From NCBI GenBank assembly GCA_951406725.2, contig OX597826.1, positions 64,108,001 to 64,172,000 on the forward strand: a DNA stretch of 64,000 bases. Reading direction: 5' to 3'. This DNA is from Octopus vulgaris (Eukaryota). Shown here one piece after another: positions 1 through 64,000 of this stretch (positions are counted from its first letter, which is position 1; every line of letters starts with the position of its first letter). The notes below the pieces were generated by a model that worked only from the letters and a program-made list of their open reading frames with translations, was not told where the DNA came from and searched no databases. Both the position numbers and the translations under genes were made by a program.

Positions 1-189
1 AAGTTATGACCTCTCCCCTCTCTGTATCTATGTGTGTGTGTGTTTGTGTATATGTATGTAAACTACAATGATGTTTTCTAAAATATGTAATACGTATTTT
101 ATGGAAGACAAAACGGAACTGTTCTTTCTACAGCTAGAAAACCAAAACTGTAATAAGTTACACTTCATTGAATTCAGTTCATGCTCAAT

Positions 190-1170
190 AAAAGATACGA
201 AGGCCAGAAATTGGCAAGACTTCCTTTTGTACCCCACTTATTTTATTATTGTTTTTTTCGGCTACGGAGAATACGAATCTGCAAAAAATTACTCCTCCCC
301 CACTACTTTCTTCATTTTAAACTTTTTTTCAGAATTTTTTTTGGAAAGACTACCACCCGTCTCCCCCCAACCTTATTTTCTCCCAAATTTGTTTATTTGG
401 CAATGTTTCGTTTGTTTGGCAATGTTTATTTTTGTAATTTTTTTTGCTCCAAATCCCCGTTTTCGGATACGGAGGTTCCGGAAAATTGCCAAAATTCGGC
501 ATTGTGAAATTTTTTCCCCCTTCCCGCCCCCAACTTCAATTTTGACTTTTTTCCCAACACTAACCCTAACACCCTAACCCTAAAACCCCAACCGTAAGTA
601 CAGAAATGTTTTGAAAATTTTGTCCGAATCATGATGTCCGTATTTTCCCGCATATTTAGAAAGAAAAAAAAATATTACAAAGATTTTTGGAAATTTTTTT
701 CAGAATCATAATCTCCGCATATTTTGAAAAAAAAATTGTGAAAAAGTTTTAAATGAAGGAAATGGGGGAGGGGGTAATTTAGAAATGTCGATTTTTGTAA
801 ATTTTTTTTTTTTGCAGATTCGTATTCCACGTAGCCGAAAAGCAGGGTTTGAAGTGTGGTTTTTGGTGGGTAACGGGCGGAAGTCTTGTCATCCTTTTTT
901 TTTTCTCAAAATATGAGGAAAAAATACGGAGATTATGATTCTGAAAAAAATTTCCAAAAATTTTTGTAGTTAGGGTTACGGTTAAGGTTAGGGAAAAAAG
1001 TGAAAAAAGAAGAAATTGGAGTGGGGAAGGGAGGCCGAAATTTCAAAATGCCGATTTGGGGCAATTTTCCGAAAACGGGGGTTTTTGGTAAGAAAAAAAT
1101 GGGGAGAAAATGGTGGAGGGGGCGGGAGGAAGCCTTTCCCAGAAAATTTTTGAGAAAAAAGGGTTTGTCA
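190..1170. repeat. Foldback-like element with several inverted segments and TAACCC/GGGTTA motifs
   Basis: e.g. 255-287 vs 808-841, 450-580 vs 970-1090 and 665-730 vs 900-968 are reverse-complementary. Confidence 0.6.
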
Positions 1171-1797
1171 GTTAATTCGGCTCCAATACGTAACTCGTAC
1201 TTTATTAATTTATCGACCCCGGAAGGATGAAAGACAAAATTGATCTCGCCGGTCTTTGATCTGAAGACAGATCAAATACCACAAGGCATTTTGTCCGATG
1301 CTCTAACGAAATAATTGTCTCATAATAATCATAATACAAATATTCAGGTTTTAGGGAGGAAGTAATTTTCAAACAAGGGACGTGGCCCGAATGCTTGCAA
1401 CAGAGTGATAGGCACCCAAGGATCAGGTCCTATGAAACCGGACACATATGCGCACAGGGTCTTATACAGATGACATCATCTTTCATTTCTTGAAAATTTT
1501 CCGATTTCAGGCGCGGTCGACGCAAGACCTTTCATACCTCCCGTCCGGAATACGACACACCTGATGTGTCACGTAATTCAAATATGGTAAACTAGTTGGT
1601 GTTGTTTCATGTTAAACCAGATCGAGCAGGCTTATGATCAAAACCAGGCATATGCAATCATTCTCGAGAAGTGGGCTGCATGAGATTAACTCATCATTAG
1701 ATGGGTTGCATATTGAAGGTAACTTTTCCTTAGACGTGCCATTCAGAAAGTCCTGCGGATCACAAGTTGCCCGTGACTGATCAAAGCCAATCATATA

Positions 1798-2291
1798 CCG
1801 TAAATCTTCGAGTATAATACGCAGAGGATTTTTAGGGGGCTGTACCTCTGAAAAACCTAAACCTTGTGTATAATACGCACCCCTTCTCTAACTTGAGTCA
1901 AGGAGGTCTATATAACGCCCTTGGTTTGTAAAACTGTATACAGTAACGTCCTTTATTATTATTGTATATATAACATAATGCAAACATGTAGTTTTTTGTG
2001 CATTTTGTTTGCAGAAAATAAAGAAATAACAGGAATAACGTTTAATAAATGTTGCTTACTGCAAGTTATGGATGATTCTTTTATGACTTCATTGCTTTCA
2101 GGCTTAGCTTAAGGTATTTTCGCGCCCGACATCACAAAATGCGTCTGAATAAACATTGCCGGACAGTAAATAGAGTCTCGGACATTGCTTAGAAAATAAT
2201 TTTCATTTTTAACCTCGTATATAGTACGCACTAGGGATTTTGACCTTTAAATTTTGGGGGGAAAATGCGGATTATACTCGAGGATTTACGG
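1798..2291. mobile_element. pogo/Tc2-like MITE
   Basis: 26-bp TIRs CCGTAAATCYTCGAGTATAATMCGCA (2 mismatches), TA on both sides. Confidence 0.85.
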
Positions 2292-2496
2292 TATATCTCC
2301 AGGGCTGATTACATTATCCTCATATTCTTCCTTCCTTAAAAATTAGTTCTTAATCCGGGTTATATCCTTTCAGAACGTTGGAAACTCTCAAGAAAGTGGC
2401 AAATGTCGTGGAGGCTGTTCAGTGTTAAGCAGGGAAATAAATTATTTCAACCAAGTACAATACTTATGTTTGTAAATTCATTCTCAAATGTATATA

Positions 2497-3640
2497 TAGT
2501 GCAACAGATAAATTGAGACCATTTAAATATCTCTATTATAATTGGTATAACTCGGAAAAAAATCAAACACTGCAAATTGTATGTTTATGCCAATTTATTG
2601 AGTGTTAAGCTTTTATTTCAGTTCAATATGACCACCATTTACTTTCTTTACCAGTTCAGTCTGTTTACGCAATGATGCGCATACTTTAATCATTTCTTCC
2701 TCGCCTGATCGAAGCCCTCTGTGAAGACACATAGTTGTGAGAAGTTGTGTTGGACATTGCTTCAATTGCGCCCCATAGCCAAAAAATTACATGGATCAAA
2801 TTTGGCGAGCTAGAGGGCCAGATATATTTAAGGACAAACACGGGCAATTCCTTCTCTGAAAATTCATGCATTCTTTTCGAAGTATGGGCGGGCGCGGAGT
2901 CCCCTACAAACATGACTCGACTTGCATCATAATGCTTCCTAATCCAAGGCAACAAAACTTCTAAGTTTTTGAGATAATCTGCTGTGTTGATTTTAAGACC
3001 TGCTTCAATAAAATGAGAAGGCATCAATTTCCCATCACTTGTAATAGCTCCAAAGACCTATGGAAGCTGGATTCTTCCTACGTATAGCTGAAGGAACTTG
3101 GGAAGGGTCGCACGTTATCACTCGTGAGTTTTGGCGGTTTGCAGCTTCGTCTACGAGGAACTTCTTTTCATCCACGAAGATGCGGGCGTCTCCGCCACGA
3201 TGTTTCAGATGAAGTTTGGAACTTCTTTCAGCTTGATTGGCTTTGGAGTGGGTAGTTAGGATGTTACGGTGTCTCCTCACGTACGATTTCATATGGAGGT
3301 CTTGTCTCAAAGCCTTAGAAACATTTTACCGACCCCACGATCTTAAACCAACTTCAACATCAAATTTAATGGGTTCGACTCAGTCCAGCTAAGAAGTAGG
3401 CATGCATTTTCGGTCATTGCGAGGGTTGTGAGGCTTTCTCTGAACATCACGACTTTCTTCCAAATTGGCTAAAATTCTAAAAACAGTAGATTTGGCCTAT
3501 TTTGTGGCTCTCACAATCTCCCCAACACTTTTGCCGGCGCGGAATAATTCGGCAATTACACTTCTACGGTTTAATTCTTTATTAACATTCATGATTTGTT
3601 CAATCAGAAATTTTAAAAAATAGTACAAGGGATTATTCAA
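2497..3640 (-). mobile_element. Decayed Tc1/mariner (maT/DD37D-like) transposon
   Basis: Broken ORFs with FVDEKKF, GDSAPAH and WPSSSPNL motifs; boundaries approximate. Confidence 0.75.
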
Positions 3641-4639
3641 GCTGATAATTTTTAAAATTTAGGCTCCAACAAAATTTATACAATTAGAAATATATCCATT
3701 TGAAACTTGGCCCAATTTTCCTGAGGGGTTGGGGAGAGGAGCTTCGGAATGAAAGTTTATACACATACTTTTCAAACAGCATAGATTACGATTATAAAGA
3801 AATTTGAGAGGAAACTTTTTTCCGAGGGGGTAGGGAGAGGAGTTTCGGATCATGACGACCGCAAGTTGGAATTTCTCCGTTTTTGACGGTTTTTTTTCCA
3901 ATTTTTTTTCACGACAGCATTCGAAATGATGAGGATATCTTTTTATGAAAAAAAAAAAAATAAATAATAATAATAACTCCGGAAAAAGTGAAAAATGAAG
4001 GGGGTGGAATTGAAATTTTGAAAATGCGATTTTGGAATTTTTTTTTTCAGAATCGGATCCTTCATAACCAAAAACAGGGGATTCTGTAAAAAAAAAAATC
4101 AATATATATCCATTTTACCGAAAGTTATGACGGAAAAATCGGATCATGTGAATTTTCCGAAAGTCCTCTCTCCACCCCCAGGGTCGTTAGCGCATTTTTT
4201 TTTTCATATTCGTTTTCTACATACGTGTTAACATCCAGCAGGCTGTGGTGAGAAAAAAAAAATTGAAAAATGCCCGTCAAAACGGAGAAATTCCAAACTT
4301 GTGGTCTTTTTGGTCCGAAACTTCTCTCCCCAGCCTCGGAAAAAATTTTCCCCACAAATTTCTTTATAATCATAATCTATGCTGTTTAAAAGGTATTTGT
4401 ATAAACTTCCATTAAAAGATACTCATTTTCCCGAAAGTTATGAGGGAAAAATGTAGGAGCGTGTGATTTTTCCGAAACTCCTCTTCCGCCCACTCGCAAA
4501 AATTCTTTCCCATAAATTTGTATATACTCTAAATCTACAACATCTAAGCAGTATGTGTAGAAAATTTCGCTAAAAAGTATCCATTTTTCTGGAAGTTATG
4601 CGGCAACAAAGTCGGTGTGGGAGTACACATTTATAGTTA

Positions 4640-5330
4640 TGCCTGTACTTCGCCGATGATTCCAGAAAATTATCAACGAAGACCGAACTGAACTTCAGTC
4701 TGGTCTCATGCTATAAGTAAATGGGCAGATAAAGCAAAATGTGTCTAAACGAGGGAAAATTTGAGCTGATGCATTTTGGAAAAAAGATTATGCTAAAACA
4801 ATCATATTCTCTTTCTTCAGGGGAACCATTCGCAGCATCAAACAATATCAGAGACTTACGAGTAATTGTTGACAACAATCTCAACTGGAGTGCCCACATC
4901 AATAATAAGGTCGATATAGCTCGTAGAAGGAACTCCTGGATTCTAAGAACCTTCCGGTCACCATTCCTCATTTCTCCTTCTTTGTACGGTCACACTTCGA
5001 ATACTGCTGCTCTTTGTGGTCTCTTCACACAAAACAAAACATCTCAAAAATCATCTCAGAGGGCATTCACTAAAATAATTAAGGGCATGACTGATCTCGA
5101 TTATTGGGGCCACCTTAAAGCATTGAAGCTCTATTCTCTCTAGCGCTGCCTGAGCGATGCATCATTTGCATGATGTGGAGAATATACCACCAGCATTGCC
5201 CACACAACTTCAACCTTAGTTTCAGAATTCACCCAAGGCTAGGACCACAGACCATACCCAATTCAGGATCACAACACATAAATACACTACAACACAATTT
5301 CTTTTCCTCAACAGGTCCTGCCCTATTTAA
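4640..5330 (+). mobile_element. 3' fragment of a CR1-group LINE ORF2
   Basis: KFELMHFG, RDLRVIVDNNLNWSAHI, WILRTF, QRAFTKIIKGMTDLDYW..LKALKLYSL motifs with frameshifts. Confidence 0.8.
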
Positions 5331-6539
5331 GAAAGAACGGTTGGATGGATGGATGGAATGCAGTACCAGCTGAGTGCTGGGATTGATTTAACAGTCCTAC
5401 AAGGTATCCTTGATGTGCGTGGAATTATTAAACATATAGATTTGACCTTAAAGCCAAACAACTACATATTTGCGATCGTACATTTGGCACGCATACATTT
5501 CGGATAATCCTACATATGTACATGCTGAGCCATGTCTCTTTCTCTTTTACTTCGGCCGTAACAAACTAATTCTCTGAATTTACCCACAGAAATCTACTCG
5601 ATAACCAACATTTCGCCTTTTTTCATTACCTCTGCAAAATATCACGCCCACATCCCATTCTGATCAGCTCCTTTAGTTTGTCTGGATTATTTGTTGTCTT
5701 ATCCTTATAGTTTATAGTCATAGTTATATAACTCGTCTGTTCATGGAATAAGAACTTGTTTACGAATCCTTCATCATCTGTTTATGTACAAGAGAGAACA
5801 GAGTGTGCATGTTTCCATAGAAAAAAGACAGAGAAGGCGGCAATCCAGCAGAATCGTTAGCACGCTGCAGAAAATGCATGACGGTATTTCTTCCGTCTCT
5901 TTGTGTTCCGAGTTTGAATTCCGTCGTACACGAATTCACCTTTCGGGATCGATAAAAATTTACAAAAATAAGTACCATTTGAACTCTAGAATCGATGCAA
6001 TCGACTACCCCCCACCCCCTCAGCGTTGCTAGCCTTGTGCCAAAATTTGAGAGACTTATTTTGAGTATGGGATGACCAAAACCTTGTCAATGGATTTGGT
6101 AGACTGAAAGAAGACCATCGTATATGTGTATGTGCATGTGTGTTTGATCCCACCACCATTTGACAACCGGTGCCGCTTTTGTTTGCGTCCTCATAACTTA
6201 GCCTTTCGTCAAAAAGAGTGGACAGAATATGTACCAGGCTTTAAAACAAAATGGGGTCAATTCGTTCGCCTTAAAACACTTAAACGAGGTGCTTCAGCAT
6301 GGCCGCAGTGCAATGAATGAAACAAGTAACAGATAAAAGATAGCTAGAGAGAGAGAGAGAGAAATATGTATGTGTGCGCGTATATATATATTTTTATTTG
6401 TACCTGTATATATGTATATTATTGTTATTCTTCTAGCCTTCCGTAGTTTCCTTGAAATCCTCATTTTTTTTTTCTCCCAACTTGTTTAGCAGTGACGCTT
6501 GGCCTAAATCGAGAACGAGGTTTTTCATTCAATTAGCGA

Positions 6540-6700
6540 CAGGAAGGGGGGGAAAACAGCCGACAGAGCATAGTAAGAGAGGGAAAGAGAGAGCGCGAGC
6601 GAGAGAGAGAGAGTAAAGGAAGGAGAGAGAGAAGAAAAGAGAGAGAGAGTAAAGGAAGGAGAGAGAGAAGAAAAGAGAGAGACGGAGAGGAAGAGAAGGA
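6540..6700 (+). promoter_or_regulatory. GA-rich putative promoter/5'UTR of ING with a tandem 36-bp duplication
   Basis: (GA)n tracts and the repeated unit gagagtaaaggaaggagagagagaagaaaagagaga, within a CpG-retaining region upstream of the ATG; TSS not determinable. Confidence 0.4.
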
Positions 6701-6919
6701 AACCCTGATGTTGTTTCCTCGACAAAACGGTTAAACAAGTCAATGTGTGCTCGTCTTTATTTTTTTCCCATCGCGATTTTTATCCAACAAACATAACAAA
6801 TTAACAACAAAAAGGGGGCTAATGTGATTAATACATCGACTATTGTGGAAATAACGAAACGAAACACACATTTCATACATATATTCAACCACAAAATAAT
6901 AATAACAACAAATTGCTGC

Positions 6920-6937
6920 ATGGGGAAAACAAGATGA
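6920..6937 (+). promoter_or_regulatory. Upstream ORF (MGKTR*) whose TGA overlaps the ING ATG (ATGA)
   Basis: ATG GGG AAA ACA AGA TGA read directly from the sequence. Confidence 0.55.
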
Positions 6938-7075
6938 CGACGTTAAATCAAGCTGCGGTCGAGGCATTATGTTCGGCAACCTATCTTCAGAATTATTTAG
7001 ATATTATGGACAATTTACCTGATGATCTACAACGAAAAGTCACACAATTGCGCGAGTTGGATTCGCAATGTAAAG
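6934..7075 (+). CDS. ING1: ING exon 1 ([47 protein letters not shown])
   Basis: ATG in aacaagATG context; donor AG|GTACGG at 7076. Confidence 0.92.
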
Positions 7076-8964
7076 GTACGGTTTTTGTTTTTTAATTTGT
7101 CTTTTCATCTTTTATACATTTAAGTAAATCGAGAACAATTGCATATGTCTTTATTTCAACTTCTGCTTATTTTGTTGTTGAAATAAAAACCGGGCAAATA
7201 TAAGCTGTCGATTTTTATACCATTATAAAAAAAAAAATGGAAAAAACCAAATCTGTCGTTACCTTTATTGTTGAAAATGGACTCGCCTCGATTGCTTCCC
7301 TCCCTCTTTTTCGCTTCAATAGTTTCTTTCGTCTTTATTATTTTTGAACAGTTTGGAATAGTTCATGATTATTTTGTAGGGGTGGCACTCTTTTTTGCTG
7401 GCTTTTCTAGTCTACCTTCCCTTTTCTCTTCACGACACCAATGTTTTTTTTTTTATCTCTGAAAACACTGAATTTTCTAGTTCGTATATGTATATATGTA
7501 TATATATATACATATAAAGCTTCCTTAATAATCTTGATTCTTGTTATTATTCTCGACTCTTTTAAAAATATATTTCGTAATTGCTTTATATCTGTTTCTA
7601 AAACACGTGTACACAGACAAGATAACGAATTCCATCCCAAAAATAACCTTTTAACTGCTACTTTCCTTTCATTTCGATATCAAATGTCATTGAGAAAGGC
7701 ATGAACATCACACAAACCTCATTTCTCTCCTTTAAATATGTCGCTTTCTACTTTAGTCAGAAACCAGTATTGTTTAGTTTGCGATTCAGTAATGAAAATC
7801 ATTGTTTTTATCCACATTCGATGCATAAAACTCCATTTATTTTATGTTTAGTCTTTCTTAAACGTCTATCATCCGTTGATGATTGTCCTTGTAGTAAATC
7901 AAATTCATTATTCAATCGATCTGTTCCGAGTCGGCTTTTACCTCTCAGAAATCTTGATGTTATGATGAATAAATATCAATAATTTTGTAGGTATTAGGAT
8001 CTAAACATCTGACAGTCCCACCATGATTTTATGATTAATTAAAATAAATCTTGCTTCCCCCCCCCCCCAAGTATTTACCATACCCCATACTTTTTGTCTT
8101 TTTGCTTAATTGCGATATTTTTCAAGTTATCTTTTTTTCTGGTGGTACCTATTTTTATTTCGTTATTATTTAAAAAAAAAAAATTAACATTTGACCGATA
8201 GAATAAAGTACCGTACTGGGCTTCTTACAAAAGAATAAGTCCCCGGGGGGGTCGAGTTGCTCGATTAAAGGCGGTGCTCCAGCATGGCCGCAGTCAGATG
8301 ACTGAAACAAGTAAGAGTATAAAGAGTAAAAGAGATTGAATAAGTCCACAGAAACAAATCCTTTTGGTTGAGTGTGTGCAGGGCATGGAAACCAAACTGG
8401 TCTTTGGAAATGGCGGTATCATACAAAAACATACATAAATACTCAATTACACATATATACCTAAGTACACACACGTATAGGTACATAATCACATAAATTC
8501 ACGCGACATATACATAGATAGATATATATATATATACATATATATACATACAGAACAACATTCGTACATGAACCAACAAAAAAAAGTCGTCTGTATGTGG
8601 TAGCTTGGCCTGCTAGAAATAAGACACAGATTTCTCTTTATATCACACATCCTTCCGTATTTGGAAAGAAACGTATAAAACTACCATGGATTGTGAAGTA
8701 TTAGATATAGATATATGATAGCTGAAGAAAGACGAGATGGTCATGACTAAACCGCTTTTGACTAGGAACTAAAACAGCAACACACTCTTCTTTATCTCTC
8801 TGGGAAAGAGTTGGTTGGAGGCACACTTGTGTGTATATGTGTGCGTGTGTATGTATATATATATATACATACATACACACACATATATATATATATATAT
8901 ATACATACACACACATATATAGATATATACATACATACACACATATATAGATATATATATACAT

Positions 8965-8997
<33 letters not shown>

Positions 8998-9028
8998 CAC
9001 ACACACATATATATATATATATATACAT

Positions 9029-9063
<35 letters not shown>

Positions 9064-9252
9064 CACATACACACACATATATACATACACACACATATAT
9101 ATATACACACACATATATATATACACACACATATATATATACACACACATATATATATATACACACACATATATATATATATATATATACACACACATAT
9201 ATATACACACACATATATATATATACACACATATATATACACACATATATAT

Positions 9253-9313
<61 letters not shown>

Positions 9314-9338
9314 AATATATATATATAAACCGTAAGAT

Positions 9339-9376
<38 letters not shown>

Positions 9377-11584
9377 CCAAGTCTAAGAAATTTCTAAGCC
9401 CTATCTAGAAACAGCAGTTTAACGCCTTAGGTCACTTGCAATAATATTTAATTCCGATAACGAAGAATCAGAGAGAGAGAGAGGCAGCTGGTTCGGTTAA
9501 ATTGCCAACCCGCTATCCTTTCACTTACGAATTTGTGGGTCTGTGCCAATAATATAAAAAATTTATAATTACTTTTTACTACAATTACGACGCCTGATAA
9601 TATGTTTCTGCACTTTTGACCACCGTCGACGTAGCCATCCGCCTACTTTGGCGATTATTAAGCAAAACTTGTGTCTCTTTGTGGAAGGTGTTGAGACCGC
9701 CATTTCCGAAGAAGGTTCCCACGGATCCTTCCCCACGCTCGGAAGGAAATATTTGTCCCCCCAACGTTTGTTTTCTGGCCATGTTGCAGCACCGGTGTGT
9801 GCATGTAAAGGTTGAAATAACCCATGTAAATGCATGTATATACTGTATGTATGTATGTATGTATGTATGTATGTATGTATGTATGTATGTATACGCGCGG
9901 CTGTATCTATATAGGTGACTAAAATGTATTTCAGGAACTAAAGGTTCGCTAAGGTCTATGAAGGAGGCTGAAGATGAATATTGATGGATAAGTGTTGGAA
10001 AGACTTCCGTTCGTCCCTCCGTGTTACTCTATACGTCTCCTCGTTAAACTAAAAAATATGGGCACGTCCGTATCCTGGAGCATACCCAGGACCATTTCCA
10101 TCAAGTCTTTGTATGTGTGTGTATATATATATATATATGTGTGTGTGCATGTATACGGAAATGTGTATGTGTATATGGAATGTGTGTGCATCAAGCGAAG
10201 AAAGGCGTTGTTATTCATCTCATTCAAAAAGAAAACCCTAATGTTTCTTGCGAAAGACTAGCGAGAAATAGCAGCCAAATTTCACTCAATTGTCAATTAT
10301 TGAATTACAAAAAAAAAAGCATGTTTTTGGATAATGTAGTCCTAGGTACGTTATACCCGACAAAATATAGAAAAAGATGGAATAGTCACGACTGGAACGT
10401 TTTTCATCGTAACTGAACTGTGTATATTGCAGAAACTTCTATTTTTTTCCTGAAAGAATATGCCATATGATTGAAAACTGTTGTACTGCCTTGTTATGTT
10501 GCATAAGAATGTGGTATGGTCCCCCACAATTTATTTCCCCATGACTTCCTGAAAAATATGTATATCTTAATGAAATTTTGCGCAAACATTTTGAAGGTGT
10601 AGACTACGGTTAGGTTGATAACATTTAGAGAAAATATGTTTTTACCGGAGAACTTTCGGATAGTCCTTTTCCCATTTAACCAACCTCTTTGCCTTTCATC
10701 CTTTCGGGGTCGATAAATTAAGTACCAGTTACGCACTGGGGTCGATGTAATCGACTTAATACCTATGTCTGTCCTTGTTTGTCCCCTCTGTGTTTAGCCC
10801 CTTGTGGGTAATAAAGAAATAGGTATTAACATGAATTTTCGTAACTTTCCCGCAGTTAATTTTTTAAACTTTTCTTTCAAGTCTATGTTCGAAGTTATGA
10901 CGAAAGAAAATAGAGGGGCACTAATCTGTAGGTATACCTATATATATATATAAACGCACACACACTTTTTATACTAGGAAAAGGTTGACTGTGACTTCGA
11001 AGTTTCAGCTTGCCTGGACGGTTAATAATAAGTCAGGTCTCGAAGCCATTGTCAATAATTTCCTTTTAAATATTGATAAATATGTACTCTACTTAAGAGT
11101 CGAATGATCCTTCGATGTAATGTTAACGTATATGTATATATATATTGTCAATAATAAAAGGGTAAAATTAATTAATTATACCAAGTAGTGTTCAGTATGT
11201 AAAAAGACCATTTACGGTATATATTTAAAACATTACGTTATATAATTAGGGTTCAGTAAAATAATTTACTTTACCACACACCGAACTTTTAGAAATAGTA
11301 GCCAAAAAAATCTTAGCTATTTCCTCTACTATAAGAAAAGTCTCCCAGACAATGTATACTCAAAAATAATTCACGCAGGTATAGAGGGAAAAATCACGAA
11401 AGATCACACGTGCATCGAATATATATATATATTCTAGCAAAAACTGTCCGATGAACGGCAATGCGAAACTCAGAGTAACAGGTTTTGTAGAATTTTCTGC
11501 TGCTTTAAATAAAGCATATTACTTTACCACTGGTATTTGAGTACTCCTTTTTTCCACCTTGTTTCACATTTATGTGTTTACTCC

Positions 11585-11629
<45 letters not shown>

Positions 11630-14600
11630 CTTGGCATAAGAACACACATACATGCATATAATCGATTGTATTGATCTCCAGTACTTAACTTCTTTTATCG
11701 AACTCGTGGCATGACGAAAGGTGAAGTCGAGCTCAACGTGACTTGACAGCATAAAAAAGAAAGATAAGATGAGCTTGAGTTGTTCAATTTAGGATTCGGA
11801 CAAAGAACAAGGCTCAACATGTTTTGAAATATGATTTTGTCTGAGTAAATTAGTGATTTTTACAGATTAAACCGTCCAACAAAACTTCATGTTTGTCTCA
11901 AACACCATCTTAAACGTCGAAAATTATTTTCCATATTAGTTGAGAGAATTTGTTTAATCAACAGAAATATGGTAACAGAATGGGTTAACGGTTGTTTCAT
12001 TTGACCAATTTTGCTCAGAGTTTGATTTCAAAGGTTTATTTGGGTTTGGTTGAGGTGAAAACGAAATTCCCCACCCTTTTTTTAAAAGTACAAATCTCTC
12101 GTTTTTCTTTCTCGTTTCCGTATCCTGTACGATACTTAAGTTGTTGTTTTTTTTTTTAAGTAAAGGAGAAAGGAATGTGTGGTATTTATCTTGTTTCAAT
12201 CATTGGACTGCGACGATGCTGGGGCCCCGTCTTGAAAGGGTTTTAGTCGAACTTATTTATTAAAGTTTGGTACTTATTCTATCAGTCTCTTTGCCGAACC
12301 GCAATGTTACGGGACATAAACAAGCCAATACCGGTTGTTAATCGATGGGAAGACATACAGACACACACACACACACACATATACGACGGGCTTCTTTTTG
12401 TTTCTGTCTACCAAATCCACTTACAAGGCTATAGTAGAAGACACTTGCCCAAGGTGCCACGCAGTGGGACTGAACCTGAAACCTCTTGTCGCACAACCAC
12501 GCCTGCTCCCAAAAGTATTAATAGCCAAAGAGTAGTTTAGAATCCACTCACACTCATGCCGACTAAATATTTAATTATAATCACACATACACTCCTCTTA
12601 ACGTTATATATTCATGACAAAGCACAAAATTCGAGTAAAAGTAAATGACAGAACTGTCACGGGCAACTTACGACCCGCGAATCTTTCTGAACGAAAAATT
12701 ACTTTCGGCCCGCCGGATGATGAGCCATTTGTCGTGCGGCCCGCTTCTCGAAAAAAGGTTGGCTATGCCTATTCTAGAATATTTATTAGTTTCATAAATG
12801 AAAGGAAATGTTTACATGTGGGGTAGGGGGAAAACGTGGACAATGTCCAAGAAGTCGGCTTCTCGGGAACATTATCTCTATTCTCCGTCTCTTGACAACG
12901 GGCAAAAATATTTCTTTTTGAATATTTAATTGCAAAAATTCACTTCTGTGTCTCTGTTTGTCCACGACGACTTTGGTTTGAAGACGTTGCTATTTAATTT
13001 GAAAAGCATGAACACGAAAACTTCTCATTTCTGCTGGTTTGATAAATTAGCCAAGACTGCTGGGGTTGAAGTATGAAGTGGTCACGGTTCTGTTTTTTTA
13101 AAATAGCAAAACAAACATCACAATTTCACCATAAATATCTATATACAGCGTTGCATCTATGATCCCTGATGTCTGCTAAGCTATATATATTTAATGTAGT
13201 CGTTGGTTACGGCCGGTCAAAAAGTTACCAATAGTTTCACACCTATTATACTCTTAGCAATATCAGCGACTCATTAGACCTGCTGACCGAAGGCACATGA
13301 CCTGTCTACTAAAGGAGGTCTTGGCCAGTTAGGATTGTGAAATTTCAATATTTGCTTGCTCGGCAGGTCTGCTGAGTAGCTGATATTGCTAAGAGCATAA
13401 TAGGTGTGAAACCAACGGTATTTTCTGATCGACTATATAACCAACGATAGCATTAAATATTACTGCACAAAAGGCTTTTGGTGTTTGCTTTTCCTTTCCT
13501 TTTTTTTCCGGACTAACAAACAACTGACCGATTAGAGAGAGACAAATATAATGTCATGTGTTTGTATATACTGCACACTTATTTCCTTTTACTAGCTTGG
13601 CTTGTGTTTTGGGAGTTTTTGGTTGTCCAGTTTGATGTTAAATGTCTCTTCCATTTAGCACACACATACATACATATATATATGTATATATTTGCACCAT
13701 GTAGAAAATATTCCACCAATATTATCCAAATGATATCGGTATTATGTTTACATTTCACATAAGACTAGGCCCCCTTGCAATGCGTCCCCCACAAAGGCCG
13801 AGATCACATCACATAAGAACATTGCGACACAGTTTCTTCACTGCAAAAATGGTCCTGCACTTTTCAATGTTATCCCGAAAGAAATTAAAGTAGAAAAAGA
13901 CCCCCACAACTTTCAAACGGTACCTGGACAAATTCTTCCGGGAAATACCGGATAAACCACCTACACCTGGATGCGTCTCAACCAGTAACAACTCTCTGCT
14001 TGAGTAGTCCATTGTGTCCCGAAATAATTTACTAAAAGACTTTTCCCAGGTAGTGCTATTGAGTTAGTCATGGCCTGGGCCTATAATGGTCAAAACCAAT
14101 CTAAGTTATAGTGTGTGTGTTAACGTTTTTTGACAAAATGTCATTTAAAGGAATTTTAGCGAGTAGTGAGGAAACAAACTCGGGGCCGCCAAACAGTACC
14201 CATTCCTATATGCATGTGTATAAATCACATACTTATAATAAACATTTTTTTTAGCATAATTGAGTCGCTATCATCTGGTGCGATGTGGCTGTGTGAAACG
14301 AAGCTTGCTTCCTAACCACATGGTTCTGGGTTCAGTCCCACTGCATGATACCTTGGGCAAGTGTCTTCTACTATAGCCTTGGGCCGACCGAAGCTTTGTG
14401 GGTGGATTTGGTAGACGGAAACTGAAAGAAACCCGTCGTGGTAATTCAGTAAAGGGACATAACTCAATACACCAAAGTATGTTGTCGGATACTTTACTTT
14501 TGTCACTCCTCGTCATCTTTATCTGTTATTTATAACTGATTTCTAGCTTCGCTTTGGAGAAAATGATTATTTACTCGACTTACAAAACTATCTATTTGTA

Positions 14601-14674
14601 TCTCTCACACATAAATCTGTATTTCTGACTGGTTATCTAGCTATCATGTCTTACTGCTTTCATAAAACATTGCA

Positions 14675-14739
<65 letters not shown>

Positions 14740-14920
14740 ACGTAAACTATATATATATGTGCATGATTGTGTTTGTCCCCTTGTCACCGCTTGACAACCG
14801 GAGTTAGTGTGTTAACAGTTCGGCAAAGGAGACTGATTAAATAAGTACTAGATTTTAAAAAAGAAGGCCTGGGAGTCGATTTGTTCGACTAAAACTCTTG
14901 GAGGCGGTGCTCCAGCATGG

Positions 14921-14957
<37 letters not shown>

Positions 14958-17900
14958 CTCTCTCTCTCTCTGTAACAAATTATGTGTAACGGGCGGTACT
15001 TTATCTTTTTCCTATAACAAATAAGATTAGGGAATTGTACACTGCTGCTTTTTCGAGTCGAGAGCATCGAGGGAACTAGGCGAACAGAGCACCTCCATTT
15101 AGGGACAAGAATGGGCTCGAATCTGAGTTGTGGTTACAGGCAGTAAGCATTTAGTTACTGTCTTACTTGATACCACTCTTTAGTATCTGAATTATCGTTA
15201 TGTTTACAGATGGATATTGTCAATCCAAAATATTTAAAACACTCGAACTCCGAGACGCCTGCAGACTGGAAAAGTGAATATGTCCCGATGAGTTTCGGTT
15301 CCACTTTCCTCTTAGTAAGCCTGACAGTTTCGTTTTGTCCACACGAAAGACATAAACGTCCACAATTTATTTTTTCCTTAACTACAGATTCGAAGTTGTG
15401 TCCATTATAAACCAGTGTATGTTTCTTTGTTGGGAAAATTAAAAAAAGAAAGCAGCAAACCCGTTTTGTAAAATATAAGAGGACAGTATGATGTAGTATT
15501 TGTTTATCAAATTCGTCCCAAAACATTGAGAGGTAAAGTCTGCTATACACACACGTGTGTGTGTATGTATGTATGTATGCTGGACTGCTGGAATCTACAA
15601 GTTTTTTTTCATTCTCTCTGTTTATTTTCCCTTATTCCTTTTTGTTAAAAGAGCGTAGGGTCGAAACGTAAAAATAGAACTCAAAACGTGAATTTTTATT
15701 ATACGGGTTAAAATTTTTTTTTTGTTAATAATCAGTAGAAGTTACAGTGACTAAAGGGCCGAGAGTTTCATGCGTTAATTTCTGTCAATTATTAATTAAA
15801 AACCGTGTGTCTCTGTGTGTAAACCGTGTCCCGCATGGAGGAATGAAAGCTCAGCATTTTTAAAGGTAAATTGGCCCATTTATAAGTTTCATTCCACTTC
15901 TCTTCAATATTAAAGACCTAGAAATGAAAACCCGCTCCTTCTCTTATCTGAAACGGAAAGTGAACTGAGCTTTGGTTCCTTTTACGTATACATTAACAGG
16001 TAGTATTTAATCGTCTGAATTTATGAGTAAAGGAACTGAATTCAGGCCTGACTTCCAGTTTTGCGAATTCAACTAGTACGGACAATGCAAACGAAAATAA
16101 AACTTTGGAATGATGCAAGAAAGTATTACACTCTGAATATTAATGGTAAAGATAAAATGACAGCTTTTCCCCGTCCCCAAATTTTAGTGGATAAGCAGGA
16201 CTGGGTGTTTATACATAGATGGTTGTTTTAGGCTCAGCCAAAGAAAACCAGTCTACATGGATGTTACACGTGTCTAAGACATCATTTCATCTGAGTTTTC
16301 TTTTTTGCTCGTTATTCTCTCCTCCATGCTCTCCTCTTAATATTTTCTTAATACTTCAGAATACTCCAATATTCTTCAACTTTGTCCTCAACTGGATTGT
16401 GTGGATTTGTGCATTTGAAAATTTCCTGGATATTACTGTGGGATGATGTTTTACGAACACTGACATTGATTGTGCTGATAACATCACAATAATTGGTGAA
16501 AACTATGTGAATATCCAATCAGCCATTGAAAGCCTCAGTTAATCGAAGTTTTTGAACTCAGACATATCTCATAGGTGAGACCCTATCATCATCATCGTTT
16601 AACGTCCGTTCTCCATGCTAGCATGGGTTGGACGGTTCGACCAGGGATCTGGGAAGCCAGAAGGCTGCACCAGGCTCCGGTCTTATCTGGCAATGTTTCT
16701 ACGGCTGGATGCCCTTCCTAGCACCAACCACTCCGTGAGTGTAGTGGGTGCTTTTTACGTGCCACCTGCACTGGTGCCAGGCGAGGCTGGCATCGGCCAC
16801 GGTCGGATTGGTGCATTTTATGTGCCACCTGCACGGAAGCCAGTCGAGGCGGCACTGGCTTCGGCCACGATTCGGATGGTGCTTTTTATGTGCCACCGAT
16901 GCAGAAGCCAGTCGAGGTGGCGCTGGCATCGGCCATGATTCGGATAGTGCTTTTTACGTATCTCCAGTCTAGGGGTCCTGGCATCTGCCGGGTGCCAGTC
17001 ATAGGATTGGTTCAATTTCGATTCCGATTTCGATTTCACTTGCCCCAACAGGACTTCGCAAGCATAGGTGCCTGTCGTCGGATGAGGTTCGATATCGACT
17101 TCGCTTGCCTCAACAGGTCTTTGTGTGTCCAAGGGAGGAAAGGCATGCATAATAGGGCTGGACTCACTTGTCCTGCCTGGTCTTTTCACGCACAGCATAT
17201 TTCCAAAGGTCTCGGTTGCTGGTCATTTCCTCATTGAGACCTAAAGTTCGATATTGGAATTTAGTTTGCATGCAGAAGATTCCCTTGAGGAAATTTGAGC
17301 TCATGACCTCCAAGCAAGTAGTTATATCACTTCTGTTCAGTTGCAAATACCTCCCCTTGACTGCTTGCTGCATTTTTTTCATACTGCTACTGTCATTTGT
17401 ACCATCATTATCAGTAGTCAAGCTTGAAATTAATTCATAAAACTTTAGGAAGTAGTTAATTCAGGTGCGTATATATTTCATGCAAGTGCTGTAGAGTGAT
17501 GGTAAACTCCGTCTGCAATGCAGGTTCAGTTCCTGTTTGGAAAATTTATTTTACTCTTTCTTTATATCTGCAATTTCTAGTCCTTCAGGCTGACTTGGGC
17601 TTCTAATACACTACTTGAAGATAAATAAAGCAGTAGGTGATGACTCAACAAACTATCAAATTTGGATTGATTTTAATGCATGCACCATATAGTGGCAGTG
17701 TGCACCTAGTAAGTTGAATTTACTTAAATGATTTAGTTACTAGTTAAGCAATTTTATTTCACTTGACTTGCATTGTTACAATTTTTATCCATTGTCATTA
17801 GCCTCGAGCAGGATAAACTTTTAATTAAGCTAAAACATGAGACAGGGTGGATGGAACCTCTGTGCACTTACTCAACCTTCTAGAATTAGCACCAAATTAT

Positions 17901-20900
17901 CATTAAACAACACCCTATTTACTTACTTAAACTCTTCACTCACTATGGTACTGAGGCCATCAAAAACTTTTCCTCACTGATCTTGACTTTAGGCTGTCTT
18001 CCTCTCCCAGGCCTTGTTGGTTTTGAATTATTGTCAATGCTTCTCTAACGTCGCTTTTTTCTTAGTAGGAGTGTTGGTCGTGCACGAATTCATTTTTACC
18101 TCTAGGAAGATGTGGCCCACATTAGTTTGGCCTCTGTCCTTTGACTTGTCCAGCCTGAGAAACCCTACTAGGAGCTTACACTCCACTGCCATATCTCTCA
18201 GGATCATTGAGGTACACAACCCACCATGCTGCAACAAGGACTGGACCTTGTGCAGGGAACAACAACCCACTAACCCCCCCCCCCCCAAAAAAAAAAATCA
18301 AAATCAAAGAAAGAATATCCTGTTTGGATTGCCTTTTGATCTTAGGTCTGCTCTCTGACTTTTGACTTTGGGTTAAACAACTACAGTATAAAAGGGCATT
18401 TTCATTCAGTGTCTGTCACTGGAATCAGGCATGAGCAACTGTGCTTGAGAAGCAGGTTGCATGGGAATTGGTTCATCATCAGGTGGGTAGCTCTACTGAC
18501 AAAATTCAATGTAAAATTTCAGAAAGTCCTATGGGTCACATGTGGTTTGTGTGCCACAGCTTTTCTCATGATTGACTTTTATACTGTGAATAGGAGGAGG
18601 TTTGTTTCTTTCTCTCTAATATTTTTTCTCTCAATTTGGAATTTAGAATTGGTAAAGTTGGTGTTTTCATAAACCAAGATACAATTGTATTGAGCCTGAA
18701 ATTGGAATATAATAAAAGAACTAAAATTTTGTTTATGAATTAAAATCTGATTTTTAGTTTTGATTTGGTTTTTACTCCTTACCCCTTCTGGTTTTTTCTT
18801 CTTTTTTTTATGCGGTTCAAAGTATGCGTGTATTGATGAATGGTCAGTTATGACATGATGCTAGAGTCTGGGGGTTTCAGTGTTTTACTAGTAATTACAT
18901 AAGATTATCTAATTGGAGTAAATTAGTCTGCAGTGAGGAAATCATAAAGTTCTAGGCAAGTCCATTAATGATAAAGGTAAAATAATTCAATCCAGGCTAT
19001 ACTTAAGAAGACCTGCCCACTACGAGAATTGAAATCCTAAAACCATGATGCTATGTAAAAGGTACAGGTGCTTGTGCCACTTAAGCACTTGTGATGGTGC
19101 CACATTAAAAGCACCCACTATACTCTGTGGAGTGGTTGGCATTAGGAAGGGCATCCAGCCATAGAAACCAGGCCGAAACAGACTGGAACCTGGTGCAACC
19201 TCTGATCTTTCCAGTACTTGTTAAGCTGTCCAACTCATGCCAGCATGGAAAACATATATTAAATGATGATTTTGTGAACTTGTACTTACTTTATACAGAC
19301 TGTTGCTAATTTACATTTACAGATAGCAAATGAATGGCAAAGTTGATAAGGTATTGGAGAGTTTGTAGCAGGTCATGAGGTTTTCATTACCAGTTACAGA
19401 CATTAAGTTGTGTCTCCAGGCAAGAAATGTAACCCTTTCATTACTGTTTTCCTATTGAAATTCACTGTCATACACAGTAATAAAATATCAGATACTGTTT
19501 TTCAATGCTAATAATGTATATCTGAAGAGAATCTGTGACTTTGCTAGAATGTTGGAATCTTCTTCAGTTTTCATGCTGTAGCTATGAATAACTTCACTTT
19601 TGGGATGCAAGCTATTGTTGAAATGTTACCTCTCTGCAAAGTTTTTTGTTTTTATTTTTGGTATTCTGAAAATTGCAGTGTAAAACAACAGATACTTTTG
19701 TTCGTGGGTTGCTTTTTTTCTGTAGAATTTCTCTTTTTTGAGTCTACCATTGTTAAGTTGCAGCCAACTTGGACAATTGGGCCCCATGATTTAGGTCCTG
19801 TAGCTGGTGCTTACCAAATCTTTCCATGTATGATTAAATAAAACTAGTCAGGTAAATTACTGATGATAGAGGGTGCACTATATAATTAATGTGTATTTTG
19901 TATTGCTGAGTTCAAATGCAGTTTGGCGCTCTCTTTGACACAATTCTGGAATCTCCAGGGTAGGTGGAACTTTGTAGCCCTAAAAAGCAATTCAATGTAA
20001 AACCTACAACTTGCTGGTCACTGGTCCACTGTGGTCAGACCTCCAAGTCTAAAGAGTGGGATTGGACTGCACTGACTGGCTCAGACTTTAAAACCTAAGT
20101 GCAAGCAGGAAGAAAAACCCTGTAGTGTCAACGATTAGTTTACACAATAGCTTGAGGACCTGAAGAAACTGCCATCACTATTGAATTCAAATTCAAGCAT
20201 GGGCCTGCAGAAGTCAACAATTAGCTGCTCTGTTATTCATCTTCAGGTACTTACTATTGAATCAAGGTCCTGGTTTTGATTGGCACCGGTCTTGAATGAC
20301 TAGCTTGCTGTTCTATGTAAGTTCATTATCCATAGGCATCTATCACTAATGGACATATTACAAGACTGTCAAGCTTCTATGAAGTTGCTTGATTGGCAAC
20401 AAATACCTGTCAAATCTCATCCTGGCACCTAAAAAAAAAAAAAGAATGAGTGCTACATTGTATAATATAGTCCTAAATAGACCACACCTGAAAAAGAAAA
20501 GAAAAAAGGACAAAATGGACATGGTCACATTGATTTTGGTCATAGATTATGGCTGACCGGGTGCTAAAAAACAAAAACTACTCAGCTGTGAAAGATCTCA
20601 TGGTGAAGACGATGTGGTTTAGTCGCAGGTCAACCCTAACTGAGCAAACTTGTGAGCAAAAGCATTCTAGTTTATTTTTCTGAAGACAGTTGGAGATTTG
20701 GTTGCTATTTCTGGTGTAGTGAGTGAATCCATATAAAGCTCGTTCATTGATTTGTAATAGTGAGTAAGGTTGTGTTAGTACCATTGATGATGATAGTGGT
20801 AGTATCATCATTGCCTTCATCAGTGTCTGTATCAAACTTTTCATCTACCACAGCATGTACTTGATACAGCTTTGATAGTGAATTCATCCTGCATCATCAC

Positions 20901-23272
20901 ACAAAGCCCATTGAAGCTATATAAAATGAGATTTGAATGCACTACTGTGAGTGCAGGAGAGTTAGCTATGCAGTTCTCTAAGGGCTTTGAGTAAATGAAC
21001 TGTTTATCTACGTATGGTACCTCTTTACAACTAAGTGGTGGGCAGCTGTTTAAGAATAGTCAGAATTGCAGTGTAGGAACAGAGACTAATTGTGATCTGT
21101 GAAACCTGAATATAAGTAAAAGCATTGTGCACAAGGCGTAGCTGTGCGATTAAGAAGTTTGCTTTGTAACCACAGTTTCAGGTTCAGTCCCACTGTCTAG
21201 CATCTTGGACAAGTGTCTTCTACTACAGTTCCCAGGCCAACCACTGTTTTGTGAATGAATTTGACAGAATCTGTGGAAGCCAGTTGTCTGTGCACACACA
21301 CACACACACACATGCTTGTGCATATATGTATTTATGTCCCACTCTCTTCTAACACTTGGCAACTTGTGTTGGTTTGTTTACATCCCTGTAATGTAGCAGT
21401 TCAGTTGATGAAAGATAGAATAAGTACCTGACTTAACTCTTGAGCATTCAGATTACTTTGCCAAATATAATGATTATTTATTTACATAGTAATTAGTCCT
21501 GCATTATTGCAGAGCTTCAAGAGGTTGGTGATATGATTATTTATTTTTAGAATGACATTGTAGGATAGGTGTGATAGGCTGGATCTGACTGGTTTAAACA
21601 TAAAACGGCTTGAATATTAGGGCCTGATAAGGCCGTTTAAATACCAAAGGGTTATAAGTAACAAGTACTGGAGGAGATTCAATTTCCCTCTTCAAGGCAT
21701 TACCCCAGCATGGCCACAGTGCAGTGACCTAAACAAGTAAAAAGTAAAAGCAAAAAGATAAATAAACAGTTTCAATTAAATTCATTAACAAATTGATCTT
21801 GTGTCTTTGGTTAGGGTTTATTTGAGGGTGACAATGTTGGCATTCATTGAGTTAAATCACATTCCAAACATTACCATTTTGTCATTCTTTTTTAATGAGC
21901 CTTCTTCTCAATGGGCCTATATTACATGCTTTAATGTGCACTTAAAACTTCTGTTTAACTGCTGAAATTGGGTTGTATCTAATACGCCTGGGCGTCTTTT
22001 ATGCCATCCAATATAGTAGTAACTTTTGATTTGATTGGATGGGAAGATTACAATCTATACATTAGAAGTCAGTTTCAGTCTTGCTTGCTTGCTTGCTTGC
22101 AATGTTACCCAGGCAAATAAGCGCATAATGGGAAAATAGTATGAATTAAGTTTACCCTGAAATGTTAATGGGAATGGAATGAAACAATTTTTCGCGTGAA
22201 TTGGAGCTGTAGTTATTGAGATATTCGGGGTTTGGGGTATAAATACTCACAACGGTGCATAACGTGAAAATGTCCTGAAGTTAACTTCATTCGGGAAGGG
22301 AAGAAACTCTAACCTTTCGATTAGACTGATTTGACAACTAAAATATATGATTTGTTTTTTTTTACTGTAAATATATATACATACAATCTTCGACAGAGTA
22401 ACAGTCATATATACAGCTTGAACAGACATACATATCAGTACATAAACATACGTTTACATATACACACACGCAGACACGTCTACACAATTACATTGGTAAA
22501 TTCTCACATGGAAAGCAAACTTTAAATGATGATGATATATATATCTTTGTGTGTGTGGACATCATAGAAATTTAGAAACTTCAAAATAACTCTATTTTTG
22601 GAGTGGTGAAAGATGAAGCTAGTGTTAATATTGAGTGGCTTTTTGGAAAGACAAGCTTTCAACTTATACTATCCAAAGGTTTTTTTAAAAATGATATTTA
22701 CACTCTTATTACTCTATTATTTATAGCTTTATCCGCTTTATATACTTCGTCTTCTTTTCATTGGATATATTTATATATATATATAAATATTTAAGTAGAT
22801 AAATGAATTATCTTATTACGGATAATTCGAAAGATAACCGATACCTGGGTAGCAAACTCACAACAGAAAGAACACGGTTGAAGTTACGACCATAGGGCAT
22901 ATACTCTGTGCCTTAGTGTGGAAATTTGAAGTTTAATTTAATATTATAAGTATAGGAAAGAATGGAGCTGAGCGAAGATTTAACAAAATTCCTTTATTTT
23001 ATTTTCGACATATGTTTCGAAGTCTGCAAAATTCCTAATTCTGAATGAATAAGGAGTCCATTATGCAGCTTTCTCATCAGGAGAGAAATAAGTACTAGGC
23101 TTCCAAAGAATAAGTCCTGGGGTCGATTTGCTCGACTAAAGGCAGTGCTTCAGCTGCATAATGGACTCCTTATTCATTCGGAATTAGGAATTTTGCAGAC
23201 TTCGAAACATATGTCGAAAAGAAAATAAAGGAATTTTGTTAAATCTTCGCTCAGCTCCATTCTTTCCTATAC

Positions 23273-23309
<37 letters not shown>

Positions 23310-24035
23310 TCTTCATTTAGCATCTGCTTCCCTTGTTGGCATGGCTTGGACAGTTTGACAGGAGGTGGCAAACCAAGGGTCTGCACCAAACTTCACTATA
23401 TGTTTTGGTATGGTTGTCCTTCCTAACACACACACACGTACGCACACACACACACACTCTCTCTCTCTCTCTCTCTCTTACTTTCTGTTTAAAAGTACCC
23501 ATTTATAGTGTAAGCAGTATGCAACATGTGTTCAACTCAAAAATTGTAACCATTCCATCTCTAATACTTCTTTTAATAAATACATAGGTGTGGACATAAT
23601 AAATATCGCAAACTTTCGTCCTCTCCTTTCTTCGCCATAGTATACCATAAAAACCCATGTAATTTGCACATCTGTGTAATTTATGCAGGTGATTTTCAGG
23701 ATAACATTTATTAAAAAAAGCTTCTACTCATGTAAAATTCACACCCAAAAGTTTTCAGAATTGCCAATATAACCAGGGGTAAAAGGTTTTCAATTTAGTT
23801 GTATTTAGCATTTCATTTGCTTATCTTTTTTACTCTTTTACTTGTTTCAGTCAGTTGACTGTGGCCACGCTGAAGCACCGCCTTTAGTTGAGCAAATCGA
23901 CCCCAGGACTTATTCTTTGGAAGCCTAGTACTTATTCTATCGGTTCTTTTGAAGAACCGCTAAGTTACGGGGACGTAAACACACCAGCATCGGTTGTCAA
24001 GTGATGTTGGGGGAGACACAGACACACAAACATAT

Positions 24036-24104
<69 letters not shown>

Positions 24105-27100
24105 TACGACAGACTTCTTTCAGTTTCCGTCTACCAAATCCACTCAAAAGGCTTTGGTCTAGGTGAGACTTTCGTAGAAGACACTTGCCCAAGGTGCCAC
24201 GCAGTGGGACTGAACCCGGAACCATGTGGTTGGTAAGCAAGCTACTTCCCACACAGCCACTCCTGCGCCTATTATGATTAGATTTTATTAAATTTTCAAT
24301 AAATAAAAATAATTTCTGTTTAACAGGTATCACATTGAAAGCTATTAAATTACAAAATGTTTGTGTTGTTTATAATAAACTTTATTTTACATTTCTTGCC
24401 CACAAGAGATTATGTCCAATCTTTAGCATACTGCTGTGTGTGTTCTCAAATCACAATCTCAGGAGAAGTTGTTGATAAGAATTACTAACAAAAACAAAGC
24501 TGATAAATATGCACAGGTGTTGCAAATTATGTTTAATTACCAATAAACATCAGCTTGGATGATGCTTTACTCAACCGACAGAGGAAGGTGACCGATCAAA
24601 CTGATTATATAAGCAGAAATCTTTTACACCTACTGTTGTCGGAACCTTTGATACGGAGTATCAAAATTTTAATCCGTTTCACACTTATAAAATGCTAAGC
24701 AAATTTTAAAATTTGTCATTATACCATTATTGTCAGTATGGGCAAGACTTATTGTTTACTGCGAAGGAGAAATTAAATATGTTGAATATGCATTTGAACG
24801 TGACAGTAGATCTGCTGGAAGGTTTTTAATGTTAATGAAGCCAATGTTAGAAATTGGCATAAACAATACGACAAACTAGTAATAAACAGACAAAAATAAA
24901 AACATGCGATTACGATTATCCACATCATTACATTTTTTCTGTCAGGAATAGCCATATCACCATGTATGTCAATGGTGCTCCATTGCAATAGGTAGAAACT
25001 CCAAGCAATGTAAAATATGGCCCAGACCATGTTTACCACTATGAACGTCAGACTTCAAAAAGTAGTTGACCATTTAATGGTTTTAGTAAATTTATACAGA
25101 AAAGTACTCATTATATGAGGTCGTCAAGTATGAAATTTGTAGTAAGGCATATGGTAAACTTTGACAGCTGCTCATTTTGTGTCATTATTATATTTTGACA
25201 ATCTTTATTTTTTTATTAGAAAGCTGACACATCTATTTCTTTATTCTAACTCATTTTGCACTTTATAAAGTATTTATAAATCGTTTTTTGCTATTTTTGT
25301 TTCGAGATAGCTAAGTCGGAAATTCATACAGTTTTGAAATATGAGTTCTTTCTCGGAAATACAGCATCACAGACAGCTTGGAATATTAATGGAGTATTTC
25401 ATTCTAATGTTATTACACAGCAGATAGTATCAAATTGGTTTGCAAAATTTCATTCTGGTAACTTTGACCTCACAAATAAGCAACGCAGTCAACCAGAAAC
25501 AAAGGTGGATTATGATGTAATTAAAGCCACCGTCGAGTCAGATCCATCTCAAAGTGCCTGTGAATTATCATTGTTGTTTGGTGTTAGCAAGCAAACGATA
25601 TTGACTCACCTAGTTCAAATTGGTAAAGTGAAAAAGTTGGATAAGTGGGTTTCACATGAACTCAATGGAAATCAGAAACAGCAATGTTTGGGAGCCGGCA
25701 TTATGCTACTTTCTCATCACAAAAATGAATCATTTTTGAATTGAATTGTAACATGTGGTGAGAAATGAATCCAATACAACAACTGTAAATGTTCAGCTAA
25801 ATGGTTGGACAAAGATAAGCCACCAGAACACAGTCTGAAAAGTAAAATTCATCAAAAGAAGTTGATGGTGTGTGTTTGGTGGCCTGGCACAGGTGTGATC
25901 CATTATGATATCATTAAACCTAGCTCATCAATCATGGCCAAAGTATATTGCAGTTAGCTGGACTGAATGATACAGAAGCTTACAAAAATACAGCCTAGAT
26001 TAATTAGTCAACAAATCCACTCCTATTTTATTGCAAGATAATGCCAGACTACACATCTCAAAATGGCATTGGCGAAACTACAGGAGCTGTAAGTTTTCTA
26101 TCATCCACCATGCTCACCTGATCTTGCCCCCACTGACCACCACTTCTTCCAGAATTTGGATAATGTTTTGATAGGAAAAAAATTTAATTCTGACGATGCT
26201 GTAAACCAGGCCTTCCAAGATTTTATTGACTCTAGATTGCCAGGCTTTTACAGTTACAGGCTGGACGGGCTACAGCTGAAATGGCAAAAGTGTATTGACA
26301 ATATGGGTGCATACTTTGATGAATAAAACTATTCCGTGTATTTATAAAACATTAGCAAACTTATTTCTTTTCTACAAATTTTATACTTGACGACCTAATA
26401 CCGTCCAGCATAAATAAAAGTCAACTTCATTATATTTGTTCTGTAAAAACCTATTCTGACATTAAATGAGTCAACTTCTGGTACGAATGTTTACGTTTTG
26501 TGCAACTTTTTTTTCAACCAAAGAATTTTCAAAAACAACTCTGGAAATGATCTACTCATGTAATTTACACACACACCCTAAAGTTTATTTCTATTTTTGC
26601 CCCCCCAAAAAAAGTGTGTAAGTTACATGAGTTTTTATGGTACTTGTGTCGGTGGCACATAAAAAAACACCATCCGAGCGTGGCCGTCTGCCAGCCTCGT
26701 CTGGCACCTGTGTCGGTGGAACATAAAAAACACCATCCGAGCGTGGCCGTCTGCCAGCCTTGTCTGGCACCTGTGTTGGTGGCACATAAAATCACCCACT
26801 ACACTCTCGGGGTGGTTGGCGTTAGGAAGGGCATCCAGCTGTAGAAACACTGCCAGATCTGACTGGCCTGGTGCAGCCTTCGGGCTTGCCAGACCCCAGT
26901 TGAACCGTCCAACCCACGCTAGCATGGAAAGCGGACGTTAAACGATGATGATGATGATGATGTAAAGTTTCTTGAATTTAATTTATAATGCTAGAGACGA
27001 TGATCTCCTGGGGCTACAAGCTACAGTAACACCCACCCTTAGTGGTTAGCCATATTGAGATGGCTAGTATACGTTACATTGTCGTGCAGTTACTGTTTAC

Positions 27101-27514
27101 ATCTCGTTCCGAGATTTATTATTACATTTTTATCCTTTTCATTTTATGTTCCAGAAATTATGCAAGATATTAATCGCCATCATTTGTGTATGTATGAAGC
27201 CGATGGCCCTGCAAAGCGGAAGTCCTTCATTATATTCCAACGTGCATTGTTAAGGTTCCAGGAAATAGGGGACGAAAAGCTAAACATGATGACCCTTATT
27301 ATCGATCTAATTGAGAACCGGTCCCGGCAGCTGGAACAAGACCGAGAAAACCTAGGTAAGTCACATTTCTATGTTTTTTTCTTTATATGAATAATATCTC
27401 TGCTTCATATTGCTAATTATTCAATCAACTGAAGAGAGAAATTTCAGTTTGACAATATATAAACAAAAATATTGGTAAACATAAAAAAAATGTGTGTGTT
27501 TCTGTATGTACGTA

Positions 27515-27559
<45 letters not shown>

Positions 27560-30500
27560 CCATCACCATCATTTAACGTCTGTTGTCCATACTGGCATAT
27601 GTTAGATGGTTTGACCAGAGCTGGTAAACTAGGGGGTTGCACTAGACTCCAGTCTGATTTGACATTGTTTCTATGGCTGGATGCCCTTCCTAACACCAAC
27701 TACTTAACAGTGCACTGGTGCTTTTACATGGCACCATAAATATATATATATATATATACACATACATATACAGAGAGAGAGAGAGAGATAAGCATGGGCA
27801 TGTTTGATGGTTGAAAAATCTTGCTTCTCAACTATGTGGTCTCAGGTTCAGTCTCACTGTGCTGGACTGACCAAGGCCTTGTGAGTGGGTTTGGTGGATG
27901 AAAACTGAAAGAACCTTGTTCAGTATGTATGTATGTGTGTGTATACATGTGTGTTTATGTGTCTACCCTTGTCTTGACATTACATGATGGCTGCAAATGA
28001 GCATCATTGTCACACAAGCAAAGTTGTTTGTTTTCAGTCTTTCATGAAGCACATTTCTAGCTATGGGAAAATATTATCTTGCTTGGAAACAGGTGAAGGT
28101 TGGTAAGAGGAAGGTATCTGGCTGTAGAAAATTCGCCTCAATAAATTCTGTCTGAGCCATGGAAGCATGGAAAAGTAAACACAATGTTAAGGATGATGAT
28201 ACTGATTATATATATAATCTGTGTATGTGTGAAGGTGCATGGCTCAGTGGTAAGAGCATTGGGCTCACAATCATGAGGTAGTGAGTTTGATTCCTGGATC
28301 AGGCTGTGTGTTGTGTTCTTGAGCAAGACACTTCATTTCATGTTGCTCCAGTTCACTCAGCTGTAGAAATGAGTAGCAACGTCACTGGTTCCAAGCTGTA
28401 GTGGCCTTTGCCTTTCCCTTGGATAACATCATTGGCGTGGAGAGGGGAAGCTGGTATGCATGGGCGACTGCTAATCTTCCATGAACAATCATGCCTAGGC
28501 TTGTACCTCAGAGGGAAACTTTCAAGGTTCATCCCATGGGCATTCATAACTGAAGGGGGTCTTTTTTTAATATATATGACTGGCCTGGTGCAGCCTTCGG
28601 GCTTGCCAGACCCCAGTTGAACCGTCCAACCCATGCTAGCATGGAAAGCGGACGTTAAACGATGATGATGATGATGATGATGTATACAGGATGTGATGAA
28701 TAAATTGTCCTCTAAATTATGCAAAAATAAAAATAACACTGACATTTCATTTTAACAGATATATTTACCAAAATTACATAAAAATATCTGGAAATACTAA
28801 AGAGTAAATTTATTCAATAAAATCACCATTGGCTTCAACTACAGCCTCCAGACGACTTTGGAATCTCCTGCAACTCTTCTGGACGGTCTCCTTGTTTAAG
28901 TTGGTGAATGCAGCCATAATCCTTGCCATCAGTTCATCTTTGGTGTCACAAGGAGTTTCATTGGTCTCTAGCTCAGCTGCACCCCACACATAATAATCAA
29001 GAGGGTTGCACTCTGGAGTGTTAGGTAGCCAGATGTTAGGGGTGATGTATCTGACAGCCACGACTGGATTCTCCTGCATGTGTGGCATGGTGCAGAATCC
29101 TGTTGCCAGACATAGGGTCTTCCAGCTGCCATTCTCTTGACCCAGGGCAGCACAACCTCCTCCAGGCACTTGTGTAGGCCTCTGTGTTGAGTTTGAGGCC
29201 TTGTGGGAAGATGAGTGGAGGCATAACATCGCCATCACTAGTGATCACTTCAAACACCATGATGTTGACTGGATGTTTGATTTTTTGACAATCATGGTAC
29301 ATGTCCTTAGATTGTACTGTCCTCAGATTGACACCCAAATACTCTGAAATGTTCGTATTGGAGCTTCCAGCATAAATGCTAAGCAGTACAGCATGTTGTT
29401 TCCAAATTTCTGGCTGAGTGAATTGCATCATGGTGCTGTTTTTCTCACAGCTGGTGCCCAACTGACCCTACTAAACTATGCAGTGAACAAAATCAAGTAC
29501 AGACACTGCGTATGTGTGAAATTAAAAATAGAAAATGGCAACAATTTACCCATCGCACCGTATATATAATAGTGCATGTATATATATGTGCGTGTGTATA
29601 TATCTATATGAAATGGTATATAAGTATACATTTATATATATATATATATATATATATAAATATATATATCATCATCATCATCGTCTAACGTCCGCTTTCC
29701 ATGCTAGCATAGGCTGGACGGTTTGACTGTGGGCTGGCGAACCAGATGGCTGCACCAGGCTCCAATCTTGATCTGGCAGAGTTTCTACAGCTGGATACCC
29801 TTCCTAACGCCAACCACTCCGAGAGTGTAGTGGGTGCTTTTACGTGCCACCGGCACGGGTGGGCCAGTCATGCGGTACTGGCAACGACCTCGCTCAAATT
29901 TTTTTTATATATATATATATTATAGATCTGTATTCATTATGAATTATTTAAAAAAAATTTTTTTAATCTTTTTCCAGATCCTTCTTTAGGGAAAGACAAT
30001 GATAAAGAAGATTTGACCAATGCTAAAGTCAAACAGGAAAATGACAGAAATGAGAAAGCAGGCAGCAAAAGACAGCGCCGACAAAAGACACATGATATTA
30101 GTAAAGATGAAGAGAAGAAGGTAATAACTGTATGTTAAACTATTGAGAATTATTAGCTCTTCTCTTATATCAGCATGGCTTTGTGGTTAAGAGGTTTGCT
30201 TTGCAACCTGGTTTGTGGTTCAGTCCCACTGCACAGCACCTTCGGCCAGTGTCTTGCAATATAGCTCCAGGCTGACAAATGCCTTGTGAGTGGATTTGGT
30301 GGATGGAAACTGTGTAAGCCTGTTTGTTTGTGTGTGTGTGTCTTTGCATCTTTGTTAGTTCCCTCTCTTTCACTTGATAACTGGTGCTGGTTTGGTTATG
30401 TCTCTGTAACTGTATGGTTTGGCAAAAGGATTGATAGAATAATTACCAAACTTTAGAAAGTACTGGGGTTGATACTCTACGAGGCAGTGCCCAAGCATGG

Positions 30501-31634
30501 CCACAGTTTTATAACTGAAACAAGTGAAAGATAAAAAAGATATCAAACCATTATGTTGCTACTTATGGGTTCCCAGCAATTACTAATTCGCTACATTTTT
30601 GATGGTGAAAGTGACTTTAGAGCAGTGGTTTTCAACCAGGGTTCCGCGGAACCTTAGGGTTCCGCCAGTACAGTCCAAGGGTTCCGCAAGAAGTTACAAA
30701 ACTGCTAAAATCGGCAGTAATTTTTAATTCTCCTGTGCAGATATGTGTGCATAAGACTATTAAATTATTGCACAGGGGTTCCCCGAGCCAGTGGAATGTT
30801 TCCTTGGGGTTCCGCTCCAGCAAAAAGTTTGAAAAGCACTGCTTTAGAGCATACATCTATGCAACTTGGAAAGAGAATATACAAGAAATCCTTATTCAAA
30901 AAGCATAGGAGGGATTAACTCAAATAGTGAAGTTGTTGAGGGGGATTAACTCTGCACTTCTCAGAATTAAAATCATATATTTGAAGAAAAATTTTCTGAA
31001 AATAAACTTATTAATTACAGTGGAGCCTCAGGGTCAGTAAAATAAGTACCTGTTGAACACTGGGGTCAATGTAATTGATTATCTCTCTTCCCCCAAAACT
31101 TCAGGCTCTGTGCCTATAGTTGAAAGGATTATTATTATTGTTGTTAAGGCGGCGAGGTGGCAGAGTTGTTAGCATGCTGGGCAAAATTCCTAGCAGTATT
31201 TCATCTGTTGCTATATTCTAAGTTCAAATTCTGCTGAGGTCAACTTTGCTCTTCATCCTTTCAGGGTCAATGAAACACTAGGATCGATGTAATTGACTAG
31301 ACCCTGTGCCTTTAGTAGAAGAGGTTATTATTATTATTATTTTCTGTTTCAGGAGGAGAAAGACAGAGTGCCAAGAAAGAAGAAGAAGAGGAAAACTAAG
31401 AAAGAAAAGGAAAGTGAGAAATCTCCAATTGATCCACCTATCGATCCTGATGAGCCAACATACTGTGAATGTAACCAGGTGTCGTACGGAGAGATGATCG
31501 GCTGTGATAACGACTTGTGTCCTATAGAGTGGTTTCACTTCAGCTGTGTAAATTTGACTTCCAAACCAAAGGGGAAGTGGTACTGTCCAAAATGTCGTGG
31601 GGACAAGAGCAATGTGAAACGACAGGACAAGTAG
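6934..31634 (+). CDS. ING1: Inhibitor of growth protein (ING1/ING2-type), join(6934..7075,27155..27355,29978..30120,31353..31634), 255 aa
   Basis: Four exons with GT-AG boundaries and compatible phases (1,1,0) total 768 nt. N-terminal ING domain ([18 protein letters not shown]...QEIGDEKL), basic NLS ([17 protein letters not shown]) and C-terminal PHD finger ([30 protein letters not shown]...KGKWYCPKC) match the ING1/ING2 consensus. ING1 versus ING2 cannot be resolved in an invertebrate. Confidence 0.95.
8829..9375. repeat. About 550-bp compound (CA)n/(TA)n microsatellite
   Basis: Directly visible; source of spurious Y/I/C/V/H/T ORFs. Confidence 0.97.
11146..11590 (+). mobile_element. Short non-autonomous element between (TA)n tracts with a hammerhead-like core (Penelope pseudo-LTR-like)
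   Basis: Related sequence at 43645-43850; hammerhead fold at 11431-11493 followed by AATAAA. Confidence 0.55.
11431..11493 (+). ncRNA. Minimal type I hammerhead ribozyme-like motif (U4C variant, weak stem II)
   Basis: attctagcaaaaactgt-CCGATGA-acggcaatgc-GAAAC-tcaga-GTA-acaggttttgtagaat; stem I about 15 bp. Confidence 0.55.
13188..13459. mobile_element. Palindromic MITE-like element with about 110-bp imperfect arms
   Basis: gtttcacacctattatactcttagcaatatcagc vs gctgatattgctaagagcataataggtgtgaaac; ends tatttaatg...cattaaata. Confidence 0.7.
14971..15548. mobile_element. Possible solo LTR
   Basis: TGT...ACA termini, inserted between (CT)n and (CA)n tracts; no second copy in the window to confirm. 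Confidence 0.3.
16340..16560 (+). mobile_element. Decayed RTE-type reverse transcriptase fragment
   Basis: [12 protein letters not shown] and TDIDCADNI resemble RT motifs (SPxLFN, DxDYADD). Confidence 0.5.
16587..17232 (-). mobile_element. SINE-like element with Meta-domain-like core and (GAT)n tail; family copies at 26643-26962(+), 27560-27735(-), 29669-29900(-), 35450-35735(+), 42076-42460(-), 61305-61848(+)
   Basis: Shared core gttggcgttaggaagggcatccagc, tail ggacgttaaacgatgatgat, internal tandem gtgccaccggcac units. Confidence 0.85.
17917..18250 (-). mobile_element. Bipartite non-autonomous RTE-X-like element (5' end joined to 3' end, (TAAG)n tail)
   Basis: 5' motif ctcaatgatcctgagag...ggagtgtaagctcctagtaggg resembles RTE-X/Expander 5' ends (recalled); tail ttaagtaagtaa. 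Confidence 0.5.
22941..23281. repeat. 130-bp near-perfect inverted repeat (22941-23070 / 23152-23281) in a Penelope-like remnant
   Basis: 2 mismatches counted; the 81-bp spacer includes a SINE fragment. Confidence 0.92.
23000..23088 (-). ncRNA. Hammerhead ribozyme core with long stem II and palindromic stem III
   Basis: Minus strand CTGATGA-gaaagctgca...tgcagacttc-GAAACATATGTC; stem I disrupted. Confidence 0.55.
23829..24270 (-). mobile_element. tRNA-head SINE with internal (TA)/(CA) microsatellite; family copies e.g. 40357-40782(+), 12190-12510(-), 14279-14922(+, split), 21136-21760(+), 30170-30535(+)
   Basis: Box A/B-like head (tggctgtgtgg...ggttcagtccc), conserved body, tail gaaacaagtaaaagagtaaa. 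Confidence 0.88.
25116..26398 (+). mobile_element. Full-length (1283 bp) but inactivated mariner (DD34D, Hsmar1/cecropia-like)
   Basis: 27-bp TIRs (T[G/T]AGGTCGTCAAGTAT[G/A]AAATTTGTAG), TA TSD, WVSHEL, QDNA and [16 protein letters not shown] motifs; multiple stops. Confidence 0.93.
27155..27355 (+). CDS. ING1: ING exon 2 ([10 protein letters not shown]...[10 protein letters not shown])
   Basis: Polypyrimidine tract plus ttccag acceptor; donor AG|GTAAGT; ING coiled-coil domain motifs. Confidence 0.93.
28687..29560 (-). mobile_element. Internally deleted Tc1/mariner (maT-like) element
   Basis: Degenerate TIRs; WQQDSAPCH and [10 protein letters not shown] motifs. Confidence 0.8.
29978..30120 (+). 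CDS. ING1: ING exon 3 ([48 protein letters not shown]); not in the ORF track
   Basis: ctttttccag acceptor, open frame, AAG|GTAATA donor; phases bridge exons 2 and 4; contains a KRQRR NLS-like motif. Confidence 0.9.
30623..30841. mobile_element. hAT (Charlie/Buster-type) MITE, 219 bp
   Basis: TIR CAGTGGTTTTCAA...TTGAAAAGCACTG; perfect 8-bp TSD CTTTAGAG (30615-30622, 30842-30849). Confidence 0.93.
31353..31634 (+). CDS. ING1: ING exon 4, NLS plus PHD finger, stop TAG
   Basis: tttctgtttcag acceptor; C4HC3 PHD finger. Confidence 0.96.
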
Positions 31635-31901
31635 CTCTCAATCTGTCCCTTTTCCTGAACAACTCATCTCATCCCTCATGTGTGCTTGTGTGTGTGTGTA
31701 TGTATGTGTGTGTGTGTGCATGTGTGTCTGTCTCTGTGCCATGTATGTTTCAGTTTTTTAATATACCATGGTGCAGTTACTCTCAACCATTACATTCAAC
31801 AAGAACCGACAGCAACATCAGTAATAACAATAAAAAAAAAAATGAAAGAAACAAATATCTTGTTCAGTAAGACACTTCTCACATTCAACAATTTGTTAGG
31901 A

Positions 31902-31936
<35 letters not shown>

Positions 31937-32288
31937 TAACTCTTTGTTTAGCAGTCCTTCACCACCACCACCCCTGCCCACTTCCTGTCTGTTTCTCTAA
32001 GTGTACTGTGTTTCTGTGTTCTATTAGGACATGACAACATATTGCTGTCATGGTAACTTAGTTTTTCTTTACCCCTTCCACCCCATGTCTTCTAGTGTAA
32101 TGTGACTAAACAAGACAAAAAAAAAAGAAAGGAAGAAAAATGATAGTCTGTTGGTTGTTGAGTGAGTAACTGAAAGTGAAGTTAAGATGGACATATATAC
32201 ATGAAAAACATCAGTCAGTTTGGTTGTGGATTATAGCACTGGCAATTTATTGTAACCTATATTATTAGCATTATTATTGTTATTATTA

Positions 32289-33575
32289 GGCATTGAATGA
32301 GCAGAATCGTTAGCACGTCAGACAAAATGTTTAGTGGCATTTCGTCCATCTAAGTTCAAATTCCACTGAGGTCAACTTTACCTTTCATCCTTTTGGGGGT
32401 CGATAAATTAAGTACCAATGAAACATGGGTTGGTGTAATCGATTAGTCCCCTCCCACCAAATTTCAGGCTTTGGGATGATGATGATGATGTGCCTATAGT
32501 CAAAAAAGATTATTATTATTATTATTATTAGGCAGTGAACGAGCAGAGTTGTTAGTATGTCAGACAAAATAGCTTAGTAGCATTTCGAAGTACTGGGGAA
32601 CATAATTCACTGCCCCGTCCCACTCAAAATTGCTGGCCTTGTGTCAAAATTTGAAGCAATTATTATTATCATCATTATTATTATTATTATTATTATTATT
32701 AAGGTGGCAAGCTGGCAGAATTGTTAGCATGTTGGGCGAAATACTTAGCAGCATTTTGTCTACCGCTATGTTCTGAGTTCAAATTCGACCTTGCCTTTCA
32801 TCCTTTCAGGGTCGATAAATTAAGTACCAGTTGCGTACTGGGGTCGATCTAATAGACTGACCTCCTCTCCAGAAATTTTGGGCCTTGTGCCTATAATAGA
32901 AAGAATTATTAATATTATTATTTTTATTAGATGAGTTGGCAGAACTGTTAGCACATGAAACGAAATACTGAGTGACATTTTGTCAGTCTACATTCTGAGT
33001 TCAGATTCCACTGAGGTTGACTGTACCTTTCGTTCTTTTGAGATTGATAAAATAAGTACCAGTTGAACTCTGGGGTTGATGTAATTGACTTATCCACTCC
33101 CCACAAAATTTTAAGCTTTCTGCCTATAGTAGGAAAGGATTATTATTAACACTCTGGGGAAAATGCTTAGTGGTATTTCGTCTGTCGCTACATTCTGAGT
33201 TCAAATTCTGCCAGGGTCGACTTTGCCTTTCATCCTTTCAGGGTTGATTAAATAAGTACCAATTGTGCACTGGGGTCAATGTAATCGACTTAATCCCTTC
33301 CCCCAGATTTGAGGCCTTGTGCTTCCAGTAGAAAGGATTATTATTATTACTATTATGAGACAGCGAGCTGGCAAAAATTTATATGTCAGATGAAATGCTT
33401 AGTGGCATTTCATCGGCCTTTATATTCTAAGTTCAAATTCTGCCAAAGTCAGTGTTGCCTTTCATCCTTTCGGGGTCGATAAAATAAGTACCAGTTGAAC
33501 ACTGGGGTTAATGTGATCACCTTTCCCCTTCCCCCGAAATTGCTGGCCTTGTGCCAAGATTTGAAGCCATTATTA
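32289..33575 (+). mobile_element. Head-to-tail array of about 6 Nin/Deu-domain-like tRNA SINEs separated by (TTA)n tails
   Basis: Repeated gcagaatcgttagcac...gagttcaaattc...cctttcatcctttcggggtcgataaattaagtaccagtt; same family at 31030-31340, 39232-39630(-), 39822-40056(+), 53340-53530(-). Confidence 0.88.
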
Positions 33576-35148
33576 TTTTGAGAGAGATAGATAAATGAAA
33601 CAGTTAGCATTGTGTAAATATTTTGATATGGTTTCAAGCACCTTTCCTTGGTGAAAGGAAGAAAAAATATGTCATGCTATAAATATGGTTTTTCATTCAC
33701 AAAAATGACAATTCTTCATCCTACCACAACCACAAAAAAGAAAAAAAATGTATTCATATAAAATGATTTAAAGCAAAAACGAAAAAAAATGTACTCACAA
33801 ACCATTCTCTGATATTTTACCAGAGACTACATCAATCTAAAACTTTCATCAAGTAAACATTTTTTCCTCTTCATTCCTGTCATTTCATTAAATTAATCAT
33901 TATATCTTAAAAATATCAATTTAGAAAAGTACTCTTGTGTTGTTGTTTCTTGTTTTTTTTTTTTTCTTTTCTATTATTGTTTTTTTCTGCAAACAAAACT
34001 TAATCCATTGTTCTTTCTCCCATTATTTATTTATTTATTTAACAAGAACCTGCTCTGTCCCACCTCTCATACCTTAACCCTCATCTCCAAACTTAAAGAT
34101 GCTGTGATCCCCACCTCTCAGGTTTCATAGTCTTGTGAGCTACAGGATGGCCTCACCAATGTCAGTGGCATGCAAGATGCTTCTAGTATATGCTTGCTAT
34201 AAAATGGTTGGCATTTAGAAGGGCATCTAGTCATAGAAACTATGCCAAAGCAGACACTGGTGCATGATACAATCCTTGGACCCATAAAAGCCTGTCAAAG
34301 TGTCCAACTCATGCCAGCATAAAACAGTGACATTAAATGATGATAATGTTGATTAACTACTCCAGTAATATTTGATCTCCATAGCATGGAAAGCGGACGC
34401 TAAACGATGATGATGATGATGATGATGTGAATTTAAGTTTAAGGGAAAATTAAGTTTATACAAAAGTAGAGAAAATGATTCGCTATTATTTCTTGTAATA
34501 ACGGTTGAAATAGTTTGAAAATGATGTTTCTTTCTAAATAGGACATTTCAGATATTGAAACACCTTTTGAGTTTGCAAGATATTACAGCAAAATATTGCT
34601 TTCCTATGATTAGGTAAAAGGCAAAATTTTGTTGATTGTCTCATCCTCATTCTATTATTGATACTCGGTTTATTAACTGTGGAGGGCTGAAGAGTAAAGT
34701 GAATCTGAGTAATATTTAAATACAGAACACAGAAAAGTGGACCTGCTCTATCATTTCTGCCACTGCCTTTATCATAGCAAGATACTCTCTTCCAATACCC
34801 AGAATATTTAACGTTTTAAAATGTGAAACCAGAACACACAAATAGACTTATATATCAATGATTTAATTAAAAATTACATTCCAAAATGTTTTTAAGGTCC
34901 CTATTAATCTTAAAATTATTTAGAGTAAATCAAATTCATTTTAGATTATTTTAGCAAATTATGTTCATGATATTCAAAATAGCATAAAAATAGTTGTTCA
35001 AATTCATTTTTAGATCATTTTAGCAAATTGTGTTCAATTATCTAATATCAATTCAAAATAACATAAAAATCGTTGTTGGCTTTCATAATTTGATTTAGCT
35101 TCCTTTCCTAGGTTTTTTAATAACAAATTTGAACTGTGTATAATTACA

Positions 35149-35292
35149 TTACATTGGTGCTTCCCTGGGCTGTATAAGAATTTCGTTAACGGCAGCATAT
35201 TCTGGTTGTGATGTAGCGTAAATGCAAGCTTGTGCAACATCATCAGGCTCTAATATCTTTATTTTATTGTGAATATCATACAAATTAATTGC
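35149..35292 (-). CDS. SDR-A last exon ([47 protein letters not shown])
   Basis: ttttacag acceptor, TAA at 35149-35151. Confidence 0.92.
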   Translation of the reverse strand, partial: AINLYDIHNKIKILEPDDVAQACIYATSQPEYAAVNEILIQPREAPM

Positions 35293-38200
35293 CTGTAAAA
35301 TGGAAGAAAAATGAAAATACATCTATAAGTAAACTTAGAATCAACTAGTCAGGTGTAATAAGCTATGCTTTTAAAGTAGGTAATGCAAGAAGAAGAAATA
35401 GCGATGTAAGAAGGTTGATAATATGAAGTACATTGTTTATGTAACTATCCGAACGTTGCTGTAGCCAGCGCCGCATTGACTGGCCTCCATGCCGGTGGCA
35501 CGTAACAAACACCATCCGATCGTGGCCGTTGCCAGCCTCGCCTGGCACCTGTGTCAGTGGCACGTAAGAAGCACCCACTACACTCATGGAGTGGTTGGCG
35601 TTAGGAAGGGCATCCAGCTGTAGAGACACTGCCAGATCAGACTGGGCATGGTGCAGCCTTCGGGCTTCCCAGACCCCAGTTGAACCATCCAACCCATGCT
35701 AGCATGGAAAACGGACGCTAAACGATGATGATGTTGATTTACAAACTTTGAGGGGCATGAAATAATTAGGTTTTATTGATGAAGTTCCAAATAATAACAT
35801 GTAAATACTGGGTTAAAAACCCTTCAAGATAGAAAAAGTGAAAGGCTGCCTGTGGGACATTTCTATTCAATGGTTATTTTTAAAATTCTCATTGGTAAGA
35901 AGAAAGCTTGTAAAATGGGTGGAGAAATTTGAAGGATTGCTTTGGTCCAATAGTGGAATGTCTGTTAAATTTACAAAAGATGTAGTTTTCTCTCCAACAG
36001 GCAGCTTTTTTCTATCCAAAGGGTTTTTAAACCTGATATTTATATGCTATTATTTAGTTTTATCTAATTCTCAAAGACAAGTGGAACAGAGGAGGATGTG
36101 AGGTCTGGGATCTGCAGTTTTCAACTGGTCTTGTTCAAAGCCATCTCTTTCAAAACAAAAATTCACTTCTTCAATTCCAATGTCAAGGTCATTCTTGATG
36201 GGTTAGAAATTTGGAGGGTCATTAAAGCCATAAAGAGTAAGCTACAGGCCTTTGTCAACAAATGTCTGCACTACATCCTCAAGATCTTGTGGCGAGAGAA
36301 AATTTCAAACAGAAGTCTGTGAAATAGAACAAGATGAACTCCCATCGATCAAGAAATTCTAAAAAGGAAATGGGGCTGGATTGGTAACACTCTAAGGAAG
36401 TTTCCAAACAGCATTGCAAGACAAGTGTTAGACTGACAGCCTGAAGGAAAGAGGAAAGTTAGATGACCTAAAACCTGGAAGGGATATGTGGGGGATGGAC
36501 CAAAAACTGGCATGAAATGGTTGTAGCCATATGCTCCTTATGGAGTAATGTGGACTAAACTTTAAAAAATGGCCAAAACAGCTATAGCTTACATCTCTGG
36601 TGTCACATTTTTTAGAGCCAAAACCACCTCGATATCATATTGTCCATGTGATAGCTCAGTTCAGTATTAGATTTTCATAGTAAAATATATTTTAATATAA
36701 ACTTTTGGAAATTGATGTTTTGATATTGGCTATCAAAATACACCAATGGAGAAGTTCTTAACTGGATCAAGCTGAATCTGTTGCTGGAAGCTAGAATTAC
36801 CAAGCATAGATTGGCATATTTTGGTCATATTATGCAGAGAAAATCCCTGGAGAAGGACATCATGCTCGGAATGGTCAGTGGCAAGAGAAGAAGAGGCCAA
36901 ACAAGAACCCGCTGGCTTGACACCATTAAGAGTGACATGGGAATGGCCATAGCCAATCTGAAAGAAGCGACCCAGGATAGGACTGGCTGGAGAACACTAA
37001 TCCATCAAGTAACCGAGAGTCAACTTCGACTGAGCGGATAAGAGAGATCAAAATACATAGTGTAAACTTTTACTTTATTCTTGTCAAATTGAGCATCAGT
37101 CTGGAAATTTGTCTAATGTCACAATGAGTAGTGAAACAGCTAATATTAATTATCCTATTCAAAACCTTTTAGGAATCTGATACAAGTACAACACCAACTT
37201 TCCAAATGCCAACGGTTCAGAATCTTCTATAATCTGTATAAATAACAAGTACTTGTATTTCATTTAATCAATTAAGTAAATTTGATATTTGTTTGAGAGT
37301 GTGTAGGTCAATGTGATCACTCAGTTTGCAAAAATAAGTAACCCAGAAAAGCTTTGGAACCAAACATTTTGGAAGAACATCATTGTACTTGTATTTTATT
37401 TATGTTTGTTCTAGGTAAGCAGTGAAAGGAATTAAATGCTAAATACCTCTTGATCTGTTGTATGATTTAATATCTCTGTTTCCACATCACCTGGTTGAAG
37501 ACATGTTACTCGTATTCCCAAGGAAGCCACTTCTAGTCTTAGAGCTTGGGATAAACCTTCAACAAAGAATTTTGATCCAGAATATACAGCTAAACCAGGA
37601 AACCCCTGAAAAATAGGGATTGGGAGAAAATAATAAATATATAGTGACGTATATTTGCCATTTGAATATGGCTAACCCCTAAGGGTGGATGCTACTGTAG
37701 TTTGTAGCCCCAGAAGGACACCTCCTCCAGCTGGCTATAGACACACTTTCTGTGCCCTATCAGTATTTGCGAAGGGAAGCCATCCTTCCCGTCTTCAACT
37801 TATGATACACACGGACTTGAGTTTCAGGGTATTGACCCGTCATCGGCGTGTGACAATCATAGTTGTTGATGAGAAGTCGGTTCCCTTCACAAATACATAT
37901 ACTTTTTCCAATATCGATTGACACTGATATTGAAAAAGTGAAATCAAACAATGATAAATCTATAAATAAATATATATATATTTTTATTAGACATGTGGTT
38001 TCAGATTTATGACAGAAAATTTGATTAAATGAGGTTGATGCCTTTCTGAAAGGTATTATCAATGTGAGATGATGTGGGTGCAATTTAGAATTGAAAACTA
38101 GTCACTGATGTGATGAGCTGATTTGTTGCTGCTCTTTGGGCATAGATGATTTGGCACAAATGATTAGTTATTCAGCTTTTGTTGATGACTATTATTTTGT

Positions 38201-40518
38201 GGGGCTGGAGGCAAAAACTCCAACATACACGTCTGCACACAAAGATACATAGGCAGAAAGAGTAAAGGGACATTACAATTTAATAATTGAACAAGATTGA
38301 CATAAACTCTTTCCCTTTCTCCAGATACATAAGGAGAAATATGATTATGCACATAAACAGAAGAGGAGAGATAGAGAAGGAGATGAGAACAAAAGGAACA
38401 TTAAAATATCTGTATTAAGAGAGTCAGTGTTGAATCAGTAACACCAAACAAATGGTCTCTGTGGAATATTCATCTTAACAGGGGAAAGTCTGCATAGTTT
38501 ATAGGTGGTTTCAGTCAATTATCCTGTCTTGATGATTGGTACTTACTTGGAAGAATAAGAACTGAAGAAATAAAGGAATGTTGTAGTAAGAAACAATCTA
38601 ATGAGCTGAACAGCAGAAAGTCTTCAGAAAAGAAATTCTTCTCAGGCAAGTGCTTTGGCCTTCAGCTTCTTACATGCTTAGGGAGCCAGGTCATGACTTT
38701 TGGGTGACCTTCTCCTGACACTTTTTAACCACTGAGAAATCCTAAATTTCACTCCTAAGCTTTAAGCGAGGTTCTGGGTGTATATATATATACATATATA
38801 TGACACTTGTGTTTGTTCCTCTATCATACTTCAGCCTTTCAACACCTGCCATAAAGCCCTCCCACTCTCTCAAATACTCCACTCCTCTATAGTCATGGAT
38901 TTTTTTCCTACTGTTGCTTTTCTGTATTACAAGTTACTAGTCATTCACTAGTGCCAGTGACAGAGAAAAAAGCACAGTACCCCTGCAAAATGGTTGGCAT
39001 GAAAAAGGGCACCCAGCCATAGAAACCTTACCAAAGGTAACAATGAAGCCTGGCATATCCCCAGGCTCGCCAGATTCTGTCAAACTGTCAAGACCCTTGC
39101 CAGCATGGAAACCGGATGTTAAATGATAATGATAAAAAAAAATATATATGATGATATAATAAATATATATATATGTGTATATATATACAGGGTCATCGAA
39201 AAATGGTTTCTGTGATTTTAGTTGTCAGTTCTTTTCTACTCAAGGCACAAGGCCCGAAATTTTGGGGAAGGTGGAGCCAGTCGATTAGATCGACCTCAGT
39301 ACGCAACTGGTACTTAATTTGTTGACCCTGAAAGGATGAAAGGCAAATTCAACCTTGGCAGAATTTGAACTCAGAATATATACACAGACAAAATACCTAT
39401 TTCTTTACTACCCACAAGGGGCTAAACACAGAGTGGACAAACAAGGATAGACAAACGGATTAAGTCGATTATATCGACCCCAGTGCGTAACTGGTACTTA
39501 TTTAATCGACCCCGAAAGGATGAAAGGCAAAGTTGACCTCGGCGGAATTTGAACTCAGAACGTAGCGGCAGACGGAACACCGCTAAGCATTTCGCCAGGC
39601 GTGCTATCGATTCTGCCAGCACCCCGCCTTAATTTTGGTTGTTAATTGCACAAGCTGTAAGCAAGCAATCTGTATGAAATCAATGTGGGACTGTATAACA
39701 ACAATAGGAGTTTTGATATTTGCCACTGTTTCACTAGTGAACATCTGATCAGTCACTCCATGACAATAATGGCGACTGTACAGCAGAAAGCGCAATGTGT
39801 GTTGTGGCATGCTGAGTATATAAGGCGGCGAACTGGCAGAAACGTTAGCACGTCGGGCGAAATGCTTAGCAGTATTTCGTCTGCCGTTACGTTGTGAGTT
39901 CAAATTCCGCCCAGGTCGATTTTACCTTTCATCCTTTCGGAGTCGATAAATTAAGTACCAGTTACGCACTGGGGTCGATGTAATCGACTTAATACCTATG
40001 TCTGTCCTTGTTTGTCCCCTCTATGTTTAGCCCCTTGTGGGTAATAAAGAAATAGGTAGGCCGAGTATAAGTCAGTTGTTTTAGTGCAATATCATTTTCG
40101 GCGACTTATGGACGAGATCCACCTACAGACAAAACCACTGTTCGTTGGTTTAACGAAACTGGAAATGTAAAGATTAAGAAATCGCCAGGCTGGCCACGCA
40201 CGTGGGACGAGAATGTGGAGCGTTTGAGACTGTTGTGTTTGCATAGTCTTAAAAAGTCCATTGCTCAATGCAGTTTGGAACTTTATATGCCTTAGACAAC
40301 GATTCAAAATGTGCTGTATAAACGCCAAAGACTTGCATGCTTACAAAATTCAAATGGCACAGGAGTGGCTTTGTGGTAAGTAGCTTGCTTACCAGCCACA
40401 TGGTTCCGGGTTCAGTCCCACTGCGTGGCACCTTGGGCAAGTGTTTTCTACTATAGCCTCGGGCTGACCAAAGCCTTGTGAGTGGATTTGGTAGACGGAA
40501 ACTGAAAGAAGCCCGTCG

Positions 40519-40579
<61 letters not shown>

Positions 40580-41607
40580 CTGTGTTTGTCCCCTCCCAAC
40601 ATCGCTTGACAACCGATGCTGGTGTGTTTAGGTCCCCGTAACTTAGCGGTTCGGCAAACGAGACCGATAGAATAAGTACTGGGCTTACAAAAGAATAAGA
40701 CCCGGGGTCGAGTTACTCGACTAAAGGCGGTGCTCCAGCATGGCCGCAGTCAAATGACTGAAACAAGTAAAAGAGTAAAGAGTATGAAACATAAAATTAA
40801 GGAGAAAGATAGGCTTAAACGTGTCGGATTTGCTGTATTGATGCTAAGAGAAACTGATGACAATGATAGTTATCTTGACAGAATTCTATTTAGTGATGAA
40901 GCAACGTTCCACATTAATGGTCGTGTTAGCTGACATAACAGTTAGATATGGAGAGCTCAGCAAACCAATGGAGCTTTCCAGTACGGCCATGATTTGCCCA
41001 AGGTTAATGTGTAGTGTGAACTCCTTCCCTGTAGTGTTGTCGACCCTTTTATGTTTGCAGAAAACACGATTACGGACGCTAGTTACTTGGACGTTTTAGA
41101 AATGTATGTGTTCCCTCAAATTGCAGTCATTGAAAGAGAAAAGGGAAATCGTGTAATTTTCCAGCAGGACGGAGTGCAGGTTCTCTACAGCTATAATGTG
41201 CAACAAGCTCTCAACAACAGATTCCCTGGCCTTTGGATTGGAAGGAATGACCCTGTTTTGTGGTCACCTAGAAGCCCTGATCTGACTCCTTTGGATTTTT
41301 TTTCTTTTGGGGTTATCTTAAGAATATTGTCTACTCAGAAAAAAAAAACCGGGATCTGCGACATTTAAGAGAGAGAATCCATGCGAAATGATTCAGCCAC
41401 CTGGAAGGAGGTTGACTATCGATTAGATGTTTACCGTGCGACTAGAGGAGCTCATATCGAAATCTACGAAGTAATGTAAAAAAAATTTAAGATTTTCTGT
41501 GTTTTGGTGTGTAAATAAATAGTATACTTTTAATACAGACTTAGTTATTTCATTTTGAAATCACAGAAACCTTTTTCGATGACCCTGTGTGTATGTGTGT
41601 GTGTGGG

Positions 41608-41638
<31 letters not shown>

Positions 41639-44266
41639 TTATAGTTAAGTTATATTTATAGTCAATAGAATGTGGCAGTCCTACACAGGACAATGTTACT
41701 ATTGTTTAGCCCCAAGAAAACCTCTTTTCCAGCTGGCTATCGACACAAAGTTTGTGTCCATATAGTTTGAGCAAGGGAAACAATCCAGAAACTTAGGTCT
41801 TAGAATCACGAAGGCTAGAAATGGGAGCGATAACCTCCCTTGCTCATGCTAAACAGACACAAACTGTGTGTTGGTAGTCAGCTGAAAAGAGGTTTTCCTG
41901 GGGCTAAACAGTAATAACATTGTCCAACACTTTACTGTGTAAGATTGCCACATTCTGTTGGTAAATAAAGTTTACTGTTTGGTACTGTTATTGCATATCC
42001 TCACTCAGACATTTAAAACTAGTTGTTTTTCTCTTTATATATATATGTATATATATTTATATATATATATATATCATCATCATCATCATCATCGTTTAAC
42101 GTCCGCTTTCCATGCTAGCATGGGTTGGACGATTTGATTGAGGGCTGGCGAACCAGATAGCTGCACCAGGCTCCAATCTTGATCTGGAAGAGTTTCTACA
42201 GCTGGATGCCCTTTCTAACGCCAACCACTCCGAGAGTGTAGTGGGTGCTTTTTACGTGCTACCGGCACGAGGGCCAGTCAGGCGATATTGGCATCGCCCT
42301 TGCTCGAAAGTTTTTACACGTGCCACTGGCACAAGTGCCAGTAAGGCGACGCTGGTAACGATCACGCTCAAATGGTGCCTTTTATGTGCCACCGGCACGG
42401 AAGCCAGTGAGTCGCTCAAGCAATGATCACCGTGGATGGTGCTCTTAGCACCCTACTAGCATGAGGCATATGAGGTACATTACATCTGGAGACAACAGGT
42501 GAAGTTAGAGTGGGATAAGAATCCGCTGTGAGCTACCAGCTTGGAGTGTTTCTCAGTGTAAGCGAGAAGGAAGAAAAAGGGTGAATGTCTTAATTCTCCT
42601 GCTTAAATAGTCGTTGCCAACAAGAGCCTCGCCATCGTCTTGTGCATGGCAAACGGTGGCAGGCAAGATCTCACTCCTGTCTTGGACATGGTAATGGCTA
42701 CTGGCGAGATATCGTACAAAATGGTGTTGGCTTCTTGTGCCTTGCTACATATATATATATATATATATAACGGGAAAGTTTACAAAAATAAACAAAAGAC
42801 GAAGGCAGATGGAGTACAAACAAACAAATGTATTAGTATAGCGCTCAGGAATAGAAATAGAAAAAGTCTTTTATGTTTCGAACCTATGCTCTTCGACAGA
42901 AAGATACACAGAAAAAAACAAGGAGAGAAAAAAATGCATGTAGGAGCTAACGATCTATCATGGCATCCTGATATATATATATATAGTAATATAGTTTCTT
43001 TGAAGCCATTGGCATAAAGAAGTAAAATAGCAAAATATTAAAAAACAAAGAGCTTTTTACAATGTGAAAAGGAAGAAGTTTAACAACCTTTATATATTTC
43101 TGGTACAATGGTCCATCATCAGAAATAAACGATGAAAATCTATACAATACTAGCCTGTACTTCCACCTATAACACCAAGATTTGTCCTTTTTTCCTCAGG
43201 AGAGTAGGGAAATGAAATCCATATGCTTTCATTCAATAATGTTTGTTATATTCATAAAATGAAGACCTCACAATCAGGCATCTCTAACATGTCTTGCAGC
43301 AAACTTATATTCTAAATTATTCCACACAATTAATCTGCACAGTGTGAAATATTCCTAATACTACAACAACGCAGATAAATGAAGTGATGATATATAAAGC
43401 TAAAACAAAGCTATATACTTTTCTTCCTGCATCAGAGGATATGTTGACGATATGACCAGACTTTTTCTTTATCATCCCATCAAGGACAGCACCAATACAG
43501 TTAGTCACACCCTGAAAAAACAAAAATGAAATGGTGTTCATTTTTCCAGTTTTATATTTTTCAAAAATTCAATACAATTTATTAAAAGCATTCCCTCTCT
43601 CCCTTTCGGAGAGGCACTGAGCAGCTATATGCACACATACACACAAGGCAAAGGGTGAAATTAATTAATTAAGAAGTAATCAGTAATTTCACCAAGTAGA
43701 ATTCGGCATGTAAAAGACCAATTCATGGTAAGTTTAAGTAATACTAAATAATTAGGGTTCAGCAACGATTTGCCTCACCACTTTGACTGCTATTTCTAAA
43801 TTCGGTGTGGTGAGGCAAATCGTTGCTGAACCCTAATTATTTAGTATATATATATATATATACGTTTATATATTTGTTGTGCAAGATTTTTTATGTGAAA
43901 TCGTGTGTTGAAACAGATATGGTCATTTTGCCAGTTTAGATTAAGTTTAATGTAAAAAATAAATAACACTGAAGCAAAGTAACACCAAATATATAGTGCG
44001 TGTGTTTTTATTGGCTAAACTGGCAAAATGACCATTCCGAAATACAACAATATATATATATATATATATATGGCTGTGTGGTTAGGGAGCTTGCTTCCTA
44101 GCTACATGGTTTCGGGTTCAGTCCCACTGCGTGGCACTTTGGGTAGGTGTCTTCCACTATAGCCCCGAGCCGACCGGAGCTTTTGTGATTGAATTCGGCA
44201 GGTGGAAGTTACTGCCGTGTGTGTATGTGTGCGTATAGCTGCTCAGTGCCTCTCCGAAAGAGAGAG

Positions 44267-44322
<56 letters not shown>

Positions 44323-44974
44323 TTTGTATGTTTGCATGTTACAGATATGTATATATACAGTGTACTGTTATGTGACTCTTTGCAGGTCTGTATTGTATGT
44401 ATCTGTGTGCAGGTGTATATAGTTTTATGTCTACATGTGTATACTGTATGTTTCTTTATACAGGTACATATTAAATGATTTACCTTGCAATTAGTGTCTA
44501 TCATACTATCCCATTCATCTTCTTTATGGTTTTTCATCAATGTGTAATATGAAGTACCAGCACAATTGACCAAAATATCAACTGGTCCAAAAGAACATTC
44601 TGTATGTCGAACAAGCTCTTTCACCTGCAAGAAGAAAAAAAAACATTGACAACAGTTGTTTTTTTTCCATTATTGATTGTTGGTATTGCTATTGTAGCTT
44701 TTCTTGTTTTCATTATCTTGCTTTTATGGTGGAAATTATTTTAATGTAACACACTTTAAATTTCGTGTCAAAATTGTGATGATATTTGGTCAATAACTGA
44801 TGAGGGGCTTAAGCTTGTCTGTGTCCATTCTGTGTGTGTTTTCTGTTTTTCTGTACTTTCATGTTTATTCTCCCTGTAAAGTCCTTTAGGCAAAGTCTTC
44901 TATTATAGACCTGAGTTGACCAATGCCTTGTAAGTGAATTTGGTAGATGGAAACTATCAGGAAGCCTGTCATGT

Positions 44975-45034
<60 letters not shown>

Positions 45035-47027
45035 ATCTTCATGCTTGTGTTTGTTTCCCCACAACTTGACAACTCGTGTTAGTTTGTTTATGTCCCTTGA
45101 TGCGCTGAAGAAGCCATAGTAAAAAGTAACTTTCATACCTGCTGTTTGTCAATAACATCTGTTTTAACGGCAATGACTTGGCCTTGAGCACCTTCTGAGA
45201 ACTTCTTGCATAATTCCTGCTGCTTATCATCCCTGCGAGCAGCCATAGCAACATTTGCACCTGCTTTAACATAGGCTTCTGCAATTGCACAGCCAATTCC
45301 ACTTGATGCACCTGTTACAATGACAACTTTTCCATGGATGTTGGTATCTGTAATATCAAATGAAGAAAATGCATATTTAACACAGCTTCCCCATTGTCAT
45401 CGCAGTAATGGTGGAAGTGGGATCAATTGCTTGACCCCATGGTATCCATCAGTGGGTTACTCTTTTAAATTTTTTACTTCAGCCATTAGACTGGCCATGC
45501 TGGGAATACTGCCTTGAAGAATTTTTAGTCAAATAAATCGACCCCAATACTATTTCTTTTTAAGACTGGTATTTATTCAATCAATCTCTTTTGCTGAACT
45601 GCTAAGTTGTAGGGATGTAAACATACCAACACCATTTCAGTTCTATATTTAAGAGATGAAGAATTATGTGTAATTCTTCATCAATAAGTAAAATGATTAT
45701 AATTGATCAGGAATTGAACCCAGATTGCAGGTACAACAGCAGTAGTCAGCACAATACAGGTGAAGTTATGTTAAGTCAGTGACCTAGAAGTAGTAACTAG
45801 TAAGACCCTAAGATATTAATGTTGCAGTTCCTTGAACTCATAGGACTGGTTACTCAATTTCCATGGCATATAAATGCCTGAGATCCCAATTTTTCCTCTG
45901 AAAGGGACACCGGTCCATTGAAGGGGTACTAGTCCATAATATTTACAGCTGAGTGGACTGGAGTTATATGAAGTGTTTTGCTCAAGAACACAATGCACTA
46001 CCCAGTCCAGAAATTGAAACCACAAGCTTGCAATTGTGAATGGAACACCCTAAGCACAAGATCATGCACTTTTACTGTCAGAGCTACTAGCAAGTTTTAA
46101 AAGGGAATAACAAAACCTCAGACAAATGACATTGTTTCAGGTAATGGCATATATATGACATTGTCTCAGATAGATACAATTGGTTACCCTGGACATTTCC
46201 TATGCTGGGATGACTGTTATGTTCAGCACATTGAGGTAGAGTTAAAGAGACAATCCATGCAGTGGAAACACTTCTCCTCACCTGCTCCAAAGAAGGCCAA
46301 AGTTGTTTCAGCTACAAGGAAGGTGACAGCCACAGGTTTTAGGGATGCAAAAAGTATTATGTTTGTTGACTACCTTCAAAAGAACCATGCCATCTATGGA
46401 GAGTACTGTGCCAACTTGCAAAGGGAGCTACGAAAGGGCATGAAAACCAAACACTCAGGAAACTGACAAAAGGGATCTTGTTCATTACAGCAATGCTCCA
46501 ACATACAAGTCCTTGGTTTCAATGGCCACTATGTGTGACTGTGGCTTTGCACTGGTTGATCACCCTCCCTATTCTGATTTGGGCCCCATTTTATTATCAT
46601 CTGTTCCCCTACATGAAAAAAATACTTGGCCGGGAAGCAGTATTGCAGTGAGGATGTCACAACTGCTGTTCATGACTTCTTTGACTAACAGGACAAAATC
46701 TTCTTCACTAATTGGATCACCAATGGAAGAAGTGTGCGGAAGGGAAGAGGACCTATGTTGAAAAATTAGTCTCATTTTGTCACATTTGATGAAAGTGTCT
46801 TGGTCAACCAATGAACTCTTCAGTTGATCCTTGAACATGCAACTTACCTTTACCACTCACTTTATAAAGTAAAAGGTAAAGTTAATTGAAGCCAGATTTC
46901 AACTCGGAGAAAAGAAATTAAATACTACTGCTGCCACTCAGGATTACTATGAAGAATATATTTGTAGTTTAAATAAATTTTTAGAAAAAAAAAAAAAGAT
47001 TTTAATGAACTTACTGATAGCACTCAT
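35149..47027 (-). CDS. SDR-A: classical NADP(H)-type short-chain dehydrogenase/reductase (YdfG-like / ATRR R2-domain-like), complement(join(35149..35292,37447..37605,43419..43511,44484..44624,45139..45347,47015..47027)), 252 aa
   Basis: All junctions are GT-AG and in phase (759 nt). Motifs: TGASSGIG, AARR (NADP preference), DILVNCAG, TNCKG, NISSDAG, YSGSK, QPGDV, VNEILIQPREAP. The 13-nt first coding segment is the least certain part. Confidence 0.9.
36130..36560 (+). mobile_element. RTE-X LINE 3' fragment
   Basis: FNSNVKVIL, LQAFVNKCL..ILKILW, RKWGWIG.TLRK motifs. Confidence 0.75.
36735..37045 (+). mobile_element. RTE (BovB-like) LINE 3' fragment
   Basis: RLAYFGHIMQR..LEKDIMLGMVSGKRRRG..RTRWLD..DRTGWR. 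Confidence 0.85.
37447..37605 (-). CDS. SDR-A exon with YxxxK ([25 protein letters not shown]...TTDQE)
   Basis: 159 nt, GT-AG, catalytic YSGSK. Confidence 0.93.
37645..37970 (-). mobile_element. About 330-bp structured insertion with a central hammerhead; absent from the paralogous SDR-B intron
   Basis: Empty site visible at 60880-60910; related termini at 26990-27077 and 41666-41958. Confidence 0.7.
37808..37852 (-). ncRNA. Minimal type I hammerhead ribozyme-like motif on the SDR-A sense strand
   Basis: cacacg-CCGATGA-cgggtcaataccct-GAAAC-tcaa-GTC-cgtgtg: 6-bp perfect stem I extended by a long rod, 4-bp stem II, GUC site. Confidence 0.65.
39188..41587 (+). mobile_element. rosa/DD41D Tc1-mariner transposon interrupted by four SINEs
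   Basis: About 31-bp TIRs CAGGGTCATCGAAAAA(T)GGTTTCTGTGATTT; MATVQQKAQCVLW, FSDEATF, QQD-41 aa-D (SPDLTPLDFF). Confidence 0.9.
41666..41958. repeat. Palindromic element with about 110-bp arms, related to the 37.65-kb element
   Basis: ggacaatgttactattgtttagccccaagaaaacctctttt vs aaaagaggttttcctggggctaaacagtaataacattgtcc. Confidence 0.8.
43419..43511 (-). CDS. SDR-A exon ([31 protein letters not shown])
   Basis: 93 nt, GT-AG, contains the catalytic Ser region. Confidence 0.93.
43741..43847. repeat. Perfect 41-bp inverted repeat with 25-bp loop; a second 21-bp IR at 43919-43939 / 44015-44035
   Basis: atactaaataattagggttcagcaacgatttgcctcaccac and its reverse complement. Confidence 0.9.
44484..44624 (-). 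CDS. SDR-A exon (VKELVRHTECSFGPVDILVNCAG...IDTNCK)
   Basis: ttcttgcag acceptor, AAG|GTAAAT donor, 141 nt. Confidence 0.93.
45139..45347 (-). CDS. SDR-A exon with Rossmann motif (TNIHGKVVIVTGASSGIGCAIAEAYVKAGANVAMAARR...TDVIDKQQ)
   Basis: ttacag acceptor, CAG|GTATGA donor, TGxxxGxG motif; this frame is not shown in the ORF track. Confidence 0.93.
46200..46830 (+). mobile_element. Decayed mariner (irritans-like) fragment
   Basis: KRQSMQWKH..SPAPKKAKVV, IMFVDYL and HPPYSDL motifs. Confidence 0.75.
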
Positions 47028-47164
47028 TCTTGATAATTTCTGTGGTAACAAAGTTTGTCAAAATATAGTTTCAAAAGAGTTGAATCAATATCAGGATATT
47101 CTCCAGAATTTCAAGCAAATTACAATTTCTGAATGTATTTAGAGCAGAAAAAAACTGAGTATTT
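47015..47164 (-). other. First coding/5'UTR exon of SDR-A; probable frameshifted relic of an NRPS thioester-reductase (R1) C-terminal exon
   Basis: Strong acceptor (tctctctattatttttctgccttcacag) and GTAAGT donor. Two broken frames read NTQFFSALNTFRNCNLLEILEN and YPDIDSTLLKLYFDKLCYH. The only ATG is at 47027 and is in frame with the SDR. Confidence 0.6.
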
Positions 47165-47599
47165 CTGTGAAGGCAGAAAAATAATAGAGAGATTATTTGT
47201 AATTAACAATATTTTCTTTAAATTAAATATAATAAACCAACAAAACAAGGATAATGATATTAGACATTATAAGAACCAATTTGCAGCAGATTTGCAGACA
47301 GAACTCAAACCATGCTTGCCAGGAAAGCATCTTACCAAATACAGAGTGCCATTTTGCTGATTACATGGAGCTTAAATGAAGTTTCAGTTTCCTCAGTGGT
47401 TGTCAGTTGATCTTTTCTATCTCAAATGTTAAATTATAATTATACCAAACTTTTACTTTGAAAAATAAATTAGTTAACACTAGAGAAAAAAGAAGTCTTA
47501 ATTGCTTGCATAAACAAAGGTTTCTTTTTAAAACAATTCAAATAATAGAAATTTATATAAGATCCATAAACTGGTTTTCTAAACTCAACTCTAATAACT

Positions 47600-50500
47600 G
47601 TGGTGTTATGAGCCAGGCTATGTTGTAGGGAAGGACCGGAAGTGAAGGAGTATGCATGTCCTGTTGGAAGTGGGGCCTGTGGGTCCCACCAAAAGGGCTG
47701 TGGTGGGCATGCGGGGTCGGTGAGGTGCGAGTGGCCAGTTGGTGGTGAACAGTATATGAGAGCAGACCTGTTAGATGGTACAGCAGCAGACAGAGTACAT
47801 GGTAGAGTGGCAGAAAGAGCATGTGGACATTGTGAGTGACCCTTCCAGATTGACAGGTGAGACTACTGCAATTCTCTCTCTGCTTTCCATCTTTTCCTCC
47901 CTCACATCACAAGCTATTTTGGCACAAAAAAAAATTGATGGGTATGGTCCATATTTCAAAAAAGACGGTTTGGCCATTTTGTGGTGAGGGAAACGTCACT
48001 GCATGGTTGAAAAAAATTAAGTTAGTGGCAAGACTCCACAGTAAAGATGACCTAGAAAGTTTTATACCATTGTACCTTGATGGATCAGCATTGGTGCTAT
48101 ACCTGGAAATGATGGAGAAAGACCAGTTAAGCACAGAGAAAATAGAAGTCTGGCTGATGGAGGCTTTCACTGAAGGGCCATTTATGGTATATGGTCGACT
48201 GGGGAAAGCAAAGTGGATGGGTGAACAGGTTGATGTGTTTTCCAATGAAATCAGGAGATTGGCCAGACTTACGGGATACGAAGATGATGCATTGGAACAA
48301 ACAGTTACATTAGCATTTGTAGCAGGATTTCCTGACCATGTGTTGGTCAAACTGCAAAAGCTGCTGAATATTCACTCCATGGCAATGGTGGAGGTAATAT
48401 CTCAGGCCAGAGTCCTCACCTTGTGTTGTAGGATGACGCCTTTAGCAGCGACTGTAACAATGAGAAGGGGTCAAACAGAGCGGCGGAGAGGAAGGAACGT
48501 GTGTGTGCAACCCTTCAAAGGGCTGTGTTTTTGGTGTCAGGGTTTGTACATGGTGAGAAGCTGCAAAGAACCGAGGCCTGGAGTAATTTGCCATCGATGC
48601 AGAAAAAACAGGCCACATTGCTAGTGAATGCATTCAGAGAAACGGCCTAAGGGAGACTACTGTGCCAGTAGTCATCCTGTCGAAAGAAAAGAGGTGCGTA
48701 TACAGTCATCGCCAATAGTGGAAGTCATGGTGAATGGAAAGGTGTCACGAGCCCTCATGGACATGGGCTGCTCAACAACCCTAATGACTCCGGAGGTAGT
48801 AGAAGAATGGAGTGAAGTGAGTAGTGTAAGGGCTGTTGACGGTATGGAAGTTGAATGCAGAAGAAGTAGTGATGTGGAGATGGTAGTAGAAGGAAAGAGA
48901 TTGGGGTTGTGTACGATCGTTATTGACTGCATGGTGAACGGAATCAATGTGGTGATGGGGATGGATGCCATTGTCCGTTTGGGAGGTATCACAGTCAATG
49001 AAGCTGGTTGAATTCAGCACTGAAGATTATGGCGACAATTCTCAAAACCATTCTGGGAAAGGCGGACAAAGTGAAAAAAGCCACCAGTTCCTATATTGAT
49101 AACATTCTGGTGGACAAGAGCATAGTGTCAGCAAAGGAAGTCATAAGCCACCGGAAGAGTTTTGGGCTAAACTACTGGAGGAGGAGCTGCACAGGGTCTC
49201 AAGCTATGGAGAGACAAGGCTGACATGTTGATGTTTCAGAGAGGGAATGAGATCCCAGAACTAGGCAAGAACTGTTTTCTGTGTGTGGGAAGCTGCTGGA
49301 ACACTATCCGATTGCAAGATGGTTCCGGACAGCATGCAGCTTCAAGAGGCGAGCTGAAGAAGTGAGGTGGAGTGACAATGTGGGAAAGAAGACAACTGAC
49401 ATGATGCAAGAAGTCTTGGAGAGAGTGACTGCAGAGGACCCAGTAAGAGGAAACTGGTATGTATCCAAATTGAAGAATGGGATCGTGTGCTGTGATGCTA
49501 GCAGCATAGTAACAGGAGTTGTCATGGAAATTGGAGGTGTTGTGGTGGAGGATGTGGCCTGGCTCAGGAAGAAGGATGACTGCAACCACATCAATGTGGC
49601 AGAGCTGGATGCTGTGTTGAAGGGGATGAACCTGGCCATGAGGTGGAGGCTGCATACCATCAAGATCCGGATCGATTCAGCCATTGTACTTAGATGGGTA
49701 GGATTAGAGATCACTGGTGAGCGGAGGGTGCGAACCAAAGTGGGCACAGAGATGCTGATAAGATGCTGTTTGGGAATTCTGGGTGAGCTAGCTGCTGAGT
49801 TTGGCCTGAGGCTGAGTGTGTTTTTTTATGCCCTCTGAGAGGAATAGAGTGGACGTCCTGACTAGAGTAAAGAAAGCCTGGTTGCTGGTGCCGGAGGATC
49901 TGGAGCAAGGAGTGGCTGCAGTGTGTTGACTGAGTGACTCGGAGCTGAGGAGACTGCATACCATGCATCACATGGGGGTAGACAGGACCTTGTTCCTAGC
50001 CAGGAAAGTTGACTCTGACATGACCAGGCAGAGCGTGCAGAGAGTGGTTGGGAGCTGTGACAGGTGCCAGTTCATTCACCCCACTCTGGGTGTGCATGAA
50101 GCAGGAAGCATTCCAGTGGAATACAATTGGAAACAACTGGAACACTATCAGCAGGGTACATACCTCTCGATGGTTGACTGCAGACTGGGGTGGTTTGCCA
50201 TATGGAGGGAGATAAAGATGGGGACCACAGAGGAAATCACAAGAATACTAAATGAGATATTCCTAGAATGAGGCACTGTGGATGAGGTGCTTCTGGACAA
50301 TGGCATTGCATTTTGCTTGGAGGTGCTGAGGGAAATGCTCAACAAGTGACATGTTAGCCATTTCTTAAGGGTGGCATACTAGCCAAGGGGCAATGGGGTT
50401 GTAGAGAGGTATCATCACACCATCAAGACCATAGCAGAGAGGGGCCACATTTCACTGGTCGAGGCCGTTTTTTGGTATAATATGTCACCCAGGTTGGGAC

Positions 50501-50750
50501 AGGCTGAGGAGCCAGTGTCACACAGGGCAATACTCAAATATGAGTGGAGACATCTATGTACTGCATCACCACAATCTGCAGAAGAGAAAGAGCATGCCAT
50601 TGTGCAAGTTGGGGAAGAAATCTAAGTTAAACCTCCAAATGCGCAGTGCACATCACAATGGGGAAATAACCTCTATAAATACAAGGAACAATGTGTCTGT
50701 AGATGGCATGTCACATCATGTTTTGGATGTGCACAGGATCATCAATGCAG
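47600..50750 (+). mobile_element. Degenerate Ty3/Gypsy LTR retrotransposon internal region (gag-PR-deleted RT-RH-IN)
   Basis: Gag with Cys knuckles (47857-48624), protease ALMDMG, YIDNIL, RNase H CDAS/HINVAELDAV, integrase HH..CDRC, DNG, NGVVER; LTRs not recognisable. Confidence 0.88.
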
Positions 50751-50751
50751 G

Positions 50752-51068
50752 GATGGCCCCTCATGCAGCAAGAAGTGCCCCAAACAGCTCGTGTCGGTTC
50801 CTGTATTGCTGCACATTCAAATCTCTACCCAATCGACTCCAGAGGTTCTCAATAGGGTTCAGGTCAGGTGAATGGCCAGCACGTACTCCTCGCCACCAAA
50901 GAGGTATCCCGTACTATCTCAACGTACTTTGCTGCGTTGATGTTGCCTTCGACGGCATAGAGCCGCCCAACACCACTGTAGCTGAACGCCCCTCACACCA
51001 TCAGACCACCCCCACCATGCTTCATGGTGAGCAAATCAAGGGTGCTAATTAATTTCGGACGGTAGTGT
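50752..51068 (-). mobile_element. Tc1 fragment
   Basis: Minus strand SPDLNPIENLW; terminus ...ttcggacggtagtg-ta. Confidence 0.7.
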
Positions 51069-52260
51069 ATATTATTGAAACACATATTAGAAAGACAAGA
51101 ATTAAATTCAATTTATAGTATGATATTATATATAATTTAACTTAAAAAAACACTTTAAGACAATATAAGTAAAAACTAATAAGTTAGTAGATTTGAAAAT
51201 ACAACTGACTACTTCTTTTTAATAACCATATGGTTTCTTACTGATTCACAACTATCCACTACTACTATTAGTAACTTTCAGAAAATTCAAATAATACAAT
51301 AGACTTGAAATTATATCAATATGCCTTGTGACTATAAAGTATGTGGTATCATTAAAAAACAAATTTTTCTATGAATAACCACTCCCAGCCTAACCAAGGA
51401 CAATTTCTGACCTCAATAATGTCTATTGCTGATATTATTTCACCTAGACAAACTGAAGATAAACATCTCATTGAAGAAAGTTCAAAATTTACTACTATGT
51501 ACAACTCTAATGCAAATTAATTGAGGAGAAAATTTGTCTTTAAACAATGCCAAACTTTTATGCCCTGAAGAGATCACACCAGTAATGCATAAATTACAGC
51601 ATATGAATATGCAACAATATGCAATTGGTGTGATCAAAACACCTGTCAGACTTTTATACTAACTGGAAATAAACAAAGTTTAAAACCAACCACTCCAAGA
51701 GTGTAGTGGGTGCTTTTATGTGCCATTGGCACGAGGGCCAGTCAGGTGGTACTGGCAATGACCACACTGAAATTGTGTTTTTTACATGCCACCTGCATAG
51801 GAGCCAGTCCAGCAGCACTGGCAACGACCTTGCTTGAATATTTTTTTCCCGTGCCAGTAAGGCAACACTGGTAATGATCACGAATGGTGCTTTTTATGTG
51901 CCACCAACATGGGAGCCAGTCAGCTGCCCTGGCAACAATCGCGCTTGGATGGCTTTGGACGGCCCGTGGCTATAGTAGAAGACACTTGCATAAGGTGCCA
52001 CACAGTGGGACTGAACCTGGAACCATGTGGTTTGGAGCATATGTATGTGTGTATGTATGTGTTTATATATGTGTCAGTATATACTTTTGCATGTATATAT
52101 GTATAGGTTTGTCTAGAAGTTTGTATATTTGTTTTGTCTGTGTTATACTTGTGTTTATACTTGTACTCTCTCTATATATGTGTGTGTGTGCGCACAGATG
52201 CACGTGTGAGTGTATATATATATATATATATATATATATGCATGTGTACACGCACATATA

Positions 52261-52300
<40 letters not shown>

Positions 52301-53297
52301 ATAGGCATGTGATTTTACATATAAAAGATATCTTTTAACCTGGTTTGCAAGTATCATTTTATGGCTATCTAATATCTTCACATATTCAATGTGTCTGAAT
52401 TGTTTGAGCAGATGTTGGCAGACATACAGCCTTTATATATGTATGTGAATCTATTAACTTTTAAAGTCCTATAGTGTCTTCAATGTGTAAATCTTTCAAT
52501 ATTATTAGAAACTAGAGATTTTGATGAAATGCAGTTAGTTCAGGATAACAATAGTAGAAATATAACTATTGCATGAATTTGTATTAAATTTACTGATATG
52601 ATATATTGATTGATGGTATGTACAGTGAAAGTGGTTTTTATCTATTGTTGATTTTTTTATACCAGTGATCAAGCCCTTTCATCTACCAAATTTAGTTGAA
52701 TACAGTGAAGTTGATTATATATGTACATATATACTTTTACAAGAAATTGATTCCTGATCATAGATTTTATAATTAAATCATTGATAAATATATAATGCTA
52801 AATAAGATCATTAATAAATAATATTACTGAATTGTAACTCACTGTTCTTAACCAACAAGTTGAAGGGAGACAAAATCTGGAGAAATTTTCTTGATGAAAA
52901 GCAAAGAAATAAACAAACGTTGTGCAGGTAAGGAGTCCTTTGCAGTTTAATTATTTTCTGGTGCATATGAGCTCTCTCTTATGATATTTGACCTAAACAA
53001 ATAACGCTTTGCAATTGGGCAACAGCTACTAATATCTAGTCTCAGACATAAACGTAGTCTCTTTTGATAAGCTAACTGTATTTGTTACTTTCTTTTTATA
53101 CCCTTTTAGTTCAACACACACGTGTCAACTACAGTGACTAAGTTTTCATATTTTGATGATGAGATGGACACTCATACCATTTTTTATTTTATTTTTTAAA
53201 ATTTTATTTAGTTTCAGCTCACAAGCTGTGGCCATGCTGGGGCACCACCATGTACAAAAAAATTAATAATAATCATTAATAATGTACAACTATTAAT

Positions 53298-53336
<39 letters not shown>

Positions 53337-53558
53337 CCTTTCTTTTATAGGTACAAGGCTTGAAATTTGTGGGGAGGGCACCAGCCAATTAGATTGACCC
53401 CAATGCAGAACTGGTACTTAATTTATCGACCCTCGAAAGGATGAAAGGCAAAGTCGACTTTGGTGGAATTTGAACTCAGAGTGTAGTGACAAAGGAAACA
53501 TTGCTAAGCATTTCATCCAGCATGCTAACAATGATGATGATGATAATAATAATAATGC

Positions 53559-53608
<50 letters not shown>

Positions 53609-53642
53609 TTAATCAATAATATTAATAATAATCAATAACATT

Positions 53643-53838
53643 AATACACAAACGTTTTGGTTTTGTACATACCTGTTGTGTGTGTCACACCTCAAAGAAG
53701 TGGCAAAGCGAGAGAAAGAGGAGGACAGAGAGGAAGTAAGAGAGAAAGAGAGAGAGAGTGAAAGAGACAGTAAGTGGTGACAGCATTCATTTTGTGTTTT
53801 TAAATGTTTCAGAGAGAACGTAAGAGAGGAAGGAAGGG

Positions 53839-53873
<35 letters not shown>

Positions 53874-54499
53874 AAGTGAGAGTGAAAGAGACAGTGAGTG
53901 GTGACGGCATTCGATTTGTGTTTTTAAATGTTTATCACATCGTAAGAGAAGTATATACATATATACATTGTTAAATCAATAGAGGGAGAGAAGAGGGACA
54001 CAATGGAAGTGAAAGAGAAAGAGAGAAAGTGAGAGAGACAGTAGATATATAAATCCAAAGAAAAGTTCATACATAGATACATATACACTGCAAATATTGG
54101 CTGTCAATTTTACTTTTCATTACCACACGAGGATAAAATTAACTCACAAATGGCTAAGTACTCCACAGACATGCATAACATTAACATTGTTCTCAGGGAG
54201 ATTCAGCCTCATACAGAATATGACAAGGCTGGCCCCTTTGAATTACAGCTACAACTTGAGACTGTGTGTGTGTATAGTATAGGTTAGTTAAGACATGTTT
54301 GTAATAATAAGTGTCGCGTGGTGGAAATAAATGCAATTACCAAACTTTCATTCATAAATCTATTTATCATCTCGTTCTTTTGCATTTCAATTCTCTCTCT
54401 TACTTCCTCTCTGTCCTCCTCTCTCTCACTTTGCCACTTCTTTGAAGTAAGTGTGACGTACACAACAGGTATGTACAAAAACAAAAAGTTAGCGTATTA
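53643..54499. repeat. Inverted repeat pair, about 110-bp arms (53643-53750 / 54390-54499)
   Basis: ttttgtacatacctgttgtg...aaagaagtggcaaag...gaggacagagaggaagtaagagag and its reverse complement. Confidence 0.75.
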
Positions 54500-56109
54500 A
54501 TATTATTGATGGTTTTAAACTTTGCCACAAGGGCAGCAGTTTTGGGGGGAGGAGATGAGTCGATTACATCAACCCCAGTGTTCAACTGGTACTTATTTTA
54601 TTGATCCTGAAAGGATAAATGATATGCTTGTGAACACTTGTAGCTATTGAAACAGTCACTGGAAATGAAGTTTTTGAAATACCAATGATGTAGCTTAACT
54701 TCCATCTTTCTTCATACACACACAAATACAAACACAATATCACCATCTTCATCATCATCATAATCATTTTTTCCGTTTTGATGCTGGCAAGATTTTTCAC
54801 AGCAATATTCTGTACCCAACTTCCCTTCTTGACACTGTATTTCCTTGACATGTGAGGTGACGGTTATCTCCCTTGTATTAACAATCATTGGTAGAGGGAA
54901 CCACATGTATAATTTCATAGAGTTCTACTCAAGCAGAGATTAACCAAACTTTTTTAATGGCACATTGTCTGCAGCATGGGATTATTCCCAAGTAATGACA
55001 CAGAACTACACAAGGAAAAATAGGAATCTCTGATGGCTTCTGCCAATTCTCTTAAGAGTATATTAGATAATGTAGTCTTTCATACCCACTAAAAAGAACA
55101 AATGCAATGGATTTTTCCATTGATTTGGTTAATCAGGGTTGATCTGAAACTAAACAAAAACGGGTTGATCTTTCCATTCTTTGGTCAATGTTATTGCAAA
55201 GACAGTAACTTTTCTGCTGCTGAAGAGCTCAAAATTATGTGATCTGGCAGATCCAGCTGGTGCAAAAGATATCTGTCAGCAATAAAATAAGAGTGATTTT
55301 TATGCATCATGAGTCTATATGAAAGGTCCTATCAAGGTAAATAATGCTGTATTCTCTGTTCTAACCTAAGTACCACTATAAGTTGGAGATAAAGATTTAT
55401 CTTCTCATATATAACGGAAAAGAGAGACAAAAGTGGGAGAGAAATAGACAGAGAGCAGAGGCAGGGCCAGATAGGAAGATAGATAGGAACAGACAGACTA
55501 GTAGATTGCATACATGCACACAAACATATAGATGAATAGACAGATTGATGGATCTGCACATCTATCTATAGATAGATAGATAGCTAGATGGATAGATGGA
55601 TAGATAGATAGATAGATAGATAGATGCATGGCGGCGAGGTTAAGAAGTCAACAAGTTTGCTTGAGAACCACCTGCTTTTTTGGGGTGGGTGTGGGTGTGT
55701 TGTTGGAGCCCACTGTACAGTTCCTTAAGCAAGTGTTTTTTATTCTAGCCTTGTTGCTAATGCTTACCATGTTTCCAAGCAAGGTAATATTTCCCATGTT
55801 TTCCATGAAAGACTGGAAATGAATAACATCATTTGTAAGATGGTGATTTTAAGACAAGAGTATACACACACACACACGATAGATTTTCAGTTTCTGCCTG
55901 TCAAATCCACTCACAAAGCTTTGGTTGGCCCAGGGCTATTGTAGAAGACCCTTACCCATAGAGTCACACAGTGGGACTTGAACCCAATACCATATGGTTG
56001 GGAAGCAAACTTCATAACCACATAAGTTACTCCTGTACCTATAATACCAAAATAATATTGCAGTATTCTTCTAAGACATCCAATCTGAATGATACAAACC
56101 ACAGATTTG

Positions 56110-56247
<138 letters not shown>

Positions 56248-56323
56248 AAGGTGCATGGCTCAGTGGTTAGAGCATCGAGCTTACGATCTTGAAGTTGTGA
56301 GTTCAAATCCCGCACTGGGCTGC

Positions 56324-56344
<21 letters not shown>

Positions 56345-56363
<19 letters not shown>

Positions 56364-56730
56364 GGCAGTTTGTCTGTGCGTTTTCTGTGTGTCTGTTTTC
56401 TCGTACCCTCACTCTGACCATGGCTTTCAACCGATTCTGATGAAACTTGACACACACATAGCCCAATGTCATAATTCAAAACTAACGCAGCGAAAATTTT
56501 GAAAAGTTCCCCCAGTTCTGAAAAATCGATAAATTCGACATGGGGTCGAGAATCAGAAACCCAAACCACAGACCGTCTAGGGGACGCAACTCCACCTTTT
56601 TTAACTCTCAAAAAAAAAATTTACCATCATTTTTTTCCCATTTTTTTTCTATTTTTTGGCTATAACTCTCTAAAAATGCTTTATAGTTATTTCCCTTACA
56701 AACCTGAGCAACGCCGGGCGATACTGCTAG
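56345..56730 (+). mobile_element. Non-autonomous Helitron-like element
   Basis: 3' end gagcaacgccgggcgatactgCTAG|T; 5' end obscured by (TA)n; shares its 3' part with 57437-57800. Confidence 0.7.
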
Positions 56731-57232
56731 TATATATATATACTAGACTAGGCTGCATGTAAATATATATATATATATATATGGAAACTAATGAGAGAGC
56801 ATGGTCTCCCAACTTGCTAGAAATAGTTGCCTGCTAAATGTCCTTCAGATTACATCCCATTTTCAAATAAAGGACACTGTATAATCTGGTACTGGATGCA
56901 TTCTGCCTCTAAAGAGAAAAGGATAGTCATAGTTAGAATGCCTCTGAGCATGTCTGCTCAATCAAGATTGATTTTTAACCAAAGTAACAGCAATGTCAAT
57001 GACCATGTTTAGTACAAACTATTGCGTTAGTTTTATTGTGTGAAGAAGATAAAGATTTCAAATTAAAGACTGGAATGGAATTGGCTTTGTTTGAATTTTC
57101 TTTTTGTAATAAAATTTCCCATATTATTGCAAGTCATGCTTGCTGATTGACCTATGACTTCTAATTATGAACTGTATATGATGATGGCATGTGCATAAAC
57201 AATTTCTTAGTTTATTTTAAAGTTTGTTTTCC

Positions 57233-58042
57233 TCTTGCATGGCTTCAGAGTAGATATCTTTTCTTGCCATGAGTCAAGCATAAAAAGAACACAAGCTATG
57301 AAATCCATGTTCCACATGAAGACAGAATAGACACAGCTTAGGTTGGGAAAGATTGTTATGAGATGCTACTGCAGGACAGTATAGATGCTGGTTGATGTGC
57401 AGTACTCATTCTCGTAGAAGTTCGATGTATAGGTTACTAGCAGTATCGCCTGGCGTTGCTCGGGTTTGTAGGGGAAATAACTATATAAGCATTTTTAGAG
57501 AGTTATAGCCAAAAAAATGCATTAAAAATGGAAAACAAATGATGGTAAATTTTTTTTTAAATCGTTGACTCATCGTAGACATTTTTAGAGAGTTACTTCC
57601 CTTATATAATAGCGAAAAAATGCATTAAAATGATAAATTTTTTTGAAAATCGTAGACTCACGCTAATACCCAGAAGGGCTCGATATGAATCACGACTATA
57701 AGATACCCGGTTTTGGTTACACTGCACCGCAAAATGTGGGAGTAGTTAGGAATCTAAATCATAGGAGACAGACACACAACTTCTCTTTTATATATAAAGA
57801 TATCAGAACAAGACTAAGTCAGTGGTCTTGCATGGCTTCAGAGTAGATATCTTTTCTTGCCATGAGTCAAGCATAAAAAGAACACAAGCTATGAAATCCA
57901 TGTTCCACATGAAGACAGAATAGACACAGCTTAGGTTGGGAAAGATTAATGTTATGAGATGCTACTGGAAGACAGTATAGATGCTGGTTGATGTGCAGTA
58001 CTCATTCTCGTAGAAGTTGGATGAATAGGTTATATCAGAACA
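57233..58042. repeat. Local tandem duplication of about 215 bp (57233-57436 plus 57801-57810, and 57826-58042)
   Basis: Near-identical copies starting tcttgcatggcttcagagtag. Confidence 0.92.
57437..57800 (-). mobile_element. Non-autonomous Helitron, 364 bp
   Basis: 5' TC, 3' GC-rich hairpin plus CTAG, inserted between A and T with no TSD; empty site preserved in the adjacent duplicate (aggtta|tatcagaaca at 58027-58042). Confidence 0.88.
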
Positions 58043-58130
58043 TTGATAAACAAATACTGTCTTGAAAGAGATCCAGGTGACATTTGAGAGAGCCAACCAT
58101 TGGATATGGCTGAATGGGAATGACGAAATG

Positions 58131-58359
58131 TGGCTGGAGAGGTAATGATGGTAAAATGGACTTGGGGGTCAACTGCTAGTCAGTTGAACTGATAGGTGGG
58201 GCGGGGCCTCACATTAGTGAGTGGGGCTGGTACACTGTAAAGAAACATGGCTGGAGAGGTAATGAAGCTAAAATGGACTTGGGGGTCAACTGCTAGTCAG
58301 TTGAACTGATAGTTGGGATGGGGCCTCACATTAGTGAGTGGGGTTGGTGCACTGTAAAG
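58131..58359. repeat. Tandem duplication, period 117 bp
   Basis: tggctggagaggtaatga...cactgtaaaga twice. Confidence 0.92.
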
Positions 58360-60050
58360 ACATTGAGAGGAAGGCCCCAAAATGGTGAACATTCTCTCCT
58401 GATGACCCCTGAAATGTACTGGCATCTGGTATGTGGTATATTTGATTGAGTGCACTTGCACTGGAAAGCTGTTTCCAAGTCTCTGTTGTCATCATTTAAC
58501 GTCCATTTTTCTATGCTTGATTGGTTGGGATTGAATTTGCTGAGGCAGGCTTTCTATGGTTGGGTGTTTCTTCCTGTCCCCAACGCTCACCTATTTCCAA
58601 GTTAATATTTCTTCCATAACCAAGCATATTTCCATGGAAGATTCAAAATGAAGGCCACAGCTGTATGACAGAAATACTTGTTTACAACTGTCACCTGATG
58701 TCAATGCGAGGAAACACCAGCACACATACATGCACATATATATGCATACATATGATGGGCTTCTTTCTGTTTCTGCCAACCAAATTCACTTACAAGGATT
58801 TGGTTTGCACCAGTCTATAGTAGAAATAGTGGAGGCGCATGGCTTAGGGGTTAGGGTGTTGGAATCATGATTGTAAGATTGTGGTTTTGATTCCTAGACT
58901 GGGTGATGCATTGTGTTCTTGAGCAAAACACTTCATTTCATGTTGCTCCAGTCCACTCAGCTGGCAAAAGTGAATAATCCTGTGATGGACTGGCATCCCA
59001 TCCAGGTGGGGAATTTATACACCACGGAAACTGGGAAACAGGTCCTTTTGAGTCATCATGATTTGAGAAGGTAACTTTACCTTCATCTTTTAGTCTATAG
59101 TTGAAGGCACTCATCCAAGGTGCCCAGTGGTAGGACTGAACCTGGAACAGTGTGATTGGTATGAATTAAAGTTGTAAGTCAAACAAGATGTTATAATAAA
59201 TTTATTCCAGCAAGAAAGGTAATTCTTTAATACATTTTTCAGAATACTTTAACATAAGGAAACCACATGAGTTTAATATTTTTACCCAATTCTCCTTGAT
59301 ATTAGTAATGTTTTGTCTGATGTTTTAGATATAGAAGAAGTATTCAATTAACTGTGCATATTTTACTTGGTCCATAAATATGTCCCCATTATTTTCATTT
59401 GTATAATAACCAGAAGTAAAGAAAATGGTTTGCTATTCTTTCTTATAACGTTGTAATAACAGTTGAAATAGTTTGAAAATGATGTTTCTTTCTAAATAGG
59501 ATATTTCAGATATTGAAACACCTTTTGAGTTTGCAAGATATTACAGCAAAATATTGCTTTCCTATGATTAGGTAAATGGCAAAATTTTGTTGATTGTCTC
59601 ATCCTCATTCTATTATTGATACTCGATTTATTAACTGTGGAGGGCTGAAGAGTAAAGTGAATCTGAGTAATATTTAAATACAGAACACAGAAAAGTGGAC
59701 CTAAACACTACAATTTAGAGTCTTGCTCTATCATTTCTGCCACTGCCTTTATCATAGCAAGATACTCTCTTCCAATACCCAGAATATTTAACGTTTTAAA
59801 ATGTGAAGCCAGAACATACAAATAGATTTATATATCAATGATTTAATTAAAAATTACATTCCAAAATGTTTTTAAAGTCTCTATTAATCTTAAAATTATT
59901 TAGTATAGATCAGATTCTTTTTAGATTATTTTAGCAAATTGTGTTCATGATATTCAAAATACAAAAAAATATTTGTCGACTTTCATAATTAAGTCTAGCA
60001 TTCTTTCCTAGTATTTTTTTAATCACAAATTTGAACTGTCTAGTATTGTA

Positions 60051-62153
60051 TCAAATTGGTGCTTCTCTTGGTTCTATTAGAATTTCATTAACGGCAACAT
60101 AGGCTGGTTGTGATGTAGCATAGATGCAAGCTTGTGCAACATCATCAGGCTCTAATATCTTCGTATTACTGCTACCATCATACAAATTCTTTGCCTGTAA
60201 AAGGAAATAAAAATAAAAATACATCTCTAAGTAAATTTAGAATCAGCTAGTTAGGTATAATAAGCTATGCTGTTAAAGTAAGTAATACCAAAGGAAGGAA
60301 TAGAGATGTAAGAAGGTTGATAATATGAAGTATAATGTTTATGTAATAAGGATTTATAAACTTTGAGGGACATAAAATAATTTGGTTCTACTGATGAAGT
60401 TAGAAATAATAATCAGACACTGATGGGCCAGAATCTCTAGTTTACTGGTATCCTGCACAGAATAGTATTAAAAAAAATTTTATCATTTATACTAACATAC
60501 AGGCACTTGTATTTCATTTAATTATGTAAGTAAATTTAATATTTGTTTCCTTTAGAGTGCGTTAACCAAGATGGTCACCCATAGCTTGAAGGATCAGTAA
60601 TCTGGAAAAATTTTGGAACCAAAGGTTCACAAAAGTCGTTGTTGTACCTGTATTTTATTCATGTTTATTCCAGATCTGACAGGTAAAAGAATTAAATGCT
60701 AGATACCTCCTGATCTGTTGTATGATTTAATAGCTCTGTTTTCACATCACCAGGTTGAAGGCATGTTACTCGTATTCCCAAGGAAGCCACCTCTTGTCTT
60801 AGAGCTTGAGATAAACCTTCAACAAAGAATTTTGATCCAGAATATACTGCTAAACCAGCAAAACCCTGCAAAAATAGGGGAAAATATTAGGTATATATTT
60901 TTTTCATTAGACACATAATTTCAGATTTATGACAGAGAAAATGAGATTAGATGAGGATGATGTCTTTCTGAAAAGTATTAGCAATGTGAGATGATATGCA
61001 TGCAATTTAGAATTGAAAACAAGTCACTGCTGTGGTGAATTGATTTGTTGTAGCCCTTTGGGGACAGATGATTTGTCCCAACTGATTAGGTGTTCAGCAA
61101 ACTGGACATTCAGCCTGTTTTGGCAGCTGTACTTTTTAGGGGTTGGAGGCAAACATAGTTGCGTACACGCATGCACACACACACACACACACACACATAT
61201 ACAGGTAGAAAGAGCGAGAGACATTGCAATTTAATAATCGAATATGATTGACACAAAGCTTTCTCTCTCCTCAGATACATAAAGACAAATATACTCACAC
61301 ACATATGCTGTACGTGAGAAGACCAGGCAGGACAAGTGAGCCCAGCCCACTTATGCATGCCTTTCCTTCCTTGGACACAAAGACCTGTTGAGGCAAGCGA
61401 AGTCGATATCGAACCTCATCCGACGACAGGCACCCATGCCAACCCCCTTTGCTTGCGAAGACATGTTGGGGCAAGTGAAATCGAAATCGAAATTGAACCA
61501 ATCCTATGACTGGCACCCGGCAGATGCCAGGACACCTGGACTGGTGGTACGTAAAAAGCACTGTCTGAATCGAGGCCGATGCCAGCGCCGCCTCGACTGG
61601 CTTCCGTGCCGGTGGCACGTAAATTGCACCAATCCGACCGTTGCCAGCCTCGCCTGGCACCTGTGCGGGTGGCACGTAAAAAGCACCCACTACACTCACG
61701 GAGTGGTTGGCGTTAGGAAGGGCATCCAGCTGTAGAAACATTGCCAGATAAGACTGGAGCCTGGTGCAGCCTTCTGGCTTCCCAGATCCCCGGTCGAACC
61801 GTCCAACCCATGCTAGCATGGAGAATGGACGTTAAACGATGATGATGATATAAACAGAAAGAAAGAAATAGAAAGAATGAGACAAACATTAAAATGCCTG
61901 ATGTCAAACAGGCCAGTGTTGAATCAGTGACATTAAACAAGTGGTGCCTAAATGTCTCATCAATTTTTGACAAAGACAAATCTGCATAGTTTATAGGTGG
62001 TTTTAATCGATTAGACTGACTCAATGATTGGTACTTATTTTATTGAGCTTGGAAGAATTAGAACTCAGGAAATAAAGGAATGTAACTAAATATCACGGGG
62101 CATGTTCAAACAATTCTACCATTCCACTGACTTCTGTAGAATAACTGATTTTT

Positions 62154-62212
<59 letters not shown>

Positions 62213-62547
62213 GTATGTGTGTGTGTGTGTGTGTGTGTGGAGGCGCAATGGCCTAGTGATTAGAGCAGCGGACTCGCGGTCGTAGGATCGCGGTTTCGAT
62301 TCCCAGACCGGGCGTTGTGAGTGTTTATTGAGCGAAAACACCTAAAGCTCCACGAGGCTCTGGCATGGGGTGGTGGCAATCCCTGCTGTACTCTTTCGCC
62401 ACAACTTTCTCTCACTCTTTCTTCTGTTGGACTGCTCGTTTAGCCAGTGGGGTGGCGTCATTTGAAGGCTAAAACAATGCGAAATGCATTGTGACCAGCG
62501 ATGTGTAACAATATCTTATGGCCTGGTCGGTCACGGTGATCACGGTG

Positions 62548-62610
<63 letters not shown>

Positions 62611-63423
62611 AAGAGACAGATAGATATGTATATAAGACATCTGTGTTTGTCATACTCTCATACTTTAGCTTTTCAACATCTGACATAAAGTCACCTTCCT
62701 CTCTTAAATGCTCTCCCTTCCTCACTCAGTTATGGACTTCTTTTCCTTTTAAACTGTTCCTTCTCTGTCTTTGCAAGTTACTTGTCATCCTCGTTAGTGC
62801 AACAGCATGAGTAAGGGCATCCATTCAGCCATAGAAATCATGCCAAAACTAACACTGGGGCTTGGCACAGCCCTCAGGATCAATAGGTCCTGTCAAACCA
62901 TTCAACCCACACCAGCATGGAAAATGGATGACAAAGACAGGGAACTTGCAACGTGAAAAGGAAAAAGGTTTAATAACCCTTATATATTTCAAGTACAATG
63001 GTCCATCATCAGAAATAAAGAATGACAAAATGTTAGTCTACAGTACTGGCCTGTACTCCCACCTAAAATATCAAAATGTGAGTTTTTTTTCCAGGAGAGG
63101 AGGGAAATGAACTGCATCTACTTTCATTCAATAATGTTTGTTATGTTCATAAAATGAAGAACTTACCATCAGGTTTCTCTAACATGGTTTGCAGCAAACT
63201 TACATTGTAAATTATTCTACACAATTAATCTACACAGTGTAAATTAGTCCTAATACAATCACCTAATCACAGACAAATGAAGTGATGATATATAAAGCCA
63301 AAAAAAAAACAAAAAAAAGAAGCTATATACTCTTCTTCCTGCATCAGAGGATATGTTGACAATATGACCAGACTTTTTCTTTATCATCCCATCAAGGACA
63401 GCACCAATACAGTTAGTCACACC
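60051..63423 (-). CDS. SDR-B: tandem paralog, last three exons complement(join(60051..60194,60707..60865,63331..63423)); 5' part lies outside the window
   Basis: Exon sizes 93/159/144 are identical to SDR-A. Translation: GVTNCIG...DAGRR / [14 protein letters not shown]...DQE / [18 protein letters not shown]...EPREAPI*. Flanking introns are homologous to those of SDR-A. Confidence 0.92.
62239..62549 (+). mobile_element. tRNA-derived SINE; related heads at 28231, 56247, 58831
   Basis: Box A tggcctagtgattaga, box B gtttcgattcc, body continues with no tRNA 3' end; flanked by microsatellites. Confidence 0.8.
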
Positions 63424-63937
63424 CTGAAGAAACAAAAATAAAAAGGTGTCCAATTTTCAAAAGTAATATATTTTCCAAAAATTGAATTGAATTTATTGAA
63501 AAAGTAAATTATTTTTAAAAATAAAGATATTGGTGATTTGTTACTGATAATTTATTTGTTATTCTTGCTTTAGCTAAAATCACTTAATATTTTCTAATTT
63601 TAGATCTGTATTCAGGTATATCTGTATATCTATAAAAGGCAGGATGTGTGTGTGTGTGTTTGTGTGTGTATACATGAACGTAATTTATGCACGTCCACAA
63701 ATTAGCATGCATGGAACTCCAATTTTGGGAAGACATTCGTCACAACCCTAGTTGGATTTTTGTCAACTTATTTTTCTCGAGGCACCCATGGATAGCAGTA
63801 AAAATTGATTTTCAACCATAACTTTTACCAATTTTGAAGTTTGCTAACATGAGTTAAGTCCCCTTCTTACCATAAGGAAGTGAAAGCGTGTGTGTGTGTG
63901 TGTAAGGGAGAGAGAGAGAGAAGTTGTGTGTTGATGT

Positions 63938-63971
<34 letters not shown>

Positions 63972-64000
63972 GAGAGAGATTTTGACAGTGTCTAACAAAA

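Follow-up and report, generated by a model that had tools for sequence, protein, structure and literature searches.

A candidate stand-alone aldehyde reductase encoded by a partial copy of an ATRR-like gene in Octopus vulgaris

In the fungal ATRR enzyme of Aspergillus nidulans, R1 makes betaine aldehyde and R2 turns it into choline, a reduction of which R2 is capable on its own when excised (10.1101/559534). In addition to fungi, ATRR is known from nematodes (MiATRR, PMC11050029), whereas the A-T-R1-R2 enzyme of a diatom yields tryptophanol (PMC13194791); PMC11869996 names ATRR in its reference list only. Our search of the literature outside subscription journals returned no paper on ATRR or on a copy of its R2 domain in cephalopods. 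We analyzed a 64,000-nucleotide stretch of the O. vulgaris genome (contig OX597826.1, positions 64,108,001 to 64,172,000; hereafter “the window”), which holds the 3′ end of a gene with the same four-domain order as A. nidulans ATRR and MiATRR, a likeness of order and labels rather than of alignment to the fungal protein. Downstream of this gene, the parent, lies a copy, SDR-A, that equals the R2 domain only, with no A, T or working R1. On balance, the sequence suggests that the copy is transcribed on its own and acts as a stand-alone short-chain aldehyde reductase dependent on NADPH, with translation started at a Met of the R1-R2 linker and with a substrate likely shifted from that of the parent.

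Duplicates of this general kind are described in humans, where HYDIN2, ROCK1P1, FRMPD2B and CHRFAM7A are 5′-truncated (PMC6169893). Like the octopus copy, they consist of 3′ exons without the ancestral promoter, need a new start site and encode a shortened protein. In the octopus copy, unlike in these, the cut lies a single exon upstream of a domain border with an in-frame Met, so that a whole enzyme domain is freed with its native N terminus; the copy is also older (dS 0.23). Both the familiarity of this route and the existing annotation of the gene lessen the surprise. At this locus the break point, the decayed neighboring exon and the inherited start codon are all legible beside an intact parent, so that the exit of a domain from a multidomain enzyme can be followed step by step.

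A partial copy beside an intact four-domain gene

The parent and the duplicated block occupy the window as follows; positions above 64000 are counted on from the window, and the genome size is 2.8 Gb.

59411..63423, minus strand: SDR-B, the 3′ end of the intact parent (exons 63331-63423, 60707-60865 and 60051-60194, plus 3′UTR)
34461..54761, minus strand: duplicated block, collinear with the 3′ end of the parent up to the intron above the R1-tail exon
47600..51050, no strand assigned: copy-only insertions, a gap in the collinear chain

The remaining parent exons lie 3.5-62 kb beyond the window, and all 1282 residues of the annotated protein P0004 map to exons, from 125.8 to 60.0 kb. Pfam assigns A, PP-binding, NAD_binding_4 and adh_short to this one chain, its last 252 residues are identical to entry P0040 (labeled O. 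vulgaris), and its animal relatives in a protein search are labeled “glycine betaine reductase ATRR-like.” The intact gene is thus ATRR-like and SDR-B its R2 domain, in agreement with the resemblance to the fungal R2 domain noted in a preliminary description made from the sequence alone. The parent R2 differs at a single residue of 252 between the O. vulgaris and O. bimaculoides entries. In the A domain, F200/F201, W203 and E302, candidate members of the aromatic cage (F-W-W plus Glu) that binds glycine betaine, are present, and the position 68 residues after W203 holds Ile or Leu in all three octopod rows and Trp in the five other rows; the match of this position to fungal W270 rests on the spacing published in two papers, not on an alignment. 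Given this Ile/Leu at the presumed cage Trp, and given that the diatom enzyme makes tryptophanol, the substrate of the parent itself is uncertain.

Collinear matches between the copy and the parent, at offsets of 20-25 kb, are firm to about 53260 and weak to 54761, and the upper break point is inside the intron above the R1-tail exon. Searching from 47.2 kb to the 3′ end of the parent with tblastn returned no R1, T or A exon, and four upstream parent exons, compared with 47.2-59.5 kb, scored inside the range of their 20 shuffles or slightly over it; the earlier failure to see such exons up to the end of SDR-B thus stands. One match near a parent exon, at 56611-56740, was considered as a relic exon and proved to be a repeat. 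The copy-only insertions include what we take to be decayed frames resembling an LTR retroelement on the plus strand (about 47850-50650). They presumably also include, at about 50750-51050, part of a high-copy repeat in which one frame resembles a transposase. Depth over the repeat is high in sequencing run X16.

The 3′ exons and the polyadenylation region were thus copied, the ancestral promoter and 5′ exons are absent, and the parent is intact. It is near certain that the copy arose by a partial, 5′-truncated tandem duplication of the last six exons. The preliminary description was right that only the 3′ exons were duplicated, with a frameshifted R1 exon and an open R2 frame, and wrong to call the event a fission: in the strict sense, fission replaces the ancestral gene by two complementary ones, and here the parent keeps all four domains. 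A retrocopy is rejected as well, since all five introns are retained at the positions of the parent, with intron homology.

The SDR-A open reading frame has 252 codons across six exons, and its five introns are all GT-AG. The features are:

47015..47164, minus strand: relic R1-tail exon, 150 bases, copy of an intact 173-base exon of the parent
47025..47027, minus strand: start codon, the R1-R2 linker Met, with the same codon and context in the parent
45139..45347, minus strand: exon 2, Rossmann fold, TGxxxGxG, basic residue R42; 15/209 bases differ from the parent
44484..44624, minus strand: exon 3, NCAG motif and first change cluster (residues 98-118); 22/141 bases differ
43419..43511, minus strand: exon 4, catalytic Ser region; 2/93 bases differ
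37447..37605, minus strand: exon 5, YxxxK at Y160-K164, PG motif; 11/159 bases differ
35149..35292, minus strand: exon 6, coding to TAA; 23/144 bases differ
34461..35148, minus strand: 3′UTR, 94% like the 3′ end of the parent, AATAAA at 34674

From residue 5 onward, the predicted protein is identical to the O. vulgaris annotation entry P0162. In O. sinensis two separate proteins are annotated, the copy being a 252-aa protein of its own (P0044) that begins at the linker Met. P0044 differs from SDR-A at four residues, all of parent type and all among the first 47, with no difference over the 205 residues from 48 to 252. Between SDR-A and the parent R2, 33 of 252 residues differ.

SDR-A has the makings of an NADP-dependent enzyme, with the cofactor motif TGASSGIG at residues 16-23 and AARR at 40-43, the latter placing a basic residue after strand 2. 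TGxxxGxG together with a basic residue at that place marks the NADP-dependent classical SDRs. Pfam recognizes adh_short (PF00106) on exon 2 (E 1.3e-13). N119, S146/S147, Y160 and K164 are as in the parent, and S147, Y160 and K164 are invariant in 48 rows. The predicted structure of P0044 is a single-domain SDR fold (pLDDT 90.7; TM 0.92 to clavaldehyde dehydrogenase, 2jah), in a model that was built on the family alignment and says little about activity. The YdfG-like classical SDRs 2jah, 3p19 and sulfoacetaldehyde reductase (6ixj) match at E 2e-43 to 1e-32, with TM up to 0.92-0.94 and shared motifs; they have just 33-38% identity to the copy and are no guide to its substrate.

The relic R1-tail exon and its start codon

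The exon at 47015-47164, its splice sites, its sole ATG and its two broken frames are as the preliminary description had them. The acceptor (...TTTTTCTGCCTTCACAG) and the donor (GTAAGT) are both identical to those of the parent, the ATG lies at 47027-47025 with A at -3, and the exon joins exon 2, which starts at 45347, in frame. A DNA search of the genome with this exon gave two matches, namely itself and one paralogue 24 kb upstream, at 71028-71200. This paralogue is an intact 173-base coding exon of the parent. The two differ at 12 of 150 aligned bases, and the relic exon lacks 13 bases after 47100 and a further 10 after 47043, losses that break its R1-tail frame; when the upstream exon of the parent is read into it, a stop is reached at codon 54. 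In run X16, a 474-letter record spanning 46686-47144 has 15 inserted letters in total. Undoing both deletions would take 23, and the organism sampled there therefore likely has a broken exon as well.

The R1 origin of the exon, surmised earlier from a likeness to the C-terminal helix of thioester-reductase domains, is borne out by its counterpart. The product of the parent tail exon is residues 978-1034 of the 1282-aa A-T-R1-R2 protein, almost the entire parent R1 domain can be aligned with the thioester-reductase domain of MxaA, whose structure is solved (4u7w, E 2.5e-60), and in this alignment the relic segment falls on the last helix. As a lone query, the R1-tail exon matched no Pfam family and, in the PDB, unrelated chains; the whole R1 domain was needed.

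In contrast, the ATG had been taken for a new start codon, and this is not the case. It is the in-frame linker Met of the parent, found 15 residues ahead of the Rossmann motif in 7/7 cephalopod rows and at that offset in 0/8 rows from other animals, two of which have a Met at 13 or 14 (one further row, P0015, is left out of this count). The shared offset among cephalopods and the identical context in the parent show that the codon was inherited. Bases 47164-47028 are likely 5′UTR and 47027-47015 coding. The parent tail exon also carries a second, out-of-frame ATG, which the copy lost through one change at 47160; this loss would fit a 5′UTR role and could be chance. Exon 2 and its upstream open frame hold no in-frame ATG ahead of the Rossmann/cofactor motif, and a working protein therefore requires an upstream phase-1 exon.

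In the reading that we favor, the tandem duplication copied the last six exons of the intact gene, with a break inside an intron, and the copy would then have gained a promoter and a first exon somewhere in 47.2-59.4 kb. Its transcript would splice into the R1-tail exon, which could become 5′UTR because translation could begin at a Met already present at the domain border. The R1 part would then decay freely while the R2 frame was retained, and the pocket would be retuned by changes in two loops, those following strands 4 and 6. The free SDR would reduce a small free aldehyde with NADPH, without the A-T-R1 supply line.

Transcription, selection and decay of the copy

Sequencing runs, among them X1, X4, X5 and X16, were taken to be RNA by assumption; their records are contigs, and the two genes were not ranked by depth. 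On exon 3, record 6 of X1 has no letter other than those of the copy, at an exon where the parent differs at 22 of 141 bases, and it departs from the genome at both exon borders, with 85 letters before, 19 after and 244 in total. These counts of 244, 85 and 19 letters are recovered when exons 2, 3 and 4 of the copy are spliced together in a word graph (31-letter words) built from the spliced copy and parent; this model assumes parent-type letters over 45330-45192, with limits taken from record 7, so that the independent checks are the 19-letter side and the total. Copy-type spliced contigs for exon 3 occur in X1 and X4, and the contigs of two runs thus agree with spliced, copy-specific exons 2-3-4. 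Copy-type 3′ ends are present in X1, X4 and X5 (records 1, 17 and 25).

A transcript may come from a working gene or from one on its way to becoming a pseudogene. We consider it rather unlikely, and still the most serious of the alternatives, that the copy is a transcribed but dispensable duplicate whose frame was kept by chance, by past selection and by conversion from the parent. The check on selection proposed at the outset gave a divided answer. Between copy and parent, pairwise dN is 0.072 and dS 0.227, for a dN/dS of 0.32 (P 7e-6), a ratio that flatters the copy because the R2 domain of the parent is nearly frozen. On the copy’s own branch, with synonymous changes split evenly by assumption, dN/dS is only ~0.47-0.52 (P 0.03-0.08). 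Such a value, near 0.5, is close to the rate of the relic exon, where 137 bases took 7 replacement changes and 3 silent ones, nearly the rate of the coding part, and it speaks for decay. The probability of finding no stop codon under neutrality is 0.24, a further point for decay. Furthermore, record 23 of X4 is two letters short on exon 3, and when 2-base losses were tried along this exon, a single one matched both length and flanks, at 44494 (codon 118). If this 2-base loss is real, the X4 sample carries a frameshift allele; it may also be an artefact.

Conversion adds to these points. Parent-type letters extend over 45330-45192 of exon 2 in P0044 and in runs X1 and X16, and a block at 51949-52246 is 98.6% identical to the parent. 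Conversion from the parent in both places blurs rates and dates.

Gaps, by contrast, argue against decay. Copy and parent are separated by none in 759 coding bases, whereas the relic part has 2 and the non-coding columns, 3132 from 11 hand-picked blocks, have 43; about 5 coding indels would be expected on the branch of the copy, and their absence has P 0.005 under an indel rate in coding DNA equal to that of introns. All five introns are also intact, and 205 residues are the same in two species. With Argonauta as outgroup, 21 of the 33 changed residues are assigned to the copy side, 7 to the parent side and 5 are unclear. The 26 copy-side or unclear changes avoid invariant positions, with 3 in the 74 columns invariant among 25 multidomain relatives where 7.4 would be expected (P 0.029); the three that do fall there, L47Q, L86F and E246Q, count against a working enzyme. 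They are also clustered, 14 of the 26 falling within two 21-residue windows, 98-118 and ~194-216 (P 0.004). The second cluster, at residues 194-216, begins in exon 5 and continues in exon 6. Presumably, the loop that follows strand 4, the beginning of the dimer-face helix and the substrate-binding loop that follows strand 6 lie in these two clusters. We hypothesize from these clustered changes that the substrate of the copy may differ from that of the parent. Taken together, the rates and gaps suggest that selection on the copy is only partial, weaker than the pairwise dN/dS indicates.

The age of the copy bears on the same question. In a larger, quick tree built from 49 of 50 rows, it falls inside the group of cephalopod ATRR R2 domains (support 99). 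A separate tree used for dating makes the copy the sister of both parent rows (81/81) and does not reject a younger origin (AU p 0.42). Among the best 120 of 1145 hits, none was a copy-type protein from another octopod, a point in favor of dispensability. If the copy is active, the parent R2 and the free R2 form a natural pair, separated by 33 differences, for probing what animal ATRR reduces.

The first exon and free R2 domains in other animals

The 5′ end of the copy transcript is where two further alternatives differ from the stand-alone gene started at the linker Met. Among the 15 joints listed of about 2700, none fell at copy exons, and neither the joint 47015-45347 nor a first exon or promoter was seen; mapping is repeat-rich here and its gaps are uninformative. 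One candidate pairs a copy-specific ATG with a GTAAGA donor (near 47354-47335); at 4.6, it is outscored by 21 chance sites in 12 kb. Another, the conserved stretch at 52375-52913, was first taken for an internal promoter with a GTGAGT donor and then rejected, being a member of a dispersed repeat family with 41 matches and having a donor score of 3.2.

It is very improbable, in our view, that copy exons 2-6 serve as an alternative 3′ cassette of the parent, in which the parent tail exon would join 45347 to give an A-T-R1-R2′ isoform with the relic exon skipped. The parent tail exon does join 45347 in frame without a stop, and such an isoform would need no new promoter, the copy lying 5 kb downstream on the same strand. 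However, such a splice would have to pass over five parent exons and, across 26 kb, the polyadenylation signals of the parent; in the relic exon both splice sites are unchanged and the out-of-frame ATG is lost; and O. sinensis has its two separately annotated proteins. We give equally little credence to a working stand-alone gene with another first exon and an unused relic exon: the first exon annotated for P0162, 50958-50928, starts that protein at 50958 and joins exon 2 in frame, but it lies inside a high-copy repeat, its donor scores 4.4, below 27 of the 28 donors used for the matrix, an X5 contig (record 32) runs unspliced through this donor, and P0044 begins at the linker Met instead.

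The stand-alone gene that we favor would not be the only free R2 domain in animals. R2-like proteins that stand alone are found in oyster (P0163, P0047 and P0169), Dreissena, Lottia, hemichordates and Diadema. Like the copy, they have ~250 aa and a Met just ahead of the Rossmann strand, and they group with ATRR R2 domains; none from these other animals groups with the octopus copy. Those of Dreissena, Lottia, hemichordates and Diadema may be split annotations.

A broader scenario, which we put forward as speculative and rather doubtful as a whole, is that animals have repeatedly freed the R2 domain of ATRR, oysters by another first exon and octopuses by partial duplication at a linker Met that coleoids kept, perhaps for an R2-only isoform of the parent. 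The copy would then be a newly specialized aldehyde reductase with a rebuilt pocket, the A domain of the parent would have lost part of its betaine cage, and octopods would have rewired both ends of the pathway. On the oyster side, 1-4 of 244 residues distinguish the free R2 proteins from the form linked to R1, yet the free proteins have an N terminus of their own, which would be in agreement with either another first exon or a very young copy.

Exchange between the copy and its parent

In exon 2 of SDR-A, the 5'-truncated tandem copy, parent-type letters across window positions 45192-45330 are present in the O. sinensis copy protein (P0044) and in sequencing runs X1 and X16 (RNA by guess only), and are absent from the window itself. 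As judged from these letters, we take this stretch to be a gene-conversion tract that varies among lineages or alleles. Copy and parent share 98.6% identity over a non-coding block at 51949-52246, and an X16 record across the exon-4 region (42961-43479) has twice the depth of neighboring records; both of these intervals may be additional conversion tracts. A loss of two bases at window positions 44494-44493, in codon 118 of the copy, fits contig record 23 of run X4, making a null allele of the copy possible in X4.

Divergence within the parent gene

Between the two Octopus entries P0039 and P0040, the final reductase domain of the parent (R2, residues 1031-1282) differs at only 1 of 252 residues, against 49 of 1030 in A-T-R1, while the differences from Argonauta amount to 12% for R2 and 16% for A-T-R1. 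From these protein comparisons, R2 of the parent seems to have slowed down, at a date after the duplication.

In the A domain, the position 68 residues past the Trp of the aromatic cage holds Ile or Leu in all three octopod rows (P0040, P0039, P0042) and Trp in all five other animal rows, including one decapod-like row. It lies in the following exon of the parent (extended coordinates):
exon ~103148-102993, region L008:9136-9148: A-domain exon with this position
These residues suggest that the substrate of octopod ATRR may have changed.

R2 forms in other organisms

In oysters, entries P0163, P0047, P0169 and P0171 are free R2 proteins, each with an N-terminus of its own, and across R2 they are 98-99% identical to the R1-linked form (P0165, P0168), a pattern in which the free forms would perhaps arise from another first exon. 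Other layouts were seen in entries P0005, P0186, P0043 and P0045: an Argonauta entry of 1033 aa that stops within the R1-tail exon and is without R2, a decapod-like entry of 252 aa that begins at the linker Met and may be a cut contig, and two tandem R2-like domains in a Lingula and in a Phytophthora entry.

Surroundings of the copy

Above the relic R1-tail exon, the copy has gained an ATG with a GTAAGA donor-like site (window 47354-47330), both missing from the parent. The site sits 170 bases above the relic acceptor, and a splice from it would run into a stop after five codons.

Other features of the window are as follows:
31293-31631 (+): last exon of a PHD-finger gene, by its PHD-finger motif
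47850-50650 (+): broken repeat frame, by ORF reading
40676-41365 (+): the same
46101-46758 (+): the same
36724-37038 (+): the same

The PHD-finger gene, presumably ING-like from its motif, is convergent with the 3' end of the copy, ~2.8 kb away. The broken frames, which we take to be retroelement-like and transposase-like repeats, lie inside and above the introns of the copy.

Follow-up and report, generated by a model that had tools for sequence, protein, structure and literature searches.

Three exons in an Octopus vulgaris locus probably form the 3' end of an ATRR-type gene, a likely glycine betaine reductase, next to a partial duplicate of the same gene

The SDR-B exons and their full-length relative

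We propose that SDR-B, a minus-strand gene in the 64,000-nucleotide stretch of Octopus vulgaris DNA analysed here (the window), is in all probability the tail of an octopus A-T-R1-R2 enzyme of the ATRR type, with its other exons beyond the window, and that this enzyme likely converts the osmolyte glycine betaine to choline. Our confidence in this reading, which draws on sequence comparison, is good. The parts of the gene that lie in the window are as follows:

63423-63331, minus strand: third-last exon of SDR-B/ATRR (93 nt), R2 residues 122-152, corresponding to residues 1152-1182 of the relative P0001; it bears the catalytic Ser S147 and the ATRR-typical Asp148
60865-60707, minus strand: second-last exon of SDR-B/ATRR (159 nt), R2 residues 153-205; it bears the catalytic YxxxK motif, with Y160/K164 equal to Y1190/K1194 of P0001
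60194-60051, minus strand: last exon of SDR-B/ATRR (144 nt including the TGA stop), R2 residues 206-252; it bears Y210, E246, and P251
59976-59411, minus strand: 3' flank of SDR-B/ATRR, of which a second copy with 90.7% identity lies behind SDR-A at 34461-34997

All three exons are in phase 0 and are preceded by AG acceptors, GT donors follow the first two, and the frame has no internal stop; an AATAAA lies at 59632, inside the 3' flank. When spliced, the exons encode a product of 131 aa. The earlier note had described three intact exons and quoted a C-terminal ending; both are confirmed, and the 131-aa product ends as quoted. The first two exons match the Pfam domain adh_short at 111-140 and 143-193, in that order (E 2.3e-6 and 3.3e-12), and since these matches are consecutive, the SDR-B exons are not a product of chance. 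The third exon alone gave no Pfam match. The Ser-Tyr-Lys triad of a YdfG-like classical SDR (S147, Y160, and K164) lies in the window exons. The preceding R2 exon was sought in the last 577 bases of the window (63424-64000) and is absent from them, and therefore all upstream exons of SDR-B lie beyond the window edge.

In a search among longer proteins, the best match of the second of these exons was P0001, a 1282-aa protein of Octopus sinensis, with 100% identity, and all 131 residues encoded in the window equal its C-terminus (131/131, 0 differences). P0001 contains, in order, the Pfam domains AMP-binding (14-369), AMP-binding_C, PP-binding (533-596), NAD_binding_4 (656-904), and adh_short (1041-1235). 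This is A-T-R1-R2 in one polypeptide, the layout that defines ATRR (10.1101/559534), the A, T, and R1 exons being known here from the O. sinensis gene model and not from the window. Its catalytic residues are A10 Lys506, the T-domain phosphopantetheine Ser560, R1 Tyr828, and R2 Ser1177/Tyr1190/Lys1194. The earlier prediction that SDR-B is the 3' end of an ATRR gene is thus supported, through this 131-residue identity, for the part of the gene that the window covers, and its upstream exons lie outside. The outcome that had been named as speaking against it, upstream exons that encode an SDR of approximately 250 aa only, is not what we find in the identical Octopus protein, which has 1282 aa and the domains AMP-binding, PP-binding, NAD_binding_4, and adh_short. 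Among the 120 matches listed for the same exon, at least 30 proteins are 1000 aa or longer, and the named long ones come from molluscs, a nemertean, a tunicate, and nematodes.

We also considered other identities for P0001. Its NCBI name, 'linear gramicidin synthase subunit D', is misleading: there is no condensation domain in its 12 Pfam matches, and it has a single A and a single T domain. As an alpha-aminoadipate reductase Lys2 it scored 397 bits against a cut-off of 1030 (TIGR03443), and as a bacterial carboxylic acid reductase (A-T-R) 181 against 1300 (NF041592); both were rejected on these scores and on the second R domain. No solved ATRR structure was found among the best 60 of 291 PDB matches.

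The partial duplicate SDR-A

Part of the gene, from its last R1 exon to its 3' flank, has been duplicated in tandem. The copy, SDR-A (47164-35149), has an open frame of 252 codons across six exons with canonical splice sites:

47164-47015, minus strand: SDR-A exon 1 (150 nt, about 170 expected), a decayed copy of the last R1 exon, P0001 978-1034
45347-45139, minus strand: SDR-A exon 2, with the TGxxxGIG cofactor motif and the basic ARR motif
44624-44484, minus strand: SDR-A exon 3, with V98T, M99S, L107H, and R114S relative to the parent
43511-43419, minus strand: SDR-A exon 4, paralogue of SDR-B 63331-63423
37605-37447, minus strand: SDR-A exon 5, paralogue of SDR-B 60707-60865, with YxxxK intact
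35292-35149, minus strand: last exon of SDR-A with the stop, carrying G212I, S213H, V238A, and E246Q relative to the parent

SDR-A and SDR-B have matching intron positions, and their introns and flanks are 66-91% similar. Because exon 1 of SDR-A derives from an R1 exon, and the introns and 3' flank are duplicated too, the copied segment began within R1 and ended beyond the stop, and the ATRR gene is the parent. The earlier note had held SDR-B to be the probable parent, and the R1 remnant (tblastn E 1.8e-11, where 20 shuffled windows gave nothing better than E 0.25) bears this out. The R1 part of exon 1 runs through three successive frames, which amounts to two frameshifts, and is about 20 nt short; it is therefore dead. 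Five ATRR queries were used to look for remnants of A or T around SDR-A; below E 1 they matched only the R1 remnant and, as a cross-match, SDR-A exon 5 (E 0.83). Exon 1 has a single ATG (47027), which encodes the R1-R2 linker Met; the SDR-A frame opens with it, and this Met is likely the start codon. SDR-A consequently carries R2 only (252 aa), and the A-T-R1-R2 architecture is absent from it. After the partial duplication the R1 remnant decayed, and a free R2 frame of 252 aa now opens at the linker Met. SDR-A is a clean small case of domain fission via partial duplication, with the linker Met reused. By contrast, we rejected the idea that a conserved internal Met gives free R2 in all animal ATRRs: the linker Met is present in 8 of the 28 scorable proteins of the animal set (n = 30), which is close to the chance expectation of about 30%, and of the 104 fungal ATRRs that could be scored (119 in the set) 8 have it.

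In a 34-row maximum-likelihood tree, with which a 59-row quick tree agrees, SDR-B groups with P0001, and SDR-A groups with the O. sinensis model P0002 (100/95) and with P0438 of Octopus bimaculoides (99/93). All five Octopus sequences form one clade (100/98) that is sister to two cuttlefish-like ATRRs (100/99). A placement of both copies outside the ATRR R2 clade, which would have told against the earlier reading, is not what the tree gives: both fall within a seven-row cephalopod ATRR R2 clade (100/99). From this topology, the duplication likely occurred in the Octopus lineage and predates the split from O. bimaculoides. Most of the deeper branching order is unresolved. The fungal R2s fall together with stand-alone SDRs of actinobacteria, and bacterial and algal stand-alone SDRs lie among the ATRR R2s, so the ATRR R2 clade is not an exclusive one.

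We think it fairly probable that SDR-A is a working enzyme, presumably an NADPH aldehyde reductase that acts on its own and whose specificity has loosened or shifted. A free enzyme of this kind is plausible because the excised R2 of a fungal ATRR reduces betaine aldehyde (10.1101/559534). That SDR-A is instead a decaying duplicate is a lesser but serious possibility. It evolved faster than SDR-B, with 22 against 3 unique changes (p 1.6e-4) or 20 against 5 (p 0.004), depending on which of two outgroups is used, and at the 33 differences from the parent R2 the residue commoner in 29 other ATRRs is found in the parent at 25 and in SDR-A at 5, with 3 ties. Conserved sites are altered (M99S, S213H, V238A, and E246Q, together with L47Q in the window copy), including E246, a residue present in almost every ATRR R2 domain. 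In addition, the O. bimaculoides orthologue model P0438 has R42H and an out-of-frame tail, which may reflect decay or an assembly error. Against decay, the six-exon frame is open with canonical splice sites, while the R1 part of exon 1 took two frameshifts; the catalytic N/S/Y/K and the cofactor motifs are intact; P0002 is an open 252-aa model that differs from SDR-A at 4 of 252 residues; and the pairwise dN/dS of SDR-A and SDR-B is about 0.3 (dN 0.062-0.066, dS 0.17-0.23, over the 131 shared codons of the last three exons). Gene models for R2-like proteins that stand alone, with about 250 aa, also occur in several other animals (Mytilus, Lottia, Liolophura, and hemichordates). Mytilus has both forms, and the stand-alone protein of Mytilus edulis has about 63% identity with the R2 domains of Mytilus ATRRs; other such models (Lottia, Dreissena, and hemichordates) may be split annotations.

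Substrate pocket and R2 residues

The neighbours of P0130 are fungal proteins, including P0335, which has the NCBI name 'Glycine betaine reductase ATRR'. P0001 and P0335 share the same domain order and are 35% identical end to end (35-37% when fungal P0363 is included), and in R2 the two are identical at 131 of 251 residues. The Aspergillus nidulans ATRR is not among the 120 matches listed, and P0335 and P0363 stood in for it. P0363 bears F201/W204/W270/E304 at the exact numbers given for A. nidulans, and the pocket mapping is therefore anchored. The pocket residues named for A. nidulans, F201, W204, and E304 (10.1101/559534), correspond to F200, W203, and D305 of P0001. The third cage residue, W270, is Ile271 in P0001. 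At this site Trp is found in 119 of 120 fungal proteins, a set biased towards neighbours of P0130, while the 25 complete proteins of the animal set (5 incomplete ones were left out of this count) have 14 Trp, 5 Ile, 3 His, 2 Leu, and 1 Val.

The ten A-domain code positions were assigned by PheA numbering and anchored on matches to the structures 1amu and 5n82; the lysine was taken from its motif and the other nine positions from the alignment. In octopus the code reads VFWLICLDVK; the fungal code seen most often is VFWLWNCEIK, which 73 of 120 fungal proteins have at the nine alignment-read positions. The two agree at five of ten positions, and besides Ile271 four further positions of P0001 differ from the fungal code. 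At the site of Asp235, the residue that binds alpha-amino groups, P0001 has V199, and Asp is absent (1amu register, query 16-61 = chain 238-283). We had also considered F243 as a compensating aromatic residue at code position 278, but the TycA and PheA matches place this position on L242.

The R2 domain has residues typical of ATRR as well. Specifically, animal and fungal ATRRs share Y100, D148, Y210, E246, and P251, which are seldom found in 67 distantly related stand-alone SDRs, and the three that lie in the last SDR-B exon (Y210, E246, and P251) are conserved in both animal and fungal ATRR. For E246, the frequencies are 27 of 29 in the animal set, 117 of 119 in fungi, and 6 of 67 in the distant SDRs. 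As the charge of the substrate is essential for R2 (10.1101/559534), this conserved acidic and aromatic set fits a cationic substrate and thus betaine aldehyde, and the five residues may contact the substrate.

It is unlikely, though worth weighing, that the A-T-R1-R2 chemistry was kept while the substrate became different or broader (another betaine, a sulfonium osmolyte, or an aromatic acid), with one cage Trp lost. Such a change would fit Ile at the W270 site, the five of ten code positions unlike those of fungi, and the variation of this site among animals (W/I/H/L/V = 14/5/3/2/1 of 25). Moreover, tryptophan is the reported substrate of an A-T-R1-R2 homologue from a diatom (PMC13194791), and hence the substrate cannot be read from the architecture alone; in the main text of that report, however, 'glycine betaine' occurs only in the reference list, and betaine is thus not visibly excluded there. 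Against another substrate, the octopus pocket retains its F, W, and acidic residue, its R2 retains the ATRR-typical acidic and aromatic residues, and Ile at the W270 site recurs in 5 of the 25 animal-set proteins. His/Ile also marks a variable site in plant-parasitic nematode ATRRs, in which five of the ten code residues reportedly depart from those of A. nidulans (PMC11050029). The octopus match of five in ten equals the count in these nematode enzymes, one of which rescued yeast, and we count this in favour of betaine as the substrate.

Finally, it is very improbable that SDR-B encodes no more than a free-standing SDR of some 250 aa here, or that the ATRR to which its tail belongs is broken: its upstream exons do lie outside the window, and R2-like models of that size exist in the animals listed above, but its 131 residues are identical to a full-length protein, P0001 and P0002 are on contigs of equal size (72,296,471) in agreement with the tandem layout of the window, the parent from which SDR-A was copied had an R1 exon upstream, as the R1 remnant shows, and the B lineage is the conservative one.

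Proposed mechanism and physiological role

By analogy with the Aspergillus enzyme, from which each step is transferred, the A domain of an octopus ATRR would adenylate betaine with ATP in its aromatic and acidic pocket, and the activated betaine would be loaded onto the phosphopantetheine arm of the T domain. R1 would then release betaine aldehyde using NADPH, and R2, the domain that lies partly in the window, would use a second NADPH to turn the aldehyde into choline. The octopus mechanism is thus presumed to follow the fungal one.

We propose that the main use of the octopus enzyme is most likely general salvage of choline for phospholipids out of the betaine pool. The oxidation of choline to betaine has been regarded as irreversible (10.1101/559534). 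Betaine is reported in squid mantle (PMC9455610), and nervous tissue of Aplysia, which has an ATRR (P0049), is reported to make little choline, to depend on an outside supply, and to turn acetylcholine into betaine (PMC2214879, PMC2214876). By analogy, these observations make salvage plausible, without placing the enzyme in neurons. ATRR is also found in bivalves, tunicates, and nematodes, a distribution that does not suggest a cephalopod-specific neural role. A bolder proposal would be that the octopus ATRR closes a supposedly one-way choline loop that feeds neural acetylcholine, and that the Octopus-lineage duplication freed an R2 with a re-tuned pocket (M99S, S213H, and E246Q) for a different, perhaps uncharged, aldehyde, a freeing of R2 that was maybe repeated in molluscs; we consider this combination distinctly improbable.

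The octopus ATRR gene itself is no surprise, as the family is known and its occurrence in molluscs has been mentioned before: a 2019 study pointed to ATRR homologues in invertebrates (10.1101/559534), and glycine-betaine reductase homologues are reported to be encoded in mollusc genomes (PMC11869996). In the literature we found no assay of an octopus or mollusc ATRR and no study of a cephalopod ATRR or of the SDR-A duplicate, although subscription journals and supplements may hold one. Choline and betaine genes reportedly respond to diet in octopus paralarvae (PMC6635378). An intact octopus ATRR, if confirmed, would give a cephalopod a one-enzyme route back to choline and would bear on dietary choline needs in octopus rearing, and possibly on neurons.

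Comparison with known systems

The octopus enzyme resembles the A. nidulans ATRR (AN5318; 10.1101/559534) in its A-T-R1-R2 order, its lack of Asp235, the equal spacing of its F/W/acidic pocket, its catalytic Tyr in both R1 and R2, and its YdfG-like R2. It differs from fungal ATRRs in overall sequence (about 35-37% identity), in having Ile for W270 and Asp for E304, and in being known here from sequence alone. PtNRPS1 of the diatom Phaeodactylum tricornutum, reported to convert L-tryptophan to tryptophanol, is likewise an A-T-R1-R2 homologue of AnATRR that carries out two sequential reductions from acid to alcohol (PMC13194791); judging from the residue numbers and spacing in that paper, its pocket probably has Phe and Glu where the octopus has Ile and Asp. 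The molluscan FmtATR of the bursatellin pathway is, like the octopus enzyme, an animal-encoded monomodular NRPS-like reductase. In contrast, it is described as distinct in domain organisation and sits in a biosynthetic gene cluster (PMC11869996); among the 40 window ORFs scanned, no tailoring enzymes were found. A parallel in animals is MiATRR of Meloidogyne incognita, reported to rescue yeast from betaine toxicity, a result that concerns growth and not detection of the product (PMC11050029). Its function, known from RNAi and from the rescue of yeast, is linked to plant parasitism, unlike that of the octopus enzyme, but both are animal A-T-R1-R2 proteins with five of ten code residues unlike fungi, and the nematode enzymes have one His/Ile site, as the octopus code would predict. 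P0001 is about 45% identical to a nematode homologue, and over the nine code positions compared, the nematode homologues P0090, P0093, and P0094 differ from the octopus only at the His/Ile site.

Sequence context of the ATRR and SDR-A copies

The 3' flanks of ATRR (59411-59976) and of its partial duplicate SDR-A (34461-34997) share 90.7% identity, above the 66-87% of the duplicated exon/intron blocks, and both flank copies retain an AATAAA motif. This high identity may reflect a constrained 3' UTR, or else gene conversion. The surrounding window features, with domains assigned by a scan of window ORFs except where frames were recognised by eye, are as follows.

Features around the two copies
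47854-50625, plus strand: decayed LTR-retroelement-like pieces, comprising an aspartyl protease (48628-49008, +), DUF7047/RVT_3 (49251-49835, +) and, by eye, integrase-like frames (near 49930-50625, +)
2689-3057, 25280-25741, 46101-46463 and 50764-50913: Tc1/mariner transposase fragments (DDE_3, HTH_48, Transposase_1)
27043-31631, plus strand: ING-family gene, with an ING N-terminal domain (ORF 27043-27387, +) and a PHD finger in a second ORF (31293-31631, +)
61303-61850: dispersed repeat of about 300 bp inside ATRR intron 63330-60866, with further window copies at about 16584-17200, 19085, 26651, 27561, 28574, 29671, 35464 and 42082

The retroelement-like pieces start about 0.7 kb upstream of the first SDR-A exon and may mark a duplication edge or have supplied a promoter for SDR-A, whose intron 1 contains one of the Tc1/mariner fragments. 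SDR-A (minus strand) and the ING-family gene (plus strand) lie tail to tail. The SDR-A orthologue of O. bimaculoides (P0438, LOC106880497) carries R42H, and its gene model goes out of frame where exon 5 is joined, which may point to a pseudogene or to an assembly error.

Relatives in other lineages

In the R2 trees, stand-alone SDRs from Rubrobacter/Actinomycetota and Mesostigma (P0402, P0452, P0490 and P0471) adjoin the R2 domains of fungal ATRR. They may be betaine aldehyde reductases in free form, or may represent the origin of R2. The tunicate Styela clava has an ATRR (P0030) with a divergent pocket code, and the ATRR family therefore extends to chordates.
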